Shown here in pieces: positions 1 through 64,000 of a stretch of 64,000 bases of DNA. The notes under the pieces were generated by a model. That model was not told the DNA's origin. It did no database searches and was given only the letters and a program-made list of their open reading frames with translations. Source of the DNA: an uncultured virus (IMG/VR IMGVR_UViG_3300048883_000321) (lineage: Duplodnaviria > Heunggongvirae > Uroviricota > Caudoviricetes); the IMG/VR virus record IMGVR_UViG_3300048883_000321; one strand, given 5' to 3'. Every line of letters starts with the position of its first letter. Positions within the stretch are counted from its first letter, which is position 1. The position numbers and the translations under genes were made by a program.

Positions 1-76
1 CATTAGTACCCAAAGCACCCAACGAAGCCTGAACAAAAGTAGCCAAAACCCTCTCACCCAAATCACGAAAATCCAT
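1..76 (-). CDS. Probable holin (r1t-like), 5' part only; runs off the window
   Basis: Manual translation MDFRDLGERVLATFVQASLGALGTN, with GGGAG upstream. ERxxxTFxQ resembles the N-terminus of actinophage r1t-type holins. Confidence 0.5.
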   Translation of the reverse strand, partial: MDFRDLGERVLATFVQASLGALGTN

Positions 77-90
77 AACCATCATCTCCC

Positions 91-136
91 AAAAAAACCA
101 GCCACCCACACAAGCCCGTGAAGGGATGGTTTTTTG
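91..136. terminator. Possible bidirectional intrinsic terminator
   Basis: AAAAAAACCA...TGGTTTTTTT inverted repeat flanked by A and T runs; weak stem. Confidence 0.3.
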
Positions 137-249
137 TTTTGTTTTGTTGTTTTTTGTTTTGTTTTGGCTTGTTTTGTTGTGTGTGGGGTGTGTGGGTGTG
201 TTGTTTTTCTGGTGGGGTCTAGTGGTGGTTTACTTTGTTTGTGTGTTGT

Positions 250-477
250 TTATATACTGTTTGTGAGGGTTATGGCTGCTGCTGCGATGGCGGTGAGTAG
301 GGTTGCGGGTACTGTGTACATCCAGCGTTCTACGGTGCGTATGCGTTGTTCGAGGTCGGCGATTGTTCTTGTTTGGTTGTCGGTGATTGTGTCTAGTTTG
401 TCTTCGATGGATTCTAGGCGTTCTCCTAGTATCGCTAGTGTTACTGCGTGGGCGTTGAGTTCTTGCTCAGGCATCAT
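250..477 (-). CDS. Small coiled-coil protein with C-terminal transmembrane helix
   Basis: LESIEDKLD...LEQRIRTVERW followed by a hydrophobic C-terminus; this layout is common near lysis genes. Confidence 0.6.
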   Translation of the reverse strand: MMPEQELNAHAVTLAILGERLESIEDKLDTITDNQTRTIADLEQRIRTVERWMYTVPATLLTAIAAAAITLTNSI

Positions 478-1021
478 CGATGTCCCCGTCGTCGTCTTCT
501 TCTTCGCATACACAATCACTGGCTAAACAAACACAATCCTGCCTGCAATCACACCAAACAGGAACCTCATCGTCACCAACCACACCCACACTGTTACTGT
601 TACTCTCCTCTAGGGTAATAGTAGAAGGTAGGTCTTCAGGGGACGCCTGCGGCGGGCTTCCGTCTACCCAGTTAACGGACGAAGAGACACCCATGTGGGC
701 GCGGACTTCGACACCGCATTCGTCGGTCCAGCAACGCAAATACACTAAGTATTGTTTTAGTTCGGGGCTGCCGCCTGTTGGGTATTGGATTCCTTGGCCG
801 CAAACAGCGTCGAGGGTTCCGTGTTCTACTTGTTCGCAGATGAAGTCACGGATAACGTCGGCTTGGTCTCGGGTCATTACACCGTCGACCATGTCTACGG
901 CAATATCCCAGCGTTGACCTGCGGGTACATTGTTTTCGGTAATCGTGTTGTCGGCCTCTACTGTCCAAGCCGTGGGCTTGTCGGACAGGGGGCTGACCCA
1001 GAGTTCGTTTGGTGTTGCCAT
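467..1021 (-). CDS. Hypothetical protein with Cys-rich acidic C-terminus
   Basis: 184-aa ORF; TACACT sits 7 nt before the ATG (leaderless-type start). Confidence 0.6.
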   Translation of the reverse strand: MATPNELWVSPLSDKPTAWTVEADNTITENNVPAGQRWDIAVDMVDGVMTRDQADVIRDFICEQVEHGTLDAVCGQGIQYPTGGSPELKQYLVYLRCWTDECGVEVRAHMGVSSSVNWVDGSPPQASPEDLPSTITLEESNSNSVGVVGDDEVPVWCDCRQDCVCLASDCVCEEEDDDGDIDDA

Positions 1022-1393
1022 ACCTGTAAGTGTACAGTGCGTGGCCGTTTAGGTGTGGAAGGTCACCCCATGTGGTTGCGTGTGACGGGCACTCGGTTTA
1101 GGAGGCGGGTCGCCGCTGTTTTAACTGGTTTAACAGTTGGTGCTTGGCTCTGGTTAGTAACCGCGAGTCTTGTTTCGACCCCTTCGAGTAAAGCCAGAAA
1201 CGCTTGGAACGCCTCTTCAGTCCCTGCGGGTACATGAGTTTTGTTGATCGGGGATGCGTTTTTCAACTACGGGTCCTTCCATGGAGTTCTAGTTTTGCAT
1301 GGTTTTTCGGATAGGTTGACCACCCTGCTCGCTTTTTGCGCGGACTTACACTACTATTTGAGGGACAGGACATCTATATGTTCGGAGGTGCTT

Positions 1394-1750
1394 ATGCGGT
1401 ACACGATAGACACACCCAATCAATCGCTACGAGTGTTTGGTTTAGGAGACAGGAACGCTGTTGATGTTGCGTTACTGGTCCCGCTCCCTGATGCTTCTGC
1501 GTCTGAGAGTATAAAGTTTGGTCGTTCAACAGCGGCCGCTTGGGACACTGTTCCTTCGTTTGCTTGCTTCTCGGCAGCAGATGGGGCAGCGGTCGTTAAG
1601 TGGTCGCCGAAATATAATACGCTTGACCTGTCGTCAGGTGACGCTGTTGGTAGAGTCCTTGTTGGTTACCTACAACGAGAGAAAGTTATCGGCATGTTCG
1701 GAAGCAACGGTCTTGTTTGGTCGGTGCGGAAAGCAAACATAAATGTCTAG
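1394..1750 (+). CDS. Hypothetical protein
   Basis: GGAGGTG RBS before ATG 1394; first of three closely spaced plus-strand ORFs. Confidence 0.5.
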   Translation: MRYTIDTPNQSLRVFGLGDRNAVDVALLVPLPDASASESIKFGRSTAAAWDTVPSFACFSAADGAAVVKWSPKYNTLDLSSGDAVGRVLVGYLQREKVIGMFGSNGLVWSVRKANINV

Positions 1751-2012
1751 TCAAAAGTTCCCCAACGTATTTCACCCGGATTTTCAGCAAGGGTCCGCTA
1801 TTCTGCCTCAGGGTATGCGTAGCGAAATCATGGAAACACCGGCGTACATGGGTTCACCCAAGCCGCCTGCTGCTCCTGAAATGTGTGAAGTGGCTGTAGA
1901 TACTGTTAAAGCGGTACGGGATTTACTGGAAAGCATGGCTGAAACATTTCGCATGACTGGTATGCTCGACCTCGCTGACCAAGCGGAAACTGTCGCTGGT
2001 TTACTCTCTTAA
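1743..2012 (+). CDS. Hypothetical protein
   Basis: 89-aa ORF overlapping the upstream stop. Confidence 0.55.
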   Translation: MSSQKFPNVFHPDFQQGSAILPQGMRSEIMETPAYMGSPKPPAAPEMCEVAVDTVKAVRDLLESMAETFRMTGMLDLADQAETVAGLLS

Positions 2013-2025
2013 CTCTTAAGGCACC

Positions 2026-2262
2026 ATGACTGAAAACAAATGTACCGGTACTGAAGCGTCGTATGTACGGGGATGCCGGTGCGATGATTGTAAGCAGGCT
2101 CGTAGTGTCGCTGTGAAGCGCCGCAGCCATGAGAAGCGTCAAGCGGAACGGGCTGCGTCACCGGCGAACATCGTGATCGATAAAAGCAAACCGTTTCGTT
2201 TGCCATCGAGAGATAGTTTTCAGGATTGCATCACTAGGGAACAGTATTACCGCAACAATTAG
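2026..2262 (+). CDS. Small Zn-binding protein
   Basis: CTGTEASYVRGCRCDDC motif, a YxxGCRCxxC type common in actinophage small proteins. Confidence 0.6.
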   Translation: MTENKCTGTEASYVRGCRCDDCKQARSVAVKRRSHEKRQAERAASPANIVIDKSKPFRLPSRDSFQDCITREQYYRNN

Positions 2263-2801
2263 CGGAACAAAGGTCCCAATACCCAGCCGACAGCGCACCA
2301 GCGTTCCCCTTTAGTTACCGGGTTGACGCTGTGAAGCGTCCACGAAGGCCACATTGTTGCTGCGCCTTGTACCTGCGATGCTTGGTCGTCTTCGGGGCCT
2401 ATGTGTAAATTGACTTCGCCGCCTTCGTAATCTTTAGGGTCGGAGAGTTGAACTGAAGACGAGATTTTACGGCGAGTGTAAGTCCCCCCCCAGTCTGTAT
2501 GTCGTGTATAGAAATCGTCGGGCAGGTACCGTATCACTTCGATACCGGGTAGTTGGTCAATGTCGAATCCCCAAATATTGTATCGTCGGCAGGCATGCCA
2601 GAGTTCGCCAACGAGTTCAGGGTGGTGGGCTCCGTCGATGAACCATCGGGTCGCTGACCTGATGTCAGAGCGGGCCCCTGATTGGCCGTCTTGTTGAACG
2701 GTTGCTTCGTGGGCTTCTCCTTCTAAAGCGACACGTTTAACTATTTCGCATTGCTCAGCAGTCCACAAATCCATTGTTTGATATACGGATGGGGCGTTCA
2801 T
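2259..2801 (-). CDS. 2OG-Fe(II) oxygenase (prolyl-hydroxylase/PKHD-like)
   Basis: Y...HTD, RKISSSVQLSDP.DYEGG, LHSV.PVTKGERW: HxD...H triad plus the 2OG-binding Arg. Confidence 0.85.
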   Translation of the reverse strand: MNAPSVYQTMDLWTAEQCEIVKRVALEGEAHEATVQQDGQSGARSDIRSATRWFIDGAHHPELVGELWHACRRYNIWGFDIDQLPGIEVIRYLPDDFYTRHTDWGGTYTRRKISSSVQLSDPKDYEGGEVNLHIGPEDDQASQVQGAATMWPSWTLHSVNPVTKGERWCAVGWVLGPLFR

Positions 2802-3280
2802 TTGGTTCCTTTCAACCGGTGTTCTTCCCTGTATTCCATGAACCGGGAAGCGAGATCAAATACGAGTTTATCGTCTTCGGCTCCTGCCATGCGGGCTGCT
2901 TGGCGTTTCTCACGGCGAGACAACTTCTCCATGTCGGTTGAGTCAACGTTGTGGCGGGCAAGGGTTTCTGTTACCCGTACAGCCATAGCCGCCAACTGTT
3001 GAACAACACGAGGGTCACCTAACCCGCTTTCCCCTTCATAGTTTTCTCTTTCCGCAAGTAACCCGACAGCCATGTCCCATGTTTCTTTCGAAGCGGGTTT
3101 CATCCTATGAGTTGTCGCCCAATATTTACGGTTAGGCCACTGGTCAGCCAACTCGTCTGCTGTGACCCCTTGCTGTTCCGCTACGTCGGCTATGCGGGTT
3201 GCTTTGTCGATACGGCGTTGCATTTCGAACGGGTTTGGCTCGTCAGACAATGATCCGTACTTTCCGTTTGCGAGACACAA
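2798..3280 (-). CDS. Hypothetical protein
   Basis: ORF tightly packed between terL and the oxygenase; start uncertain. Confidence 0.6.
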   Translation of the reverse strand: MCLANGKYGSLSDEPNPFEMQRRIDKATRIADVAEQQGVTADELADQWPNRKYWATTHRMKPASKETWDMAVGLLAERENYEGESGLGDPRVVQQLAAMAVRVTETLARHNVDSTDMEKLSRREKRQAARMAGAEDDKLVFDLASRFMEYREEHRLKGTK

Positions 3281-4571
3281 GACTATTCACAGCACCAGAC
3301 AAAGCGTCTACCTGATCGTCGTGTGCGCCCTTAGGGAACTGGACCAACTCATCTACAAACGCTTTGTTCCACCGGCCACGCAGCAACTTGATGTTGCCCA
3401 TTTCGGCCGCCGACGACGCTACACGGGCTCGCTCTACTTTGTTACCAGTAGGGCGCACCCCTTTGAACACGTACCCGACGAGAACAGTGCGGGCGTAATG
3501 GTCGATCGTGTTGACACCGCCAGAACCGGGTTCTTGTTCCATGACGATATCTACCAACGGGCCATCAGATTCAGCGGTGCGTTTCACAAGGTTTTGTACC
3601 TCACCGGGGGTGCCGCGTATGCGTTGAATATCGTAAACATAGTACCGGCCGTCGTCTATCCCGATTAAAGCCCCAACTGTGTAATCAGGGTTCTTTCCTT
3701 TTGCTGGAGCGGTTGCTGCTAAATCCCAGTAACGGACTTTCTTAACATTCGACGGTGGGGAATCAATGACGTCGAACCAGTCGGCTTCGAACATGCCGCC
3801 CGATTCTGAAACTTCCCAGTTGCCTTCCAGTAGGCGGGCTCGTTCCACAGCATCCAATTCGGCGAGGCTACGTTTGTATTCGACGGCATCCAACGAAGGG
3901 TTATCGGTGATAAGTGACGGCATGAACTTGCGTTCCTCACCCTTGTTGAGAATAAACCGTTCGTACACCCAGTCGTTGCCTCGACCACCGGGGTTCGTTG
4001 CAGCCCTGACACGCAACGGGATATCAGCAACCGACATGCCGCAACTAGGGCAGCGAGGAATCTTGTCGTGGCTGGTGATTTTACGGACACGAGAAAACCC
4101 GATATACAAATACACTTTGTCAGACGGCCACTGCGTTAACTCGTCTACCCCAACAAACTGGTAAGCAAACGACTGGAAGTTGTAGCGGTCTTCTTCTCGT
4201 TCGCAATGCCCTAACGTGAGTGTCGCCCCAGAATCAAACGTGAACCGTTTGTTCGTAACATTATAATCAACGTTTTGCCCGCTGAACCATTCTTGGCAAC
4301 GGTCGATAAAACCATCGGGCCCAGATAACTGAGGGTACGTTTGGCGTAAAAGAAGAGCAGAGTAACCGGGGACACAAGCGTATTGGAGTGCCGCTATCAG
4401 CAAAGTATCCGATTTGCCGCCGCCTGCCGCTCCGCCAAATAACGCTTCCCTAGTCGAAGACCAAGTTAAATATGCTTGCTGCTTCGGGTGGGGTTCATGC
4501 GGGAGAGTCAGGTTGCACGGCTTCTTGTACGATATCAGCCTCGATAATGCTTCCTTCGTCTTCTGATCCAT
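3243..4571 (-). CDS. terL: Terminase large subunit
   Basis: Walker A GGAAGGGKS, Walker B VGVDE, ATNPGG coupling motif, nuclease WDLA...DYT and HDDQVD. Confidence 0.95.
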   Translation of the reverse strand: MDQKTKEALSRLISYKKPCNLTLPHEPHPKQQAYLTWSSTREALFGGAAGGGKSDTLLIAALQYACVPGYSALLLRQTYPQLSGPDGFIDRCQEWFSGQNVDYNVTNKRFTFDSGATLTLGHCEREEDRYNFQSFAYQFVGVDELTQWPSDKVYLYIGFSRVRKITSHDKIPRCPSCGMSVADIPLRVRAATNPGGRGNDWVYERFILNKGEERKFMPSLITDNPSLDAVEYKRSLAELDAVERARLLEGNWEVSESGGMFEADWFDVIDSPPSNVKKVRYWDLAATAPAKGKNPDYTVGALIGIDDGRYYVYDIQRIRGTPGEVQNLVKRTAESDGPLVDIVMEQEPGSGGVNTIDHYARTVLVGYVFKGVRPTGNKVERARVASSAAEMGNIKLLRGRWNKAFVDELVQFPKGAHDDQVDALSGAVNSLVSRKRKVRIIV

Positions 4572-5178
4572 TGTCTTCTCCGTCTATTGCTGCCAAGACT
4601 TCCATAGGGAGGTCACCGGCGTCTACAAGTGCTTCCAACACTTTCCGTTGTCTTAATGCGTCAGATTCGGCGTCTACATGCACGGTAGCAGTAATCTGAG
4701 TCATTGGCCCACCGTTAGCCCCCGTGACCTCCAACCGGGTTGCCGGATCGGACCAGCGTTGAGGGAATGCTTTGGCGAGGAACCGTTCAGCGGCCCGCCA
4801 ATCGCCATCTACGGCTTCCGTGTACCAGCGTGTCACTAACGCTGCTTCGGATTTGCCTGATGCTTTTTCTAACTCGTTGAGGAACCATAAGCATTCTTCG
4901 CTGGTGCCGTCGAGTTTTTCGCCTTGCATGAGTTTCTCTCGGGCTTCTTCGCCTTCATGGATCCATCTGTAGAAAGTTTGCTTGTTGATACCGTAAGCCT
5001 CGTAAGCGGTTTTTCTGTAGTTGCCGGCTCCGATGAGTTTAATGATGCCTTCGAGTTTGACCCGAGGCGTGGTCAAGCCAGTGCGAAGCGAACGCTGGAT
5101 TTTCGGGGGAGTGTACTCGGGGTCCAAAACTCGTTTGTATTTGCGTGGCGGGGTTTCATCCGCTGCTTCTTCGGTCAT
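4495..5178 (-). CDS. terS: Probable terminase small subunit
   Basis: HTH (GINKQTFYRW), DWRAAERFL...PQRW, LEVTGANGGP; lies immediately upstream of terL. Confidence 0.75.
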   Translation of the reverse strand: MTEEAADETPPRKYKRVLDPEYTPPKIQRSLRTGLTTPRVKLEGIIKLIGAGNYRKTAYEAYGINKQTFYRWIHEGEEAREKLMQGEKLDGTSEECLWFLNELEKASGKSEAALVTRWYTEAVDGDWRAAERFLAKAFPQRWSDPATRLEVTGANGGPMTQITATVHVDAESDALRQRKVLEALVDAGDLPMEVLAAIDGEDNGSEDEGSIIEADIVQEAVQPDSPA

Positions 5179-5939
5179 TTGATTCCTACCCATCCAGCGA
5201 AGTTCATCCACCGCCAGAAACATTCATGGTGGGTGAATCCGCTTTGGTTTAATAAATGTTTATTCCAGCCCTCCGACAAGGGTTCCATTACCCCGTCGAG
5301 GCTAAGCCGTTTCCGTTCGATCTGCTCTTCCGTGTAACCCATGTTTCGTTTATGGTTATGGTAGATGCAAATCATTTCTTCCTTAAGTTGTTCCGTGTCG
5401 CCTACCAGTTTCTCAACAAATACGAGGCGCCCACCGGGGCGAAGCAACCTGTAGAACTCGTCGAGGATCCGTAACCTGTGAACCACAGGCACGAACTGAA
5501 GCGTCAACACACACAATACCACATCGAACTCGCCGTCGCCAAAAGGCATGTGGTCTCTTAAGTCGTGGTGGTAAAACTCGTACCGATTGTCGCCTTCAGA
5601 CATCTCTAATGCCCTGTTAAGCATCGGCTGTGACACATCGGTTCCAGCGAGGCGAGGGATCGTACGCCCATGCTTGCGAGCAAACACATCGAACCCTTCC
5701 AACGCCAACCCGTTAGAACAACCAGCGTCCAACACAGCGTTAAGGCTTTCCCCGCCCTGCGACCTTTTCTCAGGGTCGACAAGCATCGGGGCGGCGATAG
5801 CGTTCACCGCTTCCCTCATTTTACGGTAATCAGGGATACTGCGTTCCAGCATGTCGTCAAAGACGGCCGCTACGTCAGCGTCGAATTCCCAATCTCCGTC
5901 GGGCATCGTCTCATCACGCATACCCTCAGCGTACAACAT
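5175..5939 (-). CDS. CmoA-like carboxy-S-adenosylmethionine synthase / SAM-binding protein
   Basis: WEFDADVAAVFDDMLERSIPDY, DAGCSNG, LTLQF, EK, HKRNMGYTEEQIERKRLSL, WMNF. These run collinear with the CmoA family motifs as recalled ([50 protein letters not shown]). Confidence 0.8.
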   Translation of the reverse strand: MLYAEGMRDETMPDGDWEFDADVAAVFDDMLERSIPDYRKMREAVNAIAAPMLVDPEKRSQGGESLNAVLDAGCSNGLALEGFDVFARKHGRTIPRLAGTDVSQPMLNRALEMSEGDNRYEFYHHDLRDHMPFGDGEFDVVLCVLTLQFVPVVHRLRILDEFYRLLRPGGRLVFVEKLVGDTEQLKEEMICIYHNHKRNMGYTEEQIERKRLSLDGVMEPLSEGWNKHLLNQSGFTHHECFWRWMNFAGWVGIK

Positions 5940-5958
5940 GCCTTAACCGGCGGCAGGG

Positions 5959-6486
5959 TTACGGGAGAAGAGTTTTCCAAGGATCGTTGTCGTCGCGGTT
6001 GGCGTCACGGCATTCAACCCCGTTAGAGCGGTACATGGACCGCGAATACTTGTTTGATTCGATAGCGAAATACAGTTGAGGGTCTTCGCCATGGCGAGGC
6101 ATAATGACTTCAGTTAAATACCGTTGCTTTGCTCGGTGAGCCCGCAACGCACCCTTCCCAGAAGGATCAGCCCACGGGTTGAAACACACTTCGTTGGGTT
6201 GCCAGCCAGTAAGCGACTTGATGCGTTCCAACGTCATCTCTTCGTACACCTCTGACCGGGCAGTACATAAAATAACGTACTCGTTTTTAAGCAACTCGAT
6301 AATCCATTTACGGTACGTTTCGACCTCAGACACAAACTTTGTCATCGGACGGTGCTTCGGCATTTCTTTAAAGTTGCTAGACAACGCAACGTTCAAGTCT
6401 TGCAAAATGATGCGGCCGGATGGGCCAAACGCAATCTCGCTTTTAGGTTGTAATGGGAACAGGGAATCTTGGTCGTTCATAGACAT
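5959..6486 (-). CDS. HAD-fold protein (polynucleotide 3'-phosphatase-like) with atypical catalytic motifs
   Basis: IILQDLNVAL (motif I-like), VILCTARSE (motif II), K, FAIESN (motif IV-like). Confidence 0.55.
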   Translation of the reverse strand: MSMNDQDSLFPLQPKSEIAFGPSGRIILQDLNVALSSNFKEMPKHRPMTKFVSEVETYRKWIIELLKNEYVILCTARSEVYEEMTLERIKSLTGWQPNEVCFNPWADPSGKGALRAHRAKQRYLTEVIMPRHGEDPQLYFAIESNKYSRSMYRSNGVECRDANRDDNDPWKTLLP

Positions 6487-6489
6487 ATC

Positions 6490-8070
6490 TTAGAGCGCCA
6501 TCTCTAGTCTCCGTGAGAAGGCTTCCAAAGCCTCATCGACCCTGTTGAAAGACTCATCGGGGAACGGCAAATCAAACTCGAATCTGATTGCTTCGGTTAA
6601 CGCCACAGGGTCAACATCTACAGGGCTGCCGCATACTGCTTGAACCAACTGGTTCGGGGTATACAAGTAAGCGTTAACGTCGCGGAACCCGATGCGCCAC
6701 AGTTCCTCCCATTCGTTGATCGAAAAATACTTTTGGACTTTCGGGTGTTTGATCAAATCAGACACAACTACACCCTCTTCGTAACCAGCGGAAAACGACG
6801 AATCGAATTGGGTTTCATGGTTCGAAATGTTGTCCTTCTGCCCCATCGCTGCCCTGTACCGGTCGGCGTTACGAGAAATCGCTCCAGCGTAAACCGTTGT
6901 GTTGGGCGACGACAAAGCCGACACGATGCGAACAATATGGACACGATCCTGATGAAAGGGGACGCTGTTAAGCACCGATGCGAGGAAAATCGAATCGAAC
7001 TCAGTTCCGTCCGCTACACGAGCGAGAAACACATCGGCGATGTAACGAGCGGCTTCCATATCAAACCCGGAATCTTTGCCACCCGTGTAATACGGTTCGA
7101 ACGCTACACAATCGACACCCATCACATCTTGCATCACATGAGACTTGTCTAACAGCCCAGCACCAAAATCCAGCACCGTATCCCCGTACCAGCGTTTCCA
7201 CGCTTCGACATGCTGAGGGTTCGCTGGTTCAAACGTAGACGCCGCTCTCTGCGTTTTACCCGTGCGAGATAGTGCTGCTATCAGGTCGCAACACATCGTA
7301 GGCATCAAAAAATCTTGACGGTTGCTGGCCCGCCTAAACGAGTTGTACCGCAACACATCAGCGTATTTGTCTTCCAAATCGAAATCCATTGACAAATGGT
7401 TCAACAAGATACGGGCAAGGTCAGCGCCTTTATCGGGGACCCTAATGACCTGCACGTTAGGGATACCAACTTCGGCGGCGTGTTGAAGGCGACCGATACC
7501 GTTAACGACCTTATTTTTTTTCGTCACCACCAAAGGGATCGTTGTGCGTCCCCAGTGATACAGGCTTTCTGCTTGGCGAATCGTGTGGTATCGAAACATT
7601 TGAAGGTTTCTGCTCAGCAACTCTTTGGTGCCCATCGTTTCCATGAAAGCGCAAGGGAACCATTCGTCGGAATCGATTTCGATATCGGGGAGGCTCCCCA
7701 CTGCTTGTTTGACGACAGACATAGGGAGACGTTCCGACAAAGTTTCGCCGGTGTCCTGCTTGTCCATGTCGTTGGTGGCACGGTTGAACACAATGTTGAC
7801 GCCTTTACGGCGTTGCAGATCAAGGTCAGGTAAGAACACGACAGGAACCTTTGTGGCTCCAAGTTCACGGGCAGCGTCTAAACGTTGATGCCCTGATAAA
7901 ACTTCGCCCTCTGGGGTCGCGTACATAGGGAGCAGCCACCCGAGTTTCTGCAAACTCAATTTCACCATGTCGAAACGGTGAGGGTCAGCCCTGCGCGGGT
8001 TGTAGGGGGCTTTCCTGAGTGTCTCTATATCAACTAACTCGACATTGACGAACTTAACAATTCGGGTCAT
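6490..8070 (-). CDS. ParB/Srx-domain protein fused to a SAM-dependent transferase-like domain
   Basis: N-terminal YNPR...VLSGHQRL; second ParB-like unit VVNGIGRL; C-terminal Rossmann motifs VLDFGAG, AFEPY, SVLNSVP, QKYF. Confidence 0.75.
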   Translation of the reverse strand: MTRIVKFVNVELVDIETLRKAPYNPRRADPHRFDMVKLSLQKLGWLLPMYATPEGEVLSGHQRLDAARELGATKVPVVFLPDLDLQRRKGVNIVFNRATNDMDKQDTGETLSERLPMSVVKQAVGSLPDIEIDSDEWFPCAFMETMGTKELLSRNLQMFRYHTIRQAESLYHWGRTTIPLVVTKKNKVVNGIGRLQHAAEVGIPNVQVIRVPDKGADLARILLNHLSMDFDLEDKYADVLRYNSFRRASNRQDFLMPTMCCDLIAALSRTGKTQRAASTFEPANPQHVEAWKRWYGDTVLDFGAGLLDKSHVMQDVMGVDCVAFEPYYTGGKDSGFDMEAARYIADVFLARVADGTEFDSIFLASVLNSVPFHQDRVHIVRIVSALSSPNTTVYAGAISRNADRYRAAMGQKDNISNHETQFDSSFSAGYEEGVVVSDLIKHPKVQKYFSINEWEELWRIGFRDVNAYLYTPNQLVQAVCGSPVDVDPVALTEAIRFEFDLPFPDESFNRVDEALEAFSRRLEMAL

Positions 8071-9395
8071 TTACGAAACTCGTTGTTGCCGGTCGTCGGG
8101 TCAGCGACAGAAGCCCACACCGAAAACAGCGACGGATCCAAAGTCAGCAACTGGCCGATCCTGTAACCCCGTTCCTCTTTCGATACGAACCCGTCGGCGA
8201 TCATTAACTGTTCCCATTCGGAATACTGTTTCCCGCAAACCTGAATAGACGCCCCACCTACTTTGATGGTTGCCACTCGACGCACATCAGCCGGAGCGTT
8301 AATAGCCGCAATCGGGTCACGTTCCTGAGGGAGGTCTTTAATGATTTCCTCTATGTCTGCTGGTTCGAACCCTGTCCCGTCGAGGCTATCCAAATCCATG
8401 AGGACACTCGCTAAAGAAGCATTGTAGTAACCGGCTTTATCGGCCAAACGGTTATCTGCCAGCAAGATACGAGCCGCCTCAGCATCAGTAACATCAATAA
8501 ACGTTACTGGGATTTCGTCCCACCCAAGCGACCTCGCTGCTTGCCAAGTATTGTTACCTTTCAAAATAAGGCTACTGGACTCCTGAATAAGTAAAGGACG
8601 GTACACCCCGTTGATACGCAAAGACTCACTGATAGCCCCTATGTCGCCCTGACGAGCGTTCTCAGGGTGAGGCATAACCGAATCGATAGAAACCCAATTA
8701 AGGGCATCTAAACCAACATGGCGAGGTGTTTCCCCCGAAATGTTTTTCCACTTCTTACCCTTAACCACTGGTTTAGGTTCAGGATCATCAGTAAGCCCCA
8801 ACAAGTCTCTTAAATGCAGCAACGCCTCTGGCTTACCGCCGCAAGCCTCTTCTATGCCGCCAAGCCATTCATTAAAATAATCGGCTTCGACAAGCAACAA
8901 GTTTTTCCCAACATGGATTTTTTTAGTAGTGGCTTCGTCGCCGGATTGCTCCATGCCGCCGCCACCAAAAATGTCGTCCTCGCCGTCGAACTCTTCCATC
9001 TGGTAGAGGCGTTCCAACGACCGTTTGTCCCAACCAGAACCCTCAAGGTCTGGTGCTAGTTGCTCAATCAACCCAAGAAGGTTCCCGCGGTCGTAGGTAG
9101 CGAGATCCGATGTTCGGTTATCAGCCAACAAAATCCGTTTGGCCTGCTGGTCATCGACCTCCACATGGACGACAGCGATCTCGTCCCATCCAAGAGACTT
9201 CGCTGCCTTCCATGTGTGGTTCCCTGCCAGAATATTCCCGTTGCGTAAATCTACGACAATGGGAGCGTATTGCCCATTGACATTCAAAGACTCGGCGATA
9301 CCGGGTACATCCCCTCTCCGTGGGTTAGACGGGTGAGAATGAACCGTGTCGATACCAACGACGAGGTCTTTGAGGTCTGGGGCAATTTGGTCCAT
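8067..9395 (-). CDS. Tandem double ParB/Srx-domain protein
   Basis: Two homologous halves: HPSNPRRGD..AGNHTWKAAKSLGWDEI..ILLADNR and HPENARQGD..KGNNTWQAARSLGWDEI..ILLADNR. Confidence 0.85.
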   Translation of the reverse strand: MDQIAPDLKDLVVGIDTVHSHPSNPRRGDVPGIAESLNVNGQYAPIVVDLRNGNILAGNHTWKAAKSLGWDEIAVVHVEVDDQQAKRILLADNRTSDLATYDRGNLLGLIEQLAPDLEGSGWDKRSLERLYQMEEFDGEDDIFGGGGMEQSGDEATTKKIHVGKNLLLVEADYFNEWLGGIEEACGGKPEALLHLRDLLGLTDDPEPKPVVKGKKWKNISGETPRHVGLDALNWVSIDSVMPHPENARQGDIGAISESLRINGVYRPLLIQESSSLILKGNNTWQAARSLGWDEIPVTFIDVTDAEAARILLADNRLADKAGYYNASLASVLMDLDSLDGTGFEPADIEEIIKDLPQERDPIAAINAPADVRRVATIKVGGASIQVCGKQYSEWEQLMIADGFVSKEERGYRIGQLLTLDPSLFSVWASVADPTTGNNEFRK

Positions 9396-9664
9396 TAGGA
9401 CACCTTAATGTCTGGGTCTACCAGAACGTAAGCCTTGTTGTGTTTTTTACCGTAGGAGGTCCAACGATGGATCCACTGTTTGGTACATCCTAAAGCATCA
9501 GCGAGGTTGTCGAGGGTTTCTCCGTTGTCTCGTGCCCACCGCAAATCTCGCAGCAAACGTTTCTGGGCGTCATGGTAAGCCTTTCGGGTCTCTCCGACCT
9601 CGTCGTGGGCTTTCGTTACGCGTTTAATTATTTTAGGTGTTACTGGTTGTCTACCCTTAGGCAT
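9395..9664 (-). CDS. HTH DNA-binding protein
   Basis: GETLDNLADALGCTKQWIHRW. Confidence 0.7.
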   Translation of the reverse strand: MPKGRQPVTPKIIKRVTKAHDEVGETRKAYHDAQKRLLRDLRWARDNGETLDNLADALGCTKQWIHRWTSYGKKHNKAYVLVDPDIKVS

Positions 9665-9892
9665 TTATTTCTTCTTTCGTTGTTTGGTCTCGTAGTCTTC
9701 GTCCACGAGTGTTTTTAATAAATGAAACAGTCTGTTCCATTTGATGTCATTTCTTCGGTATTTACTTACAGGTTTTTTTGCTTCTTTTTCGTAATCTGCC
9801 GCAGTTTTACCCGACAGCATTTCTAGTTCTAAAGACTCGACAGTGCGCCCATGGGCCATCTCGACAAGCAACCGGTCTCGGCTAACTGTCAT
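9665..9892 (-). CDS. Hypothetical protein
   Basis: Packed basic ORF. Confidence 0.55.
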   Translation of the reverse strand: MTVSRDRLLVEMAHGRTVESLELEMLSGKTAADYEKEAKKPVSKYRRNDIKWNRLFHLLKTLVDEDYETKQRKKK

Positions 9893-10337
9893 CCGATGGG
9901 CCTTCTAGTTCGTGGGGTTCCCAATCGATTTCTATGTTCCAGACCTTCAGGTACCGGATCACAACCCAAGCGTCTTCCCCTCCTTGGAGAAGAGACTCGT
10001 ATGGGGCCAGAACGAGAGCGGTTTCGCCTTCGTCGGTTATAACCCCACTGGATCTAATCAACCCATCGTGGGCTTCTGTTAGGACGGTTGAGCCGTCGAT
10101 CATTTCCCACCCGTGGTAGATGCGGATCCGCCGGTTAGCGTTCTGCGCTACCCGAGACACCAACGCTACTGCTGAGTGTTGAGCGACCGCTCGTGCGAAG
10201 TGGTCTTGTTCGGCACCGTTCAAACTGGCAGCAAACGTTAACGCTGTTTCCCATTGGTCTTCTGATTCCATAAGTAGTTCCTTTAAAGAGTCTAAATACT
10301 CTTGAGGAATATCACTTATGCTATTATTGTTTTCCAT
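9882..10337 (-). CDS. Hypothetical protein
   Basis: 151-aa packed ORF. Confidence 0.6.
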   Translation of the reverse strand: MENNNSISDIPQEYLDSLKELLMESEDQWETALTFAASLNGAEQDHFARAVAQHSAVALVSRVAQNANRRIRIYHGWEMIDGSTVLTEAHDGLIRSSGVITDEGETALVLAPYESLLQGGEDAWVVIRYLKVWNIEIDWEPHELEGPSDDS

Positions 10338-10348
10338 TTGTTTTCTTT

Positions 10349-12574
10349 CTATTGGGTTCGTTCTACTAAACGCTTAACCAAGTCGGTTAAGACGCTTTCA
10401 TTCTTTGCCTCTGCACCATCGGTAACAGCATCAACAACGATTCGTTTCTTTTCGATTAAAGCGAAAATATCGTCATCGATAGTTCCATTAGCGAGCAGGT
10501 ACCACGCCGCAACGTTGTCCTCTTGCCCGATGCGGTGGCACCGGTCTTCTGCCTGATCATGCTCACCGGGCGTCCAGCCTTGCTCCACGAACAAAACATC
10601 CGACGCAGCGGTGAGGGTCAGACCAACACCACCAGCCTTCATATTGAGAACAATCACTCGCTTGGATGGATCGGTTTGGAACGAATCCACAGCAGCCTGA
10701 CGGGTCTCAGCAGTGTCTTTACCAGCGACCCGAAGGCCACCGTACTGGGCAGCGATAGCGTCGACCACCGAAACGTGGTGAGCGAACACAACTAACTTAC
10801 GGTCAGTACTATCAAGAAACGTGTCAATCCATTCGCAAGCCGCTTCTACTTTGCCTTCGCCAGCAAGTCGCTTCAGTGTCGTGATTTGAGACAAATGGTT
10901 CGCAGTGTCGCCGCCCGCCCCGTTCTCCGAGAAGTAAGCAAGAGTGTTTGCTTCAGCAGCACGGTACTGGCGGATAGCGTCGCCCTTGAGGTCAACGTTG
11001 ACCTCTGAACGGGTCTTCGGTGGGAGTTCCTTAAGGACATCTGCTTTGTTGCGACGAACGTAGCAGGTGCGACGCAGAAGGTCGTTGAGTTCCTGAGTGT
11101 TCGCTGACCCGCTGAAATCCCACCCGAAGTTGTTGCGGGTAGCGTTGCAGTAACGCTTACGGAAGTTCCAAGAACCACCGAAGTCGTCAATGCGACCCAA
11201 GATTTCCAGTTGGGAAACCAGTTCCACGGGACGGTTCAACACGGGCGTACCGGTCAAAGCCAACACCATGCCGGTGTCAGGGATGCTCTTAGCGAGCCCC
11301 TTGAGGGCTTTGGTGCGTTTCGCAGCAGGGTTCTTAACGTAGTGGCTTTCGTCGAATATCAGCGACTGGAACCCGATGGTCCCTAACGCTTCTGCTTGCT
11401 TGGTCAAAATATCGTAGTTGATGATCACAATGTCAGCGTTTTTGACGCCAACTTTGGAATCCACAATATGAACGTTTTTGCCGGGCAACCATTTGCGGGC
11501 TTCACGCTCCCAGTTGTGCTTAAGCGATGCTGGGCATACAACTAAAGCAGGGAACGAGTTTTTTGCTTGGATGGCAGCCAACGCTTGAACCGTTTTCCCG
11601 AGCCCCATTTCGTCTGCGACGAAGGTGCGTTGCGCTTTAATGGCGTAAGCGACACCTGCTCGTTGGAATGGTCGGAGAGTCCCTCCGAGGTTTTCGATAT
11701 GTAAAGTAGCGTCCGTTGCTTCGGAGTCGATGCCTCGCTGTACGGCGTCGCTAACCACATCGCTGAGAGCGGCAGTGGTGGCGTCGTCCATTTCGAAGCC
11801 ACGCATGGTCGCCAAGCCGACAGCCTGTTCGGAGGAGGTCATAGGGACTACCCATACTTTGCGTTTCGTATCCCACCGGCGTCCTGTGATGGCTTTAACA
11901 GCGTCTACGAGTTCAGCGTCGTAATCGAATTCGAAAATAAGGTCACGGCCAACGAGGGTGAGTCGCCGGGTCGCTACGGGAGTGTCGACGGCTACTGCTT
12001 CGTGTTCGCGGAGAACAGCGTTGGCTGCTTCTGTGGCGGTGAAAGCGTGTGCTTCGCCGAACGCACGGAGTTGCCCTGCTGCTGCTCCGTCGATAACCCA
12101 ACGGACTTGATCGGAGTCCCATGAGGAACCCATGATGTTTCGGATTTCGCTGACAAGGCCAGCGTTGTAGGTGAAGTAAACGTGGAACTCGCCGAGGTCG
12201 TAGTCGATGGTGCGTTGGTCACGGCGAGCGTATTCTGCTTGTCGTGCGTCGTCGCGGCCATCTTCGAACGTCTTGGTAGGTACGGGAAGTTCGGTGTAAA
12301 CGAATCCGTAGTTTTCTAACTGGCCTTGGTAGGTGGCGAGCATTGTGTGGCAATCTGATGCCATTGCTGCTGTCCACTGGTCAGGGCTGGTGCCTGCGAG
12401 GCGGCGACCGAATTTGGTGTCGCGGCCGTTGAAGCCTACTCCGTCTTCGCTTTCCGCTCCATCGCACATAAGGGCGATGGAGGAAACGGCGTCCCAGAGG
12501 TCTTGGTAGGTGCTTTCTGTGTCTTCGATTGTAGTGTTCATGTCTTCCTTGGTTAAGTAGTTGCGTGTTCGCAT
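10349..12574 (-). CDS. SNF2-family helicase with two HARP-like domains (SMARCAL1-like architecture)
   Basis: ADEMGLGKT, DESH, LTGTP, QAEDRCHRIGQ. Two N-terminal repeats: FTYNAGLVSEIRNIMGSSWD..RW and FDYDAELVDAVKAITGRRWD..VW. Confidence 0.9.
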   Translation of the reverse strand: MRTRNYLTKEDMNTTIEDTESTYQDLWDAVSSIALMCDGAESEDGVGFNGRDTKFGRRLAGTSPDQWTAAMASDCHTMLATYQGQLENYGFVYTELPVPTKTFEDGRDDARQAEYARRDQRTIDYDLGEFHVYFTYNAGLVSEIRNIMGSSWDSDQVRWVIDGAAAGQLRAFGEAHAFTATEAANAVLREHEAVAVDTPVATRRLTLVGRDLIFEFDYDAELVDAVKAITGRRWDTKRKVWVVPMTSSEQAVGLATMRGFEMDDATTAALSDVVSDAVQRGIDSEATDATLHIENLGGTLRPFQRAGVAYAIKAQRTFVADEMGLGKTVQALAAIQAKNSFPALVVCPASLKHNWEREARKWLPGKNVHIVDSKVGVKNADIVIINYDILTKQAEALGTIGFQSLIFDESHYVKNPAAKRTKALKGLAKSIPDTGMVLALTGTPVLNRPVELVSQLEILGRIDDFGGSWNFRKRYCNATRNNFGWDFSGSANTQELNDLLRRTCYVRRNKADVLKELPPKTRSEVNVDLKGDAIRQYRAAEANTLAYFSENGAGGDTANHLSQITTLKRLAGEGKVEAACEWIDTFLDSTDRKLVVFAHHVSVVDAIAAQYGGLRVAGKDTAETRQAAVDSFQTDPSKRVIVLNMKAGGVGLTLTAASDVLFVEQGWTPGEHDQAEDRCHRIGQEDNVAAWYLLANGTIDDDIFALIEKKRIVVDAVTDGAEAKNESVLTDLVKRLVERTQ

Positions 12575-12608
12575 TTACTACTCTACCAAAGGTTGACGGC
12601 ATTCACAA

Positions 12609-12896
12609 CTATTTAGGTGACTTCATTCGTTCTTCTTGGATACTGCGAGCCAAAGCAACCATCTGCTGCACCAACGGCTTAGAGACACCCATCTCACGGG
12701 CGATCTGCGAATAAGTAAACCCGCTACCGTCATTACCAAAATCACAAGCCTCTTTAACCGACAAAGCCCGTTCAGCAATAGCAGTACGACGAAACGCCGC
12801 CACCGCAGGGAGAACCTGCTCGTTTAATAACCGTGCCCGTTCCATCGGATCCGCAGTGTCTCGAGCCTCTGTTAGCATTTCAATTAAGTTGTTCAT
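12609..12896 (-). CDS. HTH DNA-binding protein
   Basis: FTYSQIAREMGVSKPLVQQM. Confidence 0.7.
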   Translation of the reverse strand: MNNLIEMLTEARDTADPMERARLLNEQVLPAVAAFRRTAIAERALSVKEACDFGNDGSGFTYSQIAREMGVSKPLVQQMVALARSIQEERMKSPK

Positions 12897-13267
12897 GTTT
12901 TTCCTGTTTCGTTGATGATTAATAATGCACGATCAGTGCCCCCGTCAACTTTGGGAGCCCTAAACGTTAGTGATAAAACAAATTTCGGACCGTCGTCTGG
13001 GATAACCCCAGCATCAACAAGCCCATCTATGCAAGCCTTCGCCACCGGGAAATGCCCGCCAGTGTCAGCCATATGTCTACGATCTTTACGACACGGAATA
13101 AACGTTACGTCGATCGCATCCACCGCAGGTATCTTTGCCTCAGTGGCCGCTTCGAACGCCGCTTCCCTCCACGCCTTAACGAGTTTCGCCCGCTTGTGGT
13201 AATGCATCCCTCGTTCCCCATTCAGGGTAAACAGTTTGCCTTCCACCGATAGCGTCCAAGTCCTCAT
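12893..13267 (-). CDS. RusA-like Holliday junction resolvase
   Basis: D.....AKACIDGLVDAGVIPDD motif. Confidence 0.75.
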   Translation of the reverse strand: MRTWTLSVEGKLFTLNGERGMHYHKRAKLVKAWREAAFEAATEAKIPAVDAIDVTFIPCRKDRRHMADTGGHFPVAKACIDGLVDAGVIPDDGPKFVLSLTFRAPKVDGGTDRALLIINETGKT

Positions 13268-13276
13268 ACAAGTGAA

Positions 13277-13591
13277 CTATACATCTTTTAGTTGCGAGCG
13301 CATCGCTTTAATCCGTTTAATCGAATCTTCCCTCGATACCGGCTCGTTTTTAGGGTCTTCGAGAACATACATGTCGGGGCCCTTCACCGCTTTCAACGTT
13401 CCCCTAAACTCTGCCCACGAAGGCCAAAACTTAGCGGTATCCATGATGCGTTTCACCGCAGCCATCCCGTCATCAAACGCGTAGGGCGACAATTTCTCCA
13501 CCCATAAATGAACCTCAGGGACACTAAGGGTCTTCGAGGGGAACGCAACGCTTAGTTGCGCCAACACATAATCTGCTTCGTCTTCTGTCAT
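13277..13591 (-). CDS. Helicase loader/inhibitor-like protein
   Basis: MTEDEA..L..L..AFP...W...L...KFWPSWAEF pattern of G39P-like proteins; lies in the replication module. Confidence 0.55.
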   Translation of the reverse strand: MTEDEADYVLAQLSVAFPSKTLSVPEVHLWVEKLSPYAFDDGMAAVKRIMDTAKFWPSWAEFRGTLKAVKGPDMYVLEDPKNEPVSREDSIKRIKAMRSQLKDV

Positions 13592-14064
13592 TCGTTACAC
13601 CTCAAGTCTTTAATTTTTACGCTGTAGCAGTCTGCTGTCGCTGTCCAATTATTCGAGCCTTCCAAGTCGCCTTTCTTAACGAAGCGGGCCGTGGAAAAAA
13701 ACTCGTCCTTCCATAACCCGCCAAGGTACCAGCCTCGGCTCAAGTCTTTCATCACCCGCATGAAAACGTATGCGTCGCATTTCTGCTTCGTGTTATACGC
13801 CGCCACCGAACACTCATAATCAAGCCTCGGAGGCGACGTAACACACTTCGTTTTCACATCGATCGTCACACCCGAAGGCATAACAACATCATGATCGTAG
13901 GTACTGTCATGAATGGCACCCTTTAAGCCGATGAACACTAATTCGCCCATCATCCCATACACGGTGCCCTCCCCACTCCTAATCGAGTTCCGAAGGACAG
14001 GCACCTCGGCAGCGAGACGCTCGGCCTCGCCAACCATGGCACCTGTTATCGGAAATTCAATCAT
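13588..14064 (-). CDS. Putative PD-(D/E)xK nuclease-fold protein
   Basis: GE...YDHD...IDVKTK...DAYVF. Confidence 0.55.
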   Translation of the reverse strand: MIEFPITGAMVGEAERLAAEVPVLRNSIRSGEGTVYGMMGELVFIGLKGAIHDSTYDHDVVMPSGVTIDVKTKCVTSPPRLDYECSVAAYNTKQKCDAYVFMRVMKDLSRGWYLGGLWKDEFFSTARFVKKGDLEGSNNWTATADCYSVKIKDLRCNE

Positions 14065-14072
14065 GCGTGAGA

Positions 14073-14196
14073 ACGGGATGGAGCAGGGAACCTTGAACCA
14101 CTACACGGATATTAACCCTCAGGCTTACCCACACAAGATTCGCCGTTAGGCAGATTCCCCTTAACCTTAGAAAGGACAGGCTTAGCCCCACCCCGC
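14073..14196 (-). ncRNA. Candidate structured RNA (intergenic multi-stem element)
   Basis: 12-bp closing stem GCGGGGUGGGGC/GCUCCAUCCCGU and inner stem GGGAAUCU/AGGUUCCC; the G-U pairs form only on the minus strand. Confidence 0.4.
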
Positions 14197-14203
14197 CTGA
14201 TCC

Positions 14204-14440
14204 CTAACCCTTGCGAATCGCTGTAAAGTAAAGATCGTTGTCAATGACTCGGATCGTTACTTTCATGTTTCGCTTATGGGCGGCCATATAGATTTGGGCA
14301 CGGAACTTCATGGGGTCCGAAAAGAAATCTACATCTTTAGAAATCTTCCAAATGGATCCGTCTAGCCATGCGTCCCACGGGTACTTAGAGCGTTGCCCCG
14401 CCCCATAGGTTTTTGGTAACGCTTTTACTCGTCTTGCCAT
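14204..14440 (-). CDS. Small basic protein, possibly DNA-binding
   Basis: RSKYPWDAWLDG motif; basic composition. Confidence 0.6.
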   Translation of the reverse strand: MARRVKALPKTYGAGQRSKYPWDAWLDGSIWKISKDVDFFSDPMKFRAQIYMAAHKRNMKVTIRVIDNDLYFTAIRKG

Positions 14441-14585
14441 TATGTCTTTCCTGTTCTATGTTGTGAGTCAGCCTCTGCTGACTCGTTTGCGGCGCACCGA
14501 TTTCGGTGAACCCTTCTTTCCCACATTTGGGGTTAGATCTTTTCCTCGAACACGTTCGAGTTCTTCTTTAGTTATTGCTTCGCCC

Positions 14586-15257
14586 CTACGGAGCGGTGTT
14601 AGGCCCATTACGTTCCTCTCGGACCTGCCGAATAGCGTCCCACCCTTTAGGGGTGTCTTGGACATCTTCGATAGGCACATTGTTAGGGTCCAGTTCGGAC
14701 CAGTGGTTCGCTACTGCGATCGGGGTGATGGCTGCGCCCTTAAATTTGCGGCGGTACACCTTCACTCGGGCGTGAATTTCATCTGGGGTAGCCCCTGACT
14801 CTTTCAACAATTTGACGGCTTTATTGTACCGTCCACGTTCTTGGCTATTAAGGGACTGCGTGTTAACCCCACAGGCGGCCATAATGGCATCCCAGACGCC
14901 ATCTACGCGCTTTGGCTTAGCCACTTCAATAACAGCAGGCAAAGTCCCCTGAGTGGCCTCTACGGGCCTTAGAACGATCACTTCGCCGCCAGCGGGTTCC
15001 GTCAACACAGCGTAAGTATTGCTGCGACGCCCCCCACCAGACACACACTCAAGTAACCCCTTGTCGATCAACCCTTTTATCGCCCTGTTCACCGTCGAAC
15101 GAGACAACTCGGTGTACCCGGAAAGAGTATCAACCGACGGGAAAGCATTTTTGCCAGTCGGGCCAGCATGATTCGCTATGCCAAGAAGCACAAACTTCTC
15201 GTTGGTCGTCATGACCCCTTCTTGTTTCAAAACCCATACCATTACTTCGATGCTCAT
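14586..15257 (-). CDS. Replication initiator-like protein (N-terminal winged HTH)
   Basis: EKFVLLGIANHA...AFPSVDTLS..TELSRSTVNRAIKGL...GRRSNTY. Confidence 0.8.
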   Translation of the reverse strand: MSIEVMVWVLKQEGVMTTNEKFVLLGIANHAGPTGKNAFPSVDTLSGYTELSRSTVNRAIKGLIDKGLLECVSGGGRRSNTYAVLTEPAGGEVIVLRPVEATQGTLPAVIEVAKPKRVDGVWDAIMAACGVNTQSLNSQERGRYNKAVKLLKESGATPDEIHARVKVYRRKFKGAAITPIAVANHWSELDPNNVPIEDVQDTPKGWDAIRQVREERNGPNTAP

Positions 15258-15820
15258 TACGATCTCCTCAGAACTGCTTTGACGCTTCGTTTAACATCAC
15301 AGAAGTTATCAGGGTCCATACCCGGAATACGCGCCCGCAACGCAGTTACTCGCCAATCACGGAAAGCAGCGCACTCTAGGAGGCGTTCAACGACAGCATC
15401 CATCCACGGGGCAACGATTTCTCTTTCGGAAATCATCGCTCCTGTTTCTTGGTCTACATAGTCGCGTGGCTCTATATCGTCTAGAGCAGTGTTCACTACG
15501 GCACGAACCAGAACTTGGTTTTGCCAGTTCGACCGGTAGTTCGACACTTTGCGTTCGATCATTGTGCTTCCCACTTCGAAACGGCGTTCACCCATCTGAT
15601 CCATGACGGTTACCAGCGACGGGTTCGTTTCGCTGTCTACTTCACGAACCTGCGCTTTGATGTCGCCTAACGCTTCAAGCAACCAAACCATCCCCTCGGA
15701 GGAGGCTTCAAGGTTGCCTGATTCGGCGTCCGCTTGGGCGGCTTTCAAATAGTCGGCCATCATCGTTCTTAACGTGTCAGCGTGGTCTTGGATGTCTAAT
15801 ATTTTTTCGTTATAAGTCAT
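15257..15820 (-). CDS. Hypothetical protein
   Basis: 187-aa ORF translationally coupled to its neighbour. Confidence 0.65.
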   Translation of the reverse strand: MTYNEKILDIQDHADTLRTMMADYLKAAQADAESGNLEASSEGMVWLLEALGDIKAQVREVDSETNPSLVTVMDQMGERRFEVGSTMIERKVSNYRSNWQNQVLVRAVVNTALDDIEPRDYVDQETGAMISEREIVAPWMDAVVERLLECAAFRDWRVTALRARIPGMDPDNFCDVKRSVKAVLRRS

Positions 15821-16154
15821 GGTGCAATACTTTCAGTCTTAAACCGGGTTGGTCTGGGTTCTCTGGGGAAACGATTATACGGTCAACGACCGCCAACCAG
15901 TTTTCACCAGCGTCTATTTGGGAGGATAGGTCGGCCGCTATGTCAGCGGGGACGTACCCCATGTGTAGGGATCCGACGAACACTTTGATGGCGTTCGGGT
16001 CTACAGGGTTGTTTGGTTCACGAACCAGATTGGCTCGGATTGGTCGATCAGCGAGGGCGACTGCTTTGCCGACAGCGAACACGTTTTGTGGATAGTTGGC
16101 TCCACGAAATGTGACTCCGACAACAGGCACCTCCAGCGGGGAGGCGAGAGTCAT
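15810..16154 (-). CDS. HIRAN-domain protein
   Basis: VVGVTFR...LVREPNNPVDPNAIKV...HMGYVP. Confidence 0.85.
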   Translation of the reverse strand: MTLASPLEVPVVGVTFRGANYPQNVFAVGKAVALADRPIRANLVREPNNPVDPNAIKVFVGSLHMGYVPADIAADLSSQIDAGENWLAVVDRIIVSPENPDQPGLRLKVLHHDL

Positions 16155-16969
16155 CAGACGGTCGCCTTGTACTCGGTTTCGACGTCAGCGATGGCTCTCG
16201 ATACGGCAAGGAATTGGCTGACGGATTCCATCGGCCATTGGCGGCCGTTGATTTTCTGGTGTGCTTCCCGTGCTTGTTGACGCCACTCTTCAGGGAGTCC
16301 AGCCACGGTGGCCTTGAGAATGTCGTGGGCTTCGTCCATGGCAAACGCATCATCCCATGCGTCGCTAGTGGCGACCAGTTCGGCTTCTTCGAATGTTACT
16401 TCTTCAGCGTCGAACGCTTCAGCGATCTCTGCGACGACCGCATCGACTATTTCGGCAGGTACGTCGGGTTCAATGGTTTCTTTCGTTTCCACGATTTCAC
16501 CGGTGACGATCCCTGCGGGTGCTGCGATTACTTTAGAAGGTTCAGGGGTGATGCCGCCACGGATCGCTTCCTGTTCGGCCATGCGTTGCTTGTACAACAC
16601 AAAAACTTTTAAGTCTTCGGTGGTGTCTGGGTAGCCGCCTCGTTTGATGGCTCGCCCTAACGCTTTCGTACACAGGATGTTCCATACGTCGGAAGTGTGA
16701 TCGCCCCGAATGCCTTTAGTGTCGGCGGTCGGTTTGTAACCAGTGATCGGGGATTTGTCACCGGGGTAACGGTTGATGGTGGCTAGACAGTAGTCTTCTG
16801 CGCCACCGAAATCTTTTGGTATGCCTAGAGTTGTTCCCTTGACGGAACTAAATTCGACTGAGGCTTCGGGGTGATCTTCTTTAAAAATGCCCCATCTGAG
16901 GCTTGGGCTAACGTAGTCTTCAGCAATATTTGCCATGTTGTTACTCCTAGAGGTAGGTGTTGGTGCCAC
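16154..16969 (-). CDS. Possible single-strand annealing protein
   Basis: TKALGRAI resembles the T.A.GRAL motif of Rad52/Sak-like phage proteins; acidic linker; start uncertain. Confidence 0.4.
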   Translation of the reverse strand: MAPTPTSRSNNMANIAEDYVSPSLRWGIFKEDHPEASVEFSSVKGTTLGIPKDFGGAEDYCLATINRYPGDKSPITGYKPTADTKGIRGDHTSDVWNILCTKALGRAIKRGGYPDTTEDLKVFVLYKQRMAEQEAIRGGITPEPSKVIAAPAGIVTGEIVETKETIEPDVPAEIVDAVVAEIAEAFDAEEVTFEEAELVATSDAWDDAFAMDEAHDILKATVAGLPEEWRQQAREAHQKINGRQWPMESVSQFLAVSRAIADVETEYKATV

Positions 16970-17020
16970 GGATGTGACACCCCCACTATACCGGTGGTAT
17001 AACCAATACCAACCTCTGTA

Positions 17021-17263
17021 CTAAAGATTTTTTCCGCCGCAGGAAGTGACGGCGTTGGTGAACAGGGAATGAACCATCGTGAACTGGGGTCGCCCGCCTT
17101 TGAGGTTAAACATGGCGACAATGTCCCAAGTCATACCTTCGTTCGATTCCTTTATATGGATGAACGCTTCTTTGTCGAAGAGGCGTAAACCTTCAGCGAG
17201 GGTAGTGGCGTACTCGAAAGTCGGTACTGCCGCTGATAGTTGAAACTGGAATCCTTTACCCAT
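17021..17263 (-). CDS. Hypothetical protein
   Basis: 80-aa ORF. Confidence 0.5.
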   Translation of the reverse strand: MGKGFQFQLSAAVPTFEYATTLAEGLRLFDKEAFIHIKESNEGMTWDIVAMFNLKGGRPQFTMVHSLFTNAVTSCGGKNL

Positions 17264-17298
17264 ACCTTTGGTGCGCCCTTCGGCAGGGCGCGTTTCGG

Positions 17299-17463
17299 CT
17301 ATTCGTCGTCTTCGACGGGGGGTGAGGCCATTTCTGCGAGTTGGGCTTGCAACTGGCTAATCATCGCGTCTTTGACTGCCGTGTCGGTGGTCATGGAAGC
17401 GATTTGGTTGGCGAGGTTTTGGATTACCTGTTGGACATCTATTTGGGTTTGTTGTTCTGTCAT
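17299..17463 (-). CDS. Small coiled-coil protein after the tail tip gene (absent from the ORF track)
   Basis: Manual translation MTEQQTQIDVQQVIQNLANQIASMTTDTAVKDAMISQLQAQLAEMASPPVEDDE; TACACT 7 nt upstream. Confidence 0.6.
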   Translation of the reverse strand: MTEQQTQIDVQQVIQNLANQIASMTTDTAVKDAMISQLQAQLAEMASPPVEDDE

Positions 17464-17482
17464 GGTGATGAGTGTAGCAGGT

Positions 17483-20400
17483 TTACGCTGCTTCCAACGC
17501 CGCTATTCGGTTTCGTGCATCTTTAAGGGAAACTACAAGAAGCGAGATAAGCCCGACATCGTTAATGCTTGTCAACAACTGGTCGCCGTTCTCATCTGTT
17601 CCGCATGCGCTGAGGAATGGAGAAACATCATGAACCTCCTCGGCCATGAACCCAATTTCGGGTATACCGGGAGCAGTTATACGGTTAAACATTTTCGGGG
17701 TGAGTTCATCGACCATGGAGGGGACCATCCATTCCCCAAGATCAGCGGAAACATTTTCTTTATCCGCTCCAATCGAAGTATACCTCGTCAAATACCAAAT
17801 CCCAAAGACGGTAGCCCATCTGCAAGTCGATGTTCCGCCGGTAGGGGGCGACCAATGAACAAAGTTTCCGGTGGACGTAATGGCTATATCGCCGGTCGTC
17901 GTGCGAATACTACCGCCAACATCAAGTGTATAAGAAGGGCTGCTTTTATTGATGCCGACACGGTTAGCACTCTTATCGACAAATAACGAGGTACCAGTCC
18001 CACCAGAATCCTTCACCCTGAAATCGTCATGCACGTAAACCGTACCGTTCACTTCAAGTTTGTAAGACGGCGAAGAAGTACCGATACCGACATTACCAGA
18101 TGTGTTAATCGTCATCCTTGTCGAATACCCAGAACCGGTATACAGTTTAATTTCCCCAACAGATTTCAAAGCAATTAGGCTGCCCGAAGTTGTTGTGACA
18201 AGGTTAACCGTCAGCGTCCCCGTCAACTGCGCCAACGTAGACTCCATATGGAGGAACGCCCCTCCGTTGAACGCTACTTTCGTCGAACCACTTGTTGCAT
18301 GCAGGTACCCGTAAGTCGTTGCCCCGCTAGTACTTTTCAAGTTGATTGACGTAACCCCAGCGACTTGGCTTCCGATATCTACAGAGCCACCTGATCCGCT
18401 CGTGAATGACCCCGAAGTGATATTCGTGAACGACCCTGACGTAGCAGTGATCGCCCCCGTAATCGTTGCGTTGGTAGCGGTTAACGCCCCGCCGCTACTG
18501 ACCTTAAACGGGGCAGAAGCATACGACGCAGCACCAGACCACATTTGGCCAGCAGCATCAACATGAAACGACGACGAATCCGAACCACCAATATCGATCG
18601 TCCCACCAGTAATCGTCGCACCAGAAACCGTGTCAGTGAACGTTCCCGTAGCACCCGTAATGTCGCCACGGAAATACCCGCCCTCAAACTCGACATCCCC
18701 ATTGGCTTTAATAACCCAACCAGCAGAACCCGGATTGTAATTCGAAGACGCTATATGCCCCGACACAACCGTCACATTAAACGAATCCAAATTAAACTTA
18801 CTACCCGTAGTTTCCGTTGTGTAATCCGAGGTACGAGCATCATGAGTAACCGTGCGGATCTTCGCCTTGTATTCCCCATCAGGGCGGCCCAAACCGTTAA
18901 CCATCAACGACGTACCCGCCGTTTTGATCCTCACCGGTTCGTTATCGTAAGCAACTGTCCCGCCCGAAGCATCCTTCCCTTCGTAAACCGTAGTCCCATC
19001 CGACCGGAACCCCGTCGGTGTAACCTCAACCTCGTAATGAGAAACACTGTTTTCCCATCCGATAGGTTCAACCCAAGTCAAGTTGACACCCGAATTGAAC
19101 GGGCCGCCCTCTTTCTGAGTTGACGTAATACTATGAGGAGGCGGAGGAGTACGGCCTGCTTTGAAATCCTTCAACACCACCTGATCAGAATATTGGCCAG
19201 TTCGTTCACGCTTCTGAATACGAGAAATCGCTCCATCGATAACATCACCGATAACTATTTCGGTTCGTACCTCCGCCGAAGTAATAGCGGCAGCCAACGC
19301 CACGATCTGGCGGTCCTGAGTGACACCGGGTTCGTATTCGATGCGTACCGTGTCGCCGGGAACAAAATCAATCCAAGCACGAGTCGTATCTGTTTCAATA
19401 TATTGGAACGTGAACTCATCCAACGGTTCCTTAACCTGATCCAATGCTTGCTGCACCGACTCAGTGTTCGACAGTCCCTCAGGGTTATCGTGGCCGATGA
19501 AACCCTCGCGCCGGCCAAATACTGCTTCCTGCGTCGCATCAGATTGTTTCTTTAAGTTGAAACCGTTCGACCCGAACATGAACGTTCGTAAGTCAGGGCG
19601 GCGAAACTGGCGAGACGACGACACAGCGTTCGGTACAGTCAAAAACACTGACCCCGACCTGTCGGTGCCAAGAATTTTCGCTATATAAATAACGCCCGAC
19701 GGGTTGACATACCATTGAGCGTTCGAAGTGATCGCCGTCAACTGGTTTAAAGCATCCAGCATGGTGATCCCTGACGGGATTTCGAACAAATAGTTTACTT
19801 CGTCAATAGGGTACGAAGCGGCGGTAGCCCACGAAGTCCCATTCGAATCGTTAGTAGTACCCAACCCTGATGACAACGACAAAGGCCAATCAACAGCGTC
19901 GCCGTTACGGTCCGCTGTGCCCTCCGTGAAATTCGTCCACGTTTGATCAATACCAGTGTCGGCTTCATCAAAAATAAACGTGAACGCCGCCGCCCCATAC
20001 GCTTTATGTTTTGGGTCGTCGATAGTGTAAATTTCGTCATCGAGTTCCAGTTGGTTGTCGTTTAGTTTCCCGAAACCACGAGCGTAACTAACAATCGCCC
20101 CATCAGGATCAGCCGCAGCCTCATCCCAACCCTCAGGCAACACAACAGCCCATTCCAAACAAGCCGCCAAAGAACGCCCAGCCAAAGACACAATACGACG
20201 CAACCCAGAATATTGGACATCAGATTGTTCAATCAGGAACGTCCCGACAGGAGAACCATTACGCAAAACCTGAACAGCGTAATTACCCTCCCAAGGGTAT
20301 TTGCTGCCGTTCGCTGCATAAAACGTTTCGAGAAACGGATCGTCGAAATCCACTTCGAGGGTACCACCGCCAACATCGTTGATTTTGTCACTCAACTGGA

Positions 20401-20485
20401 CAGCGATATAAGTCGGCACATACGCTACTGTCGCCAGTGTCGAAGCGTCAACAATTTTTACGTCCCATGCCGTATCTACGGCCAT
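17483..20485 (-). CDS. Tail tip/central fibre protein with FN3-like domain and C-terminal intramolecular chaperone (S74-like)
   Basis: Follows Dit with TAATG coupling; VNLTW..P...SHYEV FN3-like; GNVGIGTSSP repeats; KENV...IGFMAEEV...coiled-coil end. Confidence 0.8.
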   Translation of the reverse strand: MAVDTAWDVKIVDASTLATVAYVPTYIAVQLSDKINDVGGGTLEVDFDDPFLETFYAANGSKYPWEGNYAVQVLRNGSPVGTFLIEQSDVQYSGLRRIVSLAGRSLAACLEWAVVLPEGWDEAAADPDGAIVSYARGFGKLNDNQLELDDEIYTIDDPKHKAYGAAAFTFIFDEADTGIDQTWTNFTEGTADRNGDAVDWPLSLSSGLGTTNDSNGTSWATAASYPIDEVNYLFEIPSGITMLDALNQLTAITSNAQWYVNPSGVIYIAKILGTDRSGSVFLTVPNAVSSSRQFRRPDLRTFMFGSNGFNLKKQSDATQEAVFGRREGFIGHDNPEGLSNTESVQQALDQVKEPLDEFTFQYIETDTTRAWIDFVPGDTVRIEYEPGVTQDRQIVALAAAITSAEVRTEIVIGDVIDGAISRIQKRERTGQYSDQVVLKDFKAGRTPPPPHSITSTQKEGGPFNSGVNLTWVEPIGWENSVSHYEVEVTPTGFRSDGTTVYEGKDASGGTVAYDNEPVRIKTAGTSLMVNGLGRPDGEYKAKIRTVTHDARTSDYTTETTGSKFNLDSFNVTVVSGHIASSNYNPGSAGWVIKANGDVEFEGGYFRGDITGATGTFTDTVSGATITGGTIDIGGSDSSSFHVDAAGQMWSGAASYASAPFKVSSGGALTATNATITGAITATSGSFTNITSGSFTSGSGGSVDIGSQVAGVTSINLKSTSGATTYGYLHATSGSTKVAFNGGAFLHMESTLAQLTGTLTVNLVTTTSGSLIALKSVGEIKLYTGSGYSTRMTINTSGNVGIGTSSPSYKLEVNGTVYVHDDFRVKDSGGTGTSLFVDKSANRVGINKSSPSYTLDVGGSIRTTTGDIAITSTGNFVHWSPPTGGTSTCRWATVFGIWYLTRYTSIGADKENVSADLGEWMVPSMVDELTPKMFNRITAPGIPEIGFMAEEVHDVSPFLSACGTDENGDQLLTSINDVGLISLLVVSLKDARNRIAALEAA

Positions 20486-21345
20486 TAGATGTAAGCCTTT
20501 GTGTAAGCAACAGAGAACGTTACGCCGGTTTTTTTGGTGAGCGTGTTCGACACACCGGGACGCAACTCGAACCAATCAATAGTTGACGAACCGGTACGGT
20601 CAACGCTGCCCGTAGCAGCAGTACCATCGTTGGCGGCAGTAAAATCAGTAGTGTCGAAAACAAGACTGGTGCCGTCAGCAAGCGTCCCATTGAAAGTAAG
20701 TTTACTACCGGTTGTCGTGTTCTCTATCCACGGGTTCGTTATGTCGCTCCCAGAAGAGTTACTTAAAGTGATTGTCATACGGGTCGTTATAGCAGTACCA
20801 CCGGGATCACCAGATGCTGTCAGCGTGGACGTTGTTTTGGTTCCCGACGAGTTGCATTCGTACCAGCGGGCATCCGTGTAAGCGATTTTTACTGTGAACG
20901 ATGTTTGATTGAATTCGGCGTGGCTTGGGATCGACATGCGGCCTGCGGTTTCGCCGTAGTTGACACGGTAAGTTGAGATGTCGCTCGCTGGGGTTTCTTT
21001 GATGCGTCGCACTACTTGTAACGGGGCGTCGTAACCGGTCGCCGCATGGTTGGTGTAAAGGAGCCCTAACAAGTCGTCGAGGTTGGTGTTGAACTGGGCG
21101 CGTTTAGCATACTCGTCGGCGTAGTACGAGCCGTCGCTTTTAGCGTCGGTGACCCATAGCGTCCAGTCTTCGCTTCGCCCGCCGAGTCGTTTGCGTCGCC
21201 ACCGCCCACCGTGATCCATAGCGGGGACGAGGTTATCGCCACGCAGTTCAGGGGTTACATCTTGTATTCCTTGGATAGTGAATCGGGGGTCGGCTAGTTC
21301 CGTTCCATTCACTATGTATGCTTCTAAAAACCCGAATGCTGCCAT
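20485..21345 (-). CDS. Distal tail protein (Dit-like)
   Basis: Position after the tape measure; ITNPWIEN, WFELRPGVSNTL C-terminus. Confidence 0.75.
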   Translation of the reverse strand: MAAFGFLEAYIVNGTELADPRFTIQGIQDVTPELRGDNLVPAMDHGGRWRRKRLGGRSEDWTLWVTDAKSDGSYYADEYAKRAQFNTNLDDLLGLLYTNHAATGYDAPLQVVRRIKETPASDISTYRVNYGETAGRMSIPSHAEFNQTSFTVKIAYTDARWYECNSSGTKTTSTLTASGDPGGTAITTRMTITLSNSSGSDITNPWIENTTTGSKLTFNGTLADGTSLVFDTTDFTAANDGTAATGSVDRTGSSTIDWFELRPGVSNTLTKKTGVTFSVAYTKAYI

Positions 21346-21348
21346 TTC

Positions 21349-24300
21349 TTATCCTCTCCCGTGGGGCCGTTGGGTGGCACTTGCGCCAGTTGATTTAGCA
21401 GTGTCGCCGCCCGACCCGCCGTAGTTTTCCCAATCGAACGTGGCGGCCTCGATACTCTTGACTACTGTAGATGCTGCGTCCGCTGGAAGCGTATTGATCG
21501 TAACGTGATTTGTCACAATGTTGCGGGCGCTCTCCACCGAATCTATCATTGCGCTTTCGTTACGAACGCTCGCCGTCGGAATATTAAGTGGGGCAGTTGC
21601 CCATGGGTTAACTGCTGCCGTTATCTCCTCCATCGTCATCCCTGCGAGAGGCCCAACCATTGTTTTTATCCCGCCCGCCGCACCGTCTGCCCCTTCAGGA
21701 TCAACCGTATCCCCGCTACGTCCGCCACCGCCGCCCCCGACACGCACCCAGCCTTCACCTCGGCCTACAGCAGCAATAGCATCCAGCGTGTCCTTGTCGA
21801 AGATACGTTCAACAAGCGAAGTTCCATCGCCGCGAATATCTAACAAATCGTTGACTTCGTCGCTAGTGAGCCCAACGGCATCCCCCAACGACTTGAACGT
21901 TTCAATAGCCTTTTCGCCTTCCATCCGCATTTGTGCTTCAGCGTCAGCGACCTCCAACCCAGCACTAGCCAAATCAAGTTCAGCGCGTACCACTTCATCG
22001 CCGGTGTCGGCTGCTGTTTGGAAATCCTCTAAGTTGTATTCGGCTTCCATCACCGCCAACTCGAGATCTTCCTGATTGCCTTTGCCGAGACGCAGATTCC
22101 GTTTCGCTTCTTCAACAGCGCGTTCGAGTTTCTTTTGGTTCAATAATTCAAACCGGGTATCGACGCCTTTGCCGCCCGCTTTTTGCTTCAACCGGTCTAG
22201 TGCCCGTTCGGCATCGCCGAAATCGAGGATCGCTGTAATGCTTCTCGAAGCGGCGCTGACCGCTGTTTGGGCAACATCGATAGCGTCATCGACGACTTCG
22301 CGGATAACGTTCTTTAAGTTCTTTTTCCCATCGAGGATACCTTTAGCGATACCAGCCGTGATTGGTTGCCCCACGGACACAGCGAATACTTTCGACGGTG
22401 ACTTAATGCCCAGCACGAACAGGGCTTCATCAACCATCCCCGTGAAAATCGATTTTGTAGCGGCGTCCAACTCTGGCTTCCCATTGTAAAGACCCTTAGT
22501 CACGCCGCCGAGCAGGCCGTCGGAGATTTCGCCGCCTTTTGTTTGGACAAACGGTATAATCTTATCGACCATGCGGCCCACACTGTTCTGCAACTCTGAA
22601 CTTGCCTCAGTTTCGGCAGCAGACTCTTCGCTAATAAATGCTAAGCGCAAGTCCTCAGGATCCAACCCGATTTCATCGAACAAGCGAGCAATATCTTCTG
22701 CTGCCGCTCCATTCGCTAACGCTGTCTGCTCTATCGCCCCCACAAACGAAGTGAACCTTCCTTCTGCCTCTTCGGCCGAGAAGCCGTTCTCGAACATGGC
22801 CGCCGCCATTTCTTGAGCCCCTCTGATCTGATCTTTCATAGCCTCTCGAGCATCGCGGCCCTTTTCGCTATACATGTCCATCGCCCCGCCAGACTCAAGG
22901 ATAGCGTCGGCTAAATCTTGTTGCCCCGCCATGAAGCCTGTGTTGGCGTCATCCAGATCCATGGTTCGCCCGATAAAATCATCGAACTGTTTGTTGAATC
23001 GTTTCGCTGCTTTATCGGCTTTAGCGAATGCTGTATCCATTCGTAAAATAGCGTCGGCCACAGAGTGGAAACCGTCGGACGCTAACGTCTTTGTGTCTCT
23101 AGTTAGGCGTTCAATGGCGAGGTCAACTGCTTTTGTTTCTGCTTCAGCGTTACTCATGGGTTCTATCAACCCGTACGCCATTTCGGCGTGGATGTCCCTT
23201 AAAGCAATCCTGTAAGCGTTTGCCAAGTTTTGCATCGAAGCGAACGCCGACCCAAGACGATCCTGTGCTTGCTTGGGGTCGCCCGCTATAAGATCTAATA
23301 TGTCAGGGAGGTTTTCTGTCTCATCGGCGTAATCTGCGAGTAGCGGCATTGCTTTGAACAACAGGTCTTGGATCTCTTGTAACCCCTCAGGGGTGGATCC
23401 CTCTTGCTTACCAAACGCATCCATAAGGGCCGTGTATTCTACGATAAAATCTTCGGCCATGCCTTTTTGTAAAAAGTCAGAAAGGTCATTGGCTACCGTG
23501 TCGAGAGCGTCAGACATGGTGATGGCCGCTTTTCTATGTTTGTCTTGCGACGAAGCATCCCCGCCTCTGGCAGCGTCCTGATACTCGTCGAGGTCTGCTC
23601 GAGCCTCCCGAAGGTTTAATACCGCCCCCGAGGCTCGGTCTGCTGCCAACTGGGCATCGATCCGCAATGCCTCCCCTATGCCTGCTGCCCCCGCTGCCAC
23701 ACCCTCCAAGAAATTCCCGAACGCTTCATCTTCCATCCCCTTAGGGAATAGCCGTTCAAACACGTTCATGTCGCCACCTATTTGGCGATTGTATGTCGCC
23801 ATAAGGAGGCTCATGGCTTGACGAACCGTATCAGAATCCCCAGCGTCTTTAAAGGCTTTAAGTAACGCTGCTTCTACAGCAAGGCCACCGCTGATGGGTC
23901 CTCCCTCGTCGAACGCTTTTTGCAAATCCTCGTCGAACGCCCGCTTGAAATCAGCAGCGATCCCATAAACCTCACCTTTGTCCGCTTCGCTATACCCCGC
24001 TATTGGGCTCCCGAGGCCACCGACATTAGTGAGAACACGGTCCCCCATGGTGCGCACATCTTTAAGCGCAGCGACCAAGTCTTCCATGTTTTGTGTAGTC
24101 GACCGGGTTTTTTTACCAAACAACCCCATTTGCAGACCCAAAAAGAGTATCGCTCCGATGGCAAGTGCCCACGGGGCCGCCTTCATGGCAAGGTTCATTT
24201 TCGTCATTGATGCTGCGGTGGCCGTAGCGGCTGTCCCCGATGCCGTAATGGCCACCCCGTTAGCGATTTGGTAAGTTGTGTTCGCTCCTGTCGCCGCAGT

Positions 24301-25629
24301 ATTCGTTACTACTTTCTGGGTTAAATACTCTACCGCTTGAGATTTAAATGCCAGCGTCGTAGCGATAGCACCAAATAAAACAAGTATCGTTCCCCCTATT
24401 GCCGCTAACGCCGCTAACGACGCTATGAAACCCACCAGCGCCCCGTTGCTGGCGATCCATTTAATCATTCCAGCGAATTTTTCCATCAACGCTTGGATCA
24501 GATCTACAACAGGAAGCATTGCTTCGCCAAGTTCAAGGAAAGAAACTTTAACGCTAGACATCCCTTTCGCTAATTTAAACTTGGCCGTGTCAGAGGTGAC
24601 GCGGAACGCCTTCTCGGTATCGCCAGCGGAGTTCGCCAACGAAGCGAAAATCTGTTGGTTTTCTTTCAAGTTGGGGCCCGTAATATCCAACGCACCGGCC
24701 AACGCACGAATGTTCGGGAACACATCAGCGAACGCATCAGCGTTCTCCGAAGCCAAATCCCTCAACTTCACCAACACCGCTAACAAGCCTTGCGAGCGGG
24801 CCATGTCTCGCAACTCGCCTTCCGCTACACCCATCTCCCTCAAAGCGTTAACTGTTTGGCGAGAAGGATCCAACAGCGACTGCATGATCTGACGCAACTG
24901 GATAGCCGAAGTACGAGCATCAGTACCAGTACGAGTCATAGCAGCAATAGCGGCCGCCACCTCGTGAAATTCGATGCCCATGGCGGAAGCCACCGGAATG
25001 GCTTTACCGATAGCGGGAGCCAACTGGGTCGCTTCGACTTTACCTTCACGCACAGCAGCGGTAAGCGTATCTACGGCCATAGCGCCCGACAGGTTTTCTG
25101 AACCGTAAGCGTTAACTGCCGAGGTGGCAGCATCCGCTACAACCGCTGTGTTGCCGAGCCCTACAGCAGCGGCTTTTGCCGAAGCGGCCAAAACGCCAGT
25201 CGCCGTAGCACCACGCAAACCAGCCGACGTAATAAAGAACATAGCGTCGGCGAGTTCCTGCGGAGCCCGTCCAGTTTCGCCCGCGAGGGCTTTAACATCT
25301 TTAGTGAACCCTCGTACAGCGCCAGCGGACACACCTACCAAAGCCTCGATTTTAGTCATCGACGCTTCGAAGGCAGAAAACGACTTGATAGCCAACCCGC
25401 CAATAAGGGCTATCGGGGCCGCTAATTTCAGCATCATGCGGCCTGTGGTTTGCGCACGGAACCCCAACGTATTCAAACTAGAACCCATAGCCATAGCCGA
25501 CGCGGAACCAGCCGTCATCGCCTTCTGAACAGGAGCCATCGCCGTCTTAGACGCCGCAGCCCCCGCCTTCAACCCCGAAGGATCTAAAACAATACGTTGA
25601 ACAAGATTAGGTAGATAGATCGCAGCCAT
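21349..25629 (-). CDS. Tape measure protein (TP901 family)
   Basis: 1426-aa Ala-rich helical protein; FEASMTKIEALVG...ELADAMFFITSAG core; central hydrophobic segments. Confidence 0.92.
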   Translation of the reverse strand: MAAIYLPNLVQRIVLDPSGLKAGAAASKTAMAPVQKAMTAGSASAMAMGSSLNTLGFRAQTTGRMMLKLAAPIALIGGLAIKSFSAFEASMTKIEALVGVSAGAVRGFTKDVKALAGETGRAPQELADAMFFITSAGLRGATATGVLAASAKAAAVGLGNTAVVADAATSAVNAYGSENLSGAMAVDTLTAAVREGKVEATQLAPAIGKAIPVASAMGIEFHEVAAAIAAMTRTGTDARTSAIQLRQIMQSLLDPSRQTVNALREMGVAEGELRDMARSQGLLAVLVKLRDLASENADAFADVFPNIRALAGALDITGPNLKENQQIFASLANSAGDTEKAFRVTSDTAKFKLAKGMSSVKVSFLELGEAMLPVVDLIQALMEKFAGMIKWIASNGALVGFIASLAALAAIGGTILVLFGAIATTLAFKSQAVEYLTQKVVTNTAATGANTTYQIANGVAITASGTAATATAASMTKMNLAMKAAPWALAIGAILFLGLQMGLFGKKTRSTTQNMEDLVAALKDVRTMGDRVLTNVGGLGSPIAGYSEADKGEVYGIAADFKRAFDEDLQKAFDEGGPISGGLAVEAALLKAFKDAGDSDTVRQAMSLLMATYNRQIGGDMNVFERLFPKGMEDEAFGNFLEGVAAGAAGIGEALRIDAQLAADRASGAVLNLREARADLDEYQDAARGGDASSQDKHRKAAITMSDALDTVANDLSDFLQKGMAEDFIVEYTALMDAFGKQEGSTPEGLQEIQDLLFKAMPLLADYADETENLPDILDLIAGDPKQAQDRLGSAFASMQNLANAYRIALRDIHAEMAYGLIEPMSNAEAETKAVDLAIERLTRDTKTLASDGFHSVADAILRMDTAFAKADKAAKRFNKQFDDFIGRTMDLDDANTGFMAGQQDLADAILESGGAMDMYSEKGRDAREAMKDQIRGAQEMAAAMFENGFSAEEAEGRFTSFVGAIEQTALANGAAAEDIARLFDEIGLDPEDLRLAFISEESAAETEASSELQNSVGRMVDKIIPFVQTKGGEISDGLLGGVTKGLYNGKPELDAATKSIFTGMVDEALFVLGIKSPSKVFAVSVGQPITAGIAKGILDGKKNLKNVIREVVDDAIDVAQTAVSAASRSITAILDFGDAERALDRLKQKAGGKGVDTRFELLNQKKLERAVEEAKRNLRLGKGNQEDLELAVMEAEYNLEDFQTAADTGDEVVRAELDLASAGLEVADAEAQMRMEGEKAIETFKSLGDAVGLTSDEVNDLLDIRGDGTSLVERIFDKDTLDAIAAVGRGEGWVRVGGGGGGRSGDTVDPEGADGAAGGIKTMVGPLAGMTMEEITAAVNPWATAPLNIPTASVRNESAMIDSVESARNIVTNHVTINTLPADAASTVVKSIEAATFDWENYGGSGGDTAKSTGASATQRPHGRG

Positions 25630-25660
25630 AGAGTTATTCTCTCCTATTTACGCTCGGCAA

Positions 25661-26005
25661 TCAACTCGCCGATTTACGCTCCACTGACATGCCGCCCAAA
25701 GCCGAAGCCCAACCCATCAAAGCCCGAGGATCAGCCTTCTTTTTCTTGTTTTTAGGTTGGCTAATCGCCGCTATAACTTGCGCCGGAGAAGAATCCCAAA
25801 ACGATTCAAACGACTGCCCTATCTGACACCAAGCAAAAATTGCTTGCTGCCACGGGTAACCCTCTACTCGTCCGTCGTCTCTTCCGCTGTTTCTTCCATC
25901 TCCGTGACGCTCTTCTCGAGTTCCTCGTTGAGTATCTCCATCTGCGAGTCCACCGCTACTGTTGCTTGCTTCAGCAGCCGACTCGCGGTGGTGGGGTCCA
26001 CGCCG
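25661..26005 (-). CDS. Second tail assembly chaperone segment, probably expressed by -1 frameshift
   Basis: Open -1 frame with no upstream start codon; encodes YPWQQAIFAWCQIGQSFESFWDSSPAQV (FWxxS/TP chaperone-like motif). Confidence 0.6.
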   Translation of the reverse strand, partial: RRGPHHRESAAEASNSSGGLADGDTQRGTREERHGDGRNSGRDDGRVEGYPWQQAIFAWCQIGQSFESFWDSSPAQVIAAISQPKNKKKKADPRALMGWASALGGMSVERKSAS

Positions 26006-26349
26006 TTAGCGAGAGCCCATGCCACTCCAATCGCCGAAGTGTAATCCGCCAACCGGCCTTCAACCATTCGCATACCAGCCTTATCAACATTTTCGACCAT
26101 AAGCAAAGCCAAAGTACGGCGCAACGTCGAAACAGGTTTCTGTTCCATCGCTTCCTGCCATTCCTGAAGCCCTTCCCATAGTTCCTCAATGTCGGCTATG
26201 ACATTGTGGGTGAAGCGGATATGAAACTCTTCGGTTTCTTGTTCCCCTTCGGCATCGTAAACTGGTACCCATTTGCCGTCGTCTTCCCGAAGGTTAGCGA
26301 CGATAACAGGTACACCTTTATTTTTGAGTATTGCTGCGGTGTATTCCAT
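25864..26349 (-). CDS. Tail assembly chaperone
   Basis: Between the major tail protein and tape measure; IRFTHNVIADIEE; TACACT 6 nt before the ATG. Confidence 0.75.
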   Translation of the reverse strand: MEYTAAILKNKGVPVIVANLREDDGKWVPVYDAEGEQETEEFHIRFTHNVIADIEELWEGLQEWQEAMEQKPVSTLRRTLALLMVENVDKAGMRMVEGRLADYTSAIGVAWALANGVDPTTASRLLKQATVAVDSQMEILNEELEKSVTEMEETAEETTDE

Positions 26350-26383
26350 GTTGGGAGTGTACACCGTATATGCGGACGCGACA

Positions 26384-26411
26384 AGGACAGGGGCGGTAAA
26401 ACCCCTGTCCT
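26384..26411 (-). terminator. Hairpin after the major tail protein gene
   Basis: AGGACAGGGG-N8-CCCCTGTCCT perfect inverted repeat. Confidence 0.6.
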
Positions 26412-26438
26412 CGTTAAGCGGCTTACTCTAAAACAGGT

Positions 26439-27014
26439 TTAGAGGGTGGCTGCGGTTTCGTCGAAGGTGATTTTGCCGAAACCGAGAGGGGTAGTGTCGT
26501 TAGGGATGATGCCTTCAGCGGTAAACGACGGAGTTGCGAAATCGTCGGTTGAGCCGGAAAGCAAGGTCCCGCCAGTGATCTGGCATTTGAAGAGTTCCAT
26601 TTTGATGGAAGCCACTGCCTCGCCAGCGTCTTGTGTTTGCAAGTCGGTGAGGAGGAACGCTACCTTGAAGTAAGGGAGCGAGCCGCCGCCGATTGTTAAC
26701 GCTGAACTTTCAGCATCGCCGGTTCCTGCCTCTACGGTGCTGCCGTCGAGGATGGTTTCGAGAACATTGAGGGCTAGTTCGGAATAGGTACAAGAGAAGT
26801 TAAGACGGTCAATCTTACCTTTTTTCGCTATTACCTTGCCGTCGCCTTTGAGTTCTGCGGTGATCAGATTTGGTTCCACGCTTACTTCTTGCACTCCCGG
26901 AACATCAATTCCAGTGCCAATGGTGTAACCGGCTGACCCTACTGGGTCGGCATTCATTGGGTAGACTTTGCAGTCTTGTACGTCGAAGGTAATCGCTGAT
27001 TGGGCAACTGCCAT
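26439..27014 (-). CDS. Major tail protein
   Basis: 191 aa, upstream of chaperones and tape measure; ELKGDG, FATPSFTAEG. Confidence 0.8.
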   Translation of the reverse strand: MAVAQSAITFDVQDCKVYPMNADPVGSAGYTIGTGIDVPGVQEVSVEPNLITAELKGDGKVIAKKGKIDRLNFSCTYSELALNVLETILDGSTVEAGTGDAESSALTIGGGSLPYFKVAFLLTDLQTQDAGEAVASIKMELFKCQITGGTLLSGSTDDFATPSFTAEGIIPNDTTPLGFGKITFDETAATL

Positions 27015-27279
27015 GGTTATTTCTCCTGTAGATTGTAGAGCCGCTATCAGGGTCTATTCTGCCACAAGAGATGTAAGGGCGGGAGAGGGTATAGGCAGAC
27101 TGGGCGTTACTGTCTTTGGGAGGCCATCAACAACGTTGCCAACGCCACAGCAACCAACCCGCCAAACATCGACAAAGCCAAAACCTGAATAGCAACCCAC
27201 CCGTAAGTCATCCAAGACAAAACCGGGCCAAAGCAAACCACAAACAACGCTGCCCACGGAGAGGGCGCCTCATTCATCA

Positions 27280-27483
27280 TCAAGCAACAGGCATCGGATC
27301 AGCAACAGCACGAGCCGCCTCGGACCGTTCGTAATCCCATAAATGCTGGCGAACCATATCCTCAGCCCAAGCGTTCATAGTTTCAACACGCTCCGCGGCT
27401 GTTTGCTCCTCCACCAACAACCCGGTAGCCGTCAACAAAACATCTACCTTGTCGTCGGGGATATCAAAATTTATTGTAGCCAT
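27280..27483 (-). CDS. Hypothetical protein
   Basis: 67-aa ORF with GAGG RBS. Confidence 0.6.
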   Translation of the reverse strand: MATINFDIPDDKVDVLLTATGLLVEEQTAAERVETMNAWAEDMVRQHLWDYERSEAARAVADPMPVA

Positions 27484-27558
27484 GATTATTCCTCTGTTCC
27501 GCAGTCGTCTTCCACGATTTGTTCGTGGTCACCGGCTGACATGTTTGTCTTCATTATT

Positions 27559-27765
27559 CTACTCTTTTTCCTCATCTATGTGGTCCAATACGGTTCCCAA
27601 CAGATGCAGCCCTAAACCCGCAGCAGAAATCCAAAGCCCCCTATACAGGGTCGTAGACGACAGTGTAATGAGAACCAAGCCAGTTCCGGCCAGCGTCCAG
27701 CCAAGATAAAATATTTCTCGTCCCATCCTTCCAAGGACCCCAATCACATTTTTGATTATATTCAT
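27559..27765 (-). CDS. Small two-TM membrane protein
   Basis: Two hydrophobic helices; directly downstream of the mucin-like gene. Confidence 0.65.
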   Translation of the reverse strand: MNIIKNVIGVLGRMGREIFYLGWTLAGTGLVLITLSSTTLYRGLWISAAGLGLHLLGTVLDHIDEEKE

Positions 27766-27776
27766 ATCGCCTCGTC

Positions 27777-29282
27777 CTATCGGGTTTTTCGTCTTCTTGA
27801 ACTTTTCTTGTCACCACTAGAGTCACTACCGCCACCACTGCCCGAGCCTCCTCCGCCGCCACCCCCGGATGATCCAGAAACTGCCGAGGACGCAATACTT
27901 ACTGCTGCCGCAGCAGCAACAACGGTACGGCGAGTTCCAGTATCTACTGAAGACCCATCCGCAACGTACTCGTTGTAGGCTTCGTCTTCAAAAATGTTAA
28001 TGGAGTCCTCGAACTCTTCTTTGACTCCTCCGTCAGCGTCATTGAGTGCTTCAACAAGAATCTTTTTACCATCGTCAGGGATGTCGTCAAAGTTTTCTTC
28101 CGAAACAAGGGCGCTGACTTCCTCAATAGTAACATCCCCGTCAACAACGTTTAAGAAGCCTTCAGCGAGTTGTTCGTCTATAGCGTCGAGATCCTCAACA
28201 ACCTTTTCTTCAGCGTCGTCAATTTCAGATAATTCTACGCCCTCGATGTCGATGCCGAGACTATTAAGTTCCAACGCTAGTTCTTGGTCCTCTTCTTCAA
28301 CGCCAATCTCATCAAAGAACTCGTCGATACTTAGCGATTCGCCGGTGTCGTCGATAAACTCAAACTCAATTTCTTCGCCATTTACCGTAATGATTTCCGG
28401 CTCTGGCTCTGGAGGAAGGGTGGTCGTCCTTATGGGTAGAGGCACGGTGGTTGTGCTTGTAGTTGTAGTAGTAGTTGTAGGAGGAAGTGTCGTTGTTGGA
28501 GGGAGCGTCGTAGTAGTTGTAGTAGTAGTAGTAGTTGTAGTAGGAGGGAGCGTCGTAGTTGGAGGGAGCGTAGTAGTAGTTGTAGTAGGAGGAAGCGTCG
28601 TAGTTGGCGGCAGCGTAGTGGTAGTAGTTGTAGTAGTAGTTGTAGGCGGCAGCGTAGTAGTAGGCGGAAGCGTAGTAGTTGGAGGGAGCGTCGTAGTTGT
28701 AGGGAGCGTCGTAGTTGTAGTTGGGGGAAGCGTCGTTGTAGGGGGCATAGTAGTTGTAGCAGTAGTTGTAGGGGGCAGCGTTGTAGTTGTAGTTGTAGTT
28801 GTAGTTGTAGTTGTAGTTGTAGTTGTAGTTGTAGTTGCAGGGGGTGCCGTTGTGGAAAGAAGTAGATCAGTGACCAGTTCATACTCGCTGCTTCCCGATT
28901 CAGGCACGTTGCCAAGCCCTAATTGCTCAGGATAGTAGCCTGAGAGCAAACGGTAATTACCTGCATCTAAAGTCACATACAGTTTTGATGACAGACATTG
29001 ATCTTGATAGTTGTGGTTACCGTCGTCATTATCGGTAACAAGAGTTTCCCCTAAGTACAGCCATAGATACGGGTCAATCGTTGCCGTTTCACAAGACTGG
29101 TTACTGTTCCCATAAATAACAACGTTTGTACCGTCATCTTCTACTTGGAAGTACCAGTTTGATTCTTCGGTGACATCGTAAGCATTGGACGCTGACGCAG
29201 TAGGGGCGAACCATGCCAACAGGAACACCCATAACAGGGCGGCCTTAGCCAGCCTTCTATAAGTTTCGCTTTTGCGCAGCAT
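27777..29282 (-). CDS. Exported, membrane-anchored Thr/Pro-rich (mucin-like) protein
   Basis: Signal peptide (ASA cleavage site); PPC-like DPYLWLY...NDDG domain; ~150-aa TTTLPP linker; acidic domain; C-terminal hydrophobic anchor and basic tail. Confidence 0.8.
   Translation of the reverse strand: MLRKSETYRRLAKAALLWVFLLAWFAPTASASNAYDVTEESNWYFQVEDDGTNVVIYGNSNQSCETATIDPYLWLYLGETLVTDNDDGNHNYQDQCLSSKLYVTLDAGNYRLLSGYYPEQLGLGNVPESGSSEYELVTDLLLSTTAPPATTTTTTTTTTTTTTTTTTTLPPTTTATTTMPPTTTLPPTTTTTLPTTTTLPPTTTLPPTTTLPPTTTTTTTTTTLPPTTTLPPTTTTTTLPPTTTLPPTTTTTTTTTTTTLPPTTTLPPTTTTTTTSTTTVPLPIRTTTLPPEPEPEIITVNGEEIEFEFIDDTGESLSIDEFFDEIGVEEEDQELALELNSLGIDIEGVELSEIDDAEEKVVEDLDAIDEQLAEGFLNVVDGDVTIEEVSALVSEENFDDIPDDGKKILVEALNDADGGVKEEFEDSINIFEDEAYNEYVADGSSVDTGTRRTVVAAAAAVSIASSAVSGSSGGGGGGGSGSGGGSDSSGDKKSSRRRKTR
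28783..28836. repeat. (GTAGTT)x9 perfect in-frame microsatellite encoding poly-Thr
   Basis: Counted directly; lies within a degenerate repeat tract at about 28445-28850. Confidence 0.9.
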
Positions 29283-29297
29283 AAAACGCCTCCCACA

Positions 29298-30779
29298 TTA
29301 TGCTGTCTCCAATGTTTCAATGCGGGCCTCTGATGCTGTTAGCCGTGTCCTTAACGATTTAACCTCAGCGGCAAGGACGGAGATCATGTCTGGCCACTTC
29401 CACCCTTCGGCTTTCAACTCACCGTCCACGTCGTCGTACTGACCGAGGTGAGCAGTAAGGGGGTCGCCAGCAATGTCTTCAGCGATGAACCCATAGTTCA
29501 AATCTGCTGCTCGCCAAGCCGCCTCTTCAGACGAGTCCTCTTCATCTGGTTTCTCAACGAACGTGACGGGGTGCAAGGCGTCAACGATTGCGCCAGAGTC
29601 GGTGAACGGTGTGATCTGGTCTTTGTAATCTTGGGAGGAGGTGTAGTAGGCGAACGACGTGTAGGTGGAGTTTCGCACGACGTACTTGTAGCCGCTCAGC
29701 GACGAGGTAGCAGACAGCGTTGCGGCGATGCCGTTGCAGAGCATTCCCTTGCTGCCGTAAGTCCTGACCCAAGTGGTGTCAGTCATCTGCCAACCACCGC
29801 CGTAAGTACCGTTGTACCATCCCGTAGTTCCGTAGGAACGGAACCAATCACCAGATGCCAAGTGCAATCCGTCCGTCTTGAACTGATGAAGGACGCTATT
29901 GCAAACAACCCCAATAACTCCGTTTGCCACACGGTAAAAGCCCGTGTTTGAGTCAGACGAAAACGACAGAGACGGAGCGGTAGAAGATCCAACTCCCACC
30001 AATACTTTCGTCAGGGACGGCGATGCATCAAGGTTGAGGGTGACAGCACCAGAAGTGCCGCCCCCGTTAAGGTTCGTCCCAGCGGTGACGCCGGTGATGT
30101 CGCCCGTGGTTGTTGAATAGCCGTAGGACAAGATTTTGTCTTGGATACTTGCCGAGGTCATCAAAGACGTGTCGTTATCAACGAACGAGCCACTAGATGC
30201 CTGTATTACTGAAATGCCATCAAGAACATTTAGTTCTGCGGCGGTTGCAGTAACTGCTGTGCTTCCAAGTGTTAATAAGCCATCAGCGATTTCTAACCCA
30301 GTACCGTTAATTAACTTGAGGGTATTTGAAGTCCACCTTGCAGAAATGTTATTTGAGCCAGCCTTCTGATGCGTTATCTCAATAATCCCATCTTCAGAAG
30401 TGTTAGATGCGTCGTCAATCTTTGCTGTTACTTTTGCGTATACAACCTTCCCCCCACCGTCATCTTCTCCTTGAAACTTTATCTGACCCAAGTAGTCGGA
30501 ATCAGCAGGGCTAGAACTATTTCTATACAACTCTATTATTGGGGCTGCTGAAGAACCTGCATCGGTGCTAGATAGTGTAACTGTTGATGTCCCATCATAA
30601 GCAAAGTTTGATGAACCAGCCAAAGAACCAGAACTGTTATATTGAACCTGAGTATTGGAGCCACCAATAGTTGCAGTGGCGATAGCGAGTTTCCAAACTG
30701 TGCCATCCCAAATCCAAGTACGGTCGCCTACAGAAACAGTATCGTTAACTGAGGGGGAATCGGGGAAGTTAATAGCCAT
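29298..30779 (-). CDS. Tail fibre-like protein with C-terminal chaperone domain
   Basis: MAINFPDSP...RTWIWDGTVW start; S..YKDQI...YGFIAED...coiled-coil end. Confidence 0.75.
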   Translation of the reverse strand: MAINFPDSPSVNDTVSVGDRTWIWDGTVWKLAIATATIGGSNTQVQYNSSGSLAGSSNFAYDGTSTVTLSSTDAGSSAAPIIELYRNSSSPADSDYLGQIKFQGEDDGGGKVVYAKVTAKIDDASNTSEDGIIEITHQKAGSNNISARWTSNTLKLINGTGLEIADGLLTLGSTAVTATAAELNVLDGISVIQASSGSFVDNDTSLMTSASIQDKILSYGYSTTTGDITGVTAGTNLNGGGTSGAVTLNLDASPSLTKVLVGVGSSTAPSLSFSSDSNTGFYRVANGVIGVVCNSVLHQFKTDGLHLASGDWFRSYGTTGWYNGTYGGGWQMTDTTWVRTYGSKGMLCNGIAATLSATSSLSGYKYVVRNSTYTSFAYYTSSQDYKDQITPFTDSGAIVDALHPVTFVEKPDEEDSSEEAAWRAADLNYGFIAEDIAGDPLTAHLGQYDDVDGELKAEGWKWPDMISVLAAEVKSLRTRLTASEARIETLETA

Positions 30780-32251
30780 TACACGGCCTCCAATGTTTCA
30801 ATGCGAGCCGTGAGTTCTTGTATTGCGGTAAGCATCATCGGAATAAGCACCGAAGTTTTCACGCTCTTGATCCCGTCGCTACCGGTGTCCACCATTGCGG
30901 GGAATACTTTTTCTACTTCTTGAGCAATAAGCCCTAACAGTTTCCCAGATGGTTCTTCCAGCGGGGTGATTTCAACTTCACCGGTCTCTTCGTTCGTGTC
31001 GGCTCGTTGAGTTAGTGTGTAGTTGACGACTCGCAGTTTTGCTAAATCAGCGGTGTATTGTCGTGCCGTTGTGATGTCGCTTTTTAGCCGCTCGTCAGAA
31101 ATCGTCCCGTAGGTGCCGGTCACGTTGTAGCAGGCACCCGTGGAGGCAATCTGAAACAGAAGATGACCAGACCCGGCCGCCGACTCTGTAAACGAGACAG
31201 CGGACTGGCGGCAGACTCCCCATGTGTCTGTAGCAGCATAAGGGTTTCCCCAAAACCAAGTTTTATCGTTTGCGGAGTTGAATGCGTAAACTCCGGTACC
31301 GCGGATACTTTCGGAGGAGTCCAGCCGGACATCTGAATGGGTGTACCCACTTGACGCTCCGTTAATGTGGATTCTGGCATTATCACCGGTGTTCGTTATT
31401 TGTAGGTCAGAGTCTGGCGAAGTAGTACCGATACCGACATAGCCCGAACCACTTATCCGCATACGTTCGGTTTCATTCGTAGCGAAAATCAGCGAACGAG
31501 AAGAACTATTTTGAGACATCCAAAAACCTGCCGCATCCAAAGCAAAGCACCCGGCGTAGCCGCTGCCTGAAATCTGAATGTGGCCGACGCTGTTCCCGTC
31601 AGGAGTGATGTTTGTGGAATCCGTAACGTGAAGGCGGGAAGTCGGCGAAGCAGTACCGATACCGACACGATTATTCGTTGCATCATAAACAAAGTTGGCG
31701 TTCCCTGCCAAAGAACCGGAACTGTTGTACTGAACTTGAGTAGTAGCCCCACCAGCAGCGGCAGACGCTGAACCAACCTCAACCCACTGAGAAGAAGTCC
31801 CATCCGCATAATAAACCAACGTACGACCCGTATCAGTTTCGTACCACAAATCACCATCAGACGGAGAAGAAGGAGCAGCATCACCCGTCGTAATAGAACC
31901 ACCACCACCACCCGTTACCTGATTCCAAGAAGACCCAGACCGGAAATAAAACGCATCATTAGTCGTATCAACAGCCAACGCACCATCAGCAATCGTCGCC
32001 GTAGGCGCACCAGCAGAAGTAGAAGTAATCAGACCAGCAGCAGCCTCAAGCGTGTCATCAGTCTTCAACGCATCAGCAGCATCACGATACAAGTTAACAT
32101 CGCCAGTAGCAGCACCAGAACCCCAAGTGACTTTACCACCAGCATCAATTTGGATACGAGCATTCGTATCGCCATCAACAGACGCATCGATAGCCGCAGA
32201 CGCAGCAGAAGAAAACTCCTGCGCCGTTATTCGATCTAAAAACTTTGGCAT
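30779..32251 (-). CDS. Tail fibre-like protein with S74 chaperone domain
   Basis: GDLWYETD, RVGIGTASP repeats, SDERLKSDI...GLIAQEVEKVFP. Confidence 0.8.
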   Translation of the reverse strand: MPKFLDRITAQEFSSAASAAIDASVDGDTNARIQIDAGGKVTWGSGAATGDVNLYRDAADALKTDDTLEAAAGLITSTSAGAPTATIADGALAVDTTNDAFYFRSGSSWNQVTGGGGGSITTGDAAPSSPSDGDLWYETDTGRTLVYYADGTSSQWVEVGSASAAAGGATTQVQYNSSGSLAGNANFVYDATNNRVGIGTASPTSRLHVTDSTNITPDGNSVGHIQISGSGYAGCFALDAAGFWMSQNSSSRSLIFATNETERMRISGSGYVGIGTTSPDSDLQITNTGDNARIHINGASSGYTHSDVRLDSSESIRGTGVYAFNSANDKTWFWGNPYAATDTWGVCRQSAVSFTESAAGSGHLLFQIASTGACYNVTGTYGTISDERLKSDITTARQYTADLAKLRVVNYTLTQRADTNEETGEVEITPLEEPSGKLLGLIAQEVEKVFPAMVDTGSDGIKSVKTSVLIPMMLTAIQELTARIETLEAV

Positions 32252-32311
32252 AGCCGCAACTAAACCTTCCTCCCCGAAAACCCCCTCAAGGGCTCCGAGG
32301 CTATGTCAACC

Positions 32312-34180
32312 CTAACCGATGATAACAACCTTATAGGCGTTCGTGGCTGGAGCAGAAGCAAACGAAATAGTGACCTGAGAAGTCGAGTTGCGGCTCACAT
32401 TAGCGACAACCGTGTCGCTAGTAGAAGCATCGTAAACCTCGACAGTAACGTCCTTGGTCGTAAGACCATGCGTTACAGCGATCGAAGTTGCGGACCCATC
32501 GCCGATAGTCGCAGTGACCTTTGTGGTAGCGCCAAGGTTGCTGCGAGCAGCAACAGCAGTCGCCGCACCCGTACCACCGCTAGCGACTGGCAACTGGCCA
32601 GACACCGCAGCGGCTTGACCCAACGCCAAAGCGCCAAACTCGGGAGTCCCACCGGAACCTGCTTGAAGAGTCTCGTATTGGGTTCCGGCAGCAGTAGCAC
32701 CAACGGCGCTAGTTCCGTTACCGTAAACAATCCCATTCGAGGTGATTGAAGTAGCACCCGTACCGCCGTAAGCAACGGTAAGAGTGGTGCCGTTCCAAGT
32801 GCCGGTAGCGATAGTCCCTAACGTTGTGATCGAAGTTTGACCAACGTAAGAAGCACTAATTTGAACATCGTCGGCGTTGACAGTGATGCCGGTTCCAGCA
32901 ACCACATCGAACGTGGTGCCAGTTTTGGTTAAACCGCCGCCGGCAACGAACTCGCCTGCTTCGGAAAACTGGGTCCAAGTGATCCCGGTAGTGCCGATAG
33001 TGGCAGTACCGTTAGTGGTTACAACGAACCCTTTGTCTCCGCCAGCAGAACCCTGTTCGGTGAATGTGAAAGCACCACCGGTGATCGGACCGTTAGCGGA
33101 ACCGTCAGCGTCAGTGGTACGGGTAAGCACCCAGTTGGCGGAACCAGTACCGACAGTGGTGACAGTATAAATACCGTTTTGCAGGGCAGTGGATTGGTCC
33201 TTGATAAGGACACGATCGCTGGCCGACAAAGACACACCATCAAGAGACAACGCTGCTTGAGTACCCGAGTTGGTGAGGGTTGCGCCTACACCAGAGGAAC
33301 CATTGTCGTAAACAGCGGACAGGGTTGCTGTCGAAGCAACCACAACAGAGGCTTTAACGTCAAGGCCAGAGCGGGCCGCATCAACATACCGTTTGTTAGC
33401 GGCATCAGTGTCAGCGGTCGGATCAGCGACGCTAGTGATTTTTTGGTTGTTGACTCCAACAGCACCAGTAGGGGCAGCCATTTGGTCTAAACGGCTGGTC
33501 CGAACCTGAGTGTCGAAATCGGAGATAGTGGAGGCTGCTTGGGAACCAGTGTGGTTCGTGCGAGCCAAGTAGTAGTCGCCCTCTTCGTAAACACCGGAAG
33601 CGGGGGCGGTTTCGAGGTGCCCAGCGTTGGTGGCTGTGCCGGTAACATCCCCAGTTACGTTGCCGGTTAAGTTACCGGTTACATCGCCAGTGACATCGCC
33701 GGTCAGGTTGCCAGTTACGTTGCCAGTAACATTTCCGGTGACATCACCAGTTACGTCGCCAGTTAAGTTGCCAGTTACGTTCCCCGTTAAGGAAGCGGTG
33801 ACGGTGCCAGCGGAAAAGTTCCCGGACGCATCACGCTTAACGATTGTCGAAGCCGTATTGGCGTTCGTCGAGTTATTAACCAGCGTGTAATGCGTCGATG
33901 ACATTGACCCAGCGGCGGACCCTGAAGCGGCGCTAATCGATAGCGTCGGGGTGGTTCCACCCGTTGACGCTATTGGAGAAGTGGCGCTGACAGAAGTAAC
34001 GGTGCCCTGTTTAGTCAGGTCAACCCACGCGCTGTTGGCGTAAATATAAAAGACATTGTCAGTTGTGTTGAAATAGATTTGACCCTCAACAGGCGAACCC
34101 GGCGCGCTGGATAGGTTTTCTACCCTCGCTTTTACGAGTTGGTTCTGATTGAGGTCTACATTGACCAGATATTTAGGCAC
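32312..34180 (-). CDS. Fibre-like structural protein
   Basis: Ser/Thr/Gly-rich; (TGNV/TGDV)n tract; DAANKRYVD...RVLIKDQ...QNGIYTV fibre motif. Confidence 0.75.
   Translation of the reverse strand: MPKYLVNVDLNQNQLVKARVENLSSAPGSPVEGQIYFNTTDNVFYIYANSAWVDLTKQGTVTSVSATSPIASTGGTTPTLSISAASGSAAGSMSSTHYTLVNNSTNANTASTIVKRDASGNFSAGTVTASLTGNVTGNLTGDVTGDVTGNVTGNVTGNLTGDVTGDVTGNLTGNVTGDVTGTATNAGHLETAPASGVYEEGDYYLARTNHTGSQAASTISDFDTQVRTSRLDQMAAPTGAVGVNNQKITSVADPTADTDAANKRYVDAARSGLDVKASVVVASTATLSAVYDNGSSGVGATLTNSGTQAALSLDGVSLSASDRVLIKDQSTALQNGIYTVTTVGTGSANWVLTRTTDADGSANGPITGGAFTFTEQGSAGGDKGFVVTTNGTATIGTTGITWTQFSEAGEFVAGGGLTKTGTTFDVVAGTGITVNADDVQISASYVGQTSITTLGTIATGTWNGTTLTVAYGGTGATSITSNGIVYGNGTSAVGATAAGTQYETLQAGSGGTPEFGALALGQAAAVSGQLPVASGGTGAATAVAARSNLGATTKVTATIGDGSATSIAVTHGLTTKDVTVEVYDASTSDTVVANVSRNSTSQVTISFASAPATNAYKVVIIG
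33637..33790. repeat. Degenerate 12-bp coding repeat (TG[ND][VL])
   Basis: About 13 tandem tetrapeptide units visible in the translation. Confidence 0.75.
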
Positions 34181-34207
34181 GGGAGCCTCCGATTGTTAAC
34201 AGTTCCA

Positions 34208-34879
34208 CTATGAAAGATACGCCTTTCCACCGAAGGACTGTGCGAAGGTCACGGTAAGGGCATTATCGCTGGTGTAATCAACATCTCCGATGCACACAGT
34301 GTCGCCAGTATCGACAACTGTGACGTTAGGACGGAAACGAAGGTTGTGTGTAATCGACCATGTAGTAGCAGGGGATTCCTGCGTATGCGTATACTTTGAC
34401 TTAGAACGAACCTCTTCGATAGCGTCCTGAACATTCGTAGAAAGAATCTCCGCGGTCGCTGTGAACCCGACAGAATCAGCGGAGGCCCCAACTTTAGAAT
34501 CAACATAAGACTGTGTCGCATACGAATAACCTGTAATTGGGGCGACAACCGGAGCGATATCAGCAAGGTTCAATGCCCCTAAAGGAGAGTTCTCAGGAAC
34601 CTCAATGTTGTATTTGTTTTCCGCTGAACCAACAATGCGTTCAGTTACTTCGTAAGTAACACCCGTTGGTTCAGTTGTCGAATCATCAGTAGCCGTCAAA
34701 GACACACTAAATGTCCCAGACCCATTCAACGTTCCCGTTACACGGGTCGGAGCGACAATCGCATTAGTGACAGAATCTTGCATCGTGGTAGACGCAACAA
34801 ACAAAACTTCCCCCGAAGCAGGGGTAACCCCATCGGTTTGGTAGTAAGTCCCAGAAACAGTGATTTGCGTGAAAGCCAT
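34208..34879 (-). CDS. Structural protein (fibre/neck-associated)
   Basis: Ig-like N-terminus; YTHTQ..PATTWSITHNL..RPNVTVVD C-terminus. Confidence 0.65.
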   Translation of the reverse strand: MAFTQITVSGTYYQTDGVTPASGEVLFVASTTMQDSVTNAIVAPTRVTGTLNGSGTFSVSLTATDDSTTEPTGVTYEVTERIVGSAENKYNIEVPENSPLGALNLADIAPVVAPITGYSYATQSYVDSKVGASADSVGFTATAEILSTNVQDAIEEVRSKSKYTHTQESPATTWSITHNLRFRPNVTVVDTGDTVCIGDVDYTSDNALTVTFAQSFGGKAYLS

Positions 34880-35268
34880 TAGTGCGCCTGCGTTATCATG
34901 GCCGTCAAACTATGACGACATAGGTTGGAAGAAGGTTCAGTGAATCGTTGAATGTCAACAACCCGGCATCCGAAAATAGTTTTATCGGCACCAGTGAGGT
35001 CCGCTGAATCGACAGCCGCCAGTAAACTATCGATAAGGGTTACGTCCTCACCGTCAAGGTTTTGCCATAAATCGATTTGGACCATGCGGCCGCGAGCCCT
35101 CACAGCGTTATCGCCAAATAGGACAGGCGAACGAGCCAAATCGTCATCGAATGTGATATACGGCATCGCTGTCGAATCAGGTGCAACATCACGAAACACT
35201 TTCGTCGTGACATTAGACAAAGCCGCGTCAGTGATAACAGTGCGGAGAGCGGAGGTAACGGTAGCCAT
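34879..35268 (-). CDS. Tail completion/terminator protein
   Basis: VFRDVAP...PYIT...VQIDLW; fourth gene of the neck block. Confidence 0.75.
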   Translation of the reverse strand: MATVTSALRTVITDAALSNVTTKVFRDVAPDSTAMPYITFDDDLARSPVLFGDNAVRARGRMVQIDLWQNLDGEDVTLIDSLLAAVDSADLTGADKTIFGCRVVDIQRFTEPSSNLCRHSLTAMITQAH

Positions 35269-35273
35269 CTAAA

Positions 35274-35816
35274 TCACCTAATAATAATCGGAGGTAGTTG
35301 CATCGGTGAAACCTTAAACATGGCGGCCGTTATGCGTTCCTGTTTAACGAAATGAAGTTTCGCTGCGTTAGCGATCGCTTTCCGCATCGCCGAGTTGTAA
35401 GCCACGGGACGCCAAGCGGGACGCTTATCAAACTGGCCCAAACCGTATTCGTGGGTGGCAGCATATTTGCTTGTCGAAAACACGTTGACCATTACACGGC
35501 CAGTCGCTATAAACCGTCCACCTCCTCCACGGCCGGGGATACGAGACACATCGAAACCGACGCTGTCTCTCAAATCCCCTGCTTGTAAAGCCGGTGCCTC
35601 ACCGGGGTTCGAAGCCCGTGTAAGACCAACCTTGGGGTGAACGTATTCTTTACCCGTTCCGCCTTTCGAATACTGGGCTTTAACAGTTCTTGTGTAAGCG
35701 ATACCGATTTGTTTACCGGCAGCCTTCAACCCTGCGGTCCCTTTACCAGTCCCGCCGTTGTAGACACGCATAGCGTTAGAGAGAACAATGTTGTACATAT
35801 CCATTTGGGCGGCCAT
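35274..35816 (-). CDS. Neck/tail component (HK97 gp10-like)
   Basis: ASNPGEAPA...GDLRDSV...YAATHEYG...RPAWRP. Confidence 0.75.
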   Translation of the reverse strand: MAAQMDMYNIVLSNAMRVYNGGTGKGTAGLKAAGKQIGIAYTRTVKAQYSKGGTGKEYVHPKVGLTRASNPGEAPALQAGDLRDSVGFDVSRIPGRGGGGRFIATGRVMVNVFSTSKYAATHEYGLGQFDKRPAWRPVAYNSAMRKAIANAAKLHFVKQERITAAMFKVSPMQLPPIIIR

Positions 35817-36142
35817 TAGGACGGCACCCCTCGTAACGCCAACCGTAAATGAAGGCGAGTGTATTGGATGCTGTCAATATTGTAAATGCCGTTCAGTATC
35901 GCATCGATACCGGCCACAACGATCTGATCGTTGTCGGTAACCGTTGTTCCCGTCGGGACGAGAGCAACAGCGGTCATCAACTGGCCGTACTGTCCTCGGT
36001 CTCCCGGATCCAACGCATCAACCGTTCCTGACGACACATGGCCTCGAACAGATGAATCGCTGTTCGCATATGAGACCCTGCCCTCGGTGTCAGTGGTGGG
36101 TGTTCTTTGACGGATGGTGAGGCTGTGTTGTGCCCCCCGCAT
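35816..36142 (-). CDS. Head closure (stopper) protein
   Basis: 108-aa beta-rich protein at the head-closure position. Confidence 0.65.
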   Translation of the reverse strand: MRGAQHSLTIRQRTPTTDTEGRVSYANSDSSVRGHVSSGTVDALDPGDRGQYGQLMTAVALVPTGTTVTDNDQIVVAGIDAILNGIYNIDSIQYTRLHLRLALRGVPS

Positions 36143-36702
36143 TAGAACACACCCTTACGGCGGTACCGTCTGATGTGTTTCAAATCGTCGTCGGTAAACC
36201 CGCCTTGCCCGCCGTTAGCGAACGTGAGGCTTGTTCCCTCAACCGACATGTTTTTTAATCCTTGAGCGTCAGCGAGAACCATCGACATTTCCCTAGCAGA
36301 AGCCCGTAGCACTGCTGCTTCGAGTTTCTGGGTGTCAGACGCAGTCATGCCCGCTGTGTACGTCACGAGGGCGCTGAGGCCCTGTGTGGCGATGTTGACG
36401 CGATCGACACCCCAAGGGTAAATATCGTAGTCGGCAACCGTTTGAGCCGTCTCAGACCCAAGGTCGCCGATACTGATCGCCGTCACCGAAATAACCGGAT
36501 ATTCTCGTAAAAAGATTTGCCGTTGCCCACCTTGTAAAACATGGGCTTCAGCGGTTACGGTGGCGCCTTCTAACGTGCGCCCCAAGATTTGAGACAGTTC
36601 TCGTTCTAACGCCCCAATGATCGTAGTGGCGGCAGTCTGTTCCCCAGAGGAGAACGACTTATTCATGTAATCCTGCAAATCGAGATAAGTTATTACAGCC
36701 AT
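36142..36702 (-). CDS. Head-tail adaptor protein
   Basis: YPVISVT...VTYTAG...LKHIRRYR; first gene of the neck block. Confidence 0.75.
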   Translation of the reverse strand: MAVITYLDLQDYMNKSFSSGEQTAATTIIGALERELSQILGRTLEGATVTAEAHVLQGGQRQIFLREYPVISVTAISIGDLGSETAQTVADYDIYPWGVDRVNIATQGLSALVTYTAGMTASDTQKLEAAVLRASAREMSMVLADAQGLKNMSVEGTSLTFANGGQGGFTDDDLKHIRRYRRKGVF

Positions 36703-36736
36703 GCCCTTAGCCTACCTTATAAACGCTCGTAGTCGA

Positions 36737-37018
36737 TTAGGCTTCGCCCTCTTCTAACATCCGTTTAGCCCTCAAAATGAGAAGGCGTTCACGGGTGCTT
36801 TTCCCACCCCATATGCCGTAGCGTTCCTTGTTCGCAAACGCATACTCCAAACAGTCAAGCATAACTGGGCACTCAGAGCAAATCCGTTTCGCTTCCCGCA
36901 ACGATTGAGTGTCGCCCGGAGATGGGAAAAAGATCGCAGGGTCAGGGGCATCGCTACAAGCAGAGTCCGCCTGCCATTCGGGCCGTTCAATCCAGAACGA
37001 CGCTCCATTTCCGTACAT
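36737..37018 (-). CDS. whiB: WhiB-family transcription factor
   Basis: WQ..SAC...FF...AKRICSECPV..CLEYA...GIWGGKSTRER: four Cys and the GIWGG turn. Confidence 0.95.
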   Translation of the reverse strand: MYGNGASFWIERPEWQADSACSDAPDPAIFFPSPGDTQSLREAKRICSECPVMLDCLEYAFANKERYGIWGGKSTRERLLILRAKRMLEEGEA

Positions 37019-37053
37019 TTAGATAGTTTCCCACATAATCACGCAGAAAACAG

Positions 37054-37263
37054 TCATTCTCCGAAAAGAGCCGCCTGCGCAGTATCGCAATCCTCAAGGA
37101 GGGTGATCCTAACCGCAGCATCGTCGCTATCGGGGGCCCGATCAACATGGCTCACAGAAAGCCCAAACGCCTCAACGCCCAACATGTCCGCTAAGTCTTC
37201 TTTAGTTAAGTAAATAGAGTAATGGCGTCTACGCGCCGTTTCGATAATTTTTGTCATAGCCAT
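37054..37263 (-). CDS. Hypothetical protein
   Basis: 69-aa ORF. Confidence 0.5.
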   Translation of the reverse strand: MAMTKIIETARRRHYSIYLTKEDLADMLGVEAFGLSVSHVDRAPDSDDAAVRITLLEDCDTAQAALFGE

Positions 37264-37475
37264 ATCCTATCCCCAACAATACTCAGATGGATACCAGCGT
37301 CCTTTACCCTGTGTTGTTTGACGGCTTCGTTTATCCGGTCGTCGCTCATAAGTCCTCTTCTCTGACGGGCTGGCCATACCATTCTTCGTCTGCCTGTTCA
37401 CGCAACATCTCTTTGTATCTCGTGAAAATGTACGTTTCCGCCGGGTCGTCGTCTTCCCACCAATCCGGTGTATTT

Positions 37476-38024
37476 TTATCCCCAGCAATGTTTTGATTCA
37501 CTCCAATGCCCTTTCCCTTGTGGTGTTTTATACAGCAGCCAAGCGGCGACCAGCACGTTGTTTTCCGGGTCTTCCATGTCGCTGTTTGGAACTCCGGCTT
37601 TGGTTGAGCGTTCTGCCCAGAACTTGGGGAGATGTTGAAACCATCCTGTTGCTCCAGACGAAGGATGATACGCATCCGAATAAGTGTCGCCGGGTTGAGC
37701 AGACGACTCACAAAACGCTACCCGTAAAGCCCACGACCTGTCTTCTGGTAAAAAATATTCATCCACGAAATAGTCGAGAGTGTTCCCGACCGGTTCAGGG
37801 AACGCAACTAACGCCACTGCGTCCCTCACCCAAAACGGGTCGGCTTGAGCCACTACTACCGTAACCAGAGTTGTAGTAGTAGATGTAACCGTAACAACCG
37901 GGGCCGCTATTTGGCGGACAACAGGTCTCGTTGCTTCGCTAACCGTTTTCGGTGGCGTCGCCGTCGGTATCTGAAGAAGGGGCGATAACGCTATCAGTAC
38001 CGCTACCGTCATAAGTGTTTTCAT
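37476..38024 (-). CDS. Exported lytic transglycosylase (SLT-like)
   Basis: Signal peptide, Thr-rich linker, FCESS (catalytic Glu), SGATGWFQ, DPENNV..AAWL, HW. Confidence 0.8.
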   Translation of the reverse strand: MKTLMTVAVLIALSPLLQIPTATPPKTVSEATRPVVRQIAAPVVTVTSTTTTLVTVVVAQADPFWVRDAVALVAFPEPVGNTLDYFVDEYFLPEDRSWALRVAFCESSAQPGDTYSDAYHPSSGATGWFQHLPKFWAERSTKAGVPNSDMEDPENNVLVAAWLLYKTPQGKGHWSESKHCWG

Positions 38025-38364
38025 TTCGAGGTCCAAGTCTTTTAGATAAACCCAATTCGAGGGCTTTTTCCGGGTTGCCGTGCTTCCACATGTGGTGCGC
38101 TCTACAAAGCGTCTGGCAATTCTCTGGATCCAACCAGTCGCCGCCACGACCCCTCCCAATGATTTCATCTACATCAAGGGGGCCCCAACAATCTATGTCA
38201 GGAAGAATATCTTTAGCAGTACAAGTATACCCGTCCCGATCCAGAACTTCCTCCCTTACCTCTTTACGTTCGCCCAAAGCCTTACGGCGTTTATCGCTCA
38301 TAGGGTTAAGTCGGCCGGTGCGACGCAACGGAGTATTTCGGCGCAAAGGGCCAGAACGTTTCAT
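37939..38364 (-). CDS. HNH endonuclease-like protein
   Basis: VLDRDGYTC...C...DVDEII.RGRGG...NCQTLCRAHH..KH; the usual catalytic His appears replaced by Glu. Confidence 0.75.
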   Translation of the reverse strand: MKRSGPLRRNTPLRRTGRLNPMSDKRRKALGERKEVREEVLDRDGYTCTAKDILPDIDCWGPLDVDEIIGRGRGGDWLDPENCQTLCRAHHMWKHGNPEKALELGLSKRLGPRNENTYDGSGTDSVIAPSSDTDGDATENG

Positions 38365-38374
38365 CCCGGGAAAG

Positions 38375-38605
38375 TTAAAACAAGCGTTTGTTCATCGCCG
38401 GAGCATAATCCTGACGATCTGTTGGACCAACAACTTTGGCCTCCAGAACAGGCATGCCCGCCGACTCGATAGGGATAATCCCATGCTTGCGAGCCACCTC
38501 AGGGGACACCCGTTCGCCTTTACGGCCAACCAGAATATGCGCCCCATCAGACTCGTCGTAAATGTCCTTCGAGAGAACAACTGTTTTTATAGCATCTATT
38601 GACAT
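38375..38605 (-). CDS. Small protein downstream of the capsid gene
   Basis: 76-aa ORF; TATGCT 6 nt before the ATG. Confidence 0.6.
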   Translation of the reverse strand: MSIDAIKTVVLSKDIYDESDGAHILVGRKGERVSPEVARKHGIIPIESAGMPVLEAKVVGPTDRQDYAPAMNKRLF

Positions 38606-38656
38606 GTCACCAGCATACCGGATCCCCCACCGAAAAGCCAGAGGACCCTAAACGCG

Positions 38657-38690
38657 AAGAAGTCGGGCCACCGAAGCGACCCGACTTCTT
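38657..38690 (-). terminator. Hairpin after the major capsid gene
   Basis: AAGAAGTCGGG...CCCGACTTCTT inverted repeat. Confidence 0.6.
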
Positions 38691-38727
38691 TAACGTCACC
38701 CCCACAAGGGAGGGTGCGTTTTACCGT

Positions 38728-39987
38728 TTAGATACCGGTGATCGTGCAGAACGACTCTGGGCGTTTCACGGCGAGAGCGATACGCTCTTCGGCGAGAATA
38801 GCCACTGCGTTCCGAACGAAGTAGTCGCTGTGCTGTTCGCTGACACGCACAGAGCCTTCCATCCGGTCGTACAAGGTAGCGCCAAGACCGAACGCACCAA
38901 CAAGAGCAGTGCCCTCGGTGATAGCGGACGATTCAACAACAGGCATCCGCCACATGCGGGCTTCAGCGCCAACGGCGATGGAAGCAGCCATCATGTAGTT
39001 GTTGTTGCCGTCTTTTTGCAACTCAATGGTTTCCCAGTCGTTCGGGTGAACGATGATACCGGTTGGTTCGTAGTAAGCAAGAAGTACCTTGGTGATACCT
39101 TTGCGTACTGCGTCGGTACGAGTGTCAGCACCCAATGCTTGGGTGTTGATACCGGAAGTTTGAGTGATACCGGTGAGGTTGGTGCCAGTGCCGTCACCGT
39201 TAAGGATTTGATCATCCTCGGTGAGACGCAAGCCGTACAACAACTCGTTGTCGATGATGCCACGCAAAGCGGCTTCGTCGTCAAGAGTGTTGCGATGGGC
39301 AACCTCGTAGTGTCCGATTGTACGGACCGGGGCTTGGGTGCCAGCAACAGTCAATGAAGACTGAGCCATCGAGGTGAACGCTTCAGGTGTGCCTGAGCGT
39401 TCCGACACGGTGGCGGAGTTGTTGGTGAACCCGGTGACCCGGAAGTATTCAATCAGGTTGGTACTGGTCTGTTGCACGTTGAACAAGTCACGAATGCGGC
39501 TCGTGCGATGCGCACGGTCTACAATAGCGTCACGCTGCGGGGTGCCAAACTGTGAAGGCGTTCCCGAAGGCAAAGTCGTGTACATGTCTTTTTGGTAATA
39601 CCCGCCGAGGTCGCCCTTGACGTTGAATGGGATGTGCATGGTGTAACCGCCACGGCCACCGTCGAGTGATTTAAACTCGTCGCTGTCGATGAAGGCTTGA
39701 CCTACGGAAGAAGCAACTGATTTGGATTCGATCATTGCTTCAGGAGCAGGTGCTTCCTGAGCCCAATCGGCCATTTCTTTTTGACCTTCCATCGTTTCGA
39801 TTTGCTCACGCAGGCCACGGGCCTTGGTGAGGTTCTCGCGAAACGAGGTCAAGTGTTTTGCTTCAACTTGAATATCGGGTCCGCCCTCTTCACGACCGGC
39901 CTCTGCGTGAGCAACGATTGAATCGTTGTCAGCGAGGGTGTCGCGGAGAGCAGACTTGAGTCCCTTAAGGTGGGAATCTACTGCCAT
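38728..39987 (-). CDS. Major capsid protein (HK97 fold)
   Basis: N-terminal delta coiled coil; EDDQILNGDGTG, VHPNDW, FVRNAVAILAEERIALAVKRPESF. Confidence 0.95.
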   Translation of the reverse strand: MAVDSHLKGLKSALRDTLADNDSIVAHAEAGREEGGPDIQVEAKHLTSFRENLTKARGLREQIETMEGQKEMADWAQEAPAPEAMIESKSVASSVGQAFIDSDEFKSLDGGRGGYTMHIPFNVKGDLGGYYQKDMYTTLPSGTPSQFGTPQRDAIVDRAHRTSRIRDLFNVQQTSTNLIEYFRVTGFTNNSATVSERSGTPEAFTSMAQSSLTVAGTQAPVRTIGHYEVAHRNTLDDEAALRGIIDNELLYGLRLTEDDQILNGDGTGTNLTGITQTSGINTQALGADTRTDAVRKGITKVLLAYYEPTGIIVHPNDWETIELQKDGNNNYMMAASIAVGAEARMWRMPVVESSAITEGTALVGAFGLGATLYDRMEGSVRVSEQHSDYFVRNAVAILAEERIALAVKRPESFCTITGI

Positions 39988-40103
39988 TGTTTTTACCTCT
40001 TAGTAAATAGTGGGTGTACTTATGTCTACAAGGTAAGCACCCTGCTGACCACCAGTCTTACATATAGAGAGTGTAAGCGTGTGACGGGGGTCACAAACCC
40101 GGT

Positions 40104-40460
40104 TTATTCAGTTGGATCTTCGTCTTCGTCTTCGTCGATTTCCCAGCCATCTAACCCTCCAACGTTTACCGTAGGGTCGAAAACAACTTGCCCGCCGTAA
40201 GTCACCCGGCTTGGCCACGCCAAACATTCGAGTTCAGAAGCGATCCGTTTTAACGCCGACGCGGCAACCATCGGAGGGACCGAACCTAAATCAACATGGT
40301 TTGGTTCCGACGGGTCGTCGAACGAAAGAACAATAGTTATGACAGGGAAATGAGTGGCCTGCGGGATTTCATCATCGAATCCCCCTTGCCCCTCAGGCTG
40401 AGTAGTACTCCCCGCGGAAGATGGCCTCACCTCGGGAGATTGGGACGAGTTCGACATCAA
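40104..40460 (-). CDS. Hypothetical protein (start uncertain)
   Basis: Acidic C-terminus; fills the gap between the phosphoesterase and capsid genes. Confidence 0.45.
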   Translation of the reverse strand: MMSNSSQSPEVRPSSAGSTTQPEGQGGFDDEIPQATHFPVITIVLSFDDPSEPNHVDLGSVPPMVAASALKRIASELECLAWPSRVTYGGQVVFDPTVNVGGLDGWEIDEDEDEDPTE

Positions 40461-41556
40461 AGTTTCCGTTACCTTCTTCGTAAGTGACTACTGCCATGCC
40501 TTGCTGCCAGTTTTCCACCGCGTTGACTGGTCTTCCGTGAGGGTCTGTTGAACCCTTCACACCGGGGACCGCTCCATCGATACGGCACAAGCAACCGGGG
40601 GACGCAGCGAGGCTACGTTTAGGACCCTCAAAGGTTCGCCGGGTTTTGTGCTGCAACTCGATGCGGTGGATATGTCCGTGGATGATACTGGTACGTTCGT
40701 CGTCCACAACTGCTCTCGCTGTCGAAGCGTTACTACGGGTGATGTGCCCATGGATGCAAGCAAGATTTTGGTTAACCCAATAAATGCCTGCCGGGTATCC
40801 GCCAACGTATTCGACGTTCAAATGGTCTTCGTTGAGGCGTAGAAGGAACGGCACTGACAAAGCAGGCCAGTCTTCAGGAACCTCGGCTCGTTTGAGATGC
40901 AACGCAGCAGCAGTGTTATTCGTTACCGCTTTTTGCAAACGCCGGTCATGGTTCCCTTCGAGGAGAACAATGTGGGCGTCAGGAGCATTAGCACGTTGTT
41001 CACATAGGAACTTGTGGCCGCGGTCAATGCTTGCTTGCGACGTTTTAGCGAACGCTGGTTCCATCTCGAACCGACCGAACTCTGCGAAGTCGAGGAAATC
41101 CCCGAGGTTCACAATCAGGTCAGGGTCAAGGTTCTTCGTTAACTGCAAAGCAATCGACATGCACTCTTCGTCGTGGAAAGGATCCATTTCACCGTCGTCA
41201 TACATTCTGTACCCGATTTGCGGATCGGGGAGAATAACAGCAGTCTTGAATTTCTTAGCCGTTTTCTTTTTCTTCGGCACCGGTTTGACGGTCATAGGGG
41301 CGGCTTGTTGAATGGTTGGCCATTCAGGGCCAGTTGCCCACGCCGGGTTGATGACTACAGAGACGCCGCCAAGGTCATGAACTTCGGCTTCGCCTTCGTC
41401 GTTTTTGGTGATGCTTTGCCATTCAGAGATACGCACCTTTTCGATGCTTCCTATCTCTTCCGTTTCGATCCCTGACCGTTCTAACAGGTCAGCGATTTTT
41501 CCGAGCCGGGATTTAGCAATATCCTCTTTGAAGTCGTCGCTTAATTTACCGGCCAT
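40393..41556 (-). CDS. Calcineurin-like metallophosphoesterase
   Basis: D.Q, GDFLD, GNHD, HG, GHIH motifs. Confidence 0.9.
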   Translation of the reverse strand: MAGKLSDDFKEDIAKSRLGKIADLLERSGIETEEIGSIEKVRISEWQSITKNDEGEAEVHDLGGVSVVINPAWATGPEWPTIQQAAPMTVKPVPKKKKTAKKFKTAVILPDPQIGYRMYDDGEMDPFHDEECMSIALQLTKNLDPDLIVNLGDFLDFAEFGRFEMEPAFAKTSQASIDRGHKFLCEQRANAPDAHIVLLEGNHDRRLQKAVTNNTAAALHLKRAEVPEDWPALSVPFLLRLNEDHLNVEYVGGYPAGIYWVNQNLACIHGHITRSNASTARAVVDDERTSIIHGHIHRIELQHKTRRTFEGPKRSLAASPGCLCRIDGAVPGVKGSTDPHGRPVNAVENWQQGMAVVTYEEGNGNFDVELVPISRGEAIFRGEYYSA

Positions 41557-41774
41557 TAGTTTCTGGCCCGCCAGTTGCGAACTGCGCTCCACGACACGGG
41601 CCATCCCCTGTCGGTTAGGACATGTGAAATCCGTTGGTTTTGAACCCCATCATCGTTAAGGGCCGCGAGGAGCGACGTTTTGTCGTCGTCATCCATGGCC
41701 TCAAGGATCGAGTCAATACGCAACTTCGGCGCGCTTGATGATGTCCGCGACATCTCTTCATGTAGATCGCTCAT
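41556..41774 (-). CDS. Small HTH-like protein coupled to the phosphoesterase
   Basis: RISHVLTDRGWPVSWSAVRNWR; TAATG overlap. Confidence 0.6.
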   Translation of the reverse strand: MSDLHEEMSRTSSSAPKLRIDSILEAMDDDDKTSLLAALNDDGVQNQRISHVLTDRGWPVSWSAVRNWRARN

Positions 41775-41846
41775 GTGGTCAACCTTTCGTGTTGTCCACA
41801 TATTATGTCACACGACGCGCCACGCATCGCGGAGGGTATGGTGTTG

Positions 41847-43403
41847 TTACTCTCCGAGGTCGGAGAAAGACAAAAGCGTGTGGAACTCTTGGAGTTCCTT
41901 AAACGACAATTCGTCTACAGTTTCAACCGCTTCGGCTTCGACCTCTTCGGCCTTGGCTTCTTCGGCTTCTACTTCAGTAACTTCAGTTTCAACCTCGTCT
42001 GCTTTTTCGTCCTCACCCTTTTTCTTAGCCTTGGGGGCTTTCTTAGGGGCAGGAGCGGGAGCAGGAGCGTCTTCGGCGTTACCAGCAGGGGTACCAGCCT
42101 CGGTCATCTCAGCAGCAGTGTTGTCGCCGCCATGGGACAAGTTGGCTACAGCATCAGGAGCGTCTTCGCCAGCACCATCAGCCCGCTCAGCGGAATCTGC
42201 GTCAGTGTTGGAGAAGCCAGCGACATCGCCGCCCTTCTCTTCTAAGTCTCCTAGACGGGCAGACAGCGTGTTCAATGCGGTCATAGCGTCAGACAGGATG
42301 CTCTGGAGGTCGCCACCGGTTTCGGGTGCAACCTCGGCCTCGGTGGTTTCAATAGTTTCGGCGTTGTCAGCCATAGTATCCTCCAGTAAGGATTTGATTT
42401 CGTTTATTTCTGCCCCTTTAAATATTAAGGAGTCGATTTCTTCATATTCAAAGCCAGAAAGAGATGCTTTTAATTCCATGACAGAATCAAGGTACTCATC
42501 TGATTTTAAATCAAGTGGAGTTTCTCCACCTTCGCGATAATGGCGAGCCAAATGGTTGTACACGCCTTTTCTATCGCTACCTCTTAGAATAGTGCCGCCT
42601 CGGGCGCCATTCAAAGAACCTATACCCTCTCTAAGTCCACCTAATGCTGCCGCACCTGCCCGGCCATCTGACCCAACATAGTGGTGGATGAAAGAGTAAT
42701 TCGTTTTGTAATCCGGGTCTTCGCCATCTTTGTGGAAAGCGAAAATATCTGAATAGTATTCTTTGTCAGCAGGAGACCGAACGTTTTTATACATCGCTGC
42801 TTTCCAAGGGCGGTCATCGTCAAAGCCTACTGCGTGGCTTTTAATTGGGCCTTTGAGTTCGGTTTCTTCGGTCTCTTTGGCTTCGACCGGTATTTCTTTA
42901 ACGCTCACTGTTTTGGTGCCGGGTGCAGCGCCGAACAAGACGGGGCTGTATTCGTACCATTCAAGAGACTTGATGTGGCGTACACCGGTTTCGGCTTTCA
43001 TTTCTGATTCGCCTTCGGGGACGGAATATCCGATTGACCATTCTTGTTCATGGCCGAAGAATTTGATATCTTCGTAGGCTTCGCGTCCTCGGGTGGTGTT
43101 GAGGTTGAATTGCATTTTGACGAGTACGCCGCCGGCGTCTACTTCTTGTAGGTGGGCGGGGAGTCGTTCGTCTCCGGGCATGAGTTCTACCGCTGACAGG
43201 GTGCGGGCCACCGGGATGGTTGTGTCGTGCGACCATACGCCTTTAGGGATACGCTTACCAAGCGTCTTGATGTAAGCGCCGGGTTCGATAACGTCGTTTA
43301 CGTTATCTACGATGTTCGTCACCGAAACGACGGCTTCTACTGTGCCTTCAACGTCGTTGATGGCTTTGGCTTCGACTCGCGCATTCTTGTGGGATAGTTC
43401 CAC
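41847..43403 (-). CDS. Prohead protease (HK97 family) with an extra domain and acidic scaffold-like tail
   Basis: DNVNDVIEPGAY, WSHD, WSIGY, EYSPVLFGA; then HH...LNGARGG...HLARHY and a Glu/Ala-rich C-terminus. Confidence 0.9.
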   Translation of the reverse strand: MELSHKNARVEAKAINDVEGTVEAVVSVTNIVDNVNDVIEPGAYIKTLGKRIPKGVWSHDTTIPVARTLSAVELMPGDERLPAHLQEVDAGGVLVKMQFNLNTTRGREAYEDIKFFGHEQEWSIGYSVPEGESEMKAETGVRHIKSLEWYEYSPVLFGAAPGTKTVSVKEIPVEAKETEETELKGPIKSHAVGFDDDRPWKAAMYKNVRSPADKEYYSDIFAFHKDGEDPDYKTNYSFIHHYVGSDGRAGAAALGGLREGIGSLNGARGGTILRGSDRKGVYNHLARHYREGGETPLDLKSDEYLDSVMELKASLSGFEYEEIDSLIFKGAEINEIKSLLEDTMADNAETIETTEAEVAPETGGDLQSILSDAMTALNTLSARLGDLEEKGGDVAGFSNTDADSAERADGAGEDAPDAVANLSHGGDNTAAEMTEAGTPAGNAEDAPAPAPAPKKAPKAKKKGEDEKADEVETEVTEVEAEEAKAEEVEAEAVETVDELSFKELQEFHTLLSFSDLGE

Positions 43404-43481
43404 TGGCTTTGGCCTCCTGTGACCGTGTTTGGGTAAAGACTATGACAACTAGCCACCCCAACGTGTGAGCATATAGTTTCT

Positions 43482-45848
43482 CTAGTCGTCTGCTGTTTCT
43501 TGGCCTGATGTAGCGGCCACAGATAAGGCTACAGCCCCAGCAACGATAGTGCCAACCTGAGAACCCAAACGAGCCGTCCGCAACGCAACAGGATCAATAT
43601 CAAACTCAGCAAGCGCACCAGTTACAGCCTTATCGGTAAACAGCATTGTGCAACGACAATTCACCGTCTCCTCAGCAGGAGCCGTCGGAGCCCCCGGATG
43701 CATCATCAGATTTCCGCCGACAACAAACGGATCCATCAACAAGCGAGCCTGCCCATCGGTATTCGTATGCGTATGCCGAACCTTCTCATCCTGAGACGAC
43801 AACCAAATCTTGTAACGCAACCCAGACTGAGAAGCCGCAATCAACTGGCCCTCATTAACAGCAAACGAAGCCTCCGTACGCCCAATAGTTCGAGCCCGGC
43901 TCTTCGTAGCGTTACCAAAAACATCCTCAATGTCGCTGGCGATATCGTCAACAGATTTACCGGACGCTAAACCCTTAGCGATAGATTTCTCCAACCGGCG
44001 GCGAGTCGTAGCGTTAATTTCTTTGACCCGTTCCAGCCCTGCGATAACCGCAGCAGCCACCAACCCGTCGTCAACATCAAACGATTTGCCAACCATTAAC
44101 GCCACATCGTTGCCGCCATCAACAAGCGCAGCGGCAAGGAATGAACGAGCGTCATCCGTTAACTGTTTATCCCATTTGATTTGATCGAAGATTTCACCAA
44201 CGGACACTGAATGCCCCTTGTTGATTTTCTCCCGCATCTTACGCGACTTCCATTTCTCCAACACAACTCGCCGTTGCCGTTGAAAAAACGCTGTCATTTG
44301 GATTGCTATCGAATCCTCAAGGCGAGCCAACTGTTGGTCTCTCCTCAACCGAGCAAGGTCGGCTTCTTTACTGTCAATCCATTGAGTCCCGAAGTGGAAG
44401 CCCCACTTCGTTTCGGATAAAGGGACCGCATCATCCGCTTTTGCTTCCTCGACTTCCTCAGATTTTCTAGGGACAACAGGCGCAGGGTTGCCTGTAGTCG
44501 AAGGAGGGCTAGTAGGCGACCCAGCGTCACGAGACGAAGATGCCGTAGGCGGTGTAACAGCCGGACCGGCTTGGCCACGAGGCATAACCTGAATCGGAAC
44601 CTTCTCAGGTTTACCATCCTCAGGAGCCTGCCCAACAGCCATCAAGTTGCCTTGAATAAACAAATGGTCAGCGCCAACACGTTCACGGCCAGTCAAAGCA
44701 CGGTACTCATCAATAGTGATACCACCGGCCGTCAACTCGCTCAAATGAAACGAAGCACGTTCCCGTTCATCACGAGACAAAATCGCTACATCGGACAAAT
44801 CAAACTTGACAGTCAAATCCTCAGACCCATCGATGCGATCCAACGCTCGTTCAATCAGCATCAAGTGAGGAAGCATCGTTTCCCGCCAGAACACTTCGAG
44901 TTCTGTATCGGCGTTAGCGAACGTAGAGTTCTTAGCGTTACCAACGACTGATTCGGGGACGCCGAACGCCATTAAGATTTCTTCTTTTGCTAATTGCTTA
45001 GCCTCAGAATATTGAGAGTCGCGATTCGTCACCGACGTATCGAAGTAAGCGGCATGCTCGGCTTCCATGATTGTTAACCGGCCAGCACCACCCAAAGCAG
45101 AACCAGTAGTGCCGAGAAAACGGCGACGCAACTCGTCTGCGCTATCGTCATCCATCTCACCTTTGACCATTAAAATACCGCCGGGGCGGCCATCGTTGAT
45201 CATGAAGTTTCGGTTAAAGACCCGAGAATAGTAGTCGATCTCAGTAGCGAGACCGCAAGACTCCAACGGGGACTGGCCGCGATACGGGTCAATCGGATGC
45301 GGGATACGAACCCAAATCACATTCTCCGCAGGGATGATCCTATCTTTCTGAGGATGCGGCATTTCGACTTTGAAACCCGACACGAATGTTTTCGCATCAG
45401 GAATCGGGTAAGTGTGCTGAGGCGGCAACAGGTGCAGCCCCGTGATTTCATCAAGACGGTTACGAACGACCTCAATGAATGCTCCACGTTTCGACAACAA
45501 GATTTGCGACGACAACTGGAACCGGAAATTGTAGGCATCGTGGTAGGGGTTCGCCATCCGGTTCAACACCGGAACTAAGAAATGGTTTCCTGACTCTGCC
45601 CCATCGGTGTCAGCGACGTAAGCCCGCAACCGTGCGGCGTTAGACGAAATAGCGTAAACGCTTTTATAAACCCAAGTAACACGATCATTGCCGTGCGATA
45701 CAGCCCGTTCGACATCCCAATCGTCTTTATATGGTTGGCCGGGAGCCCCACCGCTACTAGCGGTAAAGAACTGAGACTTGCGTCCGCTCATCCCTTCCCA
45801 ACCGTCTTTACCGTGTCCCTGAAATCGGAAACCTTCCAAAAAACCCAT
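43482..45848 (-). CDS. Portal protein fused to a MuF-like minor head domain
   Basis: HK97-type portal (NP, G.SPLE, PGGIL, AFGVP, TIDEYR); Pro/Ser linker; RARTIGRTE...KIW...DEKVRHTH...NCRC. Confidence 0.9.
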   Translation of the reverse strand: MGFLEGFRFQGHGKDGWEGMSGRKSQFFTASSGGAPGQPYKDDWDVERAVSHGNDRVTWVYKSVYAISSNAARLRAYVADTDGAESGNHFLVPVLNRMANPYHDAYNFRFQLSSQILLSKRGAFIEVVRNRLDEITGLHLLPPQHTYPIPDAKTFVSGFKVEMPHPQKDRIIPAENVIWVRIPHPIDPYRGQSPLESCGLATEIDYYSRVFNRNFMINDGRPGGILMVKGEMDDDSADELRRRFLGTTGSALGGAGRLTIMEAEHAAYFDTSVTNRDSQYSEAKQLAKEEILMAFGVPESVVGNAKNSTFANADTELEVFWRETMLPHLMLIERALDRIDGSEDLTVKFDLSDVAILSRDERERASFHLSELTAGGITIDEYRALTGRERVGADHLFIQGNLMAVGQAPEDGKPEKVPIQVMPRGQAGPAVTPPTASSSRDAGSPTSPPSTTGNPAPVVPRKSEEVEEAKADDAVPLSETKWGFHFGTQWIDSKEADLARLRRDQQLARLEDSIAIQMTAFFQRQRRVVLEKWKSRKMREKINKGHSVSVGEIFDQIKWDKQLTDDARSFLAAALVDGGNDVALMVGKSFDVDDGLVAAAVIAGLERVKEINATTRRRLEKSIAKGLASGKSVDDIASDIEDVFGNATKSRARTIGRTEASFAVNEGQLIAASQSGLRYKIWLSSQDEKVRHTHTNTDGQARLLMDPFVVGGNLMMHPGAPTAPAEETVNCRCTMLFTDKAVTGALAEFDIDPVALRTARLGSQVGTIVAGAVALSVAATSGQETADD

Positions 45849-45849
45849 A

Positions 45850-46077
45850 TTAGCCCTCGTAGCCTGTTAGCAAAGCAACCATGAATAGAAGCGCGGCGGA
45901 TGTAAACAAACCAACAGTGTCGCTGATCGTAAATCCGCCTGTGGCTCCAGCCGCTATAGCCGAACATAACGAGAGCGCAGCGATGCGGTCTCTGGGATTA
46001 AGCCCTGCCCGTAAAACACCCAAAGCGGCGATTACGGTGACAGACCCCCAAATGATAAGAGCAGTGGAACCAAGCAT
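45850..46077 (-). CDS. Small membrane protein
   Basis: Three hydrophobic segments; directly upstream of the portal. Confidence 0.6.
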   Translation of the reverse strand: MLGSTALIIWGSVTVIAALGVLRAGLNPRDRIAALSLCSAIAAGATGGFTISDTVGLFTSAALLFMVALLTGYEG

Positions 46078-46081
46078 GGTA

Positions 46082-48336
46082 CTAGCCTACGCCTCCTTGG
46101 TCGCTGTCCGTGGTAGGTACAGCAGTCGTGTCACAAATCTTGTATTCACGGTCAGGATCATACTCGTAAATAGACGACCCTGCGCCTTTAAGAAAGTATG
46201 GTGCCCGGCCCATGTCGAGTTTCATTCTTGGCGTCAAAGGCAACGCTAGCCTTAGTTCTTTGCCGTCTAACGGCCCGCCTTCGAGAGTGACGGTCCGAAC
46301 TGTTTCCCTTTTTTCTTTAGTTCTTTTTCTTCCCATGGCATGTACCCTAGCGCGCCGAAACCCCCCGATGGGGGCTCCGGGTAGAAGGGGTCACCTCCTT
46401 GCCTTGCCGGGCTTTGCCATACACTTACAGATATTTGTGGCTAGCCGTAGTAACCGGAATAGGTGTTTCATTCATCATCTTCTTCTCCATACAAGCGTTG
46501 CCACCTATCTTCCAAATCCACACCATCGCCCTTAGCCTTCAACCAAGTGCGTTCGTCCCAAAACTCGTACCCATCGACACGCAGCATCGGTTCAGGCCAT
46601 CCCCGTTCGACAACATCCGCAGCCTTAATAAACCTACGCCGCACCTTACGGTCCACCGGCCACATACATTTCAACCGCGGAGACCCGCCGATACAAAAAT
46701 CGCAATGCCCGCAACGGACGTATCGGATGCGATACATGATGCGTTTAAACATTGTTTCGCCTCCGCTTAGACCTGTTACTTTCACGGCAATCCCAGCAGC
46801 GTCGAGCAACCTTCTTCTCGCCTTGGAAGGTGTAAGTAAACTCTTCGATCCCGTACCAGTCGCCACACCCAATACACACGAACTTTCCTGCCGCAGCAGA
46901 CGCTTCAGCAGCCTTATCGCTTTCCGCTCTGCGTCGCTGTGTCGTTCGTTGTTGATTAGTTTTCGCGTACCTGTCTTTAGCCATCACACACCATGTCTTT
47001 GATTTCCATATCGGTTAACCCGAGTTGGCCGCCTACCTGACGGATAGATAAACCTTGCTTCAATAAGTCTTTCGCCCGGAACGCTAAACGCTCCTTCTCG
47101 GCCAACCATTGTTCCTGAGCAGACCCTGCTACTACCTGTTGGCGTTCCATCAGCCCTCCTTTATCGGGCGAAGAATCAAAGGAGTGCCCTCTCCGAGCCA
47201 AGCCCCGAACGTATTGAACGACAAATATTCGGAAGCATCTTCGTAAGATACTTCATGACCAAACATGAGGTGTTCAATCATTTTTTCTCCGTCGTAAACA
47301 AGGAGCGGCAACTCGTTGACACGACCCGCATACCCGACAATGCACGAATCGAAAAAGTCTTTGTCGCCGGGACCATCGAAAATGACTGCGTCTGGATTGG
47401 CCTCAGCGAGATCCAACCAGAACTGTGTGTTGCGTATCTCTTCACTCATATTGTTCCTTCTGTTTTTTTTGTTTTTGCTTTTGCTTTTAGTTCTCTCATC
47501 CAACACCCGTTACAAAAACGGGATTCGGTATTCTCGGGGACCCGTTCACGGCAGTCTCCTCGATTAGGGTAGCCGCGGCATGGCTTAGTAGCCCCGGTGT
47601 AGTTACCTCGTTCGCTTCGTACTGGTTTCATGTCACTCATTTTCGGCCTCCAGCCATAGTGCTTGGAACTCTTGGATCGTGTACCAAGCGTCACCTTCTT
47701 CGTCTCGTATAAACGCAACCCACTCGTCGTCAGCAGGACGTAGTACCGCTACCCAATCGTCGGTAGTGAGAAGCCAGCCTTCTTGCGGTCCGTCATCGGG
47801 CCACGGCACAGCCGTAAACGGGGTGAGGTGTCTCGTCCCGTAGTCGATGCATTCGGTTACAGCAATCGGTGTGATCAACATTATGTGTCTTTCTGGTTCG
47901 GGACATGAACCCATTCGGCGTCAACGTTAACGGGGTTAAGTGCCCCTACGTCCACGATGATGGCTCCAGTGGAATGGATTTCCGTAACGGTCCCGTATTC
48001 CTTTTTGGTGCCTTTACGTTCTTTGGGTTGGCACGAAACTTTTTGCCCTACACGGATGGTGCGTTTTTGGTCGCGTCGCCATTCGGTGAGTATCTCAATA
48101 TCTGAGTTCGCTGCCGCTGCCTTTGGGAGCCGTGCGGTGATCGGGCCAAGGTCGGGTGCGGTGCGTTTCGCTAAAGCCCGTAGTTGGGTTGCGTCGAGAA
48201 TAGCGTTCTCGTCTACAGCAGATTCGCAGGAGGGGCAATGCCCGTCGTACCATTCTGGTTTTAAAAGTTGCCGTCCGATGTATAAGCCGCATGTTGTGCA
48301 GCGAGCCATCTTTGGTCGTGTCGTTGTCTCTATCAT
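46082..48336 (-). other. Run of about 8 short hypothetical genes (46082-46336, 46468-46752, 46745-46987, 46977-47150, 47150-47449, 47446-47640, 47633-47914, 47881-48336), several with CxxC pairs
   Basis: Tightly packed or overlapping minus-strand ORFs. Confidence 0.55.
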
Positions 48337-48426
48337 GTCGTTTACCCTTTCTAAGTCGTATAGACACTATACCTTTTTTTTAGGGGATTCACAACCTTCC
48401 AGCGAAAAACCCGTATGCTTACATTT

Positions 48427-48957
48427 ATGAACTCACCAGAGATATGGGAAGATGGAGCATACGCAGTCGGAATGTCGTTCTACGATTTGTGGGCCGACGA
48501 AGACGAACTAAACTTCCCCGACGAATACGCTGCCCTCAACTTCATCGACCAACAGATGAAAGAACTAAAAGACTTATATTTCACACCGGGGCAGCCTCAA
48601 CCAGACAGCGGAGACGAAGCAGAAGTCAGCCACCTGTTCGCCAACATCGGTGCCGCAGCGTTCGACGCTTACGTCACCTCAGGGAACACACGCCCCCCGA
48701 ATGCCATGAAAGACATTCTACTTACCCTTAACGGGAAGCAAGCAATGTACGGACACGGCAACATTGCCGCATTCGGATTACCGGGGATTGTGATTCGCTG
48801 CTGGGACAAAACCCAACGCTTGCACAACTTAAAGAACCATAAAGGCCCAGTGCTGTTCGAACCAGAACTCGATTCGTGGCTGGATTTAGCCGGTTACTCC
48901 GTTGTTGCACTCATGTGGATCAACGGATGGTTCATGCTTGATTTAAGCGACTCTTAG
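48427..48957 (+). CDS. DUF1599/Nmad1-like (nucleotide-modification-associated) protein
   Basis: K..MYG..NI..FG..GIVIR..DK..RL.NL...DSWLDLAGYSVVALM; lone plus-strand gene with TATGCT 7 nt upstream. Confidence 0.7.
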   Translation: MNSPEIWEDGAYAVGMSFYDLWADEDELNFPDEYAALNFIDQQMKELKDLYFTPGQPQPDSGDEAEVSHLFANIGAAAFDAYVTSGNTRPPNAMKDILLTLNGKQAMYGHGNIAAFGLPGIVIRCWDKTQRLHNLKNHKGPVLFEPELDSWLDLAGYSVVALMWINGWFMLDLSDS

Positions 48958-49376
48958 AAAGGGTCGCCGCCACCAGAAGCAACTGCTTTACGGGGGGCAG
49001 CGCCAGCGCCGCCTTTACCCGATTGGCGTGTCATCACAGCGGTAGCCCAACGAAGGCTTGGTGCGACATCGTCAGCGACGATAACGACTTTACGTCGAGC
49101 CTCGCCGGAGTCTTTGTCTTCCCAACGTTGTTCTTCTAAACGTCCGACAACGGTTACCCGATTGCCTGACGACAAAGATTCGGCAACATTTTCTGCCAAA
49201 GTAGCCCAAGTGGTCACATCAAAGAACGAGGTTTCTTCAACCCAGTCTCCGTCTTTTTGCCAGCGGCGGTTTACCGCTACTCGCAAATCAGTAACCGCAG
49301 CACCATTATTGGTGTACCGCAATTCGGGATCAGCGGTGAGGTTACCCAACACCGTAATTTGATTATCAACAGCCAT
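48954..49376 (-). CDS. ssb: Single-stranded DNA-binding protein
   Basis: GNLTADPELRYT...LAENVAESL..G.RV.V.GRL...APSLRWATA (actinobacterial style); C-terminal DPF. Confidence 0.95.
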   Translation of the reverse strand: MAVDNQITVLGNLTADPELRYTNNGAAVTDLRVAVNRRWQKDGDWVEETSFFDVTTWATLAENVAESLSSGNRVTVVGRLEEQRWEDKDSGEARRKVVIVADDVAPSLRWATAVMTRQSGKGGAGAAPRKAVASGGGDPF

Positions 49377-49414
49377 GTCTTTTCTCCAGTTCGGCGTGTC
49401 TTTAAGAACGGACG

Positions 49415-49711
49415 CTATGCCCGTCCCAGTAGTCTATCAGTAGGCACAAGCGTACGGGCTTGTTTTGGAATAAAAGTTACCCACCCGTCTTTAGCGAGCC
49501 GATCTATGTCGGTTCGTACCGTCGTCAAAGATGAGATACCTACCTCGTCTTGTATTTCTCGTAACGTAGGACCGAACCTGTTTTTTTCCCAAAAGTCAGC
49601 AATAAATACTGCTACCTCGTTGAGGCGTTCATCTTCGAGAACAGGTCGGTTAAGTTCCGCTGGGGGAACAGGTTTTTCTGCTTTACCCCATGTGTAATTT
49701 AAAGTCACCAT
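49415..49711 (-). CDS. LexA-type DNA-binding domain protein (no peptidase domain)
   Basis: FGPTLREIQDEVGISSLTTV....RL..DGWV...ARTL. Confidence 0.8.
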   Translation of the reverse strand: MVTLNYTWGKAEKPVPPAELNRPVLEDERLNEVAVFIADFWEKNRFGPTLREIQDEVGISSLTTVRTDIDRLAKDGWVTFIPKQARTLVPTDRLLGRA

Positions 49712-49719
49712 GTTTGTCC

Positions 49720-50514
49720 TTAAAATGGTCGGGGTGCTGCCGCACCGGATGAGAGAGGCGCACCTAACGCTTTTTTAGATCCGCCGTTAACCCATTGCCA
49801 CACATCGAGAAGACTACAAAACGTTTCCCACATTTTGTCTGTTTCGCTTTGTGTAACATTGAGTTCAACAAACGACCATTCCGTTGGCCGTAACCAGAGG
49901 ACACCAAACCGGTCGATACGAGGTATCTCCGATGTGGACCCGTCCGGGTGGATCAACGATTTGGCGTTAGCGTAAGCCGCTAGTTGTAACGCTACCTCAG
50001 GGTGAACCCCTGAACGTGTCGTTTTGAAATCAATCAACCAGTTTTCGCCAGAGATCTCTGTAATCGCATCGAACGATCCTGCGTAGCCATGACCCGCCGG
50101 AGATTCGCCGTAAACTGTTTCTTCTAGTTTTATCCATGTTGGGGAAAACCTTTCACAAAATTGGTCGTAGCCCGAGATGAAGCCTTGTTGTTCTTCTGGA
50201 ACATCAAAAGCCTCACCTAACGCTAAGTGTTCGAGTGTGTCGTGGACAGCGGAACCCATGTCGGCCGCTCGGTCGCGGTCACGGTTCGGGGTGCCTTTCA
50301 AATATTTGATGGCACCGTCGGGGCCTCGTTTTCTCAACAAGGCATCCATGTCTACCGCTACTGCTTCTTCTGCTACTACTTTAGCCGCCCAATATTGTAA
50401 AAAGGGTTTGGGTAGCGTCCCAACGACGCTCGTTACACCGGGGACTTCTTTTTTGTCCCACTGGTATAACCGAGAGTCGTTGCGGTGAACGGTCGGGATT
50501 TTGGGGGTTGTCAT
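49720..50514 (-). CDS. PD-(D/E)xK exonuclease (RecE/Cas4-like phage type)
   Basis: PGVTSV, G.AVH, E, YAGSFD, IDFKT, QLAAY. Confidence 0.85.
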   Translation of the reverse strand: MTTPKIPTVHRNDSRLYQWDKKEVPGVTSVVGTLPKPFLQYWAAKVVAEEAVAVDMDALLRKRGPDGAIKYLKGTPNRDRDRAADMGSAVHDTLEHLALGEAFDVPEEQQGFISGYDQFCERFSPTWIKLEETVYGESPAGHGYAGSFDAITEISGENWLIDFKTTRSGVHPEVALQLAAYANAKSLIHPDGSTSEIPRIDRFGVLWLRPTEWSFVELNVTQSETDKMWETFCSLLDVWQWVNGGSKKALGAPLSSGAAAPRPF

Positions 50515-50990
50515 TGTTGGCCTTTGATTTCGCCGACGATGCCTTCGATCTCACCTAGTTCGTCGTTTAATATTTCGATGTTGCCGGTGAGTTGTTGCAT
50601 CAGGTCGGAGAGACCGGTTTCGGCGATTGCAGCGTTTTCGATGATGTCGGTGATTTCGTCTTCGTTGAGGTAGTCACGCAACACACTTATCGTTGCTTCT
50701 TTCGGAACACCGTTAGACAACGGGGACGGCATATCGATAGCCAGCAACATGTCGTCGTCGTCGCTTATGAAAGCAAACATTCCGTCGCTGATCTCTACTG
50801 GCGTGTCGCACATGTGGCCGACCATCACGAACGTTGTCCAGAATGGGAAATCGGTTGAGGTGTGTCCTTCTTCGGGGTTGACCATTACTTCGTTGGTGGT
50901 GTGTGGCGTCAGGTAAATGACTCGGTCTTTGTCGATGAAGACGTTTGCTGGCGGGATTTCTATGTTTTCTATGTTTTCCATGTTTTCCAT
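50511..50990 (-). CDS. Hypothetical acidic protein
   Basis: 159-aa ORF coupled to the exonuclease. Confidence 0.6.
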   Translation of the reverse strand: MENMENIENIEIPPANVFIDKDRVIYLTPHTTNEVMVNPEEGHTSTDFPFWTTFVMVGHMCDTPVEISDGMFAFISDDDDMLLAIDMPSPLSNGVPKEATISVLRDYLNEDEITDIIENAAIAETGLSDLMQQLTGNIEILNDELGEIEGIVGEIKGQQ

Positions 50991-51102
50991 GTTCTTTTCT
51001 TTCTGTTGTTGTTTGGTTTGTTTGAGGTCTCAGAGGGATTCGATAGTCGTCACCCCCCTGAGACCAGCGGAGGATCGTATCGTTGTTTACCGGTTATCGA
51101 CC

Positions 51103-51345
51103 TTAAATGTTTCGTGGGTCTGGTACTGGTAACGCTGCTGCTTGTTTGACTTTGTTTTTTAACCGTTCGAGAACTTCTAAGCCTCTGCGAAACTGTTTAG
51201 CGGTTTCGAGGTAGCCGTGTTCTTTTTCGTCGGTTAGTAAGTCGGTTAACTCGTTTTCACGGGCATCTAGCGACATTATTAATGTGTCGTATTGTTGCAT
51301 CGAGAGTCGTAAATTTAAAGCGACTCTGTCTTGCCGAGGCATCAC
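51103..51345 (-). CDS. Hypothetical protein
   Basis: 80-aa ORF. Confidence 0.5.
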   Translation of the reverse strand: MMPRQDRVALNLRLSMQQYDTLIMSLDARENELTDLLTDEKEHGYLETAKQFRRGLEVLERLKNKVKQAAALPVPDPRNI

Positions 51346-51707
51346 GCTTGAGCGGTTGCTCGGCGGGCCTTATCGTAGTGGGATCGGCATAAGCCTTTCC
51401 CTACTGCGGGGAGTCCGCATTGTTTTCCGTCGGTGGCGACGACGCAGCGGGCTCGTTGTTTTGGCCCTTGGTGAGGGTCTCCGTGTACTCGGATGCGATA
51501 GTAGTGAACTGGGCAGAGACCCCGTGAGTATGCTGGGGTGTCGCAGTGTTCGCAGTTCCCGTTGTTGATGCCGTGACCGTATTCCCGTATTGGGGTGTCG
51601 GCTTGTACGTCACCGTATTTGCGGAACCGTACATAGTGTGTTCCGCACATTTCTTTGTAGGTTGCTTCGTTGCAGCAGCCATCGACTGTGCATTGTCGTT
51701 CTGTCAT
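51342..51707 (-). CDS. Protein of three tandem C-C-C-H Zn-finger units
   Basis: CTVDGC..MCGTHY; CEHC..LCPVHY; CVV..QC..LCRSHY. Confidence 0.7.
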   Translation of the reverse strand: MTERQCTVDGCCNEATYKEMCGTHYVRFRKYGDVQADTPIREYGHGINNGNCEHCDTPAYSRGLCPVHYYRIRVHGDPHQGPKQRARCVVATDGKQCGLPAVGKGLCRSHYDKARRATAQA

Positions 51708-52272
51708 TGTTGTCCTGTTCTTGTGGTTAGTTCCCCCTGTGGGGATACCCCCACTGTACCGGGGCCAACCACAAGTTCGCAACCTCTGTTTTAGTTTTCT
51801 TCTGTAAAGTCGAAGATAAGAACTGAACATACGAACAGAAAGCGTTGAAATTCGGCTTCGTCGTCGGGGTTTTCGGTGTTCGCTTCCCACTCTTCTCGTA
51901 ACGTGACAAAGAAGTCATCCCAGTTAGCATCAGGTTGTGGGGTAAGCATTAGTGCCGCCGGTTTATTAAGCCTACTTGTTCCAACGCTGATTCTACTACA
52001 AGAACACCTACTCCTATGAGTGCCCCTACCCATACGGCTCCTACAACCCCTATTATTGGCAACTTTCGCATTCTTCAGGGCTTTCTAAATCGCATTGCGC
52101 TTCTATCGGTTCGTCGTCTTGGAACGGGTCGAGCGCGGGGTGTTCTCCCATTGATGTTTCTTTATATTCTAACCAAAAATCGGTCATGGCATGCCTTGCG
52201 GGTTGTACGAGTGTTTACACCCTATTGTGCCATACGTTGTCAAATAGGATAGGGACCCTGTATGGTGGGGGT

Positions 52273-53103
52273 ATGACTTTATCTTTTAAGACTTGCACGA
52301 ACCCGGAATGCGCCCATGATGGGAAGCCTCAACCATTAACCAATTTCCACGCCGACGCGGCTGCAAAAGATGGGCGGCGACCTAACTGCAAATGCTGCCG
52401 CAAGGTTTACCATGAAGCAAACAGAGAAAAAATTCTTGCTGTTGCCAAGGTTTACCGCGAAGCAAACAAAGAAAAAGTTGCTGCCTGCACCAAGGCTTAC
52501 TATGAAGCAAACAAAGGAAAAATCGCTACAAAAGGGAAAGTTTACTATGAAGCAAACAAAGAAAAAATTGCTGCCCGCACCAAGGTTTTCTATGAAGCAA
52601 ACAAAGAGAAACTCGCTACAAGAGGGAAAGTTTACCGCGAAGTAAACAAAGAAAAAGTTGCTGCCAGTGGGAGGGCTTACCGCGAAGCAAATAAAGAAAA
52701 AGTTGCTGCCAACGCTAAGGTTTACCGCAAAGCCAACAACGAAAAAATCGCTGCCCGAGGGAAGGCTCGGCATGCCGCCAACTACACCCCGTCAGAAGGG
52801 TACGAAGCGTTACAGAAAGAACCAACGATTGTTTATATTGTTCGGAACGACGAATGGTTAAACTACGGGATCACCGTCGAACGCCGGTTAAAGAAACGCC
52901 TCGCTGCTCATAGCCGTGCAGGGTTCCCGACGGTAGTAGAAACCATCGCATGTAAGGACAGGGCAGCAGCGTTAGAAATAGAGGAACAACTCGCTTTAGC
53001 ATGCCAAGGGTTACCTCAACACCCGCCTGCCCACAGGTTGACTTACACGGAGACAGCCCCTAGTTGGGTCCTACCCGAGTTGGTTAAACTCTTAAACCCC
53101 TAA
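52273..53103 (+). CDS. Putative homing-type endonuclease: Zn ribbon, 8 helical repeats, GIY-YIG-like domain
   Basis: KTCTNPEC...CKCC; 15-aa repeats; IVYIV...NYGIT...RL..H...ALEIEE. Confidence 0.7.
   Translation: MTLSFKTCTNPECAHDGKPQPLTNFHADAAAKDGRRPNCKCCRKVYHEANREKILAVAKVYREANKEKVAACTKAYYEANKGKIATKGKVYYEANKEKIAARTKVFYEANKEKLATRGKVYREVNKEKVAASGRAYREANKEKVAANAKVYRKANNEKIAARGKARHAANYTPSEGYEALQKEPTIVYIVRNDEWLNYGITVERRLKKRLAAHSRAGFPTVVETIACKDRAAALEIEEQLALACQGLPQHPPAHRLTYTETAPSWVLPELVKLLNP
52402..52761 (+). repeat. Eight tandem 45-bp coding repeats (KVYxEANKEKxAAxx)
   Basis: Direct alignment of units. Confidence 0.9.
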
Positions 53104-53335
53104 CCCGACACCAACCGAGAATTTTTTTTCCACAGGGTGTTATTCGGGGTTTGTGGATTTGGTGAAGCCTGAGCCTTTGAATGCTACTGCTGGGGTTGTG
53201 TATATGCGTTGAAGTTTTTTGTGTTTTTTGTCGCATACGGGGCGGGTTTCGTCGAAGATGCTGCGTTTCAAAGTGACTTCTTTTTCGCAAGTCACACAAT
53301 AATACGTGTACAAAGGCATTTAAAAAACTACTACG

Positions 53336-53536
53336 TTACTCGAGGTGTTCGACATTGGCTTCGGTTTCGATCCATACTCTCGCCCCGCACTTATCAGGTG
53401 TGTCGGAGTGAACAATGATACAAGGCCCATCGATACGTACTTTTGACCAATGCGTAGAACCCTTATAGGTGCGGTCAATGATAGCAGGTTCGCCCTTTTT
53501 GATTTTTTGTTGGTGAACATGCAAAACATGTTTCAC
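53336..53536 (-). CDS. Small phage protein of unknown function
   Basis: HV.Q..I...V.I.GP...CGARVWIET; coupled to the endolysin stop. Confidence 0.65.
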   Translation of the reverse strand: MKHVLHVHQQKIKKGEPAIIDRTYKGSTHWSKVRIDGPCIIVHSDTPDKCGARVWIETEANVEHLE

Positions 53537-54249
53537 GCGTGTTTAGGGTTAAATAAGCGGCCCCAAGTTGTTTTACCAACAATGCCGTCGACGACAACAC
53601 GTTCAACGCGTTGAAACGCTTTAACCTGTTTACGGGTTTTACGGCCAAACACACCATCCGCAGCGCCAGCATCAAACCCCAAAGCACCCAAACGTTGCTG
53701 CAACACTTTCACCGCGTCACCGCGAGAACGATAACGCAACGCCTTACGAGCAACCTGACGGCCCAAAGCATCAACATACTCGCCGATCGCTTTCAAATCC
53801 TGCTTAGGTTCCTTCACAACCTCCCCATCCAACGCAGGCGCATCAAACCAGCCCCCCGAATTACGAGGCTGATGATGCCACCATTCCGAAGACACCGTCT
53901 TAACCAACCCATACTCAGCAGCCACATTATTGACCTCCCAAGTACGCAAACCCCCACCAGTAATCCGAAAATCCACAGCATAACAAAACCCGTCAGCCTG
54001 CTCCATATGGTAAGAACCCCGCCACCAACCACCATCACCATGACGACGATCAGGATTAGCAGCCAAATTCCCCTTACCAGCCTTATACAAATCGTAAAAA
54101 CGTTTCTGCTGCGCATACGAACGACAACCAGACACAACCTTCACCCGGCCCACAATCCGATCATCAGCAAAAAACGCTTCCAACCGGGCCACAAACCGCG
54201 GATGCAACAACGACAAATCAACACGAGAAGAAACAACAGGAATAGACAT
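53533..54249 (-). CDS. Endolysin: M15-type Zn peptidase plus peptidoglycan-binding domain
   Basis: SGCRS..QQ, SYH...AVD, EWWH; GDAVKVLQQRL...ADGVFG..T...VKAFQ...DGIVGKTTW. Confidence 0.9.
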   Translation of the reverse strand: MSIPVVSSRVDLSLLHPRFVARLEAFFADDRIVGRVKVVSGCRSYAQQKRFYDLYKAGKGNLAANPDRRHGDGGWWRGSYHMEQADGFCYAVDFRITGGGLRTWEVNNVAAEYGLVKTVSSEWWHHQPRNSGGWFDAPALDGEVVKEPKQDLKAIGEYVDALGRQVARKALRYRSRGDAVKVLQQRLGALGFDAGAADGVFGRKTRKQVKAFQRVERVVVDGIVGKTTWGRLFNPKHA

Positions 54250-54768
54250 ACCCCCACCATACCACAAACAACAAACCACCACCGGACACCCCCACAAAAC
54301 AACACCAAGTAAACAAACAGTTGACCCCAAAAAAAGGATTACAAAAATGCCGGGCCAACTAGACGCATGGGGGGAGGGGGGGGTACATACGTTCGACGCG
54401 ATGGGGGGTCACCCTTAGTGGTTTTGTGACCGCGGTTTGTGGTTTTGCTCTCTAAGCGTCGTATAGGCTCTCTAGGGCGTTTGGGTGCGTTTAGGTCATA
54501 AGTGCCCACGCGCACCCTAGAAACGCGTTAGGGCGGTTTCCCGTTGTTTTGGTGGGGGCTCTGGCGGTGGTAGTTGTTGGGGCTCTGTGGTGGCTAGTTG
54601 GTGGTGGTTTACCGTGAGAGCGACGCAGAGAGCCCCTAGAGCGACGCTAGGGGGCTAGGTGGGTCTTAGGTCATCTGGCACCACCGCGACGCCTTAGGTG
54701 GCCTATACGGGGCTCTAGGCGCGAAAGAGCCCCCACCGCGTACACGGTGGGGGTTCTAGCGTTGGTGG

Positions 54769-55125
54769 CTACCGCAGTAGCAAGTCTTCAAGGTCTACGC
54801 CCTCGGCGAGAATCTTAAAAACATCCGTCAGTACGGAGGGCTCTACCTCTGACCAGTCCAAAACATTTAGCGACCCGTCGTGGTCAGTAATGGCGGTCAT
54901 CATTGTGTGGTATCCCTCCACCGGATTGACCACCGCGGCGAAGTGTGTAGCACCATTAAAGCCAAACAATAACCAGTCGCCGGCATCACCAGCCGCGACC
55001 CGGATGCCGTAGTGGCCGAAGCCTGCCGGAGCGTCGACCATGACGAACCGCCGGACCGCGTCGCGTCCGTGGTGGTAGATTTGCGCGTCTGCCATCGCGT
55101 TGTAGTTTTTCTGTGTTGGGAACAT
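54769..55125 (-). CDS. Hypothetical protein
   Basis: AGAGGA RBS; followed by a terminator-like hairpin at about 54727-54756. Confidence 0.6.
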   Translation of the reverse strand: MFPTQKNYNAMADAQIYHHGRDAVRRFVMVDAPAGFGHYGIRVAAGDAGDWLLFGFNGATHFAAVVNPVEGYHTMMTAITDHDGSLNVLDWSEVEPSVLTDVFKILAEGVDLEDLLLR

Positions 55126-55243
55126 TGTTTTCCTCTTTCGTTGTTGGTTTAGTGGGAGTCTCCCACTTTCAAGCCACCACCACCGTTAGCGGTGGGGGCT
55201 TGAAAGTAGGCAGGGGCTTTCACCCCTGCCGACTCTCTAGCGG

Positions 55244-55624
55244 TCAGTCGTTGGTGGCCTCTAATGCTGCCGTAAAGGCTGCCCGCCGGTTGTCGCTGGT
55301 GCGCTTCGCACGTAGCAGGTAGTCGGTGTAGGTTCCCTTGCGTGTGCTGGCACGGTGGCTGCGGTCGTTGCCGTTGAAGCGCTCCTGAGCCGTTGCCCGA
55401 TTTAGTTTGCGAAAGTAAACGTTAGTGGCGTCGCTTTCGGCTTTCATGCTTTCGGTGGTTACCGACTCTTTCACCGTTGCGTTGCGCAGAGCGTCAACGG
55501 CCAGAAAGTGAGTGAACGGTAATACTGAGTAGTACACGAAGTCGGGAACCATGCTAGATACTACTGCGGATCCGAGAGGGGCAGTGACTGCCTCGCTTTC
55601 GGCTGGTGGTGTGTGGTTGAACAT
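55244..55624 (-). CDS. Hypothetical protein
   Basis: AAAGG RBS and a TTGTAC/TAATAAT promoter-like sequence upstream. Confidence 0.6.
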   Translation of the reverse strand: MFNHTPPAESEAVTAPLGSAVVSSMVPDFVYYSVLPFTHFLAVDALRNATVKESVTTESMKAESDATNVYFRKLNRATAQERFNGNDRSHRASTRKGTYTDYLLRAKRTSDNRRAAFTAALEATND

Positions 55625-55784
55625 TTGGTGCCTTTCGTTTGGTTGCCGTTGTTAGCAACAAGCGTATTATTACAAACATTAAGGGTATGTACAACTACCC
55701 GTTGACCTTACCCCGCGACAGAACCCGACTTTCCCCTTTGTTTGTATAGCAAAAAACTTTCCAAACTTTCTCAGAATCAGAGCC

Positions 55785-55925
55785 CAAAAACAGCCCATAA
55801 CCAAAAACACACCCCAAAAACTACCCAAAAAAAACACCCCAAAAACACCCCAAAAACACCCCAAAAAAACACCCCAAAAACTGCCACGCCGCGACCCCAA
55901 AAACTGCCACGCCGCGACCCCACCG
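55785..55925. repeat. Phased C-run/A-tract repeats followed by a 23-bp direct repeat
   Basis: CCCCAAAAA(AA)CA units at 11-14 bp spacing; CCCCAAAAACTGCCACGCCGCGA twice. Confidence 0.8.
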
Positions 55926-56152
55926 CGGCGCGGCGTTCACCGTTGCGCAACGTCAGAACCCGCGCCACCTATTCCCAATAACGCACCACTAACGGGAAAC
56001 GCTAAGAGTGACCGACTGACCACCTAGAGCGTTAACGCTAAGAGTGACCGACCGAACGCCGAGAGTGAACCCTAACCCTAAACCTGAGGTTGAGGGTTCA
56101 CCCGAGCGCGTGGGCGCGTGTGCGTGTGCGCGCAAGCGGAGACGCGAACCCA

Positions 56153-56310
56153 CGTGTGAATCTGGCGGGTGAATCTGGCGGGTGAATCTCGCGGGTGAAT
56201 CTTGGCGTGTGAATCTCACGTGTCAATCTTGGCGTGTCAATCTTTGATGTGTGAATACCTCCGGGAATAGACTGAATACGTGTGAATTTGAGACCTCACG
56301 GGTGAATCTC
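56153..56310 (+). repeat. Tandem 13-14 bp repeats of CG(T/G)GTGAATCT
   Basis: About 10 copies here; further dispersed copies up to 63713. Confidence 0.85.
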
Positions 56311-56395
56311 ACTGAGGCTACCGGCCGGGGCCGACACCAAACTCTCAACCTCTACTTGAGGGTTACAGTTCGCAAGGGCCGGGGCGATTCCAAAA

Positions 56396-56411
56396 TCGAA
56401 CAGGTGTTCGG
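56396..56411. promoter_or_regulatory. LexA (SOS) box, Gram-positive/actinobacterial type
   Basis: TCGAACAGGTGTTCGG versus consensus TCGAAC-N4-GTTCGA. Confidence 0.7.
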
Positions 56412-56516
56412 TCTCGCTATTGTTGCTAAAATCCCGTTTCGGCCATTATAGGTTTCGCCACCCCCGGGGCCACCTCGCATACCCCGAGAGCCGAAGCCCC
56501 CGGGGTTGCGGTGTTC

Positions 56517-56774
56517 CTAGTCCGTTAAGACCATAACTTGAAGGCCGACCGAGCCGGAGAACTCGCCGGTTGTCCGGGTGGAGTCAGACCAGAAGTGAAC
56601 GTCAACGTCGTCGCCGACCAAATCGGTGGTCAAGACCATGACGAACTCGCCGCCTCGGAAGCGTACTTGGGTGTCACCTAAGAAGAAGCGGTTGCCTCCG
56701 GGGCCCATTGGCCACTCGTTGAGAACCCTGTCGGTTGCTACCAAGTCTGCGAGTTTTTTGAGTGTTACTTTCAT
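56517..56774 (-). CDS. Early-type mini gene
   Basis: AAGGAG RBS; has its own promoter module. Confidence 0.7.
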   Translation of the reverse strand: MKVTLKKLADLVATDRVLNEWPMGPGGNRFFLGDTQVRFRGGEFVMVLTTDLVGDDVDVHFWSDSTRTTGEFSGSVGLQVMVLTD

Positions 56775-56808
56775 GTTTGCTCCTTTGTTGTTGTTTGCTT
56801 ATAGGTTT

Positions 56809-56873
56809 AGTATACACTAGGGAACCCCCATGCGCAACCTTTCGGTAAAGATTTCTTTGTGACTTTTGTCACA
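56809..56873 (-). promoter_or_regulatory. Promoter module: TGTGA-N6-TCACA site, 20 nt, TTGCGC-N17-TATACT
   Basis: Read directly; prototype of the repeated module. Confidence 0.8.
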
Positions 56874-56944
56874 GCCGGGGCCGACTCGAGCCCCCCGGGG
56901 CCGACGACAAAAAAAGACGGGAGCCGAAGCCCCCGCCTTGGATT

Positions 56945-57055
56945 TTATTTTGTGGCCTTTGGCTTACCGCCTCGGCGATTGAAGTTGCCTGCGCCTCCGA
57001 CGAACTTGGTCGGTGGGCGTTTGTGGGAGCGAGCCCGTCCTTGATATGCTTTCAT
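56945..57055 (-). CDS. 36-aa basic peptide
   Basis: MKAYQGRARSHKRPPTKFVGGAGNFNRRGGKPKATK; AAGGAGG RBS; TTGCTT-N17-TACACT promoter. Confidence 0.6.
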   Translation of the reverse strand: MKAYQGRARSHKRPPTKFVGGAGNFNRRGGKPKATK

Positions 57056-57175
57056 TGTGCCTCCTTGGCGTAGTTGCTTACAAAGTAAGTGTATCAAAGG
57101 GAACAACCAGAAGCAACCTCAACCGGAAACTTTCTTAGATTTCTTTTAAGTTCCCAGCCGGGGCCGAAATCCGTA

Positions 57176-57240
57176 TGTGACACATGTCACAAAGAAATCT
57201 TTGCTTTGGGGTTGCGCATGATGGTTATCTCTGCTATACT
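57176..57240 (+). promoter_or_regulatory. Promoter module: TGTGACACATGTCACA, 20 nt, TTGCGC-N17-TATACT
   Basis: Read directly. Confidence 0.8.
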
Positions 57241-57277
57241 TACACTTGTAAGCAACCAACGGCAAAGGAGCCAAATC

Positions 57278-57376
57278 ATGGAATGCGAAGACTGCGAAGA
57301 ATACGAAGAAGATTGTACCTGCGGAGACCGACCCGCCCCATGGGACACCCGAGGCGAAGCCAACGGAGACCGATAG
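57278..57376 (+). CDS. 32-aa acidic Cys-rich peptide
   Basis: MECEDCEEYEEDCTCGDRPAPWDTRGEANGDR; AAGGAG RBS; downstream GAAA-loop hairpin. Confidence 0.6.
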   Translation: MECEDCEEYEEDCTCGDRPAPWDTRGEANGDR

Positions 57377-57659
57377 CCACCAGCGAGCCTGCCCCGAAAG
57401 GGGCGGGCTTCAGGCCCCGGTAGTACCTCCGGGGCACAAACGCGTGTGAATCCCATCGTGTGAAAACAAGCCAGCGATGCGGCAGCGACGAAAAGGTCGG
57501 GCGTGAATATACCCGGTAGTACTCCGGGGCGGTGGCGTGTGGTTTCGTCGATGAAGCCATTGTAGCGTGGCCTACCCTGAAACCCAACCTTACCCGAATC
57601 TTTTCTTTTTCGCCTGCTAGGTTAAAGAACGGTTCTATTAAGGTTATATTACGGTTCAT

Positions 57660-57746
57660 GGTTCAAAGCCTGAACCTGCTGCCGGTTCAAAGCCTGAACC
57701 TGCTGCCGTGTCAGAGCCTGAACCTGCTGCCGGTTCACAGTGAACC
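57660..57746. repeat. Three 24-bp tandem repeats carrying the palindrome GGTTCA-N5-TGAACC
   Basis: GGTTCAAAGCCTGAACCTGCTGCC twice, one variant and one partial copy. Confidence 0.85.
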
Positions 57747-57892
57747 TAAACACCAGTTGACCTTATCCGCTATCTCCGGGGCTTCGTAGGGTCAGAGTGA
57801 ACCTACAAGGGCTCCGGTAATACTCCGGGGCCTTTGTGCGTAAATCGGTTGGGCCGGGCCGAGGGCCGAAGCCCCCAGCCTCTAGCCGTTGG

Positions 57893-58051
57893 TTAGCGGA
57901 CTGCTTTTTTGAGTGCGTCCTTTTGGGCATCCGTCCAAACGTTGCCGTCAAGGTCGGTGAGGGTCCACCGGTCGTTATGAACGTCGGCCCTAGCCAACTG
58001 GTACGCAACTCCCGCTGCCCATGGGTCTAGGTTTATAAGTAGGTCGTTCAT
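57893..58051 (-). CDS. 52-aa mini gene
   Basis: MNDLLINLDPWAAGVAYQLARAD...; RBS and promoter module with site at 58133-58148. Confidence 0.65.
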   Translation of the reverse strand: MNDLLINLDPWAAGVAYQLARADVHNDRWTLTDLDGNVWTDAQKDALKKAVR

Positions 58052-58263
58052 GTTTGCTCCTTTGTTGTTTGTTTGATAAGGTTAGTATAGCACAGGTAAC
58101 CACCAGAAGCAACCCCGAAACAAAGATTTCTTTGTGACTTTTGTCACACCACAAGCGGCACCCCCCGGGGCTTGACAGGTGAAACGGCCACCAGCCCGTT
58201 TAAGGACTGGTGGCCGGAGCCGGGGGAGGGAAAGGAGGTAACCTCTCCCGCCTCTATTTTGGT

Positions 58264-58410
58264 CTAGCGGATTGGCGAGAAGTTTAGTTCCTCGATTATT
58301 CCGACGAGTTCTTCTTGTTTGGTGACCATTTCTTCGCTTGCTTCGGCGAGGGCTCGGTTGGTTGCCATCATTTTACGGAAGGCGATTTCGGTTGGGTGGT
58401 CCGGGTTCAT
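58264..58410 (-). CDS. 48-aa mini gene
   Basis: MNPDHPTEIAFRKMM...; RBS and promoter module with site at 58498-58513. Confidence 0.65.
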   Translation of the reverse strand: MNPDHPTEIAFRKMMATNRALAEASEEMVTKQEELVGIIEELNFSPIR

Positions 58411-58552
58411 GTCTTGCTCCTGTTCGTGTGTTGTTTGCTTATAGGTTTAGTATACACCAAGGGATGCCCGAAAGCAACCCCTAGAGGAAGATTTCTTTGT
58501 GACACCTGTCACAGCACCTCGGGCCGGGGCCGAAGCCCCAACCCGCTGACCG

Positions 58553-58780
58553 CTAGAGCAAGCCCAACTCACGGCAGACAACGAAGCGCCCATCGGCCAT
58601 GCGCCGACTTGACCAGCAAGCCACGCCGTCGCCCTCCACATGAGCCCATGTGGCATTTATGGCGTTTTGAGAAGTACGCTCTACCTTAAAAAGTTCGGTT
58701 CGCATGAGTAGTGCGAGGGTAGCGTTATGACGGATAGCGTCAAGGATTTCGATTTTCATGTTTGGCTTTTCGTTGTTCAT
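58553..58780 (-). CDS. Mini gene
   Basis: AAGGAG RBS; module site at 58862-58877. Confidence 0.55.
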   Translation of the reverse strand: MNNEKPNMKIEILDAIRHNATLALLMRTELFKVERTSQNAINATWAHVEGDGVACWSSRRMADGRFVVCRELGLL

Positions 58781-58935
58781 TTTTGCTCCTTTGTAGTTTG
58801 CTTGATAGTTGTATTATAGTGGGACTAAAGCCCATAACCAACCTCTAACTTAAAGTTTCTTTGTGACATCTGGCACAGGGGCCGGGGCCGCGGTTCGGCT
58901 GGCCGACTCGGTTAGGAGCCGACCAGCCGAGGGGT

Positions 58936-59070
58936 TTAGCCCGCCAGCAATACTATGCCGACGAAAAACGAGCAGTTAACTAGGACGTAAAGCCCAACGA
59001 TAACCCTTGCTTTAGGGTAACCCTGTTGGAACTGTTCGGCTAGGTTTTCTAGTGCCGTTGATAGGTTCAT
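58936..59070 (-). CDS. 44-aa single-TM peptide
   Basis: RBS; module site at 59153-59168; hydrophobic C-terminus. Confidence 0.6.
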   Translation of the reverse strand: MNLSTALENLAEQFQQGYPKARVIVGLYVLVNCSFFVGIVLLAG

Positions 59071-59286
59071 GTTTTCTCCTTTCCTCCTTGTTGGTATACC
59101 TTTAGTATACACCATAAGGTAGGCAAAAGCAACCCCTAGAGGAAGATTTCTTTGTGACATTTGTCACAGGGGCCGGGCCGCGTCAACCCTCAACCTCTAC
59201 TAGAGGGTTAGGGTTCCGCCCCAACCCAATCCGGCCGCGTGTGACATAAGTCACATGTGACACATGACCACCAACCCGGCCGAGGG

Positions 59287-59481
59287 TTACATCACGACCT
59301 TTAAGATTTGGACTGGCACGTGACGGAAAATGGTAGGGTTGATGCTGCCGGTGGGTGCTGCCGTGGTGATTACCTTGCCGTTGATTTCTACGATTTCAAG
59401 CAGTTCAAAACCGGTGGGTACGGTGATGGCTACAACGTCCCCGATTACTAGGTGCTTGGTGTAGGTGTTGGTTAGTTTCAT
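59287..59481 (-). CDS. Mini gene
   Basis: AAGGAG RBS; TTGCGG-N18-TAGTAT promoter. Confidence 0.6.
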   Translation of the reverse strand: MKLTNTYTKHLVIGDVVAITVPTGFELLEIVEINGKVITTAAPTGSINPTIFRHVPVQILKVVM

Positions 59482-59686
59482 TTTGGCTCCTTTGCCGTTG
59501 CTTCGTTAACCCCATACTATCGTTGTTTTACCCAATACCGCAACCTCAAACTAAAACTTTTCTAGATTTCTTTTCGGGGGCGAACGTGTGTTCTGTCGCG
59601 CTCCCGGCATTACCTCCGGGCCTTTTCTCGGGGGGATTCGGTGGGCTGGTTTGGCGGTAGCCCATTGACTACCGCCACCCTGCCCG

Positions 59687-59944
59687 CTATGGGGTCTCAA
59701 CGGCAAACAGCACGTATGTGTGCCCTTGGCCGTCCCCTATGTACTTAAAGCCGTCAAGGTCGGCGTGGTCGTAGCGTACGACCTGTACGCCCTTGTAACG
59801 GTCTAAGCGTCCGCCATAGGTAAAGTGGTCGCACATGTTGCCGACCCGTGTACCGGTGACCGGATGGTGGTCAACAAAAATGTCGTATTCAATGTTTTCA
59901 CCTCCGTTGATAAAGGTGTGGTGAATCATGGCTAGGTCTTTCAT
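59687..59944 (-). CDS. Mini gene
   Basis: AAGGAGG RBS. Confidence 0.6.
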   Translation of the reverse strand: MKDLAMIHHTFINGGENIEYDIFVDHHPVTGTRVGNMCDHFTYGGRLDRYKGVQVVRYDHADLDGFKYIGDGQGHTYVLFAVETP

Positions 59945-60630
59945 GGTGCCTCCTTAAGGCTTGGGCTACTTGCCCTCCCCCATAACGATACAGGGTAAAC
60001 CAACGATTGACGAGGCTAGACAACCATTCATTTTGGTCATAAGTCACACGGCCAGCGGAGAGTGGTCAATCGGTCACAAATAGCGGTCAAAAAGTGCTTT
60101 ATTTTCGAAGCCACCATTTGCCCTCTAAGACGTTTTCAGCCGATTTATGGGTGGTAGTCCCATAACGACCTTTAACCGCATACGCGGGCTATACGTGGCT
60201 CTGAGGGGATTCGCCTTTTATCACTCTTTGTGACCAAACGACCACTCTGAGTGAAGCCGGGGGCGCGCTGAAAATGCCACAGAGAGCGGTGGAGCGACCA
60301 CAAATAGTGACGGGAAAACCGCTTGTTTTCGAAGCCACCATTTGCTCCCTACGGCGTTTCTAGGGCGCGCGTGGGGGGTTGTGTCGTATTCGGCCTAAAC
60401 CGCTTAGGTGGCCTATACGGGGCTCTGAGGGGAAACCCAAAAAAAGCGGCCTCCGGTTCTTATCCCCCGGGGCTCATGTGTAAATCTCACTCTGCGTGGC
60501 GGGTTGACCACTTTCCGCAGGCGAATGGTCAGGCGTCACATTTATGATAAATCTTGATTTTGGGGGTGCGAAGGTTGTTATTTTTGATAGACTCACTCTT
60601 GTAAGCAACTATCACCAAGGAGGTGAAAAA

Positions 60631-61011
60631 ATGATAACCATTCAACACAACACGAATCGGAAAAGTGACGGTAAGCCTCTCCAAGCAATGGGGATGCGCG
60701 CTAGTTTTCTCAAGTACTTGGAGGACGCGGTGAAAGCCGTAGCCACCGAGGGACTGAGCCCACTAGCGGCACTCCGTCCACTTGGCACGATTTACGCTTG
60801 GGCTGGGGCGAAAGTCACCATCCACGTGGCACGGGTTCATGGAGATGTCTACCGCATCTCTTGGAGCCGTCCAGCGGGGCGTGGAGGCATCGCCACCGGC
60901 ACCAAGACCGTGGAGCGGGTAGCCACCATACGGTGCGCCACCAACCCTTTGGAGTTCCTCACGAACATCGTGGAGCATCCCGAGGGCTTGGACATTGAGC
61001 CCGTCGGTTAA
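60631..61011 (+). CDS. Hypothetical protein, paralog of 62881-63267
   Basis: AAGGAGGTG RBS; shares the HN..RKSDGKP..A.G.RAS and Y..SW.RPAGR motifs. Confidence 0.75.
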   Translation: MITIQHNTNRKSDGKPLQAMGMRASFLKYLEDAVKAVATEGLSPLAALRPLGTIYAWAGAKVTIHVARVHGDVYRISWSRPAGRGGIATGTKTVERVATIRCATNPLEFLTNIVEHPEGLDIEPVG

Positions 61012-61281
61012 TCGGCAGGGGGTCGGCCCGAAAGGGTCGGCTCCCACCGGGCCCCCGGCAGTACCTCCGGGTTGCGTTCGTGTGAATCTGTGGGCGTGTG
61101 AATCCCGTATGCTCCCGGTTCTGCCCTAGACTGTATACGTGTGAATTTGGCCTCCGGTTACCCCGGGGTGCATAGGGGCGTGTGAATGGGCGTGTGAATC
61201 CTTACGCGACAGTTCCGCCCGGCTGGGGGGCAGGGCGGAACTGGAGCAGGCAGAGGCGAAAGGAGGGAAAGCCCCCGCCCG

Positions 61282-61757
61282 CTATGGCTTAGTATACAGG
61301 GTGCCGTCGCTCATCCTGAGGAGGATGGGCTGGCCATCTTCGCTGAAAATGATTTCCTCGGTGGTTGGTGCCCCGGGGTCGTTCATCCATGTGATGGCTT
61401 CTAGGGCTAGTGCGAAAGTGATAACCCCGGCGATGATGACGGCCGCGGCCATGACCCGGTCGCCCGCCCCCATTACAGTGCCCCGCATTCACGGAGTGCT
61501 GACAGGTCAACGCTTTTCCATTCGGATGGGCGGGTGCCGTTCATGAGTGGGTGGACTTTGGTTGCGGTTTTCATGGAGGCATTGACGACGATGCCGGAGT
61601 GGCCGTTGGTGGTGGGCCAGATGTAGCAGATGTCGCCACCGTTGTAGGTGAATGCCTTCATGTCTTTGTGGGTGTTAAGCCATTGGCGGGCATCGTCTAG
61701 ACTGCCGAATGAGTACCGTGGCCGATTGTAGGCTAGGTCGTGGGTTATTGTTTTCAT
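61282..61757 (-). other. Two coupled mini genes (61473-61757; 61282-about 61473, single-TM)
   Basis: RBS and TG-TATAAT promoter with site at 61826-61841. Confidence 0.55.
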
Positions 61758-61961
61758 GTTTGCTCCTTGTAGTTGGTTATAGAGTCATTATACATGGTGG
61801 AGGGTGGGCTTGCTACCCTATTTGGTGTGGCATCCGTCACATCTCCCCCGGGGCTCCGTGTGTGTGACGAATGTCACAGAGAAACTTTGGGTCAGAGGTT
61901 GCGTTATGGTGGTTACCTCCGCTATACTGGGGTTATGACAAGGAGGGAGGAGGTGAAAAAA

Positions 61962-62174
61962 ATGATAATCAAAAAAGACTACATCATACTTTGGGAAACC
62001 TCAGAGGGCGAACTTGCTGCCGAAGAGGCACCAAACGCCACCGTAAGCGAGTTGGAGTTCCTCATAGAACACCCGCTAGTTACCGGCGACCGCATCAAAG
62101 AGGACACCGTGAAGGTGTTTGAACTGGGCGAACAGGTCTGGTACGGCACCGGCGCACCGCCAGTGCGCATTTAG
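61962..62174 (+). CDS. Acidic mini gene
   Basis: GGAGGTG RBS; module TGTGACGAATGTCACA (61863-61878), 20 nt, TTGCGT-N18-TATACT. Confidence 0.65.
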   Translation: MIIKKDYIILWETSEGELAAEEAPNATVSELEFLIEHPLVTGDRIKEDTVKVFELGEQVWYGTGAPPVRI

Positions 62175-62367
62175 GCCACAGGGTCGGCTCCCTCACCGGG
62201 AGTCGGCCCACCGGGCCTCCGGTTACCCCGGTTGCGAGCAGGTGTGGAAAGCCGCGTGTGAATCTGGGCTCCCGGGCCTGAATAGACTGAATACGTGTGA
62301 ATTTGGGCTCCCGGGCGGGTAGCCAAGAGCCCCACCCCCAAGGAGGGGAGGGGTGGGGCGAGGTTGG

Positions 62368-62517
62368 CTATCGGGTGATGCCGAAGGCGATGTCCATTAT
62401 GGCTGCCAGTTCGGGGAGAGGGTTCCCGGCCTTGGCGTACCGTTCGGCAGCGTCTTGGATGGCAGCATCTTCTTTCTCTGCCTTGACGTAGTCCGATGGG
62501 TCTGGTTCGTAGGTCAT
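62368..62517 (-). CDS. 49-aa mini gene
   Basis: AAAGGA RBS; module site at 62600-62615. Confidence 0.6.
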   Translation of the reverse strand: MTYEPDPSDYVKAEKEDAAIQDAAERYAKAGNPLPELAAIMDIAFGITR

Positions 62518-62705
62518 GTGTTTTCCTTTCGTGTAGTTGGTGTTACCTTTATTATACAGGCTGGGAACCCAATACCAACCCCGAAACAAAGATTTCTTTT
62601 GTGCCATGCGTCACACGACACCCCCGGGCCAGCGCAACCCTCAACCTCTACTTTAGGGTTAGGGTTCACGGCGGGCAGAACTCCCGGCCGGGGCGCGGAG
62701 CAAAA

Positions 62706-62785
62706 TGTGACGGATGTCACATGTGACAAATGACCGCTGTGACACATGACCGGTGTGACAAATGACCGCTGTGACGTATGGCACA
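62706..62785. repeat. Head-to-tail array of five 16-bp TGTGAC-type sites
   Basis: TGTGACGGATGTCACA TGTGACAAATGACCGC TGTGACACATGACCGG TGTGACAAATGACCGC TGTGACGTATGGCACA. Confidence 0.9.
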
Positions 62786-62880
62786 TGGATTCGCCCGGCC
62801 ACCTCCGGCTATCTCCGGCGGGAATCTCGCGGGTGGTTTGGTGGGGGAGGGTGACCGCTCACGGCCACCCTCCCGAACTG

Positions 62881-63267
62881 CTAGATAACCTCGATTTCTA
62901 TCGCGGTTGGTTGGTTTTCAATGTCGGCGAAGTAGCCGATAAGGTCGGTAGCGGTGTTGACCGTGACCGAGCGGACGATTTCCGCTTTGCCCATAGCGTC
63001 GCTGTAGGTGTTCTTGCGACCTGCGGGGCGTATCCATGACACGCTGTACCGGTCGGCACCTATGCGGGTGATGGATGCGAAGCAGACAGCGCCTGCGAAG
63101 AAAGAGAACCACGAACCTTGACGGTTATGGTTGACGGGGCGAACTACTTTCTCGCCGAGCCCTTTAGACAGTTGGTCAAGACTCGCTATTAGCGAAGCAC
63201 GTTGACCGGCTGCTTTCATGGGCTTGCCGTCGCTCTTCCTTTCTTTGTTGTGGGTGAGTGTTGCCAT
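62881..63267 (-). CDS. Hypothetical protein, paralog of 60631-61011
   Basis: AGGAGG RBS; collinear similarity over the full length. Confidence 0.75.
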   Translation of the reverse strand: MATLTHNKERKSDGKPMKAAGQRASLIASLDQLSKGLGEKVVRPVNHNRQGSWFSFFAGAVCFASITRIGADRYSVSWIRPAGRKNTYSDAMGKAEIVRSVTVNTATDLIGYFADIENQPTAIEIEVI

Positions 63268-63563
63268 GGGTGAACCTCCTAGGTTCGGGTTCAAGGTGTT
63301 TCCTTGATAAATACCATGCTAGAGGTTGCGTACCCAAAAATGACAGATTGTGACGGATGCCACACAACAATCTTAGAGTGGTCAAGCCACCACTTAGAGC
63401 GCACAAAAAAACGCTCATTTCTGAAGCCACCATTTGCCCCATGTGGCGTTTCTAGGTCACCGGTGGGGGATAGGGTCATTATAGGGGTCAAAGCCCACAG
63501 CGGGCTTGTGTGTGGCTGTGAGGGGAAACGCTGGGAGTGGTTAGAAGAACGCTCTAAGCGAAG

Positions 63564-63593
63564 CGAACAGGTGTTCGCCGAACGTGTGTTCGA
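63564..63593. promoter_or_regulatory. Two tandem LexA (SOS) boxes
   Basis: CGAACAGGTGTTCG and CGAACGTGTGTTCGA, 1 nt apart. Confidence 0.75.
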
Positions 63594-63833
63594 GCCCAAA
63601 AAACGCCTCCGGTACTCCCGGTTGCATTGGCGGGGGGATTCTGGCGTGTGAATCCTCCGGTGGCCCCTCCGGTGGCCCTCCCGGTTTATGTTACGACTTT
63701 ACACGTGTGAATCTGCCCCCGGGTGTGGTGTGTCAGATGTCACAAAGAAAACTTTGGGGGAGGTTGGTTCTTGGGAGTTTGGGGTGTATGCTTACGGCTG
63801 TAAGGCAAGTCAACCAACTACGAAAGAGAAAAC

Positions 63834-64000
63834 ATGAAACTGATTCAAGTTCAAGACGGGAGCCAAATGCTTTTGGTTCATCTGATTCATTGCGCTGCCG
63901 ACGCAACCAACAGCACAGAGCGGGAACTGACAACGGTAACCATGTCATGCGCCATGCTTGAACGTTTGGTTCGGGATGCTCAAGAAGCCGCCGGAGAGTT
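63834..64000 (+). CDS. Mini gene, truncated by the window end
   Basis: MKLIQVQDGSQMLLVHLIHC...; module site at 63729-63744 with TTGGTT-N17-TATGCT. Confidence 0.55.
   Translation, partial: MKLIQVQDGSQMLLVHLIHCAADATNSTERELTTVTMSCAMLERLVRDAQEAAGE

What the first reader, a model, noticed from the sequence alone, without database searches (positions are those of the whole stretch)
5175..9395. Candidate carboxy-SAM-dependent DNA modification cassette coupled to the terminase genes
Seen: four tightly packed genes run directly into terS-terL: double-ParB protein, ParB-ParB-SAM-transferase fusion, HAD-fold protein and CmoA-like protein. Established: CmoA converts SAM plus prephenate to carboxy-SAM, which CmoB uses for tRNA cmo5U; no CmoB-like gene or tRNA is recognisable here. 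ParB-fused modification enzymes next to terminases are a known theme in phages. Inference: the phage makes its own carboxy-SAM or a related SAM derivative, and the ParB-fused transferase puts a carboxymethyl-type group on DNA during or for packaging. I recall phage cytosine carboxymethylation being reported with a C5-methyltransferase-like enzyme. This transferase has no recognisable C5 PC/ENV or amino-MTase DPPY motif, so its target chemistry may be new.
Basis: partly seen in the sequence, partly recalled or inferred. Interest (0 to 1): 0.9.

Follow-up and report, generated by a model that had tools for sequence, protein, structure and literature searches.

The report
Phage carboxy-SAM module, ParB-fused transferase
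A marine-type phage carries, just ahead of its DNA-packaging genes, a conserved gene set pairing a likely maker of the rare cofactor carboxy-SAM with an uncharacterised methyltransferase-fold enzyme fused to two ParB domains; it probably marks phage DNA in a way not yet described, but no chemistry has been measured.

Summary
Window 5175-9395 (minus strand) encodes four tightly packed genes that run into terS-terL: a tandem-ParB protein, a ParB-ParB-class I methyltransferase fusion (phrog_5475, function unknown), a HAD-fold protein and a CmoA homologue.

Yang et al. 2025 (PMC12783734) showed phage CmoA plus a C5-methyltransferase homologue (CmoX) makes 5-carboxymethylcytosine. The same paper says no non-C5 carboxymethyltransferase candidate was found beside phage CmoA.

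This module is such a candidate:
- No C5-methyltransferase or CmoB was found in the window, in 5 related contigs or in 3 complete cultured phage genomes that carry the module.
- The fusion is followed by a CmoA-like gene in 58 of 59 IMG/VR loci, and one lies in 65 of 67 GTDB loci.
- The window's CmoA homologue scores higher on the CmoA model than the experimentally proven phage enzyme, and it keeps Lys198/Arg199.
- The transferase domain folds like small-molecule/RNA class I methyltransferases (best match METTL6), not like any DNA methyltransferase listed.
- The HAD protein resembles the T4 Pnkp phosphatase domain but has DxN in place of DxD.

Target, chemistry and any packaging role remain inferred. 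This scan reported the same module before on other DNA (five notes). Verdict: a new variant of a known kind, well supported as a module, unproven biochemically.

The parts
8067..9395 (-). Tandem ParB/Srx-fold protein (442 aa): two ParB N-terminal-type domains (about residues 13-105 and 233-320), each followed by a helical region. No HTH or canonical partition architecture.
   Evidence: Pfam ParB_N 3.4e-15 with 2 stretches. phrog_8071 6.1e-75 with 2 stretches. TIGR00180 56.6 bits, below its 58.45 cut-off. PDB Noc/ParB E 5e-6 for residues 251-321. A ParB gene precedes the fusion in 53 of 54 IMG/VR loci with upstream DNA.
7696..8070 (-). ParB-ParB-methyltransferase fusion, residues 1-125: ParB-type domain 1, with invariant YNPR, SGHQR and NRxTND motifs.
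   Evidence: Family profile against PDB: Noc 6.3e-6, Spo0J 3.3e-5. Invariant in 134 of 134 family members.
7387..7695 (-). Fusion, residues 126-228: second, degenerate ParB-like domain (invariant N155, P179, N190-G191, R194).
   Evidence: hhalign of domain 1 against domain 2: probability 94.4%, E 9e-8, 72 columns. Weak hit to the 5k5a ParB-domain nuclease, E 0.07.
6490..7386 (-). Fusion, residues 229-526: class I SAM-methyltransferase domain. It has an N-terminal helical lid (invariant D229, R241, R247), motif I VLDFGAG, E325 at the end of strand 2, an invariant N368-S-V-P-F372 and D375-R376 after strand 4, invariant K444/K447, and a C-terminal helical tail (486-526). Coordinates include the stop codon.
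   Evidence: AF2 pLDDT 89.3, pTM 0.83. VIA: METTL6 Z 13.9, rmsd 3.1, 193 aligned, model residues 229-485. The search independent of Foldseek gave METTL6 Z 13.3, then small-molecule methyltransferases. Foldseek best hit CcbJ 2.5e-5. Atlas Methyltransf_23/11 clusters, 0.97-0.91. Invariant residues. phrog_5475 9.8e-92, function unknown.
5959..6486 (-). Capless HAD-fold protein (175 aa) resembling the T4 Pnkp 3'-phosphatase domain. Motifs: D30-L-N32 (not DxD), T75, K120, E143-S-N145.
   Evidence: AF2 pLDDT 89.9. Foldseek 5uj0_A E 3.1e-6, TMt 0.72. Atlas HAD_PNKP clusters, 0.92-0.94. Motif conservation. phrog_32036 2.8e-18. Adjacent to the fusion in 49 of 59 IMG/VR loci.
5175..5939 (-). CmoA homologue (254 aa), the candidate carboxy-SAM synthase. 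It keeps the equivalents of E. coli K198/R199 (K210/R211).
   Evidence: TIGR00740 133.5 bits (cut-off 193.3) over 15-254. PDB 1im8/4gek E about 1e-23. 31% identity to E. coli CmoA, E 4e-31. Alignment. The proven SpCmoA scores 115.6 bits.
4495..5223 (-). Terminase small subunit. The longest ORF overlaps the end of the CmoA-like gene by 49 nt; the true start may lie further downstream.
   Evidence: phrog_4102 1.8e-20, residues 47-183.
3243..4571 (-). Terminase large subunit.
   Evidence: phrog_979 1.7e-107; Pfam Terminase_6N and Terminase_6C.

Best explanation
The region is a late-operon DNA-modification module.

Proposed mechanism:
- The CmoA homologue converts SAM (with prephenate from the host) into carboxy-SAM.
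- The methyltransferase-fold domain of the ParB-ParB fusion uses that cofactor to place a carboxymethyl group on phage DNA after replication and before or during packaging.
- The two fused ParB-type domains and the separate tandem-ParB protein deliver or activate the enzyme on double-stranded DNA, as a ParB-like protein does for a phage thymine dioxygenase.
- The transferase belongs to neither the C5 nor the classical amino-methyltransferase lineage, so the modified atom is probably not cytosine C5 and is currently unknown.
- The HAD-fold DxN protein is an accessory factor of unknown role.

Shown here: the gene content, the folds, the conserved pairing and the absence of alternative transferases.

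Inferred: carboxy-SAM synthesis, its use by the fusion, DNA as the target, and the timing.
For: Module conservation:
- A CmoA-like gene follows the fusion in 58 of 59 non-redundant IMG/VR loci with at least 1.8 kb downstream.
- One lies in the locus in 65 of 67 GTDB genome loci.
- 10 of 10 diverse neighbours have CmoA TIGR00740 as their best NCBIfam hit.
- Pairwise distances of the two proteins correlate (Mantel r 0.79; 0 of 999 permutations reach it; 113 loci). This shows co-inheritance.
- The order is kept in the cultured phages Evaa, HJ05 and SM1.

CmoA identity:
- Full-length match to CmoA models and structures.
- K198 is invariant in 113 of 113 loci, and R199 is kept in the window protein.

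No other user of the cofactor:
- PF00145 is absent from the window ORFs, from 5 related contigs and from 3 complete phage genomes. The S-B43 positive control is found.
- CmoB PF08003 is absent in 5 of 5 records.
- No tRNA was found in the window.

DNA as target:
- ParB-CTPase folds fused to N6_N4 and Methyltransf_23 domains are a phage- and prophage-enriched architecture (PMC12704722, passages).
- A phage DNA dioxygenase needs a ParB-like activator on dsDNA (PMC13229309, abstract).

Position:
- The module sits directly upstream of a large terminase in at least 64 of 97 loci, across several terminase types.
Against: - No chemistry has been measured anywhere for this family.
- The CmoA homologue is below the NCBIfam equivalog cut-off (133.5 against 193.3).
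- The transferase domain shows no detectable specific similarity to either known Cx-SAM user. Against CmoB only motif I aligns. Against SpCmoX nothing aligns.
- Its nearest folds are small-molecule and RNA methyltransferases. None of the 50 rows listed in either VIA search is a DNA methyltransferase by title, so a non-DNA substrate is possible.
I could not test whether an invariant basic residue (R241, R247, R376, K444, K447) faces the cofactor's methyl position.
- Three loci (L080, L136, L170) carry the fusion and the HAD-like gene but no CmoA-like gene.
- The window covers 64 kb of a contig recorded as up to 74,184 nt, so about 10 kb is unseen.
- Co-inheritance and synteny do not prove a shared pathway.
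Confidence: 0.5

Rival explanations
1. The fusion is an ordinary SAM-dependent DNA methyltransferase, and the CmoA homologue serves another purpose. That purpose could be draining host SAM to blunt SAM-dependent defences, or boosting host tRNA cmo5U through the host's own CmoB.
For: ParB-fused DNA methyltransferases are common in phages (PMC12704722). Yang et al. themselves raise CmoA-mediated SAM depletion as a possibility (PMC12783734 Discussion). The methyltransferase domain has ordinary SAM-binding motifs. Three loci lack the CmoA-like gene.
Against: The near-obligate pairing (58 of 59 and 65 of 67 loci) across hosts from Actinobacteria to Firmicutes and Proteobacteria is hard to explain by an unrelated role. 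By my recollection, cmo5U/CmoB is a Gram-negative trait, yet Gordonia and Lachnospiraceae loci keep the pair. The loci without CmoA could use a host CmoA, as E. coli CmoA supplied SpCmoX (PMC12783734).
Confidence: 0.15
2. The module does use carboxy-SAM, but the acceptor is not DNA. It could be an RNA (tRNA or rRNA), a nucleotide bound by the ParB-type NTP pocket, or a protein of the packaging machinery.
For: The best structural neighbours are the tRNA m3C methyltransferase METTL6 (Z 13.9 and 13.3), Trm9 and small-molecule N-, O- and C-methyltransferases. ParB folds bind CTP, ATP or GTP (PMC12704722). Every Cx-SAM user known before 2025 acted on tRNA or peptides (PMC10491745).
Against: Z-scores from 13.9 down to 9.6 form a continuum of generic class I methyltransferases, so the ranking says little about the substrate. 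ParB-fused methyltransferases and ParB activators are tied to DNA in the cases studied. No phage polymerase or nucleotide-salvage set that a pre-replicative route would need was seen in the window.
Confidence: 0.15
3. The CmoA homologue makes a different SAM derivative, or catalyses another reaction altogether. The fusion then transfers a group other than carboxymethyl.
For: The protein is below the equivalog cut-off. Across 113 partnered homologues the R199 position splits into R 54, E 52, K 3, A 3 and S 1, so the carboxylate-binding site is not uniform. The HAD-like DxN protein in the operon hints at extra chemistry.
Against: Both the R type (E. coli) and the E type (S-B43 SpCmoA) occur in enzymes shown to make carboxy-SAM. 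The window protein has the E. coli-type K-R pair and aligns end to end with CmoA.
Confidence: 0.1
4. The ParB proteins and the fusion primarily serve packaging, and any base modification is secondary. Their role could be recognising or marking a pac-type site, or helping terminase cleavage.
For: The module abuts terminase genes of at least five types (phrog_979, phrog_15, phrog_9-like, Evaa-type, Terminase_3). In several loci no recognisable small terminase lies between the module and terL.
Against: The window and many relatives do have their own TerS. In the L051/L057-type loci the module is followed by RusA and WhiB genes, not terminase. 33 of 97 loci gave no recognised terminase within 5.5 kb. 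A cofactor synthase is hard to explain by site recognition alone.
Confidence: 0.1

Closest known systems
CmoA-CmoX-CmoY system of Synechococcus phage S-B43 (Yang et al., Nat Commun 2025, PMC12783734)
   Same: A phage-encoded CmoA homologue sits next to a DNA-directed transferase. ParB-domain genes are frequent neighbours (1660 ParBc sequences in their contigs, section 13). No CmoB is present.
   Different: The transferase here is not a C5-methyltransferase homologue: there is no PF00145 hit and no alignment to SpCmoX. No AMP-forming ligase (CmoY) was seen in the window. The window's CmoA has R at the E. coli R199 position where SpCmoA has E. The paper states that its preliminary search found no N6-adenine or N4-cytosine carboxymethyltransferase candidates with CmoA (Discussion).
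Bacterial CmoA/CmoB tRNA cmo5U pathway (and TglE/TglF, MccS)
   Same: A CmoA-type synthase is paired with a class I methyltransferase-fold transferase encoded beside it, as in E. coli cmoA-cmoB.
   Different: The partner is not Methyltransf_9. hhalign to CmoB aligns only 18 columns around motif I. PF08003 is absent in 5 of 5 records. The partner carries two ParB-type domains, and no tRNA is present in the window.
ParB-CTPase-fold fusions to methyltransferases in phages (PMC12704722; NCBI CDD name ParB_N_like_MT as written in the SM1 record)
   Same: The architecture is a ParB N-terminal fold fused to a Methyltransf_23-type domain and is enriched in phages and prophages. One shorter homologue of the window's domain carries PF13489.
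   Different: That survey names the architecture only. It does not mention CmoA (0 occurrences), the tandem ParB arrangement or a cofactor.
ParB-dependent phage thymine dioxygenase 5mYOX176/ParB176 (PMC13229309)
   Same: A stand-alone ParB-like protein without an obvious DNA-binding domain is encoded beside a post-replicative phage DNA-modifying enzyme. That enzyme needs it on dsDNA (abstract).
   Different: The enzyme class differs (Fe/2OG dioxygenase against methyltransferase fold).
T4 polynucleotide kinase/phosphatase, 3'-phosphatase domain (5uj0, 1ltq)
   Same: Best structural match of the 175-aa protein: a capless HAD fold with the nucleophile Asp at the end of strand 1.
   Different: The second Asp of DxDxT is Asn (nearly invariant), and motif IV is E-S-N rather than acidic pairs. 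There is no kinase domain.

Membership tests
CmoA, carboxy-SAM synthase (TIGR00740 / NF011995) | End-to-end homology with CmoA as the best-scoring family | tested here: met
   TIGR00740 E 9.1e-39, residues 15-254 on model positions 13-239 of 239. PDB CmoA/YecO E about 1e-23. 31% identity to E. coli CmoA.
CmoA, carboxy-SAM synthase (TIGR00740 / NF011995) | Score above NCBI's equivalog cut-off | tested here: not met
   133.5 bits against 193.3. The experimentally proven S-B43 SpCmoA also fails, with 115.6 bits, so the cut-off does not separate active phage enzymes.
CmoA, carboxy-SAM synthase (TIGR00740 / NF011995) | Arg199, which binds the Cx-SAM carboxylate in E. coli CmoA (PMC4482062), and the neighbouring Lys198 | tested here: met
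   K210/R211 align with K198/R199. K is invariant in 113 of 113 partnered homologues. R is present in 54 of 113 and E in 52 of 113.
CmoA, carboxy-SAM synthase (TIGR00740 / NF011995) | Makes carboxy-SAM from SAM and prephenate | not testable with these tools
   Needs an enzyme assay or complementation.
CmoX, C5-methyltransferase-type DNA carboxymethyltransferase | C5-methyltransferase fold (PF00145) with the SPPC motif and R350 | tested here: not met
   No PF00145 hit among 58 window ORFs. hhalign of the family against SpCmoX: probability 0.2%. PF00145 is absent in 5 related contigs and 3 complete carrier genomes but found in the S-B43 control.
CmoB, Cx-SAM-dependent carboxymethyltransferase (Methyltransf_9) | Homology to PF08003/CmoB, including K91, Y200 and R315 | tested here: not met
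   hhalign aligns 18 columns around motif I only (probability 6.9%). There is no Pfam hit. Whether other basic residues play the K91 role could not be tested.
Class I SAM-dependent methyltransferase fold | Rossmann-like core with a glycine-rich motif I and an acidic residue after strand 2; structural match to solved methyltransferases | tested here: met
   VLDFGAG and E325 are invariant in 134 of 134 members. METTL6 Z 13.9, rmsd 3.1, 193 aligned. The wide search gave Z 13.3, and 174 chains reached Z >= 8.
Amino (N6-A/N4-C) DNA methyltransferases (PF01555 and relatives) | (D/N/S)PP(Y/F/W) motif IV and family homology | tested here: inconclusive
   No Pfam hit and no DPPY-type tetrapeptide in the sequence. 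An invariant N-S-V-P-F follows strand 4. Its role cannot be judged without coordinates.
ParB/Srx N-terminal (ParB-CTPase) fold, PF02195 | Domain homology | tested here: met
   Tandem protein: 2 stretches, E 3.4e-15. Fusion domain 1: profile against Noc 6.3e-6. Fusion domain 2: hhalign probability 94.4%.
Canonical partition ParB (TIGR00180) | Score above cut-off, with HTH and C-terminal dimerisation domains | tested here: not met
   56.6 bits against 58.45 for the tandem protein. No hit for the fusion.
HAD phosphatases (T4 Pnkp-type) | HAD fold | tested here: met
   5uj0_A E 3.1e-6, TMt 0.72, 150 columns; model pLDDT 89.9.
HAD phosphatases (T4 Pnkp-type) | DxDx(T/V) motif I with both aspartates | tested here: not met
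   The motif is D30-L-N32. D30 is invariant and N32 is at least 90% conserved in 26 sequences.
CmoY-type amide ligase | An AMP-forming or asparagine-synthetase-like ligase encoded nearby | tested here: not met
   No such Pfam or PHROG hit among the window ORFs scanned. About 10 kb of the contig is not in the window.

The most novel reading that the evidence does not exclude
The ParB-ParB fusion is a natural DNA carboxymethyltransferase of a lineage unrelated to all known DNA methyltransferases. It would write a base modification not yet described, such as a carboxymethyl group on a ring or exocyclic nitrogen or an oxygen rather than on cytosine C5. Its ParB domains and the ParB partner would load it onto dsDNA, and expression would be timed with packaging. 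The DxN HAD-fold protein would process the mark or a DNA end. This would be the non-C5 carboxymethyltransferase that the 2025 paper looked for and did not find. The family is spread over hundreds of phages and prophages in many phyla.
Probability: 0.3. Interest if true: 0.9.

Novelty: new variant of a known kind. Interest (0 to 1): 0.72.

Why it matters
Phage DNA carboxymethylation through carboxy-SAM was first shown in December 2025 and is known for one enzyme lineage only, the C5-methyltransferase homologues. If this module works as proposed, three things follow:
- It adds a second, unrelated transferase lineage, and probably a new modified base. That bears on restriction evasion, on sequencing artefacts in viromes and on tools for site-directed DNA functionalisation.
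- It gives a function to a widespread phage architecture, the ParB fold fused to Methyltransf_23, which a 2025 survey could only name.
- It offers a second case of ParB-type proteins acting as partners of DNA-modifying enzymes.

Cultured carriers exist (Gordonia phage Evaa, Aeromonas phage HJ05, Pseudomonas phages SM1 and PaMx31, and prophages in several type strains), so the question is directly testable.

Tried and rejected
- Nucleotide search of the region against GenBank phages found only a 149-nt ParB match in Arthrobacter phage Shrooms, so no close cultured relative is known.
- No whole genome is held for the window.
- Single-sequence and profile searches of the fusion against PDB gave only ParB hits and UbiG at E 0.12.
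- Pfam on the isolated C-terminal 231 residues gave nothing, even at E 10.
- The profile of the HAD-like family against PDB sequences gave only chance-level hits. The fold was settled by structure instead.
- hhalign of the fusion family against the CmoA alignment covers 168 columns at probability 4.3%, E 0.0095. That is generic class I similarity, not evidence of a special relation.
- Promoter and terminator scans were at or below shuffle expectation, so they do not define the operon.
- Looking for standalone named relatives of the methyltransferase domain gave mostly fragments. One Allorhizobium protein is labelled PF13489.
- Literature searches for this module found no paper linking CmoA to a ParB-fused non-C5 transferase.
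- The Kim et al. 2013 CmoA paper was not held under the id I tried, so the prephenate-pocket residues were not checked.
- Complex prediction for the tandem ParB with the fusion was not available. No statement on binding is made.
- Model coordinates are not exposed, so distances from the invariant basic residues to the cofactor site could not be measured.
- In both VIA lists no DNA methyltransferase, CmoA or CmoB entry appears among the 50 rows shown. By the tool's own caveat this is inconclusive.
- The idea that the 2OG-Fe(II) oxygenase downstream of terL belongs to the pathway was set aside. It is PF13640/YbiX-like rather than TET/JBP-like, and no homologue of it was detected by phmmer in the soil-type loci.

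Full report
**What is there.** The window is a siphovirus-type phage contig. No whole genome is held for it. Portal, protease, major head, tail, tape-measure, replication and lysis genes are all present. On the minus strand a long operon runs in this order:

| Coordinates | Product |
|---|---|
| 10349-12574 | SNF2 helicase |
| between 9395 and 10337 | three small ORFs |
| 8067-9395 | tandem ParB protein |
| 6490-8070 | 526-aa fusion |
| 5959-6486 | 175-aa protein |
| 5175-5939 | CmoA homologue |
| 4495-5223 | terS |
| 3243-4571 | terL |
| 2798-3280 | 160-aa unknown |
| 2259-2801 | 2OG-Fe(II) oxygenase |

**The four proteins.**
- *Tandem ParB.* It has two ParB_N stretches (E 3.4e-15) and just misses the canonical ParB model (56.6 against 58.45 bits).
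- *Fusion, ParB part.* It belongs to phrog_5475, function unknown (9.8e-92). Its first ParB-type domain is clear at profile level (Noc 6.3e-6). The second was shown by aligning the family's residues 1-125 with 126-285 (probability 94.4%, E 9e-8).
- *Fusion, transferase part.* The AF2 model built on 38 homologues is confident (pLDDT 89.3, pTM 0.83). Residues 229-485 match class I methyltransferases. Foldseek's best hit is CcbJ (2.5e-5). VIA's best hit is the tRNA m3C methyltransferase METTL6 (Z 13.9, rmsd 3.1, 193 aligned). A search independent of Foldseek gives the same picture (METTL6 Z 13.3, then small-molecule N-, O- and C-methyltransferases down to Z 9.6 at rank 50). The ranking is a continuum, so it fixes the fold and not the substrate.
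- *175-aa protein.* It had no sequence-level family. It folds with pLDDT 89.9, and its best match is the T4 Pnkp 3'-phosphatase domain (E 3.1e-6, TMt 0.72). The family has D-L-N in place of DxD and E-S-N in motif IV, so it is unlikely to be an ordinary phosphatase.
- *CmoA homologue.* It aligns end to end with CmoA models and structures.

**Is the CmoA homologue credible as a carboxy-SAM synthase?** It is below NCBI's equivalog cut-off (133.5 against 193.3 bits). [quoted passage not shown] SpCmoA scores only 115.6 bits and is 29% identical to E. coli CmoA, against 31% for the window protein. In E. coli CmoA only Arg199 contacts the carboxyl group of Cx-SAM (PMC4482062, passages). The window protein keeps Lys-Arg at that place. 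Among 113 CmoA homologues partnered with the fusion, Lys198 is invariant. The Arg199 position splits into R 54, E 52, K 3, A 3 and S 1. SpCmoA itself has Glu there in both MAFFT and BLASTP alignments.

**Conservation of the module.** The fusion family is large: 998 proteins at E <= 1e-5 among the 8000 candidates scored, 331 IMG/VR stretches and 156 stretches in GTDB species genomes.
- *IMG/VR.* Of 72 non-redundant loci, 59 have at least 1.8 kb downstream. In these, 58 have a CmoA-like gene within 3.5 kb on the same strand and 49 have the HAD-like gene. Of 54 loci with upstream DNA, 53 have a ParB gene. The exception, L080, has no CmoA homologue even by profile.
- *GTDB.* Of 67 loci with downstream DNA, 65 contain a CmoA-like gene. 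My strict window caught 57. Seven more start just before the window edge and one lies upstream. L136 and L170 have none.
- *Identity of the neighbour.* Ten of ten diverse neighbours have CmoA as their best NCBIfam family (46.8-166.7 bits, all below cut-off).
- *Co-inheritance.* The distance matrices of the two proteins correlate (Mantel r 0.79; 0 of 999 permutations reach it). This shows co-inheritance and nothing more.
- *Cultured phages.* The same order is found in Gordonia phage Evaa (gp1 ParB, gp2 fusion, gp4 phosphatase, gp5 methyltransferase, gp6 terminase), Aeromonas phage HJ05 and Pseudomonas phage SM1.

**No alternative user of the cofactor.** No PF00145 or Methyltransf_9 hit occurs among the 58 window ORFs scanned, and there is no tRNA. 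PF00145 is absent from five related viral contigs (up to 83% complete) and from the complete genomes of Evaa, HJ05 and SM1. The S-B43 control is found at 4.9e-54. CmoB (PF08003) is absent from 5 of 5 records. The fusion family aligns with CmoB only around motif I and not at all with SpCmoX.

**Link to packaging.** Of 97 non-redundant loci with at least 4.5 kb downstream, a large terminase lies within 5.5 kb in at least 64. That is 41 of the phrog_15 type, 19 of the window's type and 1 of the Evaa type, plus 3 Terminase_3. Three more have an unassigned large ORF directly followed by a portal gene. SM1 and HJ05 add a phrog_9-like type. In the L051/L057 group the module is instead followed by RusA and WhiB genes. 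The synteny is real and crosses terminase families. It is equally well explained by a shared position at the start of the late operon, so I treat a packaging function as a minor rival.

**What is known.** Yang et al. (abstract, passages and sections 10, 13, 14 read) showed CmoA + CmoX gives 5-carboxymethylcytosine, and CmoY ligates glycine to it. They noted ParBc neighbours of unknown role. They also wrote that a preliminary search found no adenine-N6 or cytosine-N4 carboxymethyltransferase candidates associated with CmoA. A 2025 survey of the ParB-CTPase fold lists fusions to N6_N4 and Methyltransf_23 domains as phage-enriched and does not mention CmoA (passages). A 2026 paper shows a phage thymine dioxygenase that needs a ParB-like activator on dsDNA (abstract). 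That is a precedent for the stand-alone ParB here. My searches found no paper on this module. The supplements of these papers were not opened.

**Reading.** I judge the chain of inference as follows:
- Near certain: the genes form one conserved module.
- Probable (about 0.7): the CmoA homologue makes carboxy-SAM.
- More likely than not: the fusion uses carboxy-SAM.
- More likely than not: DNA is the acceptor.

Taken together these give about 0.5. Invariant residues that could hold the extra carboxylate or the acceptor are R241, R247, N368-S-V-P-F372, D375-R376 and K444/K447 (134 of 134 members). Their geometry could not be checked because model coordinates are not exposed. The three loci without CmoA may rely on a host CmoA, as SpCmoX did in E. 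coli. That is inference.

**Earlier notes of this scan.** Five notes on other DNA describe the same module and reach the same reading. They are not independent evidence.
- the benchmark against the proven SpCmoA;
- the R/E split of the clamp position;
- the folds of the fusion and of the HAD-like protein;
- the absence tests in complete cultured genomes;
- the count of terminase contexts;
- the two 2025-2026 ParB papers.

Noticed in passing
window 2259-2801 (-) and 2798-3280 (-): A 2OG-Fe(II) oxygenase (PF13640, YbiX-like, not TET/JBP) and a 160-aa unknown follow terL. Both recur after terL in the close relatives. In the L057/L058/L060/L062/L070 group the oxygenase lies 3-5 kb from the module on the other strand. 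Short homologues of the 160-aa protein sit about 1 kb downstream of the CmoA-like gene in the L051-L062 group.
   Followed up: partly
L051:10992-11414 (+): In a freshwater-type relative, a gene matching phrog_3125 (S-adenosylmethionine decarboxylase, 1.1e-11) lies about 1.7 kb downstream of the CmoA-like gene, after RusA and WhiB-like genes. It is a second SAM-related gene near the module.
   Followed up: no
L080, L136, L170: Three loci carry ParB, the fusion and the HAD-like gene but no CmoA homologue. L136 is from a Pseudomonadota MAG. They may depend on a host CmoA.
   Followed up: partly
window 40393-41604 (-): A 403-aa metallophosphoesterase (phrog_20266, 4.8e-85) sits between the head protease and the major head protein genes, an unusual place for an enzyme gene.
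   Followed up: no
window 15810-16154 (-) and 10349-12574 (-): A small HIRAN-domain protein (PF08797, 1.4e-10) and an SNF2 helicase with a weak HARP-like stretch lie in the replication region. Both are DNA-damage or fork-remodelling domains.
   Followed up: no
window 27777-32251 (-): Three consecutive ORFs of about 490-500 aa. One has tail-fibre hits and one has a Peptidase_S74 chaperone-like end. They are possibly paralogous receptor-binding proteins.
   Followed up: no
L016:2465-4273 (also seen as L043): In one relative the HAD-like ORF is 602 aa instead of about 160-210 aa, so it may be fused to or run into an extra domain. In several relatives (such as L009 and L012) it is 254 aa.
   Followed up: no
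L143, L171, L172/L180, L178, L179, L156, L157: Prophage copies of the fusion occur in cultured strains: Bilophila wadsworthia ATCC 49260, Photobacterium indicum ATCC 19614, Puniceicoccaceae Marseille-Q1082 (two copies), Acetatifactor muris DSM 23669, A. aquisgranensis DSM 110981, Anthropogastromicrobium aceti and Leptolyngbyaceae UHCC 1019. These are useful as experimental material.
   Followed up: partly

Follow-up and report, generated by a model that had tools for sequence, protein, structure and literature searches.

A strand-polar array of small-gene cassettes, probably an early or anti-defence arm, in an uncultured tailed phage

Introduction

PeSL cassettes have been described for T4-type phages (available sections of PMC2839356 and PMC4122927). 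Other published sequences bear on the short motifs of the region presented here. The CRP/GlxR consensus is TGTGA-N6-TCACA and the Gram-positive/actinobacterial LexA consensus is tCGAAC-N4-GNNCGa (available sections of PMC10187061 and PMC9380542), and consensus sequences for nicking of one strand are known, that of the phiKMV group ending in CTCCGG (available sections of PMC3517423).

Here we analyze the window, a 64-kb stretch of DNA from an uncultured, siphovirus-like phage that encodes a tape-measure protein, portal, capsid, large terminase, and endolysin. At 54.4-64.0 kb, between the start of the leftward structural and replication block (the endolysin side) and the far end of that block, lies an array of tiny genes and repeated regulatory modules. 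Our best reading is a hyperplastic early or anti-defence cassette array; we put the probability that it forms the hyperplastic early-gene arm of a marine or hydrothermal-vent tailed phage at roughly 0.6.

Anatomy of the array

An earlier note, made from the sequence alone, described a modular array in which tiny genes come with regulatory modules of their own, and this description holds. We found 18 candidate small ORFs of 32 to 128 amino acids in 54769-64000, 14 on the minus strand and 4 on the plus strand, together with 43 direct-repeat families (Table 1); the ORF from 63834 runs open past the window end. A Shine-Dalgarno-like match (4-8 nt) precedes 16 of the 18 ORFs, with none upstream of 61282-61488. 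A GC-rich stem-loop lies within 70 nt of the stop codon in all 16 flanks folded (z scores of -1.5 to -7.5 against mononucleotide shuffles), while a scan for T-tract terminators found 19, compared with 13.4 ± 4.0 in shuffles. We picture each of the approximately 18 mini-cassettes as combining a Shine-Dalgarno site, an ORFan (32 to 128 amino acids), and a GC hairpin terminator with a promoter module of shared design.

Scans of 17 array proteins gave no match in Pfam or PHROG. The family of the 126-aa protein encoded at 60631-61011 is the only array protein family conserved across the phage family; its AlphaFold2 model (pLDDT 86) gave no fold match. The 36-aa basic peptide has 69% identity in two relatives, L292 and L300. 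The array of a relative encodes an ArdC-like antirestriction protein (ArdcN, 6.8e-25; MPTase-PolyVal, 5.2e-38), which fits with a host-takeover or anti-defence role.

Several repeats are local. The D3/D13 non-coding unit has a third copy at 63346-63578 and a partial copy at 54560-54770, and was not found in relatives. Two motif families listed in the earlier note need to be recast: GGTTCA-N5-TGAACC has only 2 sites, both in a single 24-bp x3.2 tandem repeat (57660-57737) whose motif is not enriched in relatives, and the CCGG-N6-8-CCGG sites (10 within the region, 3 outside) are better described by the strand-polar word CCTCCGG. AACCCTCAACCT occurs at 3 sites.

Table 1. Features of the array and its surroundings, in window coordinates
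Feature	Coordinates	Strand	Remarks
Palindrome TGTGAC-N4-GTCACA, sole copy outside array	40080-40095		~90 nt upstream of major capsid gene start, 39987 (-)
Endolysin	53533-54330		At start of long leftward structural and replication gene block
Two leftward ORFans	54769-55125, 55244-55624	-	118 and 126 aa; hairpin after each; no Pfam/PHROG match
Promoter of ORFans 54769-55624	~55625-55700	-	Without palindrome
Large non-coding block	55780-56516	+	Phased repeats, tandem units, hairpins, SOS-like box
Phased CACCCCAAAAA repeats	55801-55922		
AACCCT..AGGGTT hairpins	56069-56099, 56340-56365		
10 tandem (G/C)GTGAATCT units	56147-56317		13-nt period
SOS-like box TCGAACAGGTGTTCGG	56396-56411		Within the large non-coding block
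Cassettes	56517-56774, 56945-57055	-	85 aa; 36-aa basic peptide
Palindrome promoter module	56775-56873	-	Of 56517-56774
Palindrome TGTGACACATGTCACA	57176-57191	+	Upstream of promoter and 32-aa ORF (block 57176-57376)
32-aa Cys/acidic ORF	57278-57376	+	Promoter and palindrome upstream; double hairpin after
Polar cluster B	57417-57530	+	CCTCCGG hairpins, GTGTGAATC, degenerate copies
Four cassettes	57893-58051, 58264-58410, 58553-58780, 58936-59070	-	
Promoter modules of 57893-59168 cassettes	Palindromes start at 58133, 58498, 58862, 59153	-	TGTGAC-N4-GTCACA, 20 nt, TTGNNN, 17 nt, TATAMT
AACCCTCAACCTCTAC..AGGGTTAGGGTT hairpin	59185-59215		Between cassettes
Tandem TGTGAC array	59240-59269		Between cassettes; families D5, D10 (block 59185-59269)
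Cassettes	59287-59481, 59687-59944	-	64 and 85 aa
Near-SOS box CGAACGTGTGTTCt	59581-59594		Upstream of 59287-59481 promoter
Non-coding repeat unit, two copies	60030-60486		~150-220 nt; families D3 and D13
126-aa protein	60631-61011	+	Paralog at 62881-63267 (-, 128 aa)
Polar cluster C	61050-61202	+	2 CCTCCGG, 5 GTGTGAAT
ORFs with promoter and palindrome	61282-61488, 61473-61757	-	Block 61282-61841
Palindrome TGTGGCATCCGTCACA	61826-61841		With promoter of 61282-61757 ORFs (-)
70-aa ORF	61962-62174	+	Palindrome promoter module 61863-61961
Polar cluster D	62216-62311	+	CCTCCGG, 2 GTGTGAAT, conserved TAGACTGAATACGTGTGAATTTG unit (family D16)
49-aa ORF	62368-62517	-	Palindrome promoter module 62518-62615
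AACCCT hairpin	62636-62666		
Tandem TGTGACAAATGACCGC array	62706-62785		16 bp x3.4
Palindrome TGTGACGGATGCCACA	63349-63364		Upstream of 62881-63267 (-)
Two adjacent SOS-like boxes	63563-63593	+	Head of polar super-module
Polar super-module	63563-64000	+	SOS-like boxes, CCTCCGG and GTGTGAATC repeats 63606-63712, promoter module 63729-63833, ORF from 63834

Relatives and cassette turnover

Contigs G001 and G006 belong to a single phage whose circular map measures ~86 kb (overlaps 99.99% identical). Its capsid protein has 78% identity to that of the window, and at its array end blastn against the window aligned only 55 nt of the first 8 kb. A composite search pattern, CCTCCGG..GTGTGAAT..GTGTGAAT, matched 51 metagenome stretches; in 596 Gb of genomes it gave only 6 matches, one of them a true array. 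Family counts given below cover 50 metagenome loci (269.6 kb, GC 0.43-0.65). The check proposed in the earlier note, conservation of the motifs despite ORF turnover, came out strongly positive, both in G001/G006 and in the 50 loci.

Turnover is also seen directly in X11, a natural variant that lacks 57825-58164 and 58488-58851, i.e., two whole cassettes, in a single contig from a single run, matched at 80% likeness or above. In this 2,708-nt contig, position 57824 is directly followed by 58165, and 58487 by 58852. At each junction one gene is lost together with its regulatory module, and the breakpoints lie inside repeated CCGGGGC and AAG(A/T)TTTCTTTGTGAC sequences.

The likeness of the spacers could in principle reflect recent tandem copying of one cassette, with functionless motifs, since cassettes do recombine, as in X11, and the promoter modules of the window (families D1, D2, and D6) show 60-100% identity over stretches of 31-106 nt. 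However, the motifs persist in G001/G006 DNA that no longer aligns and across 50 loci of widely varying GC, with strict strand polarity. In addition, the SOS box at 63564-63577 has changes in X11 at 63570 and 63572, both in the N4 spacer (among 40 of 348 differences listed). Recent neutral duplication, named in the earlier note as the explanation that would undo its reading, is contradicted by this conservation and polarity and was rejected as extremely improbable. Judged by sequence comparison, motifs that recur in non-aligning array DNA of a relative with a 78% identical capsid are not products of recent duplication.

Palindromes and promoters

The palindrome TGTGAC-N4-GTCACA (at most one mismatch) has 15 sites in the 64-kb window against 0.11 expected, 14 of them in 56858-63744 and one at 40080. 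Nine cassettes have one promoter module in common, consisting of the palindrome, 20 nt, TTGNNN, 17-18 nt, and TATAMT, with identical geometry in all nine canonical copies; 9 of the 14 array palindromes thus keep a fixed distance to a promoter. The promoters had earlier been called strong, which we could not support: a sigma-70 consensus scan found 6 sites compared with 4.4 ± 2.0 in shuffles, so generic promoters are not enriched, and the array promoters are specific to the family, of the form (G)GTTGC/G-N17-TATACT, in which the -35 matches weakly.

The 50 loci contain 56 TGTGAC palindromes. Among the 22 of 100 palindrome sides in relatives with a scorable promoter nearby, the distance from palindrome centre to -35 has two clusters that differ by one helical turn: 28 in 10 cases and 17-18 in 4. 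The operator is not universal in the family, and this counts against our best reading: G001/G006 has only one such palindrome. Some of its promoters have a TCGAAC box instead, centred 35-36 bp from the -35, a spacing whose offset from 28 does not equal one helical turn.

We propose that the standard early promoter is TTGNNN-N17/18-TATAMT with a 16-bp palindrome centred 28 bp upstream of the -35 hexamer, at about -63.5. This predicted position is activator-type and on one face, and a dimeric factor bound there, perhaps a phage protein or a host protein of the cAMP-receptor type, would switch the cassettes on together.

SOS-like boxes form a second family. CGAAC-N4-GTTCG has 3 sites in the window against 0.21 expected (at 56397, 63564, and 63579), and there are 46 SOS-like (CGAAC) boxes in the 50 loci; the tandem pair, 15 bp apart, is present in the G006 contig as in the window. 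In line with the CRP/GlxR and LexA matches stated in the earlier note, these two families equal the CRP/GlxR and Gram-positive/actinobacterial LexA consensus sequences letter for letter (available sections of PMC10187061 and PMC9380542). Either host CRP or LexA or phage proteins may bind the sites.

It is tempting to follow the earlier note and view such sites as decoys, multiplied by phage replication, that titrate CRP-type and LexA-type host regulators and RNA polymerase and so rewire host transcription, in which case they need not regulate phage genes. The exact matches favor this, as do the tandem TGTGAC arrays at 59240-59269 and 62706-62785, which lie away from promoters, as had been noticed, and occur also in L292, L300, and L317. 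Furthermore, a repressor on the SOS-like boxes would not get in the way of RNA polymerase, as these boxes are found near -71 or in spacers without promoters. However, palindromes at a single fixed, activator-like promoter distance are, as the sequence reads, ordinary cis-regulation. Overlapping half-sites 7-16 bp apart cannot hold dimers all at once, SOS-like boxes number only 3-5 per genome, and no result here shows or requires titration of RNA polymerase or global regulators. We consider a sponge distinctly unlikely. As part of a cassette array, the boxes, (T)CGAAC-N4-GTTCG(A), and the tandem TGTGAC arrays would be further sites of the same regulatory layer.

Strand-polar words

In the window, all 14 copies of GTGTGAAT (2.13 expected) are on the plus strand, within 56154-63712. 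CCTCCGG is not above chance by count (12 copies, 8.5 expected), and all 12 are on the plus strand, confined to 56258-63672. TCCGG is weakly enriched and nearly all intergenic, with 3 of the 20 plus-strand copies in 54.4-64 kb inside genes. Across the 50 loci, the strand ratios are 367:0 for GTGTGAAT, 339:21 for CCTCCGG, and 1177:211 for TCCGG, and GTGTGAAT forms direct repeats in one orientation with a spacing peak at 12-14 bp (106 pairs). In g6r, which is contig G006 in the orientation of the window, 21 of 21 GTGTGAAT are on the plus strand, 19 of them inside the array, and CTCCGG is 47 (+) to 2 (-) in the array and 0 (+) to 4 (-) across the other 52 kb. In every motif-oriented locus with homologs of window 134-2262 (g6r, L309, L293, L316, L282, and L312), these lie on the same strand as in the window. 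The orientation of the polar words is tied to the genome backbone rather than to the adjoining gene. Their position relative to promoters is not constant, so a purely transcription-regulatory role leaves them unexplained. We suggest that GTGTGAATYT, as 12- to 14-bp direct repeats, and CCTCCGG/TCCGG make up a family-wide one-strand system overlying the array: a putative binding-site array for a phage factor and/or a polar DNA or RNA signal of leftward early transcription units.

If the signal is in the DNA, GTGTGAATYT and TCCGG/CCTCCGG would be oriented on the first arm to enter or become exposed, where they might give Chi-like protection against end-entering helicase-nucleases, or might be strand-specific nickase sites as in T5, phiKMV-like phages, and tf. 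The absolute strand bias points this way, as does orientation by backbone. Within leftward ORFs, TCCGG is found in each of the three codon frames (269/221/187), and outside the G001/G006 array (~52 kb) the plus strand has 2 copies versus 19 on the minus strand. There is also precedent in one-strand nick consensus sequences, that of the phiKMV group ending in CTCCGG (available sections of PMC3517423). However, a pure DNA signal should be independent of gene direction, and the confident rightward array genes are not enriched (sense TCCGG 0.69/kb versus 5.21/kb for the complementary word in leftward genes), which counts against it. At ~5 per kb the sites are far denser than known nick sites, and the contigs behave as circular or permuted. 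We hold this reading as tentative and on the unlikely side.

Read in leftward early mRNAs, the word becomes CCGGA(G)(G) and might mark them for an RNase or RNA-binding protein, late mRNAs having purged it. T4 RegB, which cleaves GGAG in early mRNAs, is a model for such a sequence-specific RNase. Sense CCGGA reaches 5.21/kb in 192 leftward array genes versus 0.88/kb in 83 rightward ones, the relative's late leftward genes are nearly without the word (the same 2 versus 19), and in g6r the longer form CCGGAG accounts for 47 of 68 copies. In contrast, dense intergenic clusters upstream of promoters or behind terminators may go untranscribed, the window's own genes carry just 3 copies, domain scans of the window and the relative's array found no RNase candidate, and GTGTGAAT is left unexplained. 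An RNA tag seems improbable.

A further possibility is that the 890-bp non-coding block at 55625-56516 is a lytic origin with dispersed iterons, the smaller GTGTGAATYT clusters being secondary initiator sites comparable to the ori/crr octamers of P4. The block's phased A-tracts, 10 tandem 13-bp GTGAATCT units, hairpins, and SOS-like box fit, as do the spacing and single orientation of the direct repeats, and the phage encodes an HTH_36/DnaD_N-like protein (14586-15257, 4.4e-14), SSB, and an SNF2 helicase. However, at least 5 clusters over 8-13 kb per genome would be unusual for an origin, and an AT-rich unwinding element was not found. Cumulative GC skew turns at ~54-56 kb, which is also where the motif content changes, and the turn is therefore no independent evidence. 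An origin is, in our view, doubtful.

Comparison with known systems

In a hyperplastic early or anti-defence cassette array, the regulatory modules, being repeated, would double as recombination sites for the gain and loss of whole cassettes. The proposed array would in this behave like the PeSL regions of T4-type phages, as the available sections of PMC2839356 and PMC4122927 describe them.

Genomic setting and relatives

PHROG profiles identify the window as phage DNA, with five marker genes that all lie on the minus strand (see the table of features). The small-gene array begins directly after the endolysin start, upstream of a long leftward gene block. Neither tRNA genes nor a lysogeny module is visible in the window. 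A near-identity search with window 54400-64000 and 20000-40000 returned no match among the 50,697 deposited phage genomes of INPHARED, and the window's last 39 bases had none in the viral contig collection. The runs that carry array DNA are labelled as hydrothermal-vent and marine metagenomes, and all carry it as assembled contigs; no RNA run is listed among them. Nearer the window's start, two adjoining large proteins have ParB N-terminal domains (two such domains in one of them). Together with a neighbouring methyltransferase and 2OG-Fe(II) oxygenase, they might form a DNA-modification or DNA-binding module. The window also encodes HTH proteins (9395-9664, 12609-12896, and 14586-15257).

Features of the window and word counts in the window and in 50 family loci
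Feature	Position or scope	Strand	Count or density	Expected in window	Remark
2OG-Fe(II) oxygenase	2259-2801
Large terminase	3243-4571	-			PHROG profile
Methyltransferase	5175-5939
Two ParB-domain proteins	6490-9395
Tape-measure protein	21349-25629	-			PHROG profile
Major capsid protein	38728-39987	-			PHROG profile
Palindrome TGTGACGGGGGTCACA	40080-40095
Portal	43482-45848	-			PHROG profile
Endolysin	53533-54330	-			PHROG profile
Repeated non-coding unit	54560-54770; 60030-60486; 63346-63578
Phased CACCCCAAAAA repeats	55801-55922
Basic micro-ORF	56945-57055				36 aa
Cys- and acid-rich micro-ORF	57278-57376				32 aa
126-aa protein	60631-61011
Paralog of 126-aa protein	62881-63267				34% identical
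TGTGAC-N4-GTCACA, at most 1 mismatch	window		15	0.11	14 in array, 1 at 40080
CGAAC-N4-GTTCG	window		3	0.21
GTGTGAAT	window	all +	14	2.13	all in array
CCTCCGG	window, 56258-63672	all +	12	8.5	ordinary count
GTGTGAAT	50 loci		367 +, 0 -
CCTCCGG	50 loci		339 +, 21 -
TCCGG	50 loci		1177 +, 211 -
Leftward genes	n = 192, 54.3 kb		sense CCGGA 5.21/kb, sense TCCGG 0.70/kb
Rightward genes	n = 83, 26.0 kb		sense CCGGA 0.88/kb, sense TCCGG 0.69/kb

A capsid-anchored search gave G001, a 61.5-kb IMG/VR contig whose capsid protein is 78% identical to that of the window, and a pattern scan gave a second contig, G006. The two belong to one phage, since they overlap at both ends with 99.99% identity and so close into a map of about 86 kb; both are entered in IMG/VR as linear, without end repeats. 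The gene order of this relative is that of the window, with the array placed between the endolysin and homologs of window 134-2262. It is therefore most likely that the window ends within its array, which would run on beyond 64000 in the direction of the sequence found at the window's start. When the first 8 kb of G001 (its array end) were compared with the window by blastn, only 55 nt aligned. The earlier note had proposed motif conservation despite ORF turnover as a check, and the motifs are indeed kept in this relative where the array DNA hardly aligns. With G006 turned to the window's orientation (g6r), 19 of its 21 GTGTGAAT copies are inside the array and all 21 are on the strand matching the window's plus strand. 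It has one TGTGAC palindrome and four CGAAC-N4-GTTCG boxes, two of them 15 bp apart as at window 63564 and 63579. CTCCGG occurs 47 times on the plus strand and twice on the minus strand within 12-24 kb, compared with 0 and 4 in the other 52 kb. The words common to the window and relative arrays in a strand-aware k-mer comparison are GTGTGAAT(C/T)T and CCTCCGG(T/G).

The composite pattern CCTCCGG-N4-30-GTGTGAAT-N4-12-GTGTGAAT found 51 stretches in the metagenome collection. Fifty metagenome loci oriented by the pattern (269.6 kb, two pairs overlapping, GC 0.43-0.65) hold 56 TGTGAC-N4-GTCACA palindromes and 46 CGAAC-N4-GTTCG boxes, mostly as the full T-CGAAC-N4-GTTCG-A. Neutral recent duplication, which would have explained the similarity among spacers, is excluded: the relative's array end hardly aligns, yet the motifs and their strand polarity are kept there and over the 50 loci. 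Among 140 further loci (59 capsid-anchored, 80 endolysin-anchored, and one genome stretch), none has three GTGTGAAT copies or two TGTGAC palindromes, and two have two CGAAC boxes. Most of the capsid-anchored loci probably end before the array. The endolysin was rejected as a marker of the phage family. Another contig, G005, has five TGTGAC-type palindromes (two exact, three with one mismatch); it was set aside as a relative, having none of the other motifs and no similarity to the window.

Among the products of the relative's array are an ArdC-like antirestriction protein, which includes a zincin peptidase domain, an HNH endonuclease, and DUF3846, DUF6891, and GP88-family proteins, a predicted gene content that fits an early anti-defence region. 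The ArdC-like gene (ArdcN plus MPTase-PolyVal; G006 locus L273:6303-7208, plus strand of the locus) has 11 plus-strand TCCGG words inside it.

The closest cultured phages are actinobacteria-infecting, namely the 83-93-kb Gordonia and Brevibacterium phages, whose portals are 36-40% identical to that of the window. Weak hints of a Gram-positive or actinobacterial host come from these portal relatives, the type of SOS box, and terminators without a T tract. However, a 13-kb contig binned in a Gemmatimonadetes-labelled MAG (L330) bears a true array and points elsewhere. It is the one true array among the six matches of the composite pattern in 596 Gb of species-representative genomes; these matches were judged near chance, too weak a basis for naming a host.

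Promoter module and palindromes

The array has 14 TGTGAC palindromes, eight exact and six with one mismatch (0.11 expected per window). Once these are oriented to the genes, nine cassettes have one module in common, with constant geometry in all nine: TGTGAC-N4-GTCACA, 20 nt starting AAGAAATCTT, TTGNNN (inside GGTTGCG/T), 17-18 nt, a -10 hexamer (TATACT, TATAAT, or TATGCT), about 25-30 nt, AAGGAG, and ATG. The palindrome centre is 28 bp from the -35 element in 9/9 window modules. Three more cassettes, at 61826, at 63349, and at the leftward promoter beside 57176, have variant layouts. Generic promoter and terminator scans showed no significant enrichment; the predicted array promoters match the -35 consensus weakly, and T tracts are missing from the hairpins.

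In a study of CAP (PMC10187061), the consensus is TGTGA-N6-TCACA and class I sites vary in how far upstream of -35 they lie; the palindrome core thus matches the CAP consensus exactly. This bears out the CRP/GlxR resemblance claimed previously; a host cAMP-receptor-type protein is one candidate binder. If the -10 hexamer is taken to span -12 to -7, start positions being assumed, the palindrome centre falls at about -63.5. We infer that its position relative to the promoter is activator-like. In relatives, the palindrome precedes GAGGTTGY-N17-TATAnT promoters. The spacing between its centre and -35 falls into clusters at 28 (10 cases, the window supplying most of them) and at 17-18 (4 cases), two classes that differ by one helical turn. 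GAGGTTG (132 copies) and AGAAATCT (67 copies) are, by our arithmetic, about 4 and 8 times random expectation; the number of sequences with either word, out of 49, is 14-26 according to strand. The sole palindrome outside the array, a perfect one, precedes the start of the major capsid gene by about 90 nt; a late promoter may therefore be another target of the same factor.

The arms of the 16-bp SOS-like palindrome are the same as those of the actinobacterial box, as the LexA assignment in the earlier note had it, and Streptomyces LexA binds tCGAAC-N4-GNNCGa according to PMC9380542; the array boxes are putative LexA sites. The box often leads a fixed order of one or more boxes, CCTCCGG, and GTGTGAATYT, and boxes away from promoters stand at the head of motif clusters. 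Near promoters, the box centre precedes -35 by 35-36 bp (9 cases) or by 42-63 bp. We looked for the placement of a LexA-type repressor, and at none of the box-to-promoter distances found does the box cover the -35 or the -10 hexamer. Helical phasing of the TCGAAC boxes with the palindromes was also considered and dropped, because 35-36 bp is out of phase with 28 bp and not one turn from it. In X11, a metagenome run with a diverged strain of the same array, both listed changes in the box at 63564-63577 fall in its N4 spacer (40 of 348 differences listed). That the array acts as a transcription-factor sponge, as the earlier note suggested, is possible but unsupported.

Strand-polar words

Two word families are confined almost entirely to one strand: GTGTGAAT/GTGTGAATCT (GTGTGAATYT-type) and CCTCCGG/TCCGG. 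The CCGG-N6-8-CCGG family reported previously is better described as the polar 7-mer CCTCCGG. The reported GGTTCA-N5-TGAACC family proved instead to be a single 24-bp tandem repeat of 3.2 copies. Of the 367 GTGTGAAT and 339 plus-strand CCTCCGG copies counted over 50 loci, the query pattern itself requires 100 and 50, respectively. The extended consensus is R-C-GTGTGAAT-Y-T-G-G, and the commonest spacing between adjacent GTGTGAAT copies is 12-14 bp (106 pairs). In every motif-oriented locus with homologs of window 134-2262 (g6r, L309, L293, L316, L282, and L312), these lie on the same strand as in the window. Thus, word polarity is fixed to the genome backbone. One 6.4-kb contig (L275, G007) has 11 GTGTGAAT copies on one strand and two TGTGAC palindromes, with CCTCCGG absent, so the two polar words can occur apart.

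Within leftward ORFs, by crude ORF calls, plus-strand TCCGG falls in all three codon frames (269/221/187), so the bias is not an amino-acid effect. Confident genes, defined by at least 40 aa and a 5-7-nt Shine-Dalgarno match, were then compared by direction; the leftward genes are rich in sense CCGGA (see table), and the rightward array genes have no TCCGG enrichment. The relative's late leftward genes contain 2 plus-strand TCCGG in about 52 kb versus 19 of the opposite word. By these counts, intergenic clusters and leftward early genes are enriched in the word, rightward array genes show neither excess nor depletion, and late genes avoid it. Neither a signal acting purely in the DNA nor a simple tag on every early mRNA accounts for this pattern across gene sets; both are kept as rival readings. 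The effect is weak in the window's own array, where 3 of the 20 plus-strand TCCGG words are within genes. CCGG occurs in g6r about once per kb outside the array and 102 times in 12 kb inside it; the relative's genome shuns CCGG except where the polar word is used.

What, then, might these words do? We give a probability of roughly one in four to the following reading. A widespread family of uncultured marine phages would carry in its early arm a strand-polar code of GTGTGAATYT iteron-like repeats and CCTCCGG/TCCGG, often headed by SOS- or CRP-type palindromes in fixed order. The code may be a directional signal in DNA or RNA; it might, for example, guard or guide the DNA that enters first, or mark a single class of early transcript. 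The palindromes would meanwhile make early expression responsive to cAMP and DNA damage in the host. To our knowledge, no comparable strand-polar code has been described. A literature search for the words returned only primers and unrelated uses, with no treatment as a phage element.

Small genes, repeats, and cassette turnover

The array's 18 small ORFs (14 minus, 4 plus) are modular and tiny, as first described. A Shine-Dalgarno-like match precedes 16 of them, and every one of the 16 gene ends that were folded has a GC-rich hairpin with a 9-13-bp stem, a loop that is often GAAA or TTCG, and mostly no T tract. Together with motif counts far above chance, this confirms the core observation of an array with its motifs. 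Seventeen array proteins scanned against Pfam and PHROG gave no match. A repeat search found 43 direct-repeat families. A non-coding unit of about 150-220 nt, present in 3-4 copies with cores TTTTCGAAGCCACCATTTGCCC and CTATACGGGGCTCTGAGGGGAAAC, may be a small RNA or a binding platform; it was looked for in the relatives and is absent there. Phased CACCCCAAAAA repeats with a period of 11-13 bp suggest bent DNA, and CACCCCAAAAA is strand-polar in relatives too (10:0 over 6 loci). Two micro-ORFs face each other over one palindrome; the product of one is very basic and 69% identical in loci L292 and L300. An Rfam search (E up to 1) gave a single match, Atu_C7 at 62324-62442, which we take as chance (21 bits versus a gathering threshold of 45).

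Only one array protein, of 126 aa, is conserved across the family, where it is found in at least 22 loci, often twice and in either orientation. It had no match in Pfam and PHROG or among PDB sequences (E up to 10), no usable match in the ESM Atlas, and no relative by peptide patterns in the viral contig collection. A confident AlphaFold2 model from a 13-sequence alignment (pLDDT 86.2, pTM 0.79) has a helix packed on an antiparallel sheet and resembles no solved structure; the best Foldseek match in the PDB has an E value of 0.26, and a wide VIA-align search reached a best Z of 3.5. A TGTGAC or TCGAAC palindrome is often 90-160 nt upstream of the start codon. TCGAAC is upstream in 5/5 loci of the g6r-type clade (g6r, L278, L296, L306, and L313), whereas TGTGAC precedes six other genes and many genes lack both; no one-to-one link between paralog clades and the two palindrome types was seen. 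The modelled protein is a candidate binder for one array motif.

Contigs of four runs were aligned to the array, and cassette loss was seen in a single contig, from the diverged X11 strain (2708 nt, depth 8). It joins 57824 to 58165 and 58487 to 58852, and each join deletes one gene with its regulatory module (genes 57893-58051 and 58553-58780; 57825-58164 and 58488-58851 missing). The breakpoints are within CCGGGGC repeats and a repeated AAG(A/T)TTTCTTTGTGAC element.

Early hyperplastic regions house the anti-host and anti-defence genes of phages, nearly all of them ORFans. The common promoter module offers a handle on the co-regulation of such genes in uncultured marine phages, and cassette loss in a natural variant shows how they are exchanged. 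The array also brings to light cis-elements that are conserved, with a strand polarity that is absolute (367:0), in phages of 43 to 65% GC. Should host CRP- and LexA-type regulators read the palindromes, these lytic-looking phages would gauge the metabolic state of the host and its damage as infection begins. The polar words, if they act as a directional signal in DNA or RNA, would represent a novel type of feature in phage genomes.

Comparison with known systems

Stoperator orientation in cluster A mycobacteriophages follows the direction of transcription. GTGTGAAT, in contrast, does not turn with transcription, standing on the plus strand beside leftward and rightward genes alike, and the array sites form tandem clusters of 2-10 copies. 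The likeness to stoperators (PMC6550527, PMC9283540) is in a short asymmetric intergenic site with many copies per genome. One-strand nick sites of T5, phiKMV-like phages, and tf are alike in their confinement to one strand (PMC3517423). The phiKMV-group consensus given there ends in CTCCGG and that of tf contains TGTGAC, a letter match that may be coincidence. Nick sites number 4-14 per genome, whereas the array words occur at tens per 10 kb, and the longer nick consensus is absent. As for a Chi-like word, which would be over-represented on one strand whatever the coding, the strand bias is strong and the word is in all frames of leftward genes, with rightward genes unenriched.

The TGTGAC palindromes resemble CRP/CAP-GlxR class I sites in their TGTGA-N6-TCACA core, in a centre upstream of -35 on one helical face, and in two distance classes 10 bp apart. 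They differ in also conserving the 6th and 11th bases (TGTGAC..GTCACA), in an estimated centre 2 bp from the classical -61.5, and in having tandem half-site arrays. The SOS-like boxes are 16-bp palindromes with arms identical to the actinobacterial and Gram-positive LexA box and the flanking T/A in most family copies. Unlike LexA boxes, they lie mostly off -35 and -10, near -71 or ahead of CCTCCGG/GTGTGAAT clusters, and often stand two or three in tandem.

The SPO1 host-takeover module and the T5 pre-early (first-step-transfer) region are about 10 kb long, with many small early genes under their own promoters and repeated non-coding DNA. By analogy, the array would resemble them as a block of about 10 kb of small genes with much repeated non-coding DNA, and perhaps in anti-host or anti-defence content, given the relative's ArdC-like gene. 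There is no protein homology to these regions, and we know of no strand-polar word system in them. As to a terminal position, the relative's contigs close into a circle though classed as linear.

The closest parallel in architecture may be the PeSLs (promoter-early stem-loops) of T4-type phages, mobile cassettes in hyperplastic regions that combine an early promoter with a stem-loop and bring about the modular shuffling of ORFans (Arbiol et al. 2010, PMC2839356; Comeau et al. 2014, PMC4122927). There, small non-essential ORFans are flanked by a repeated sigma-70-like promoter and stem-loop, and the array likewise flanks small ORFans with a predicted promoter-hairpin composite (nine modules, the hairpins, and direct-repeat families D1, D2, D6, D8, and D9). 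Indels between close relatives have breakpoints in repeats in both, for the array in the one X11 contig, and in both the cassettes are gathered in a variable region between conserved core genes. The array differs in belonging to a siphovirus-like phage of a different lineage, in a promoter that bears a fixed upstream 16-bp palindrome, and in the addition of SOS-like boxes and two strictly strand-polar word families. Altogether, the simplest account, by analogy, is of a PeSL-like early cassette array whose promoters have an activator-positioned CRP-type palindrome, with SOS-type boxes and strand-polar words added to it and kept over a broad family of uncultured marine phages.
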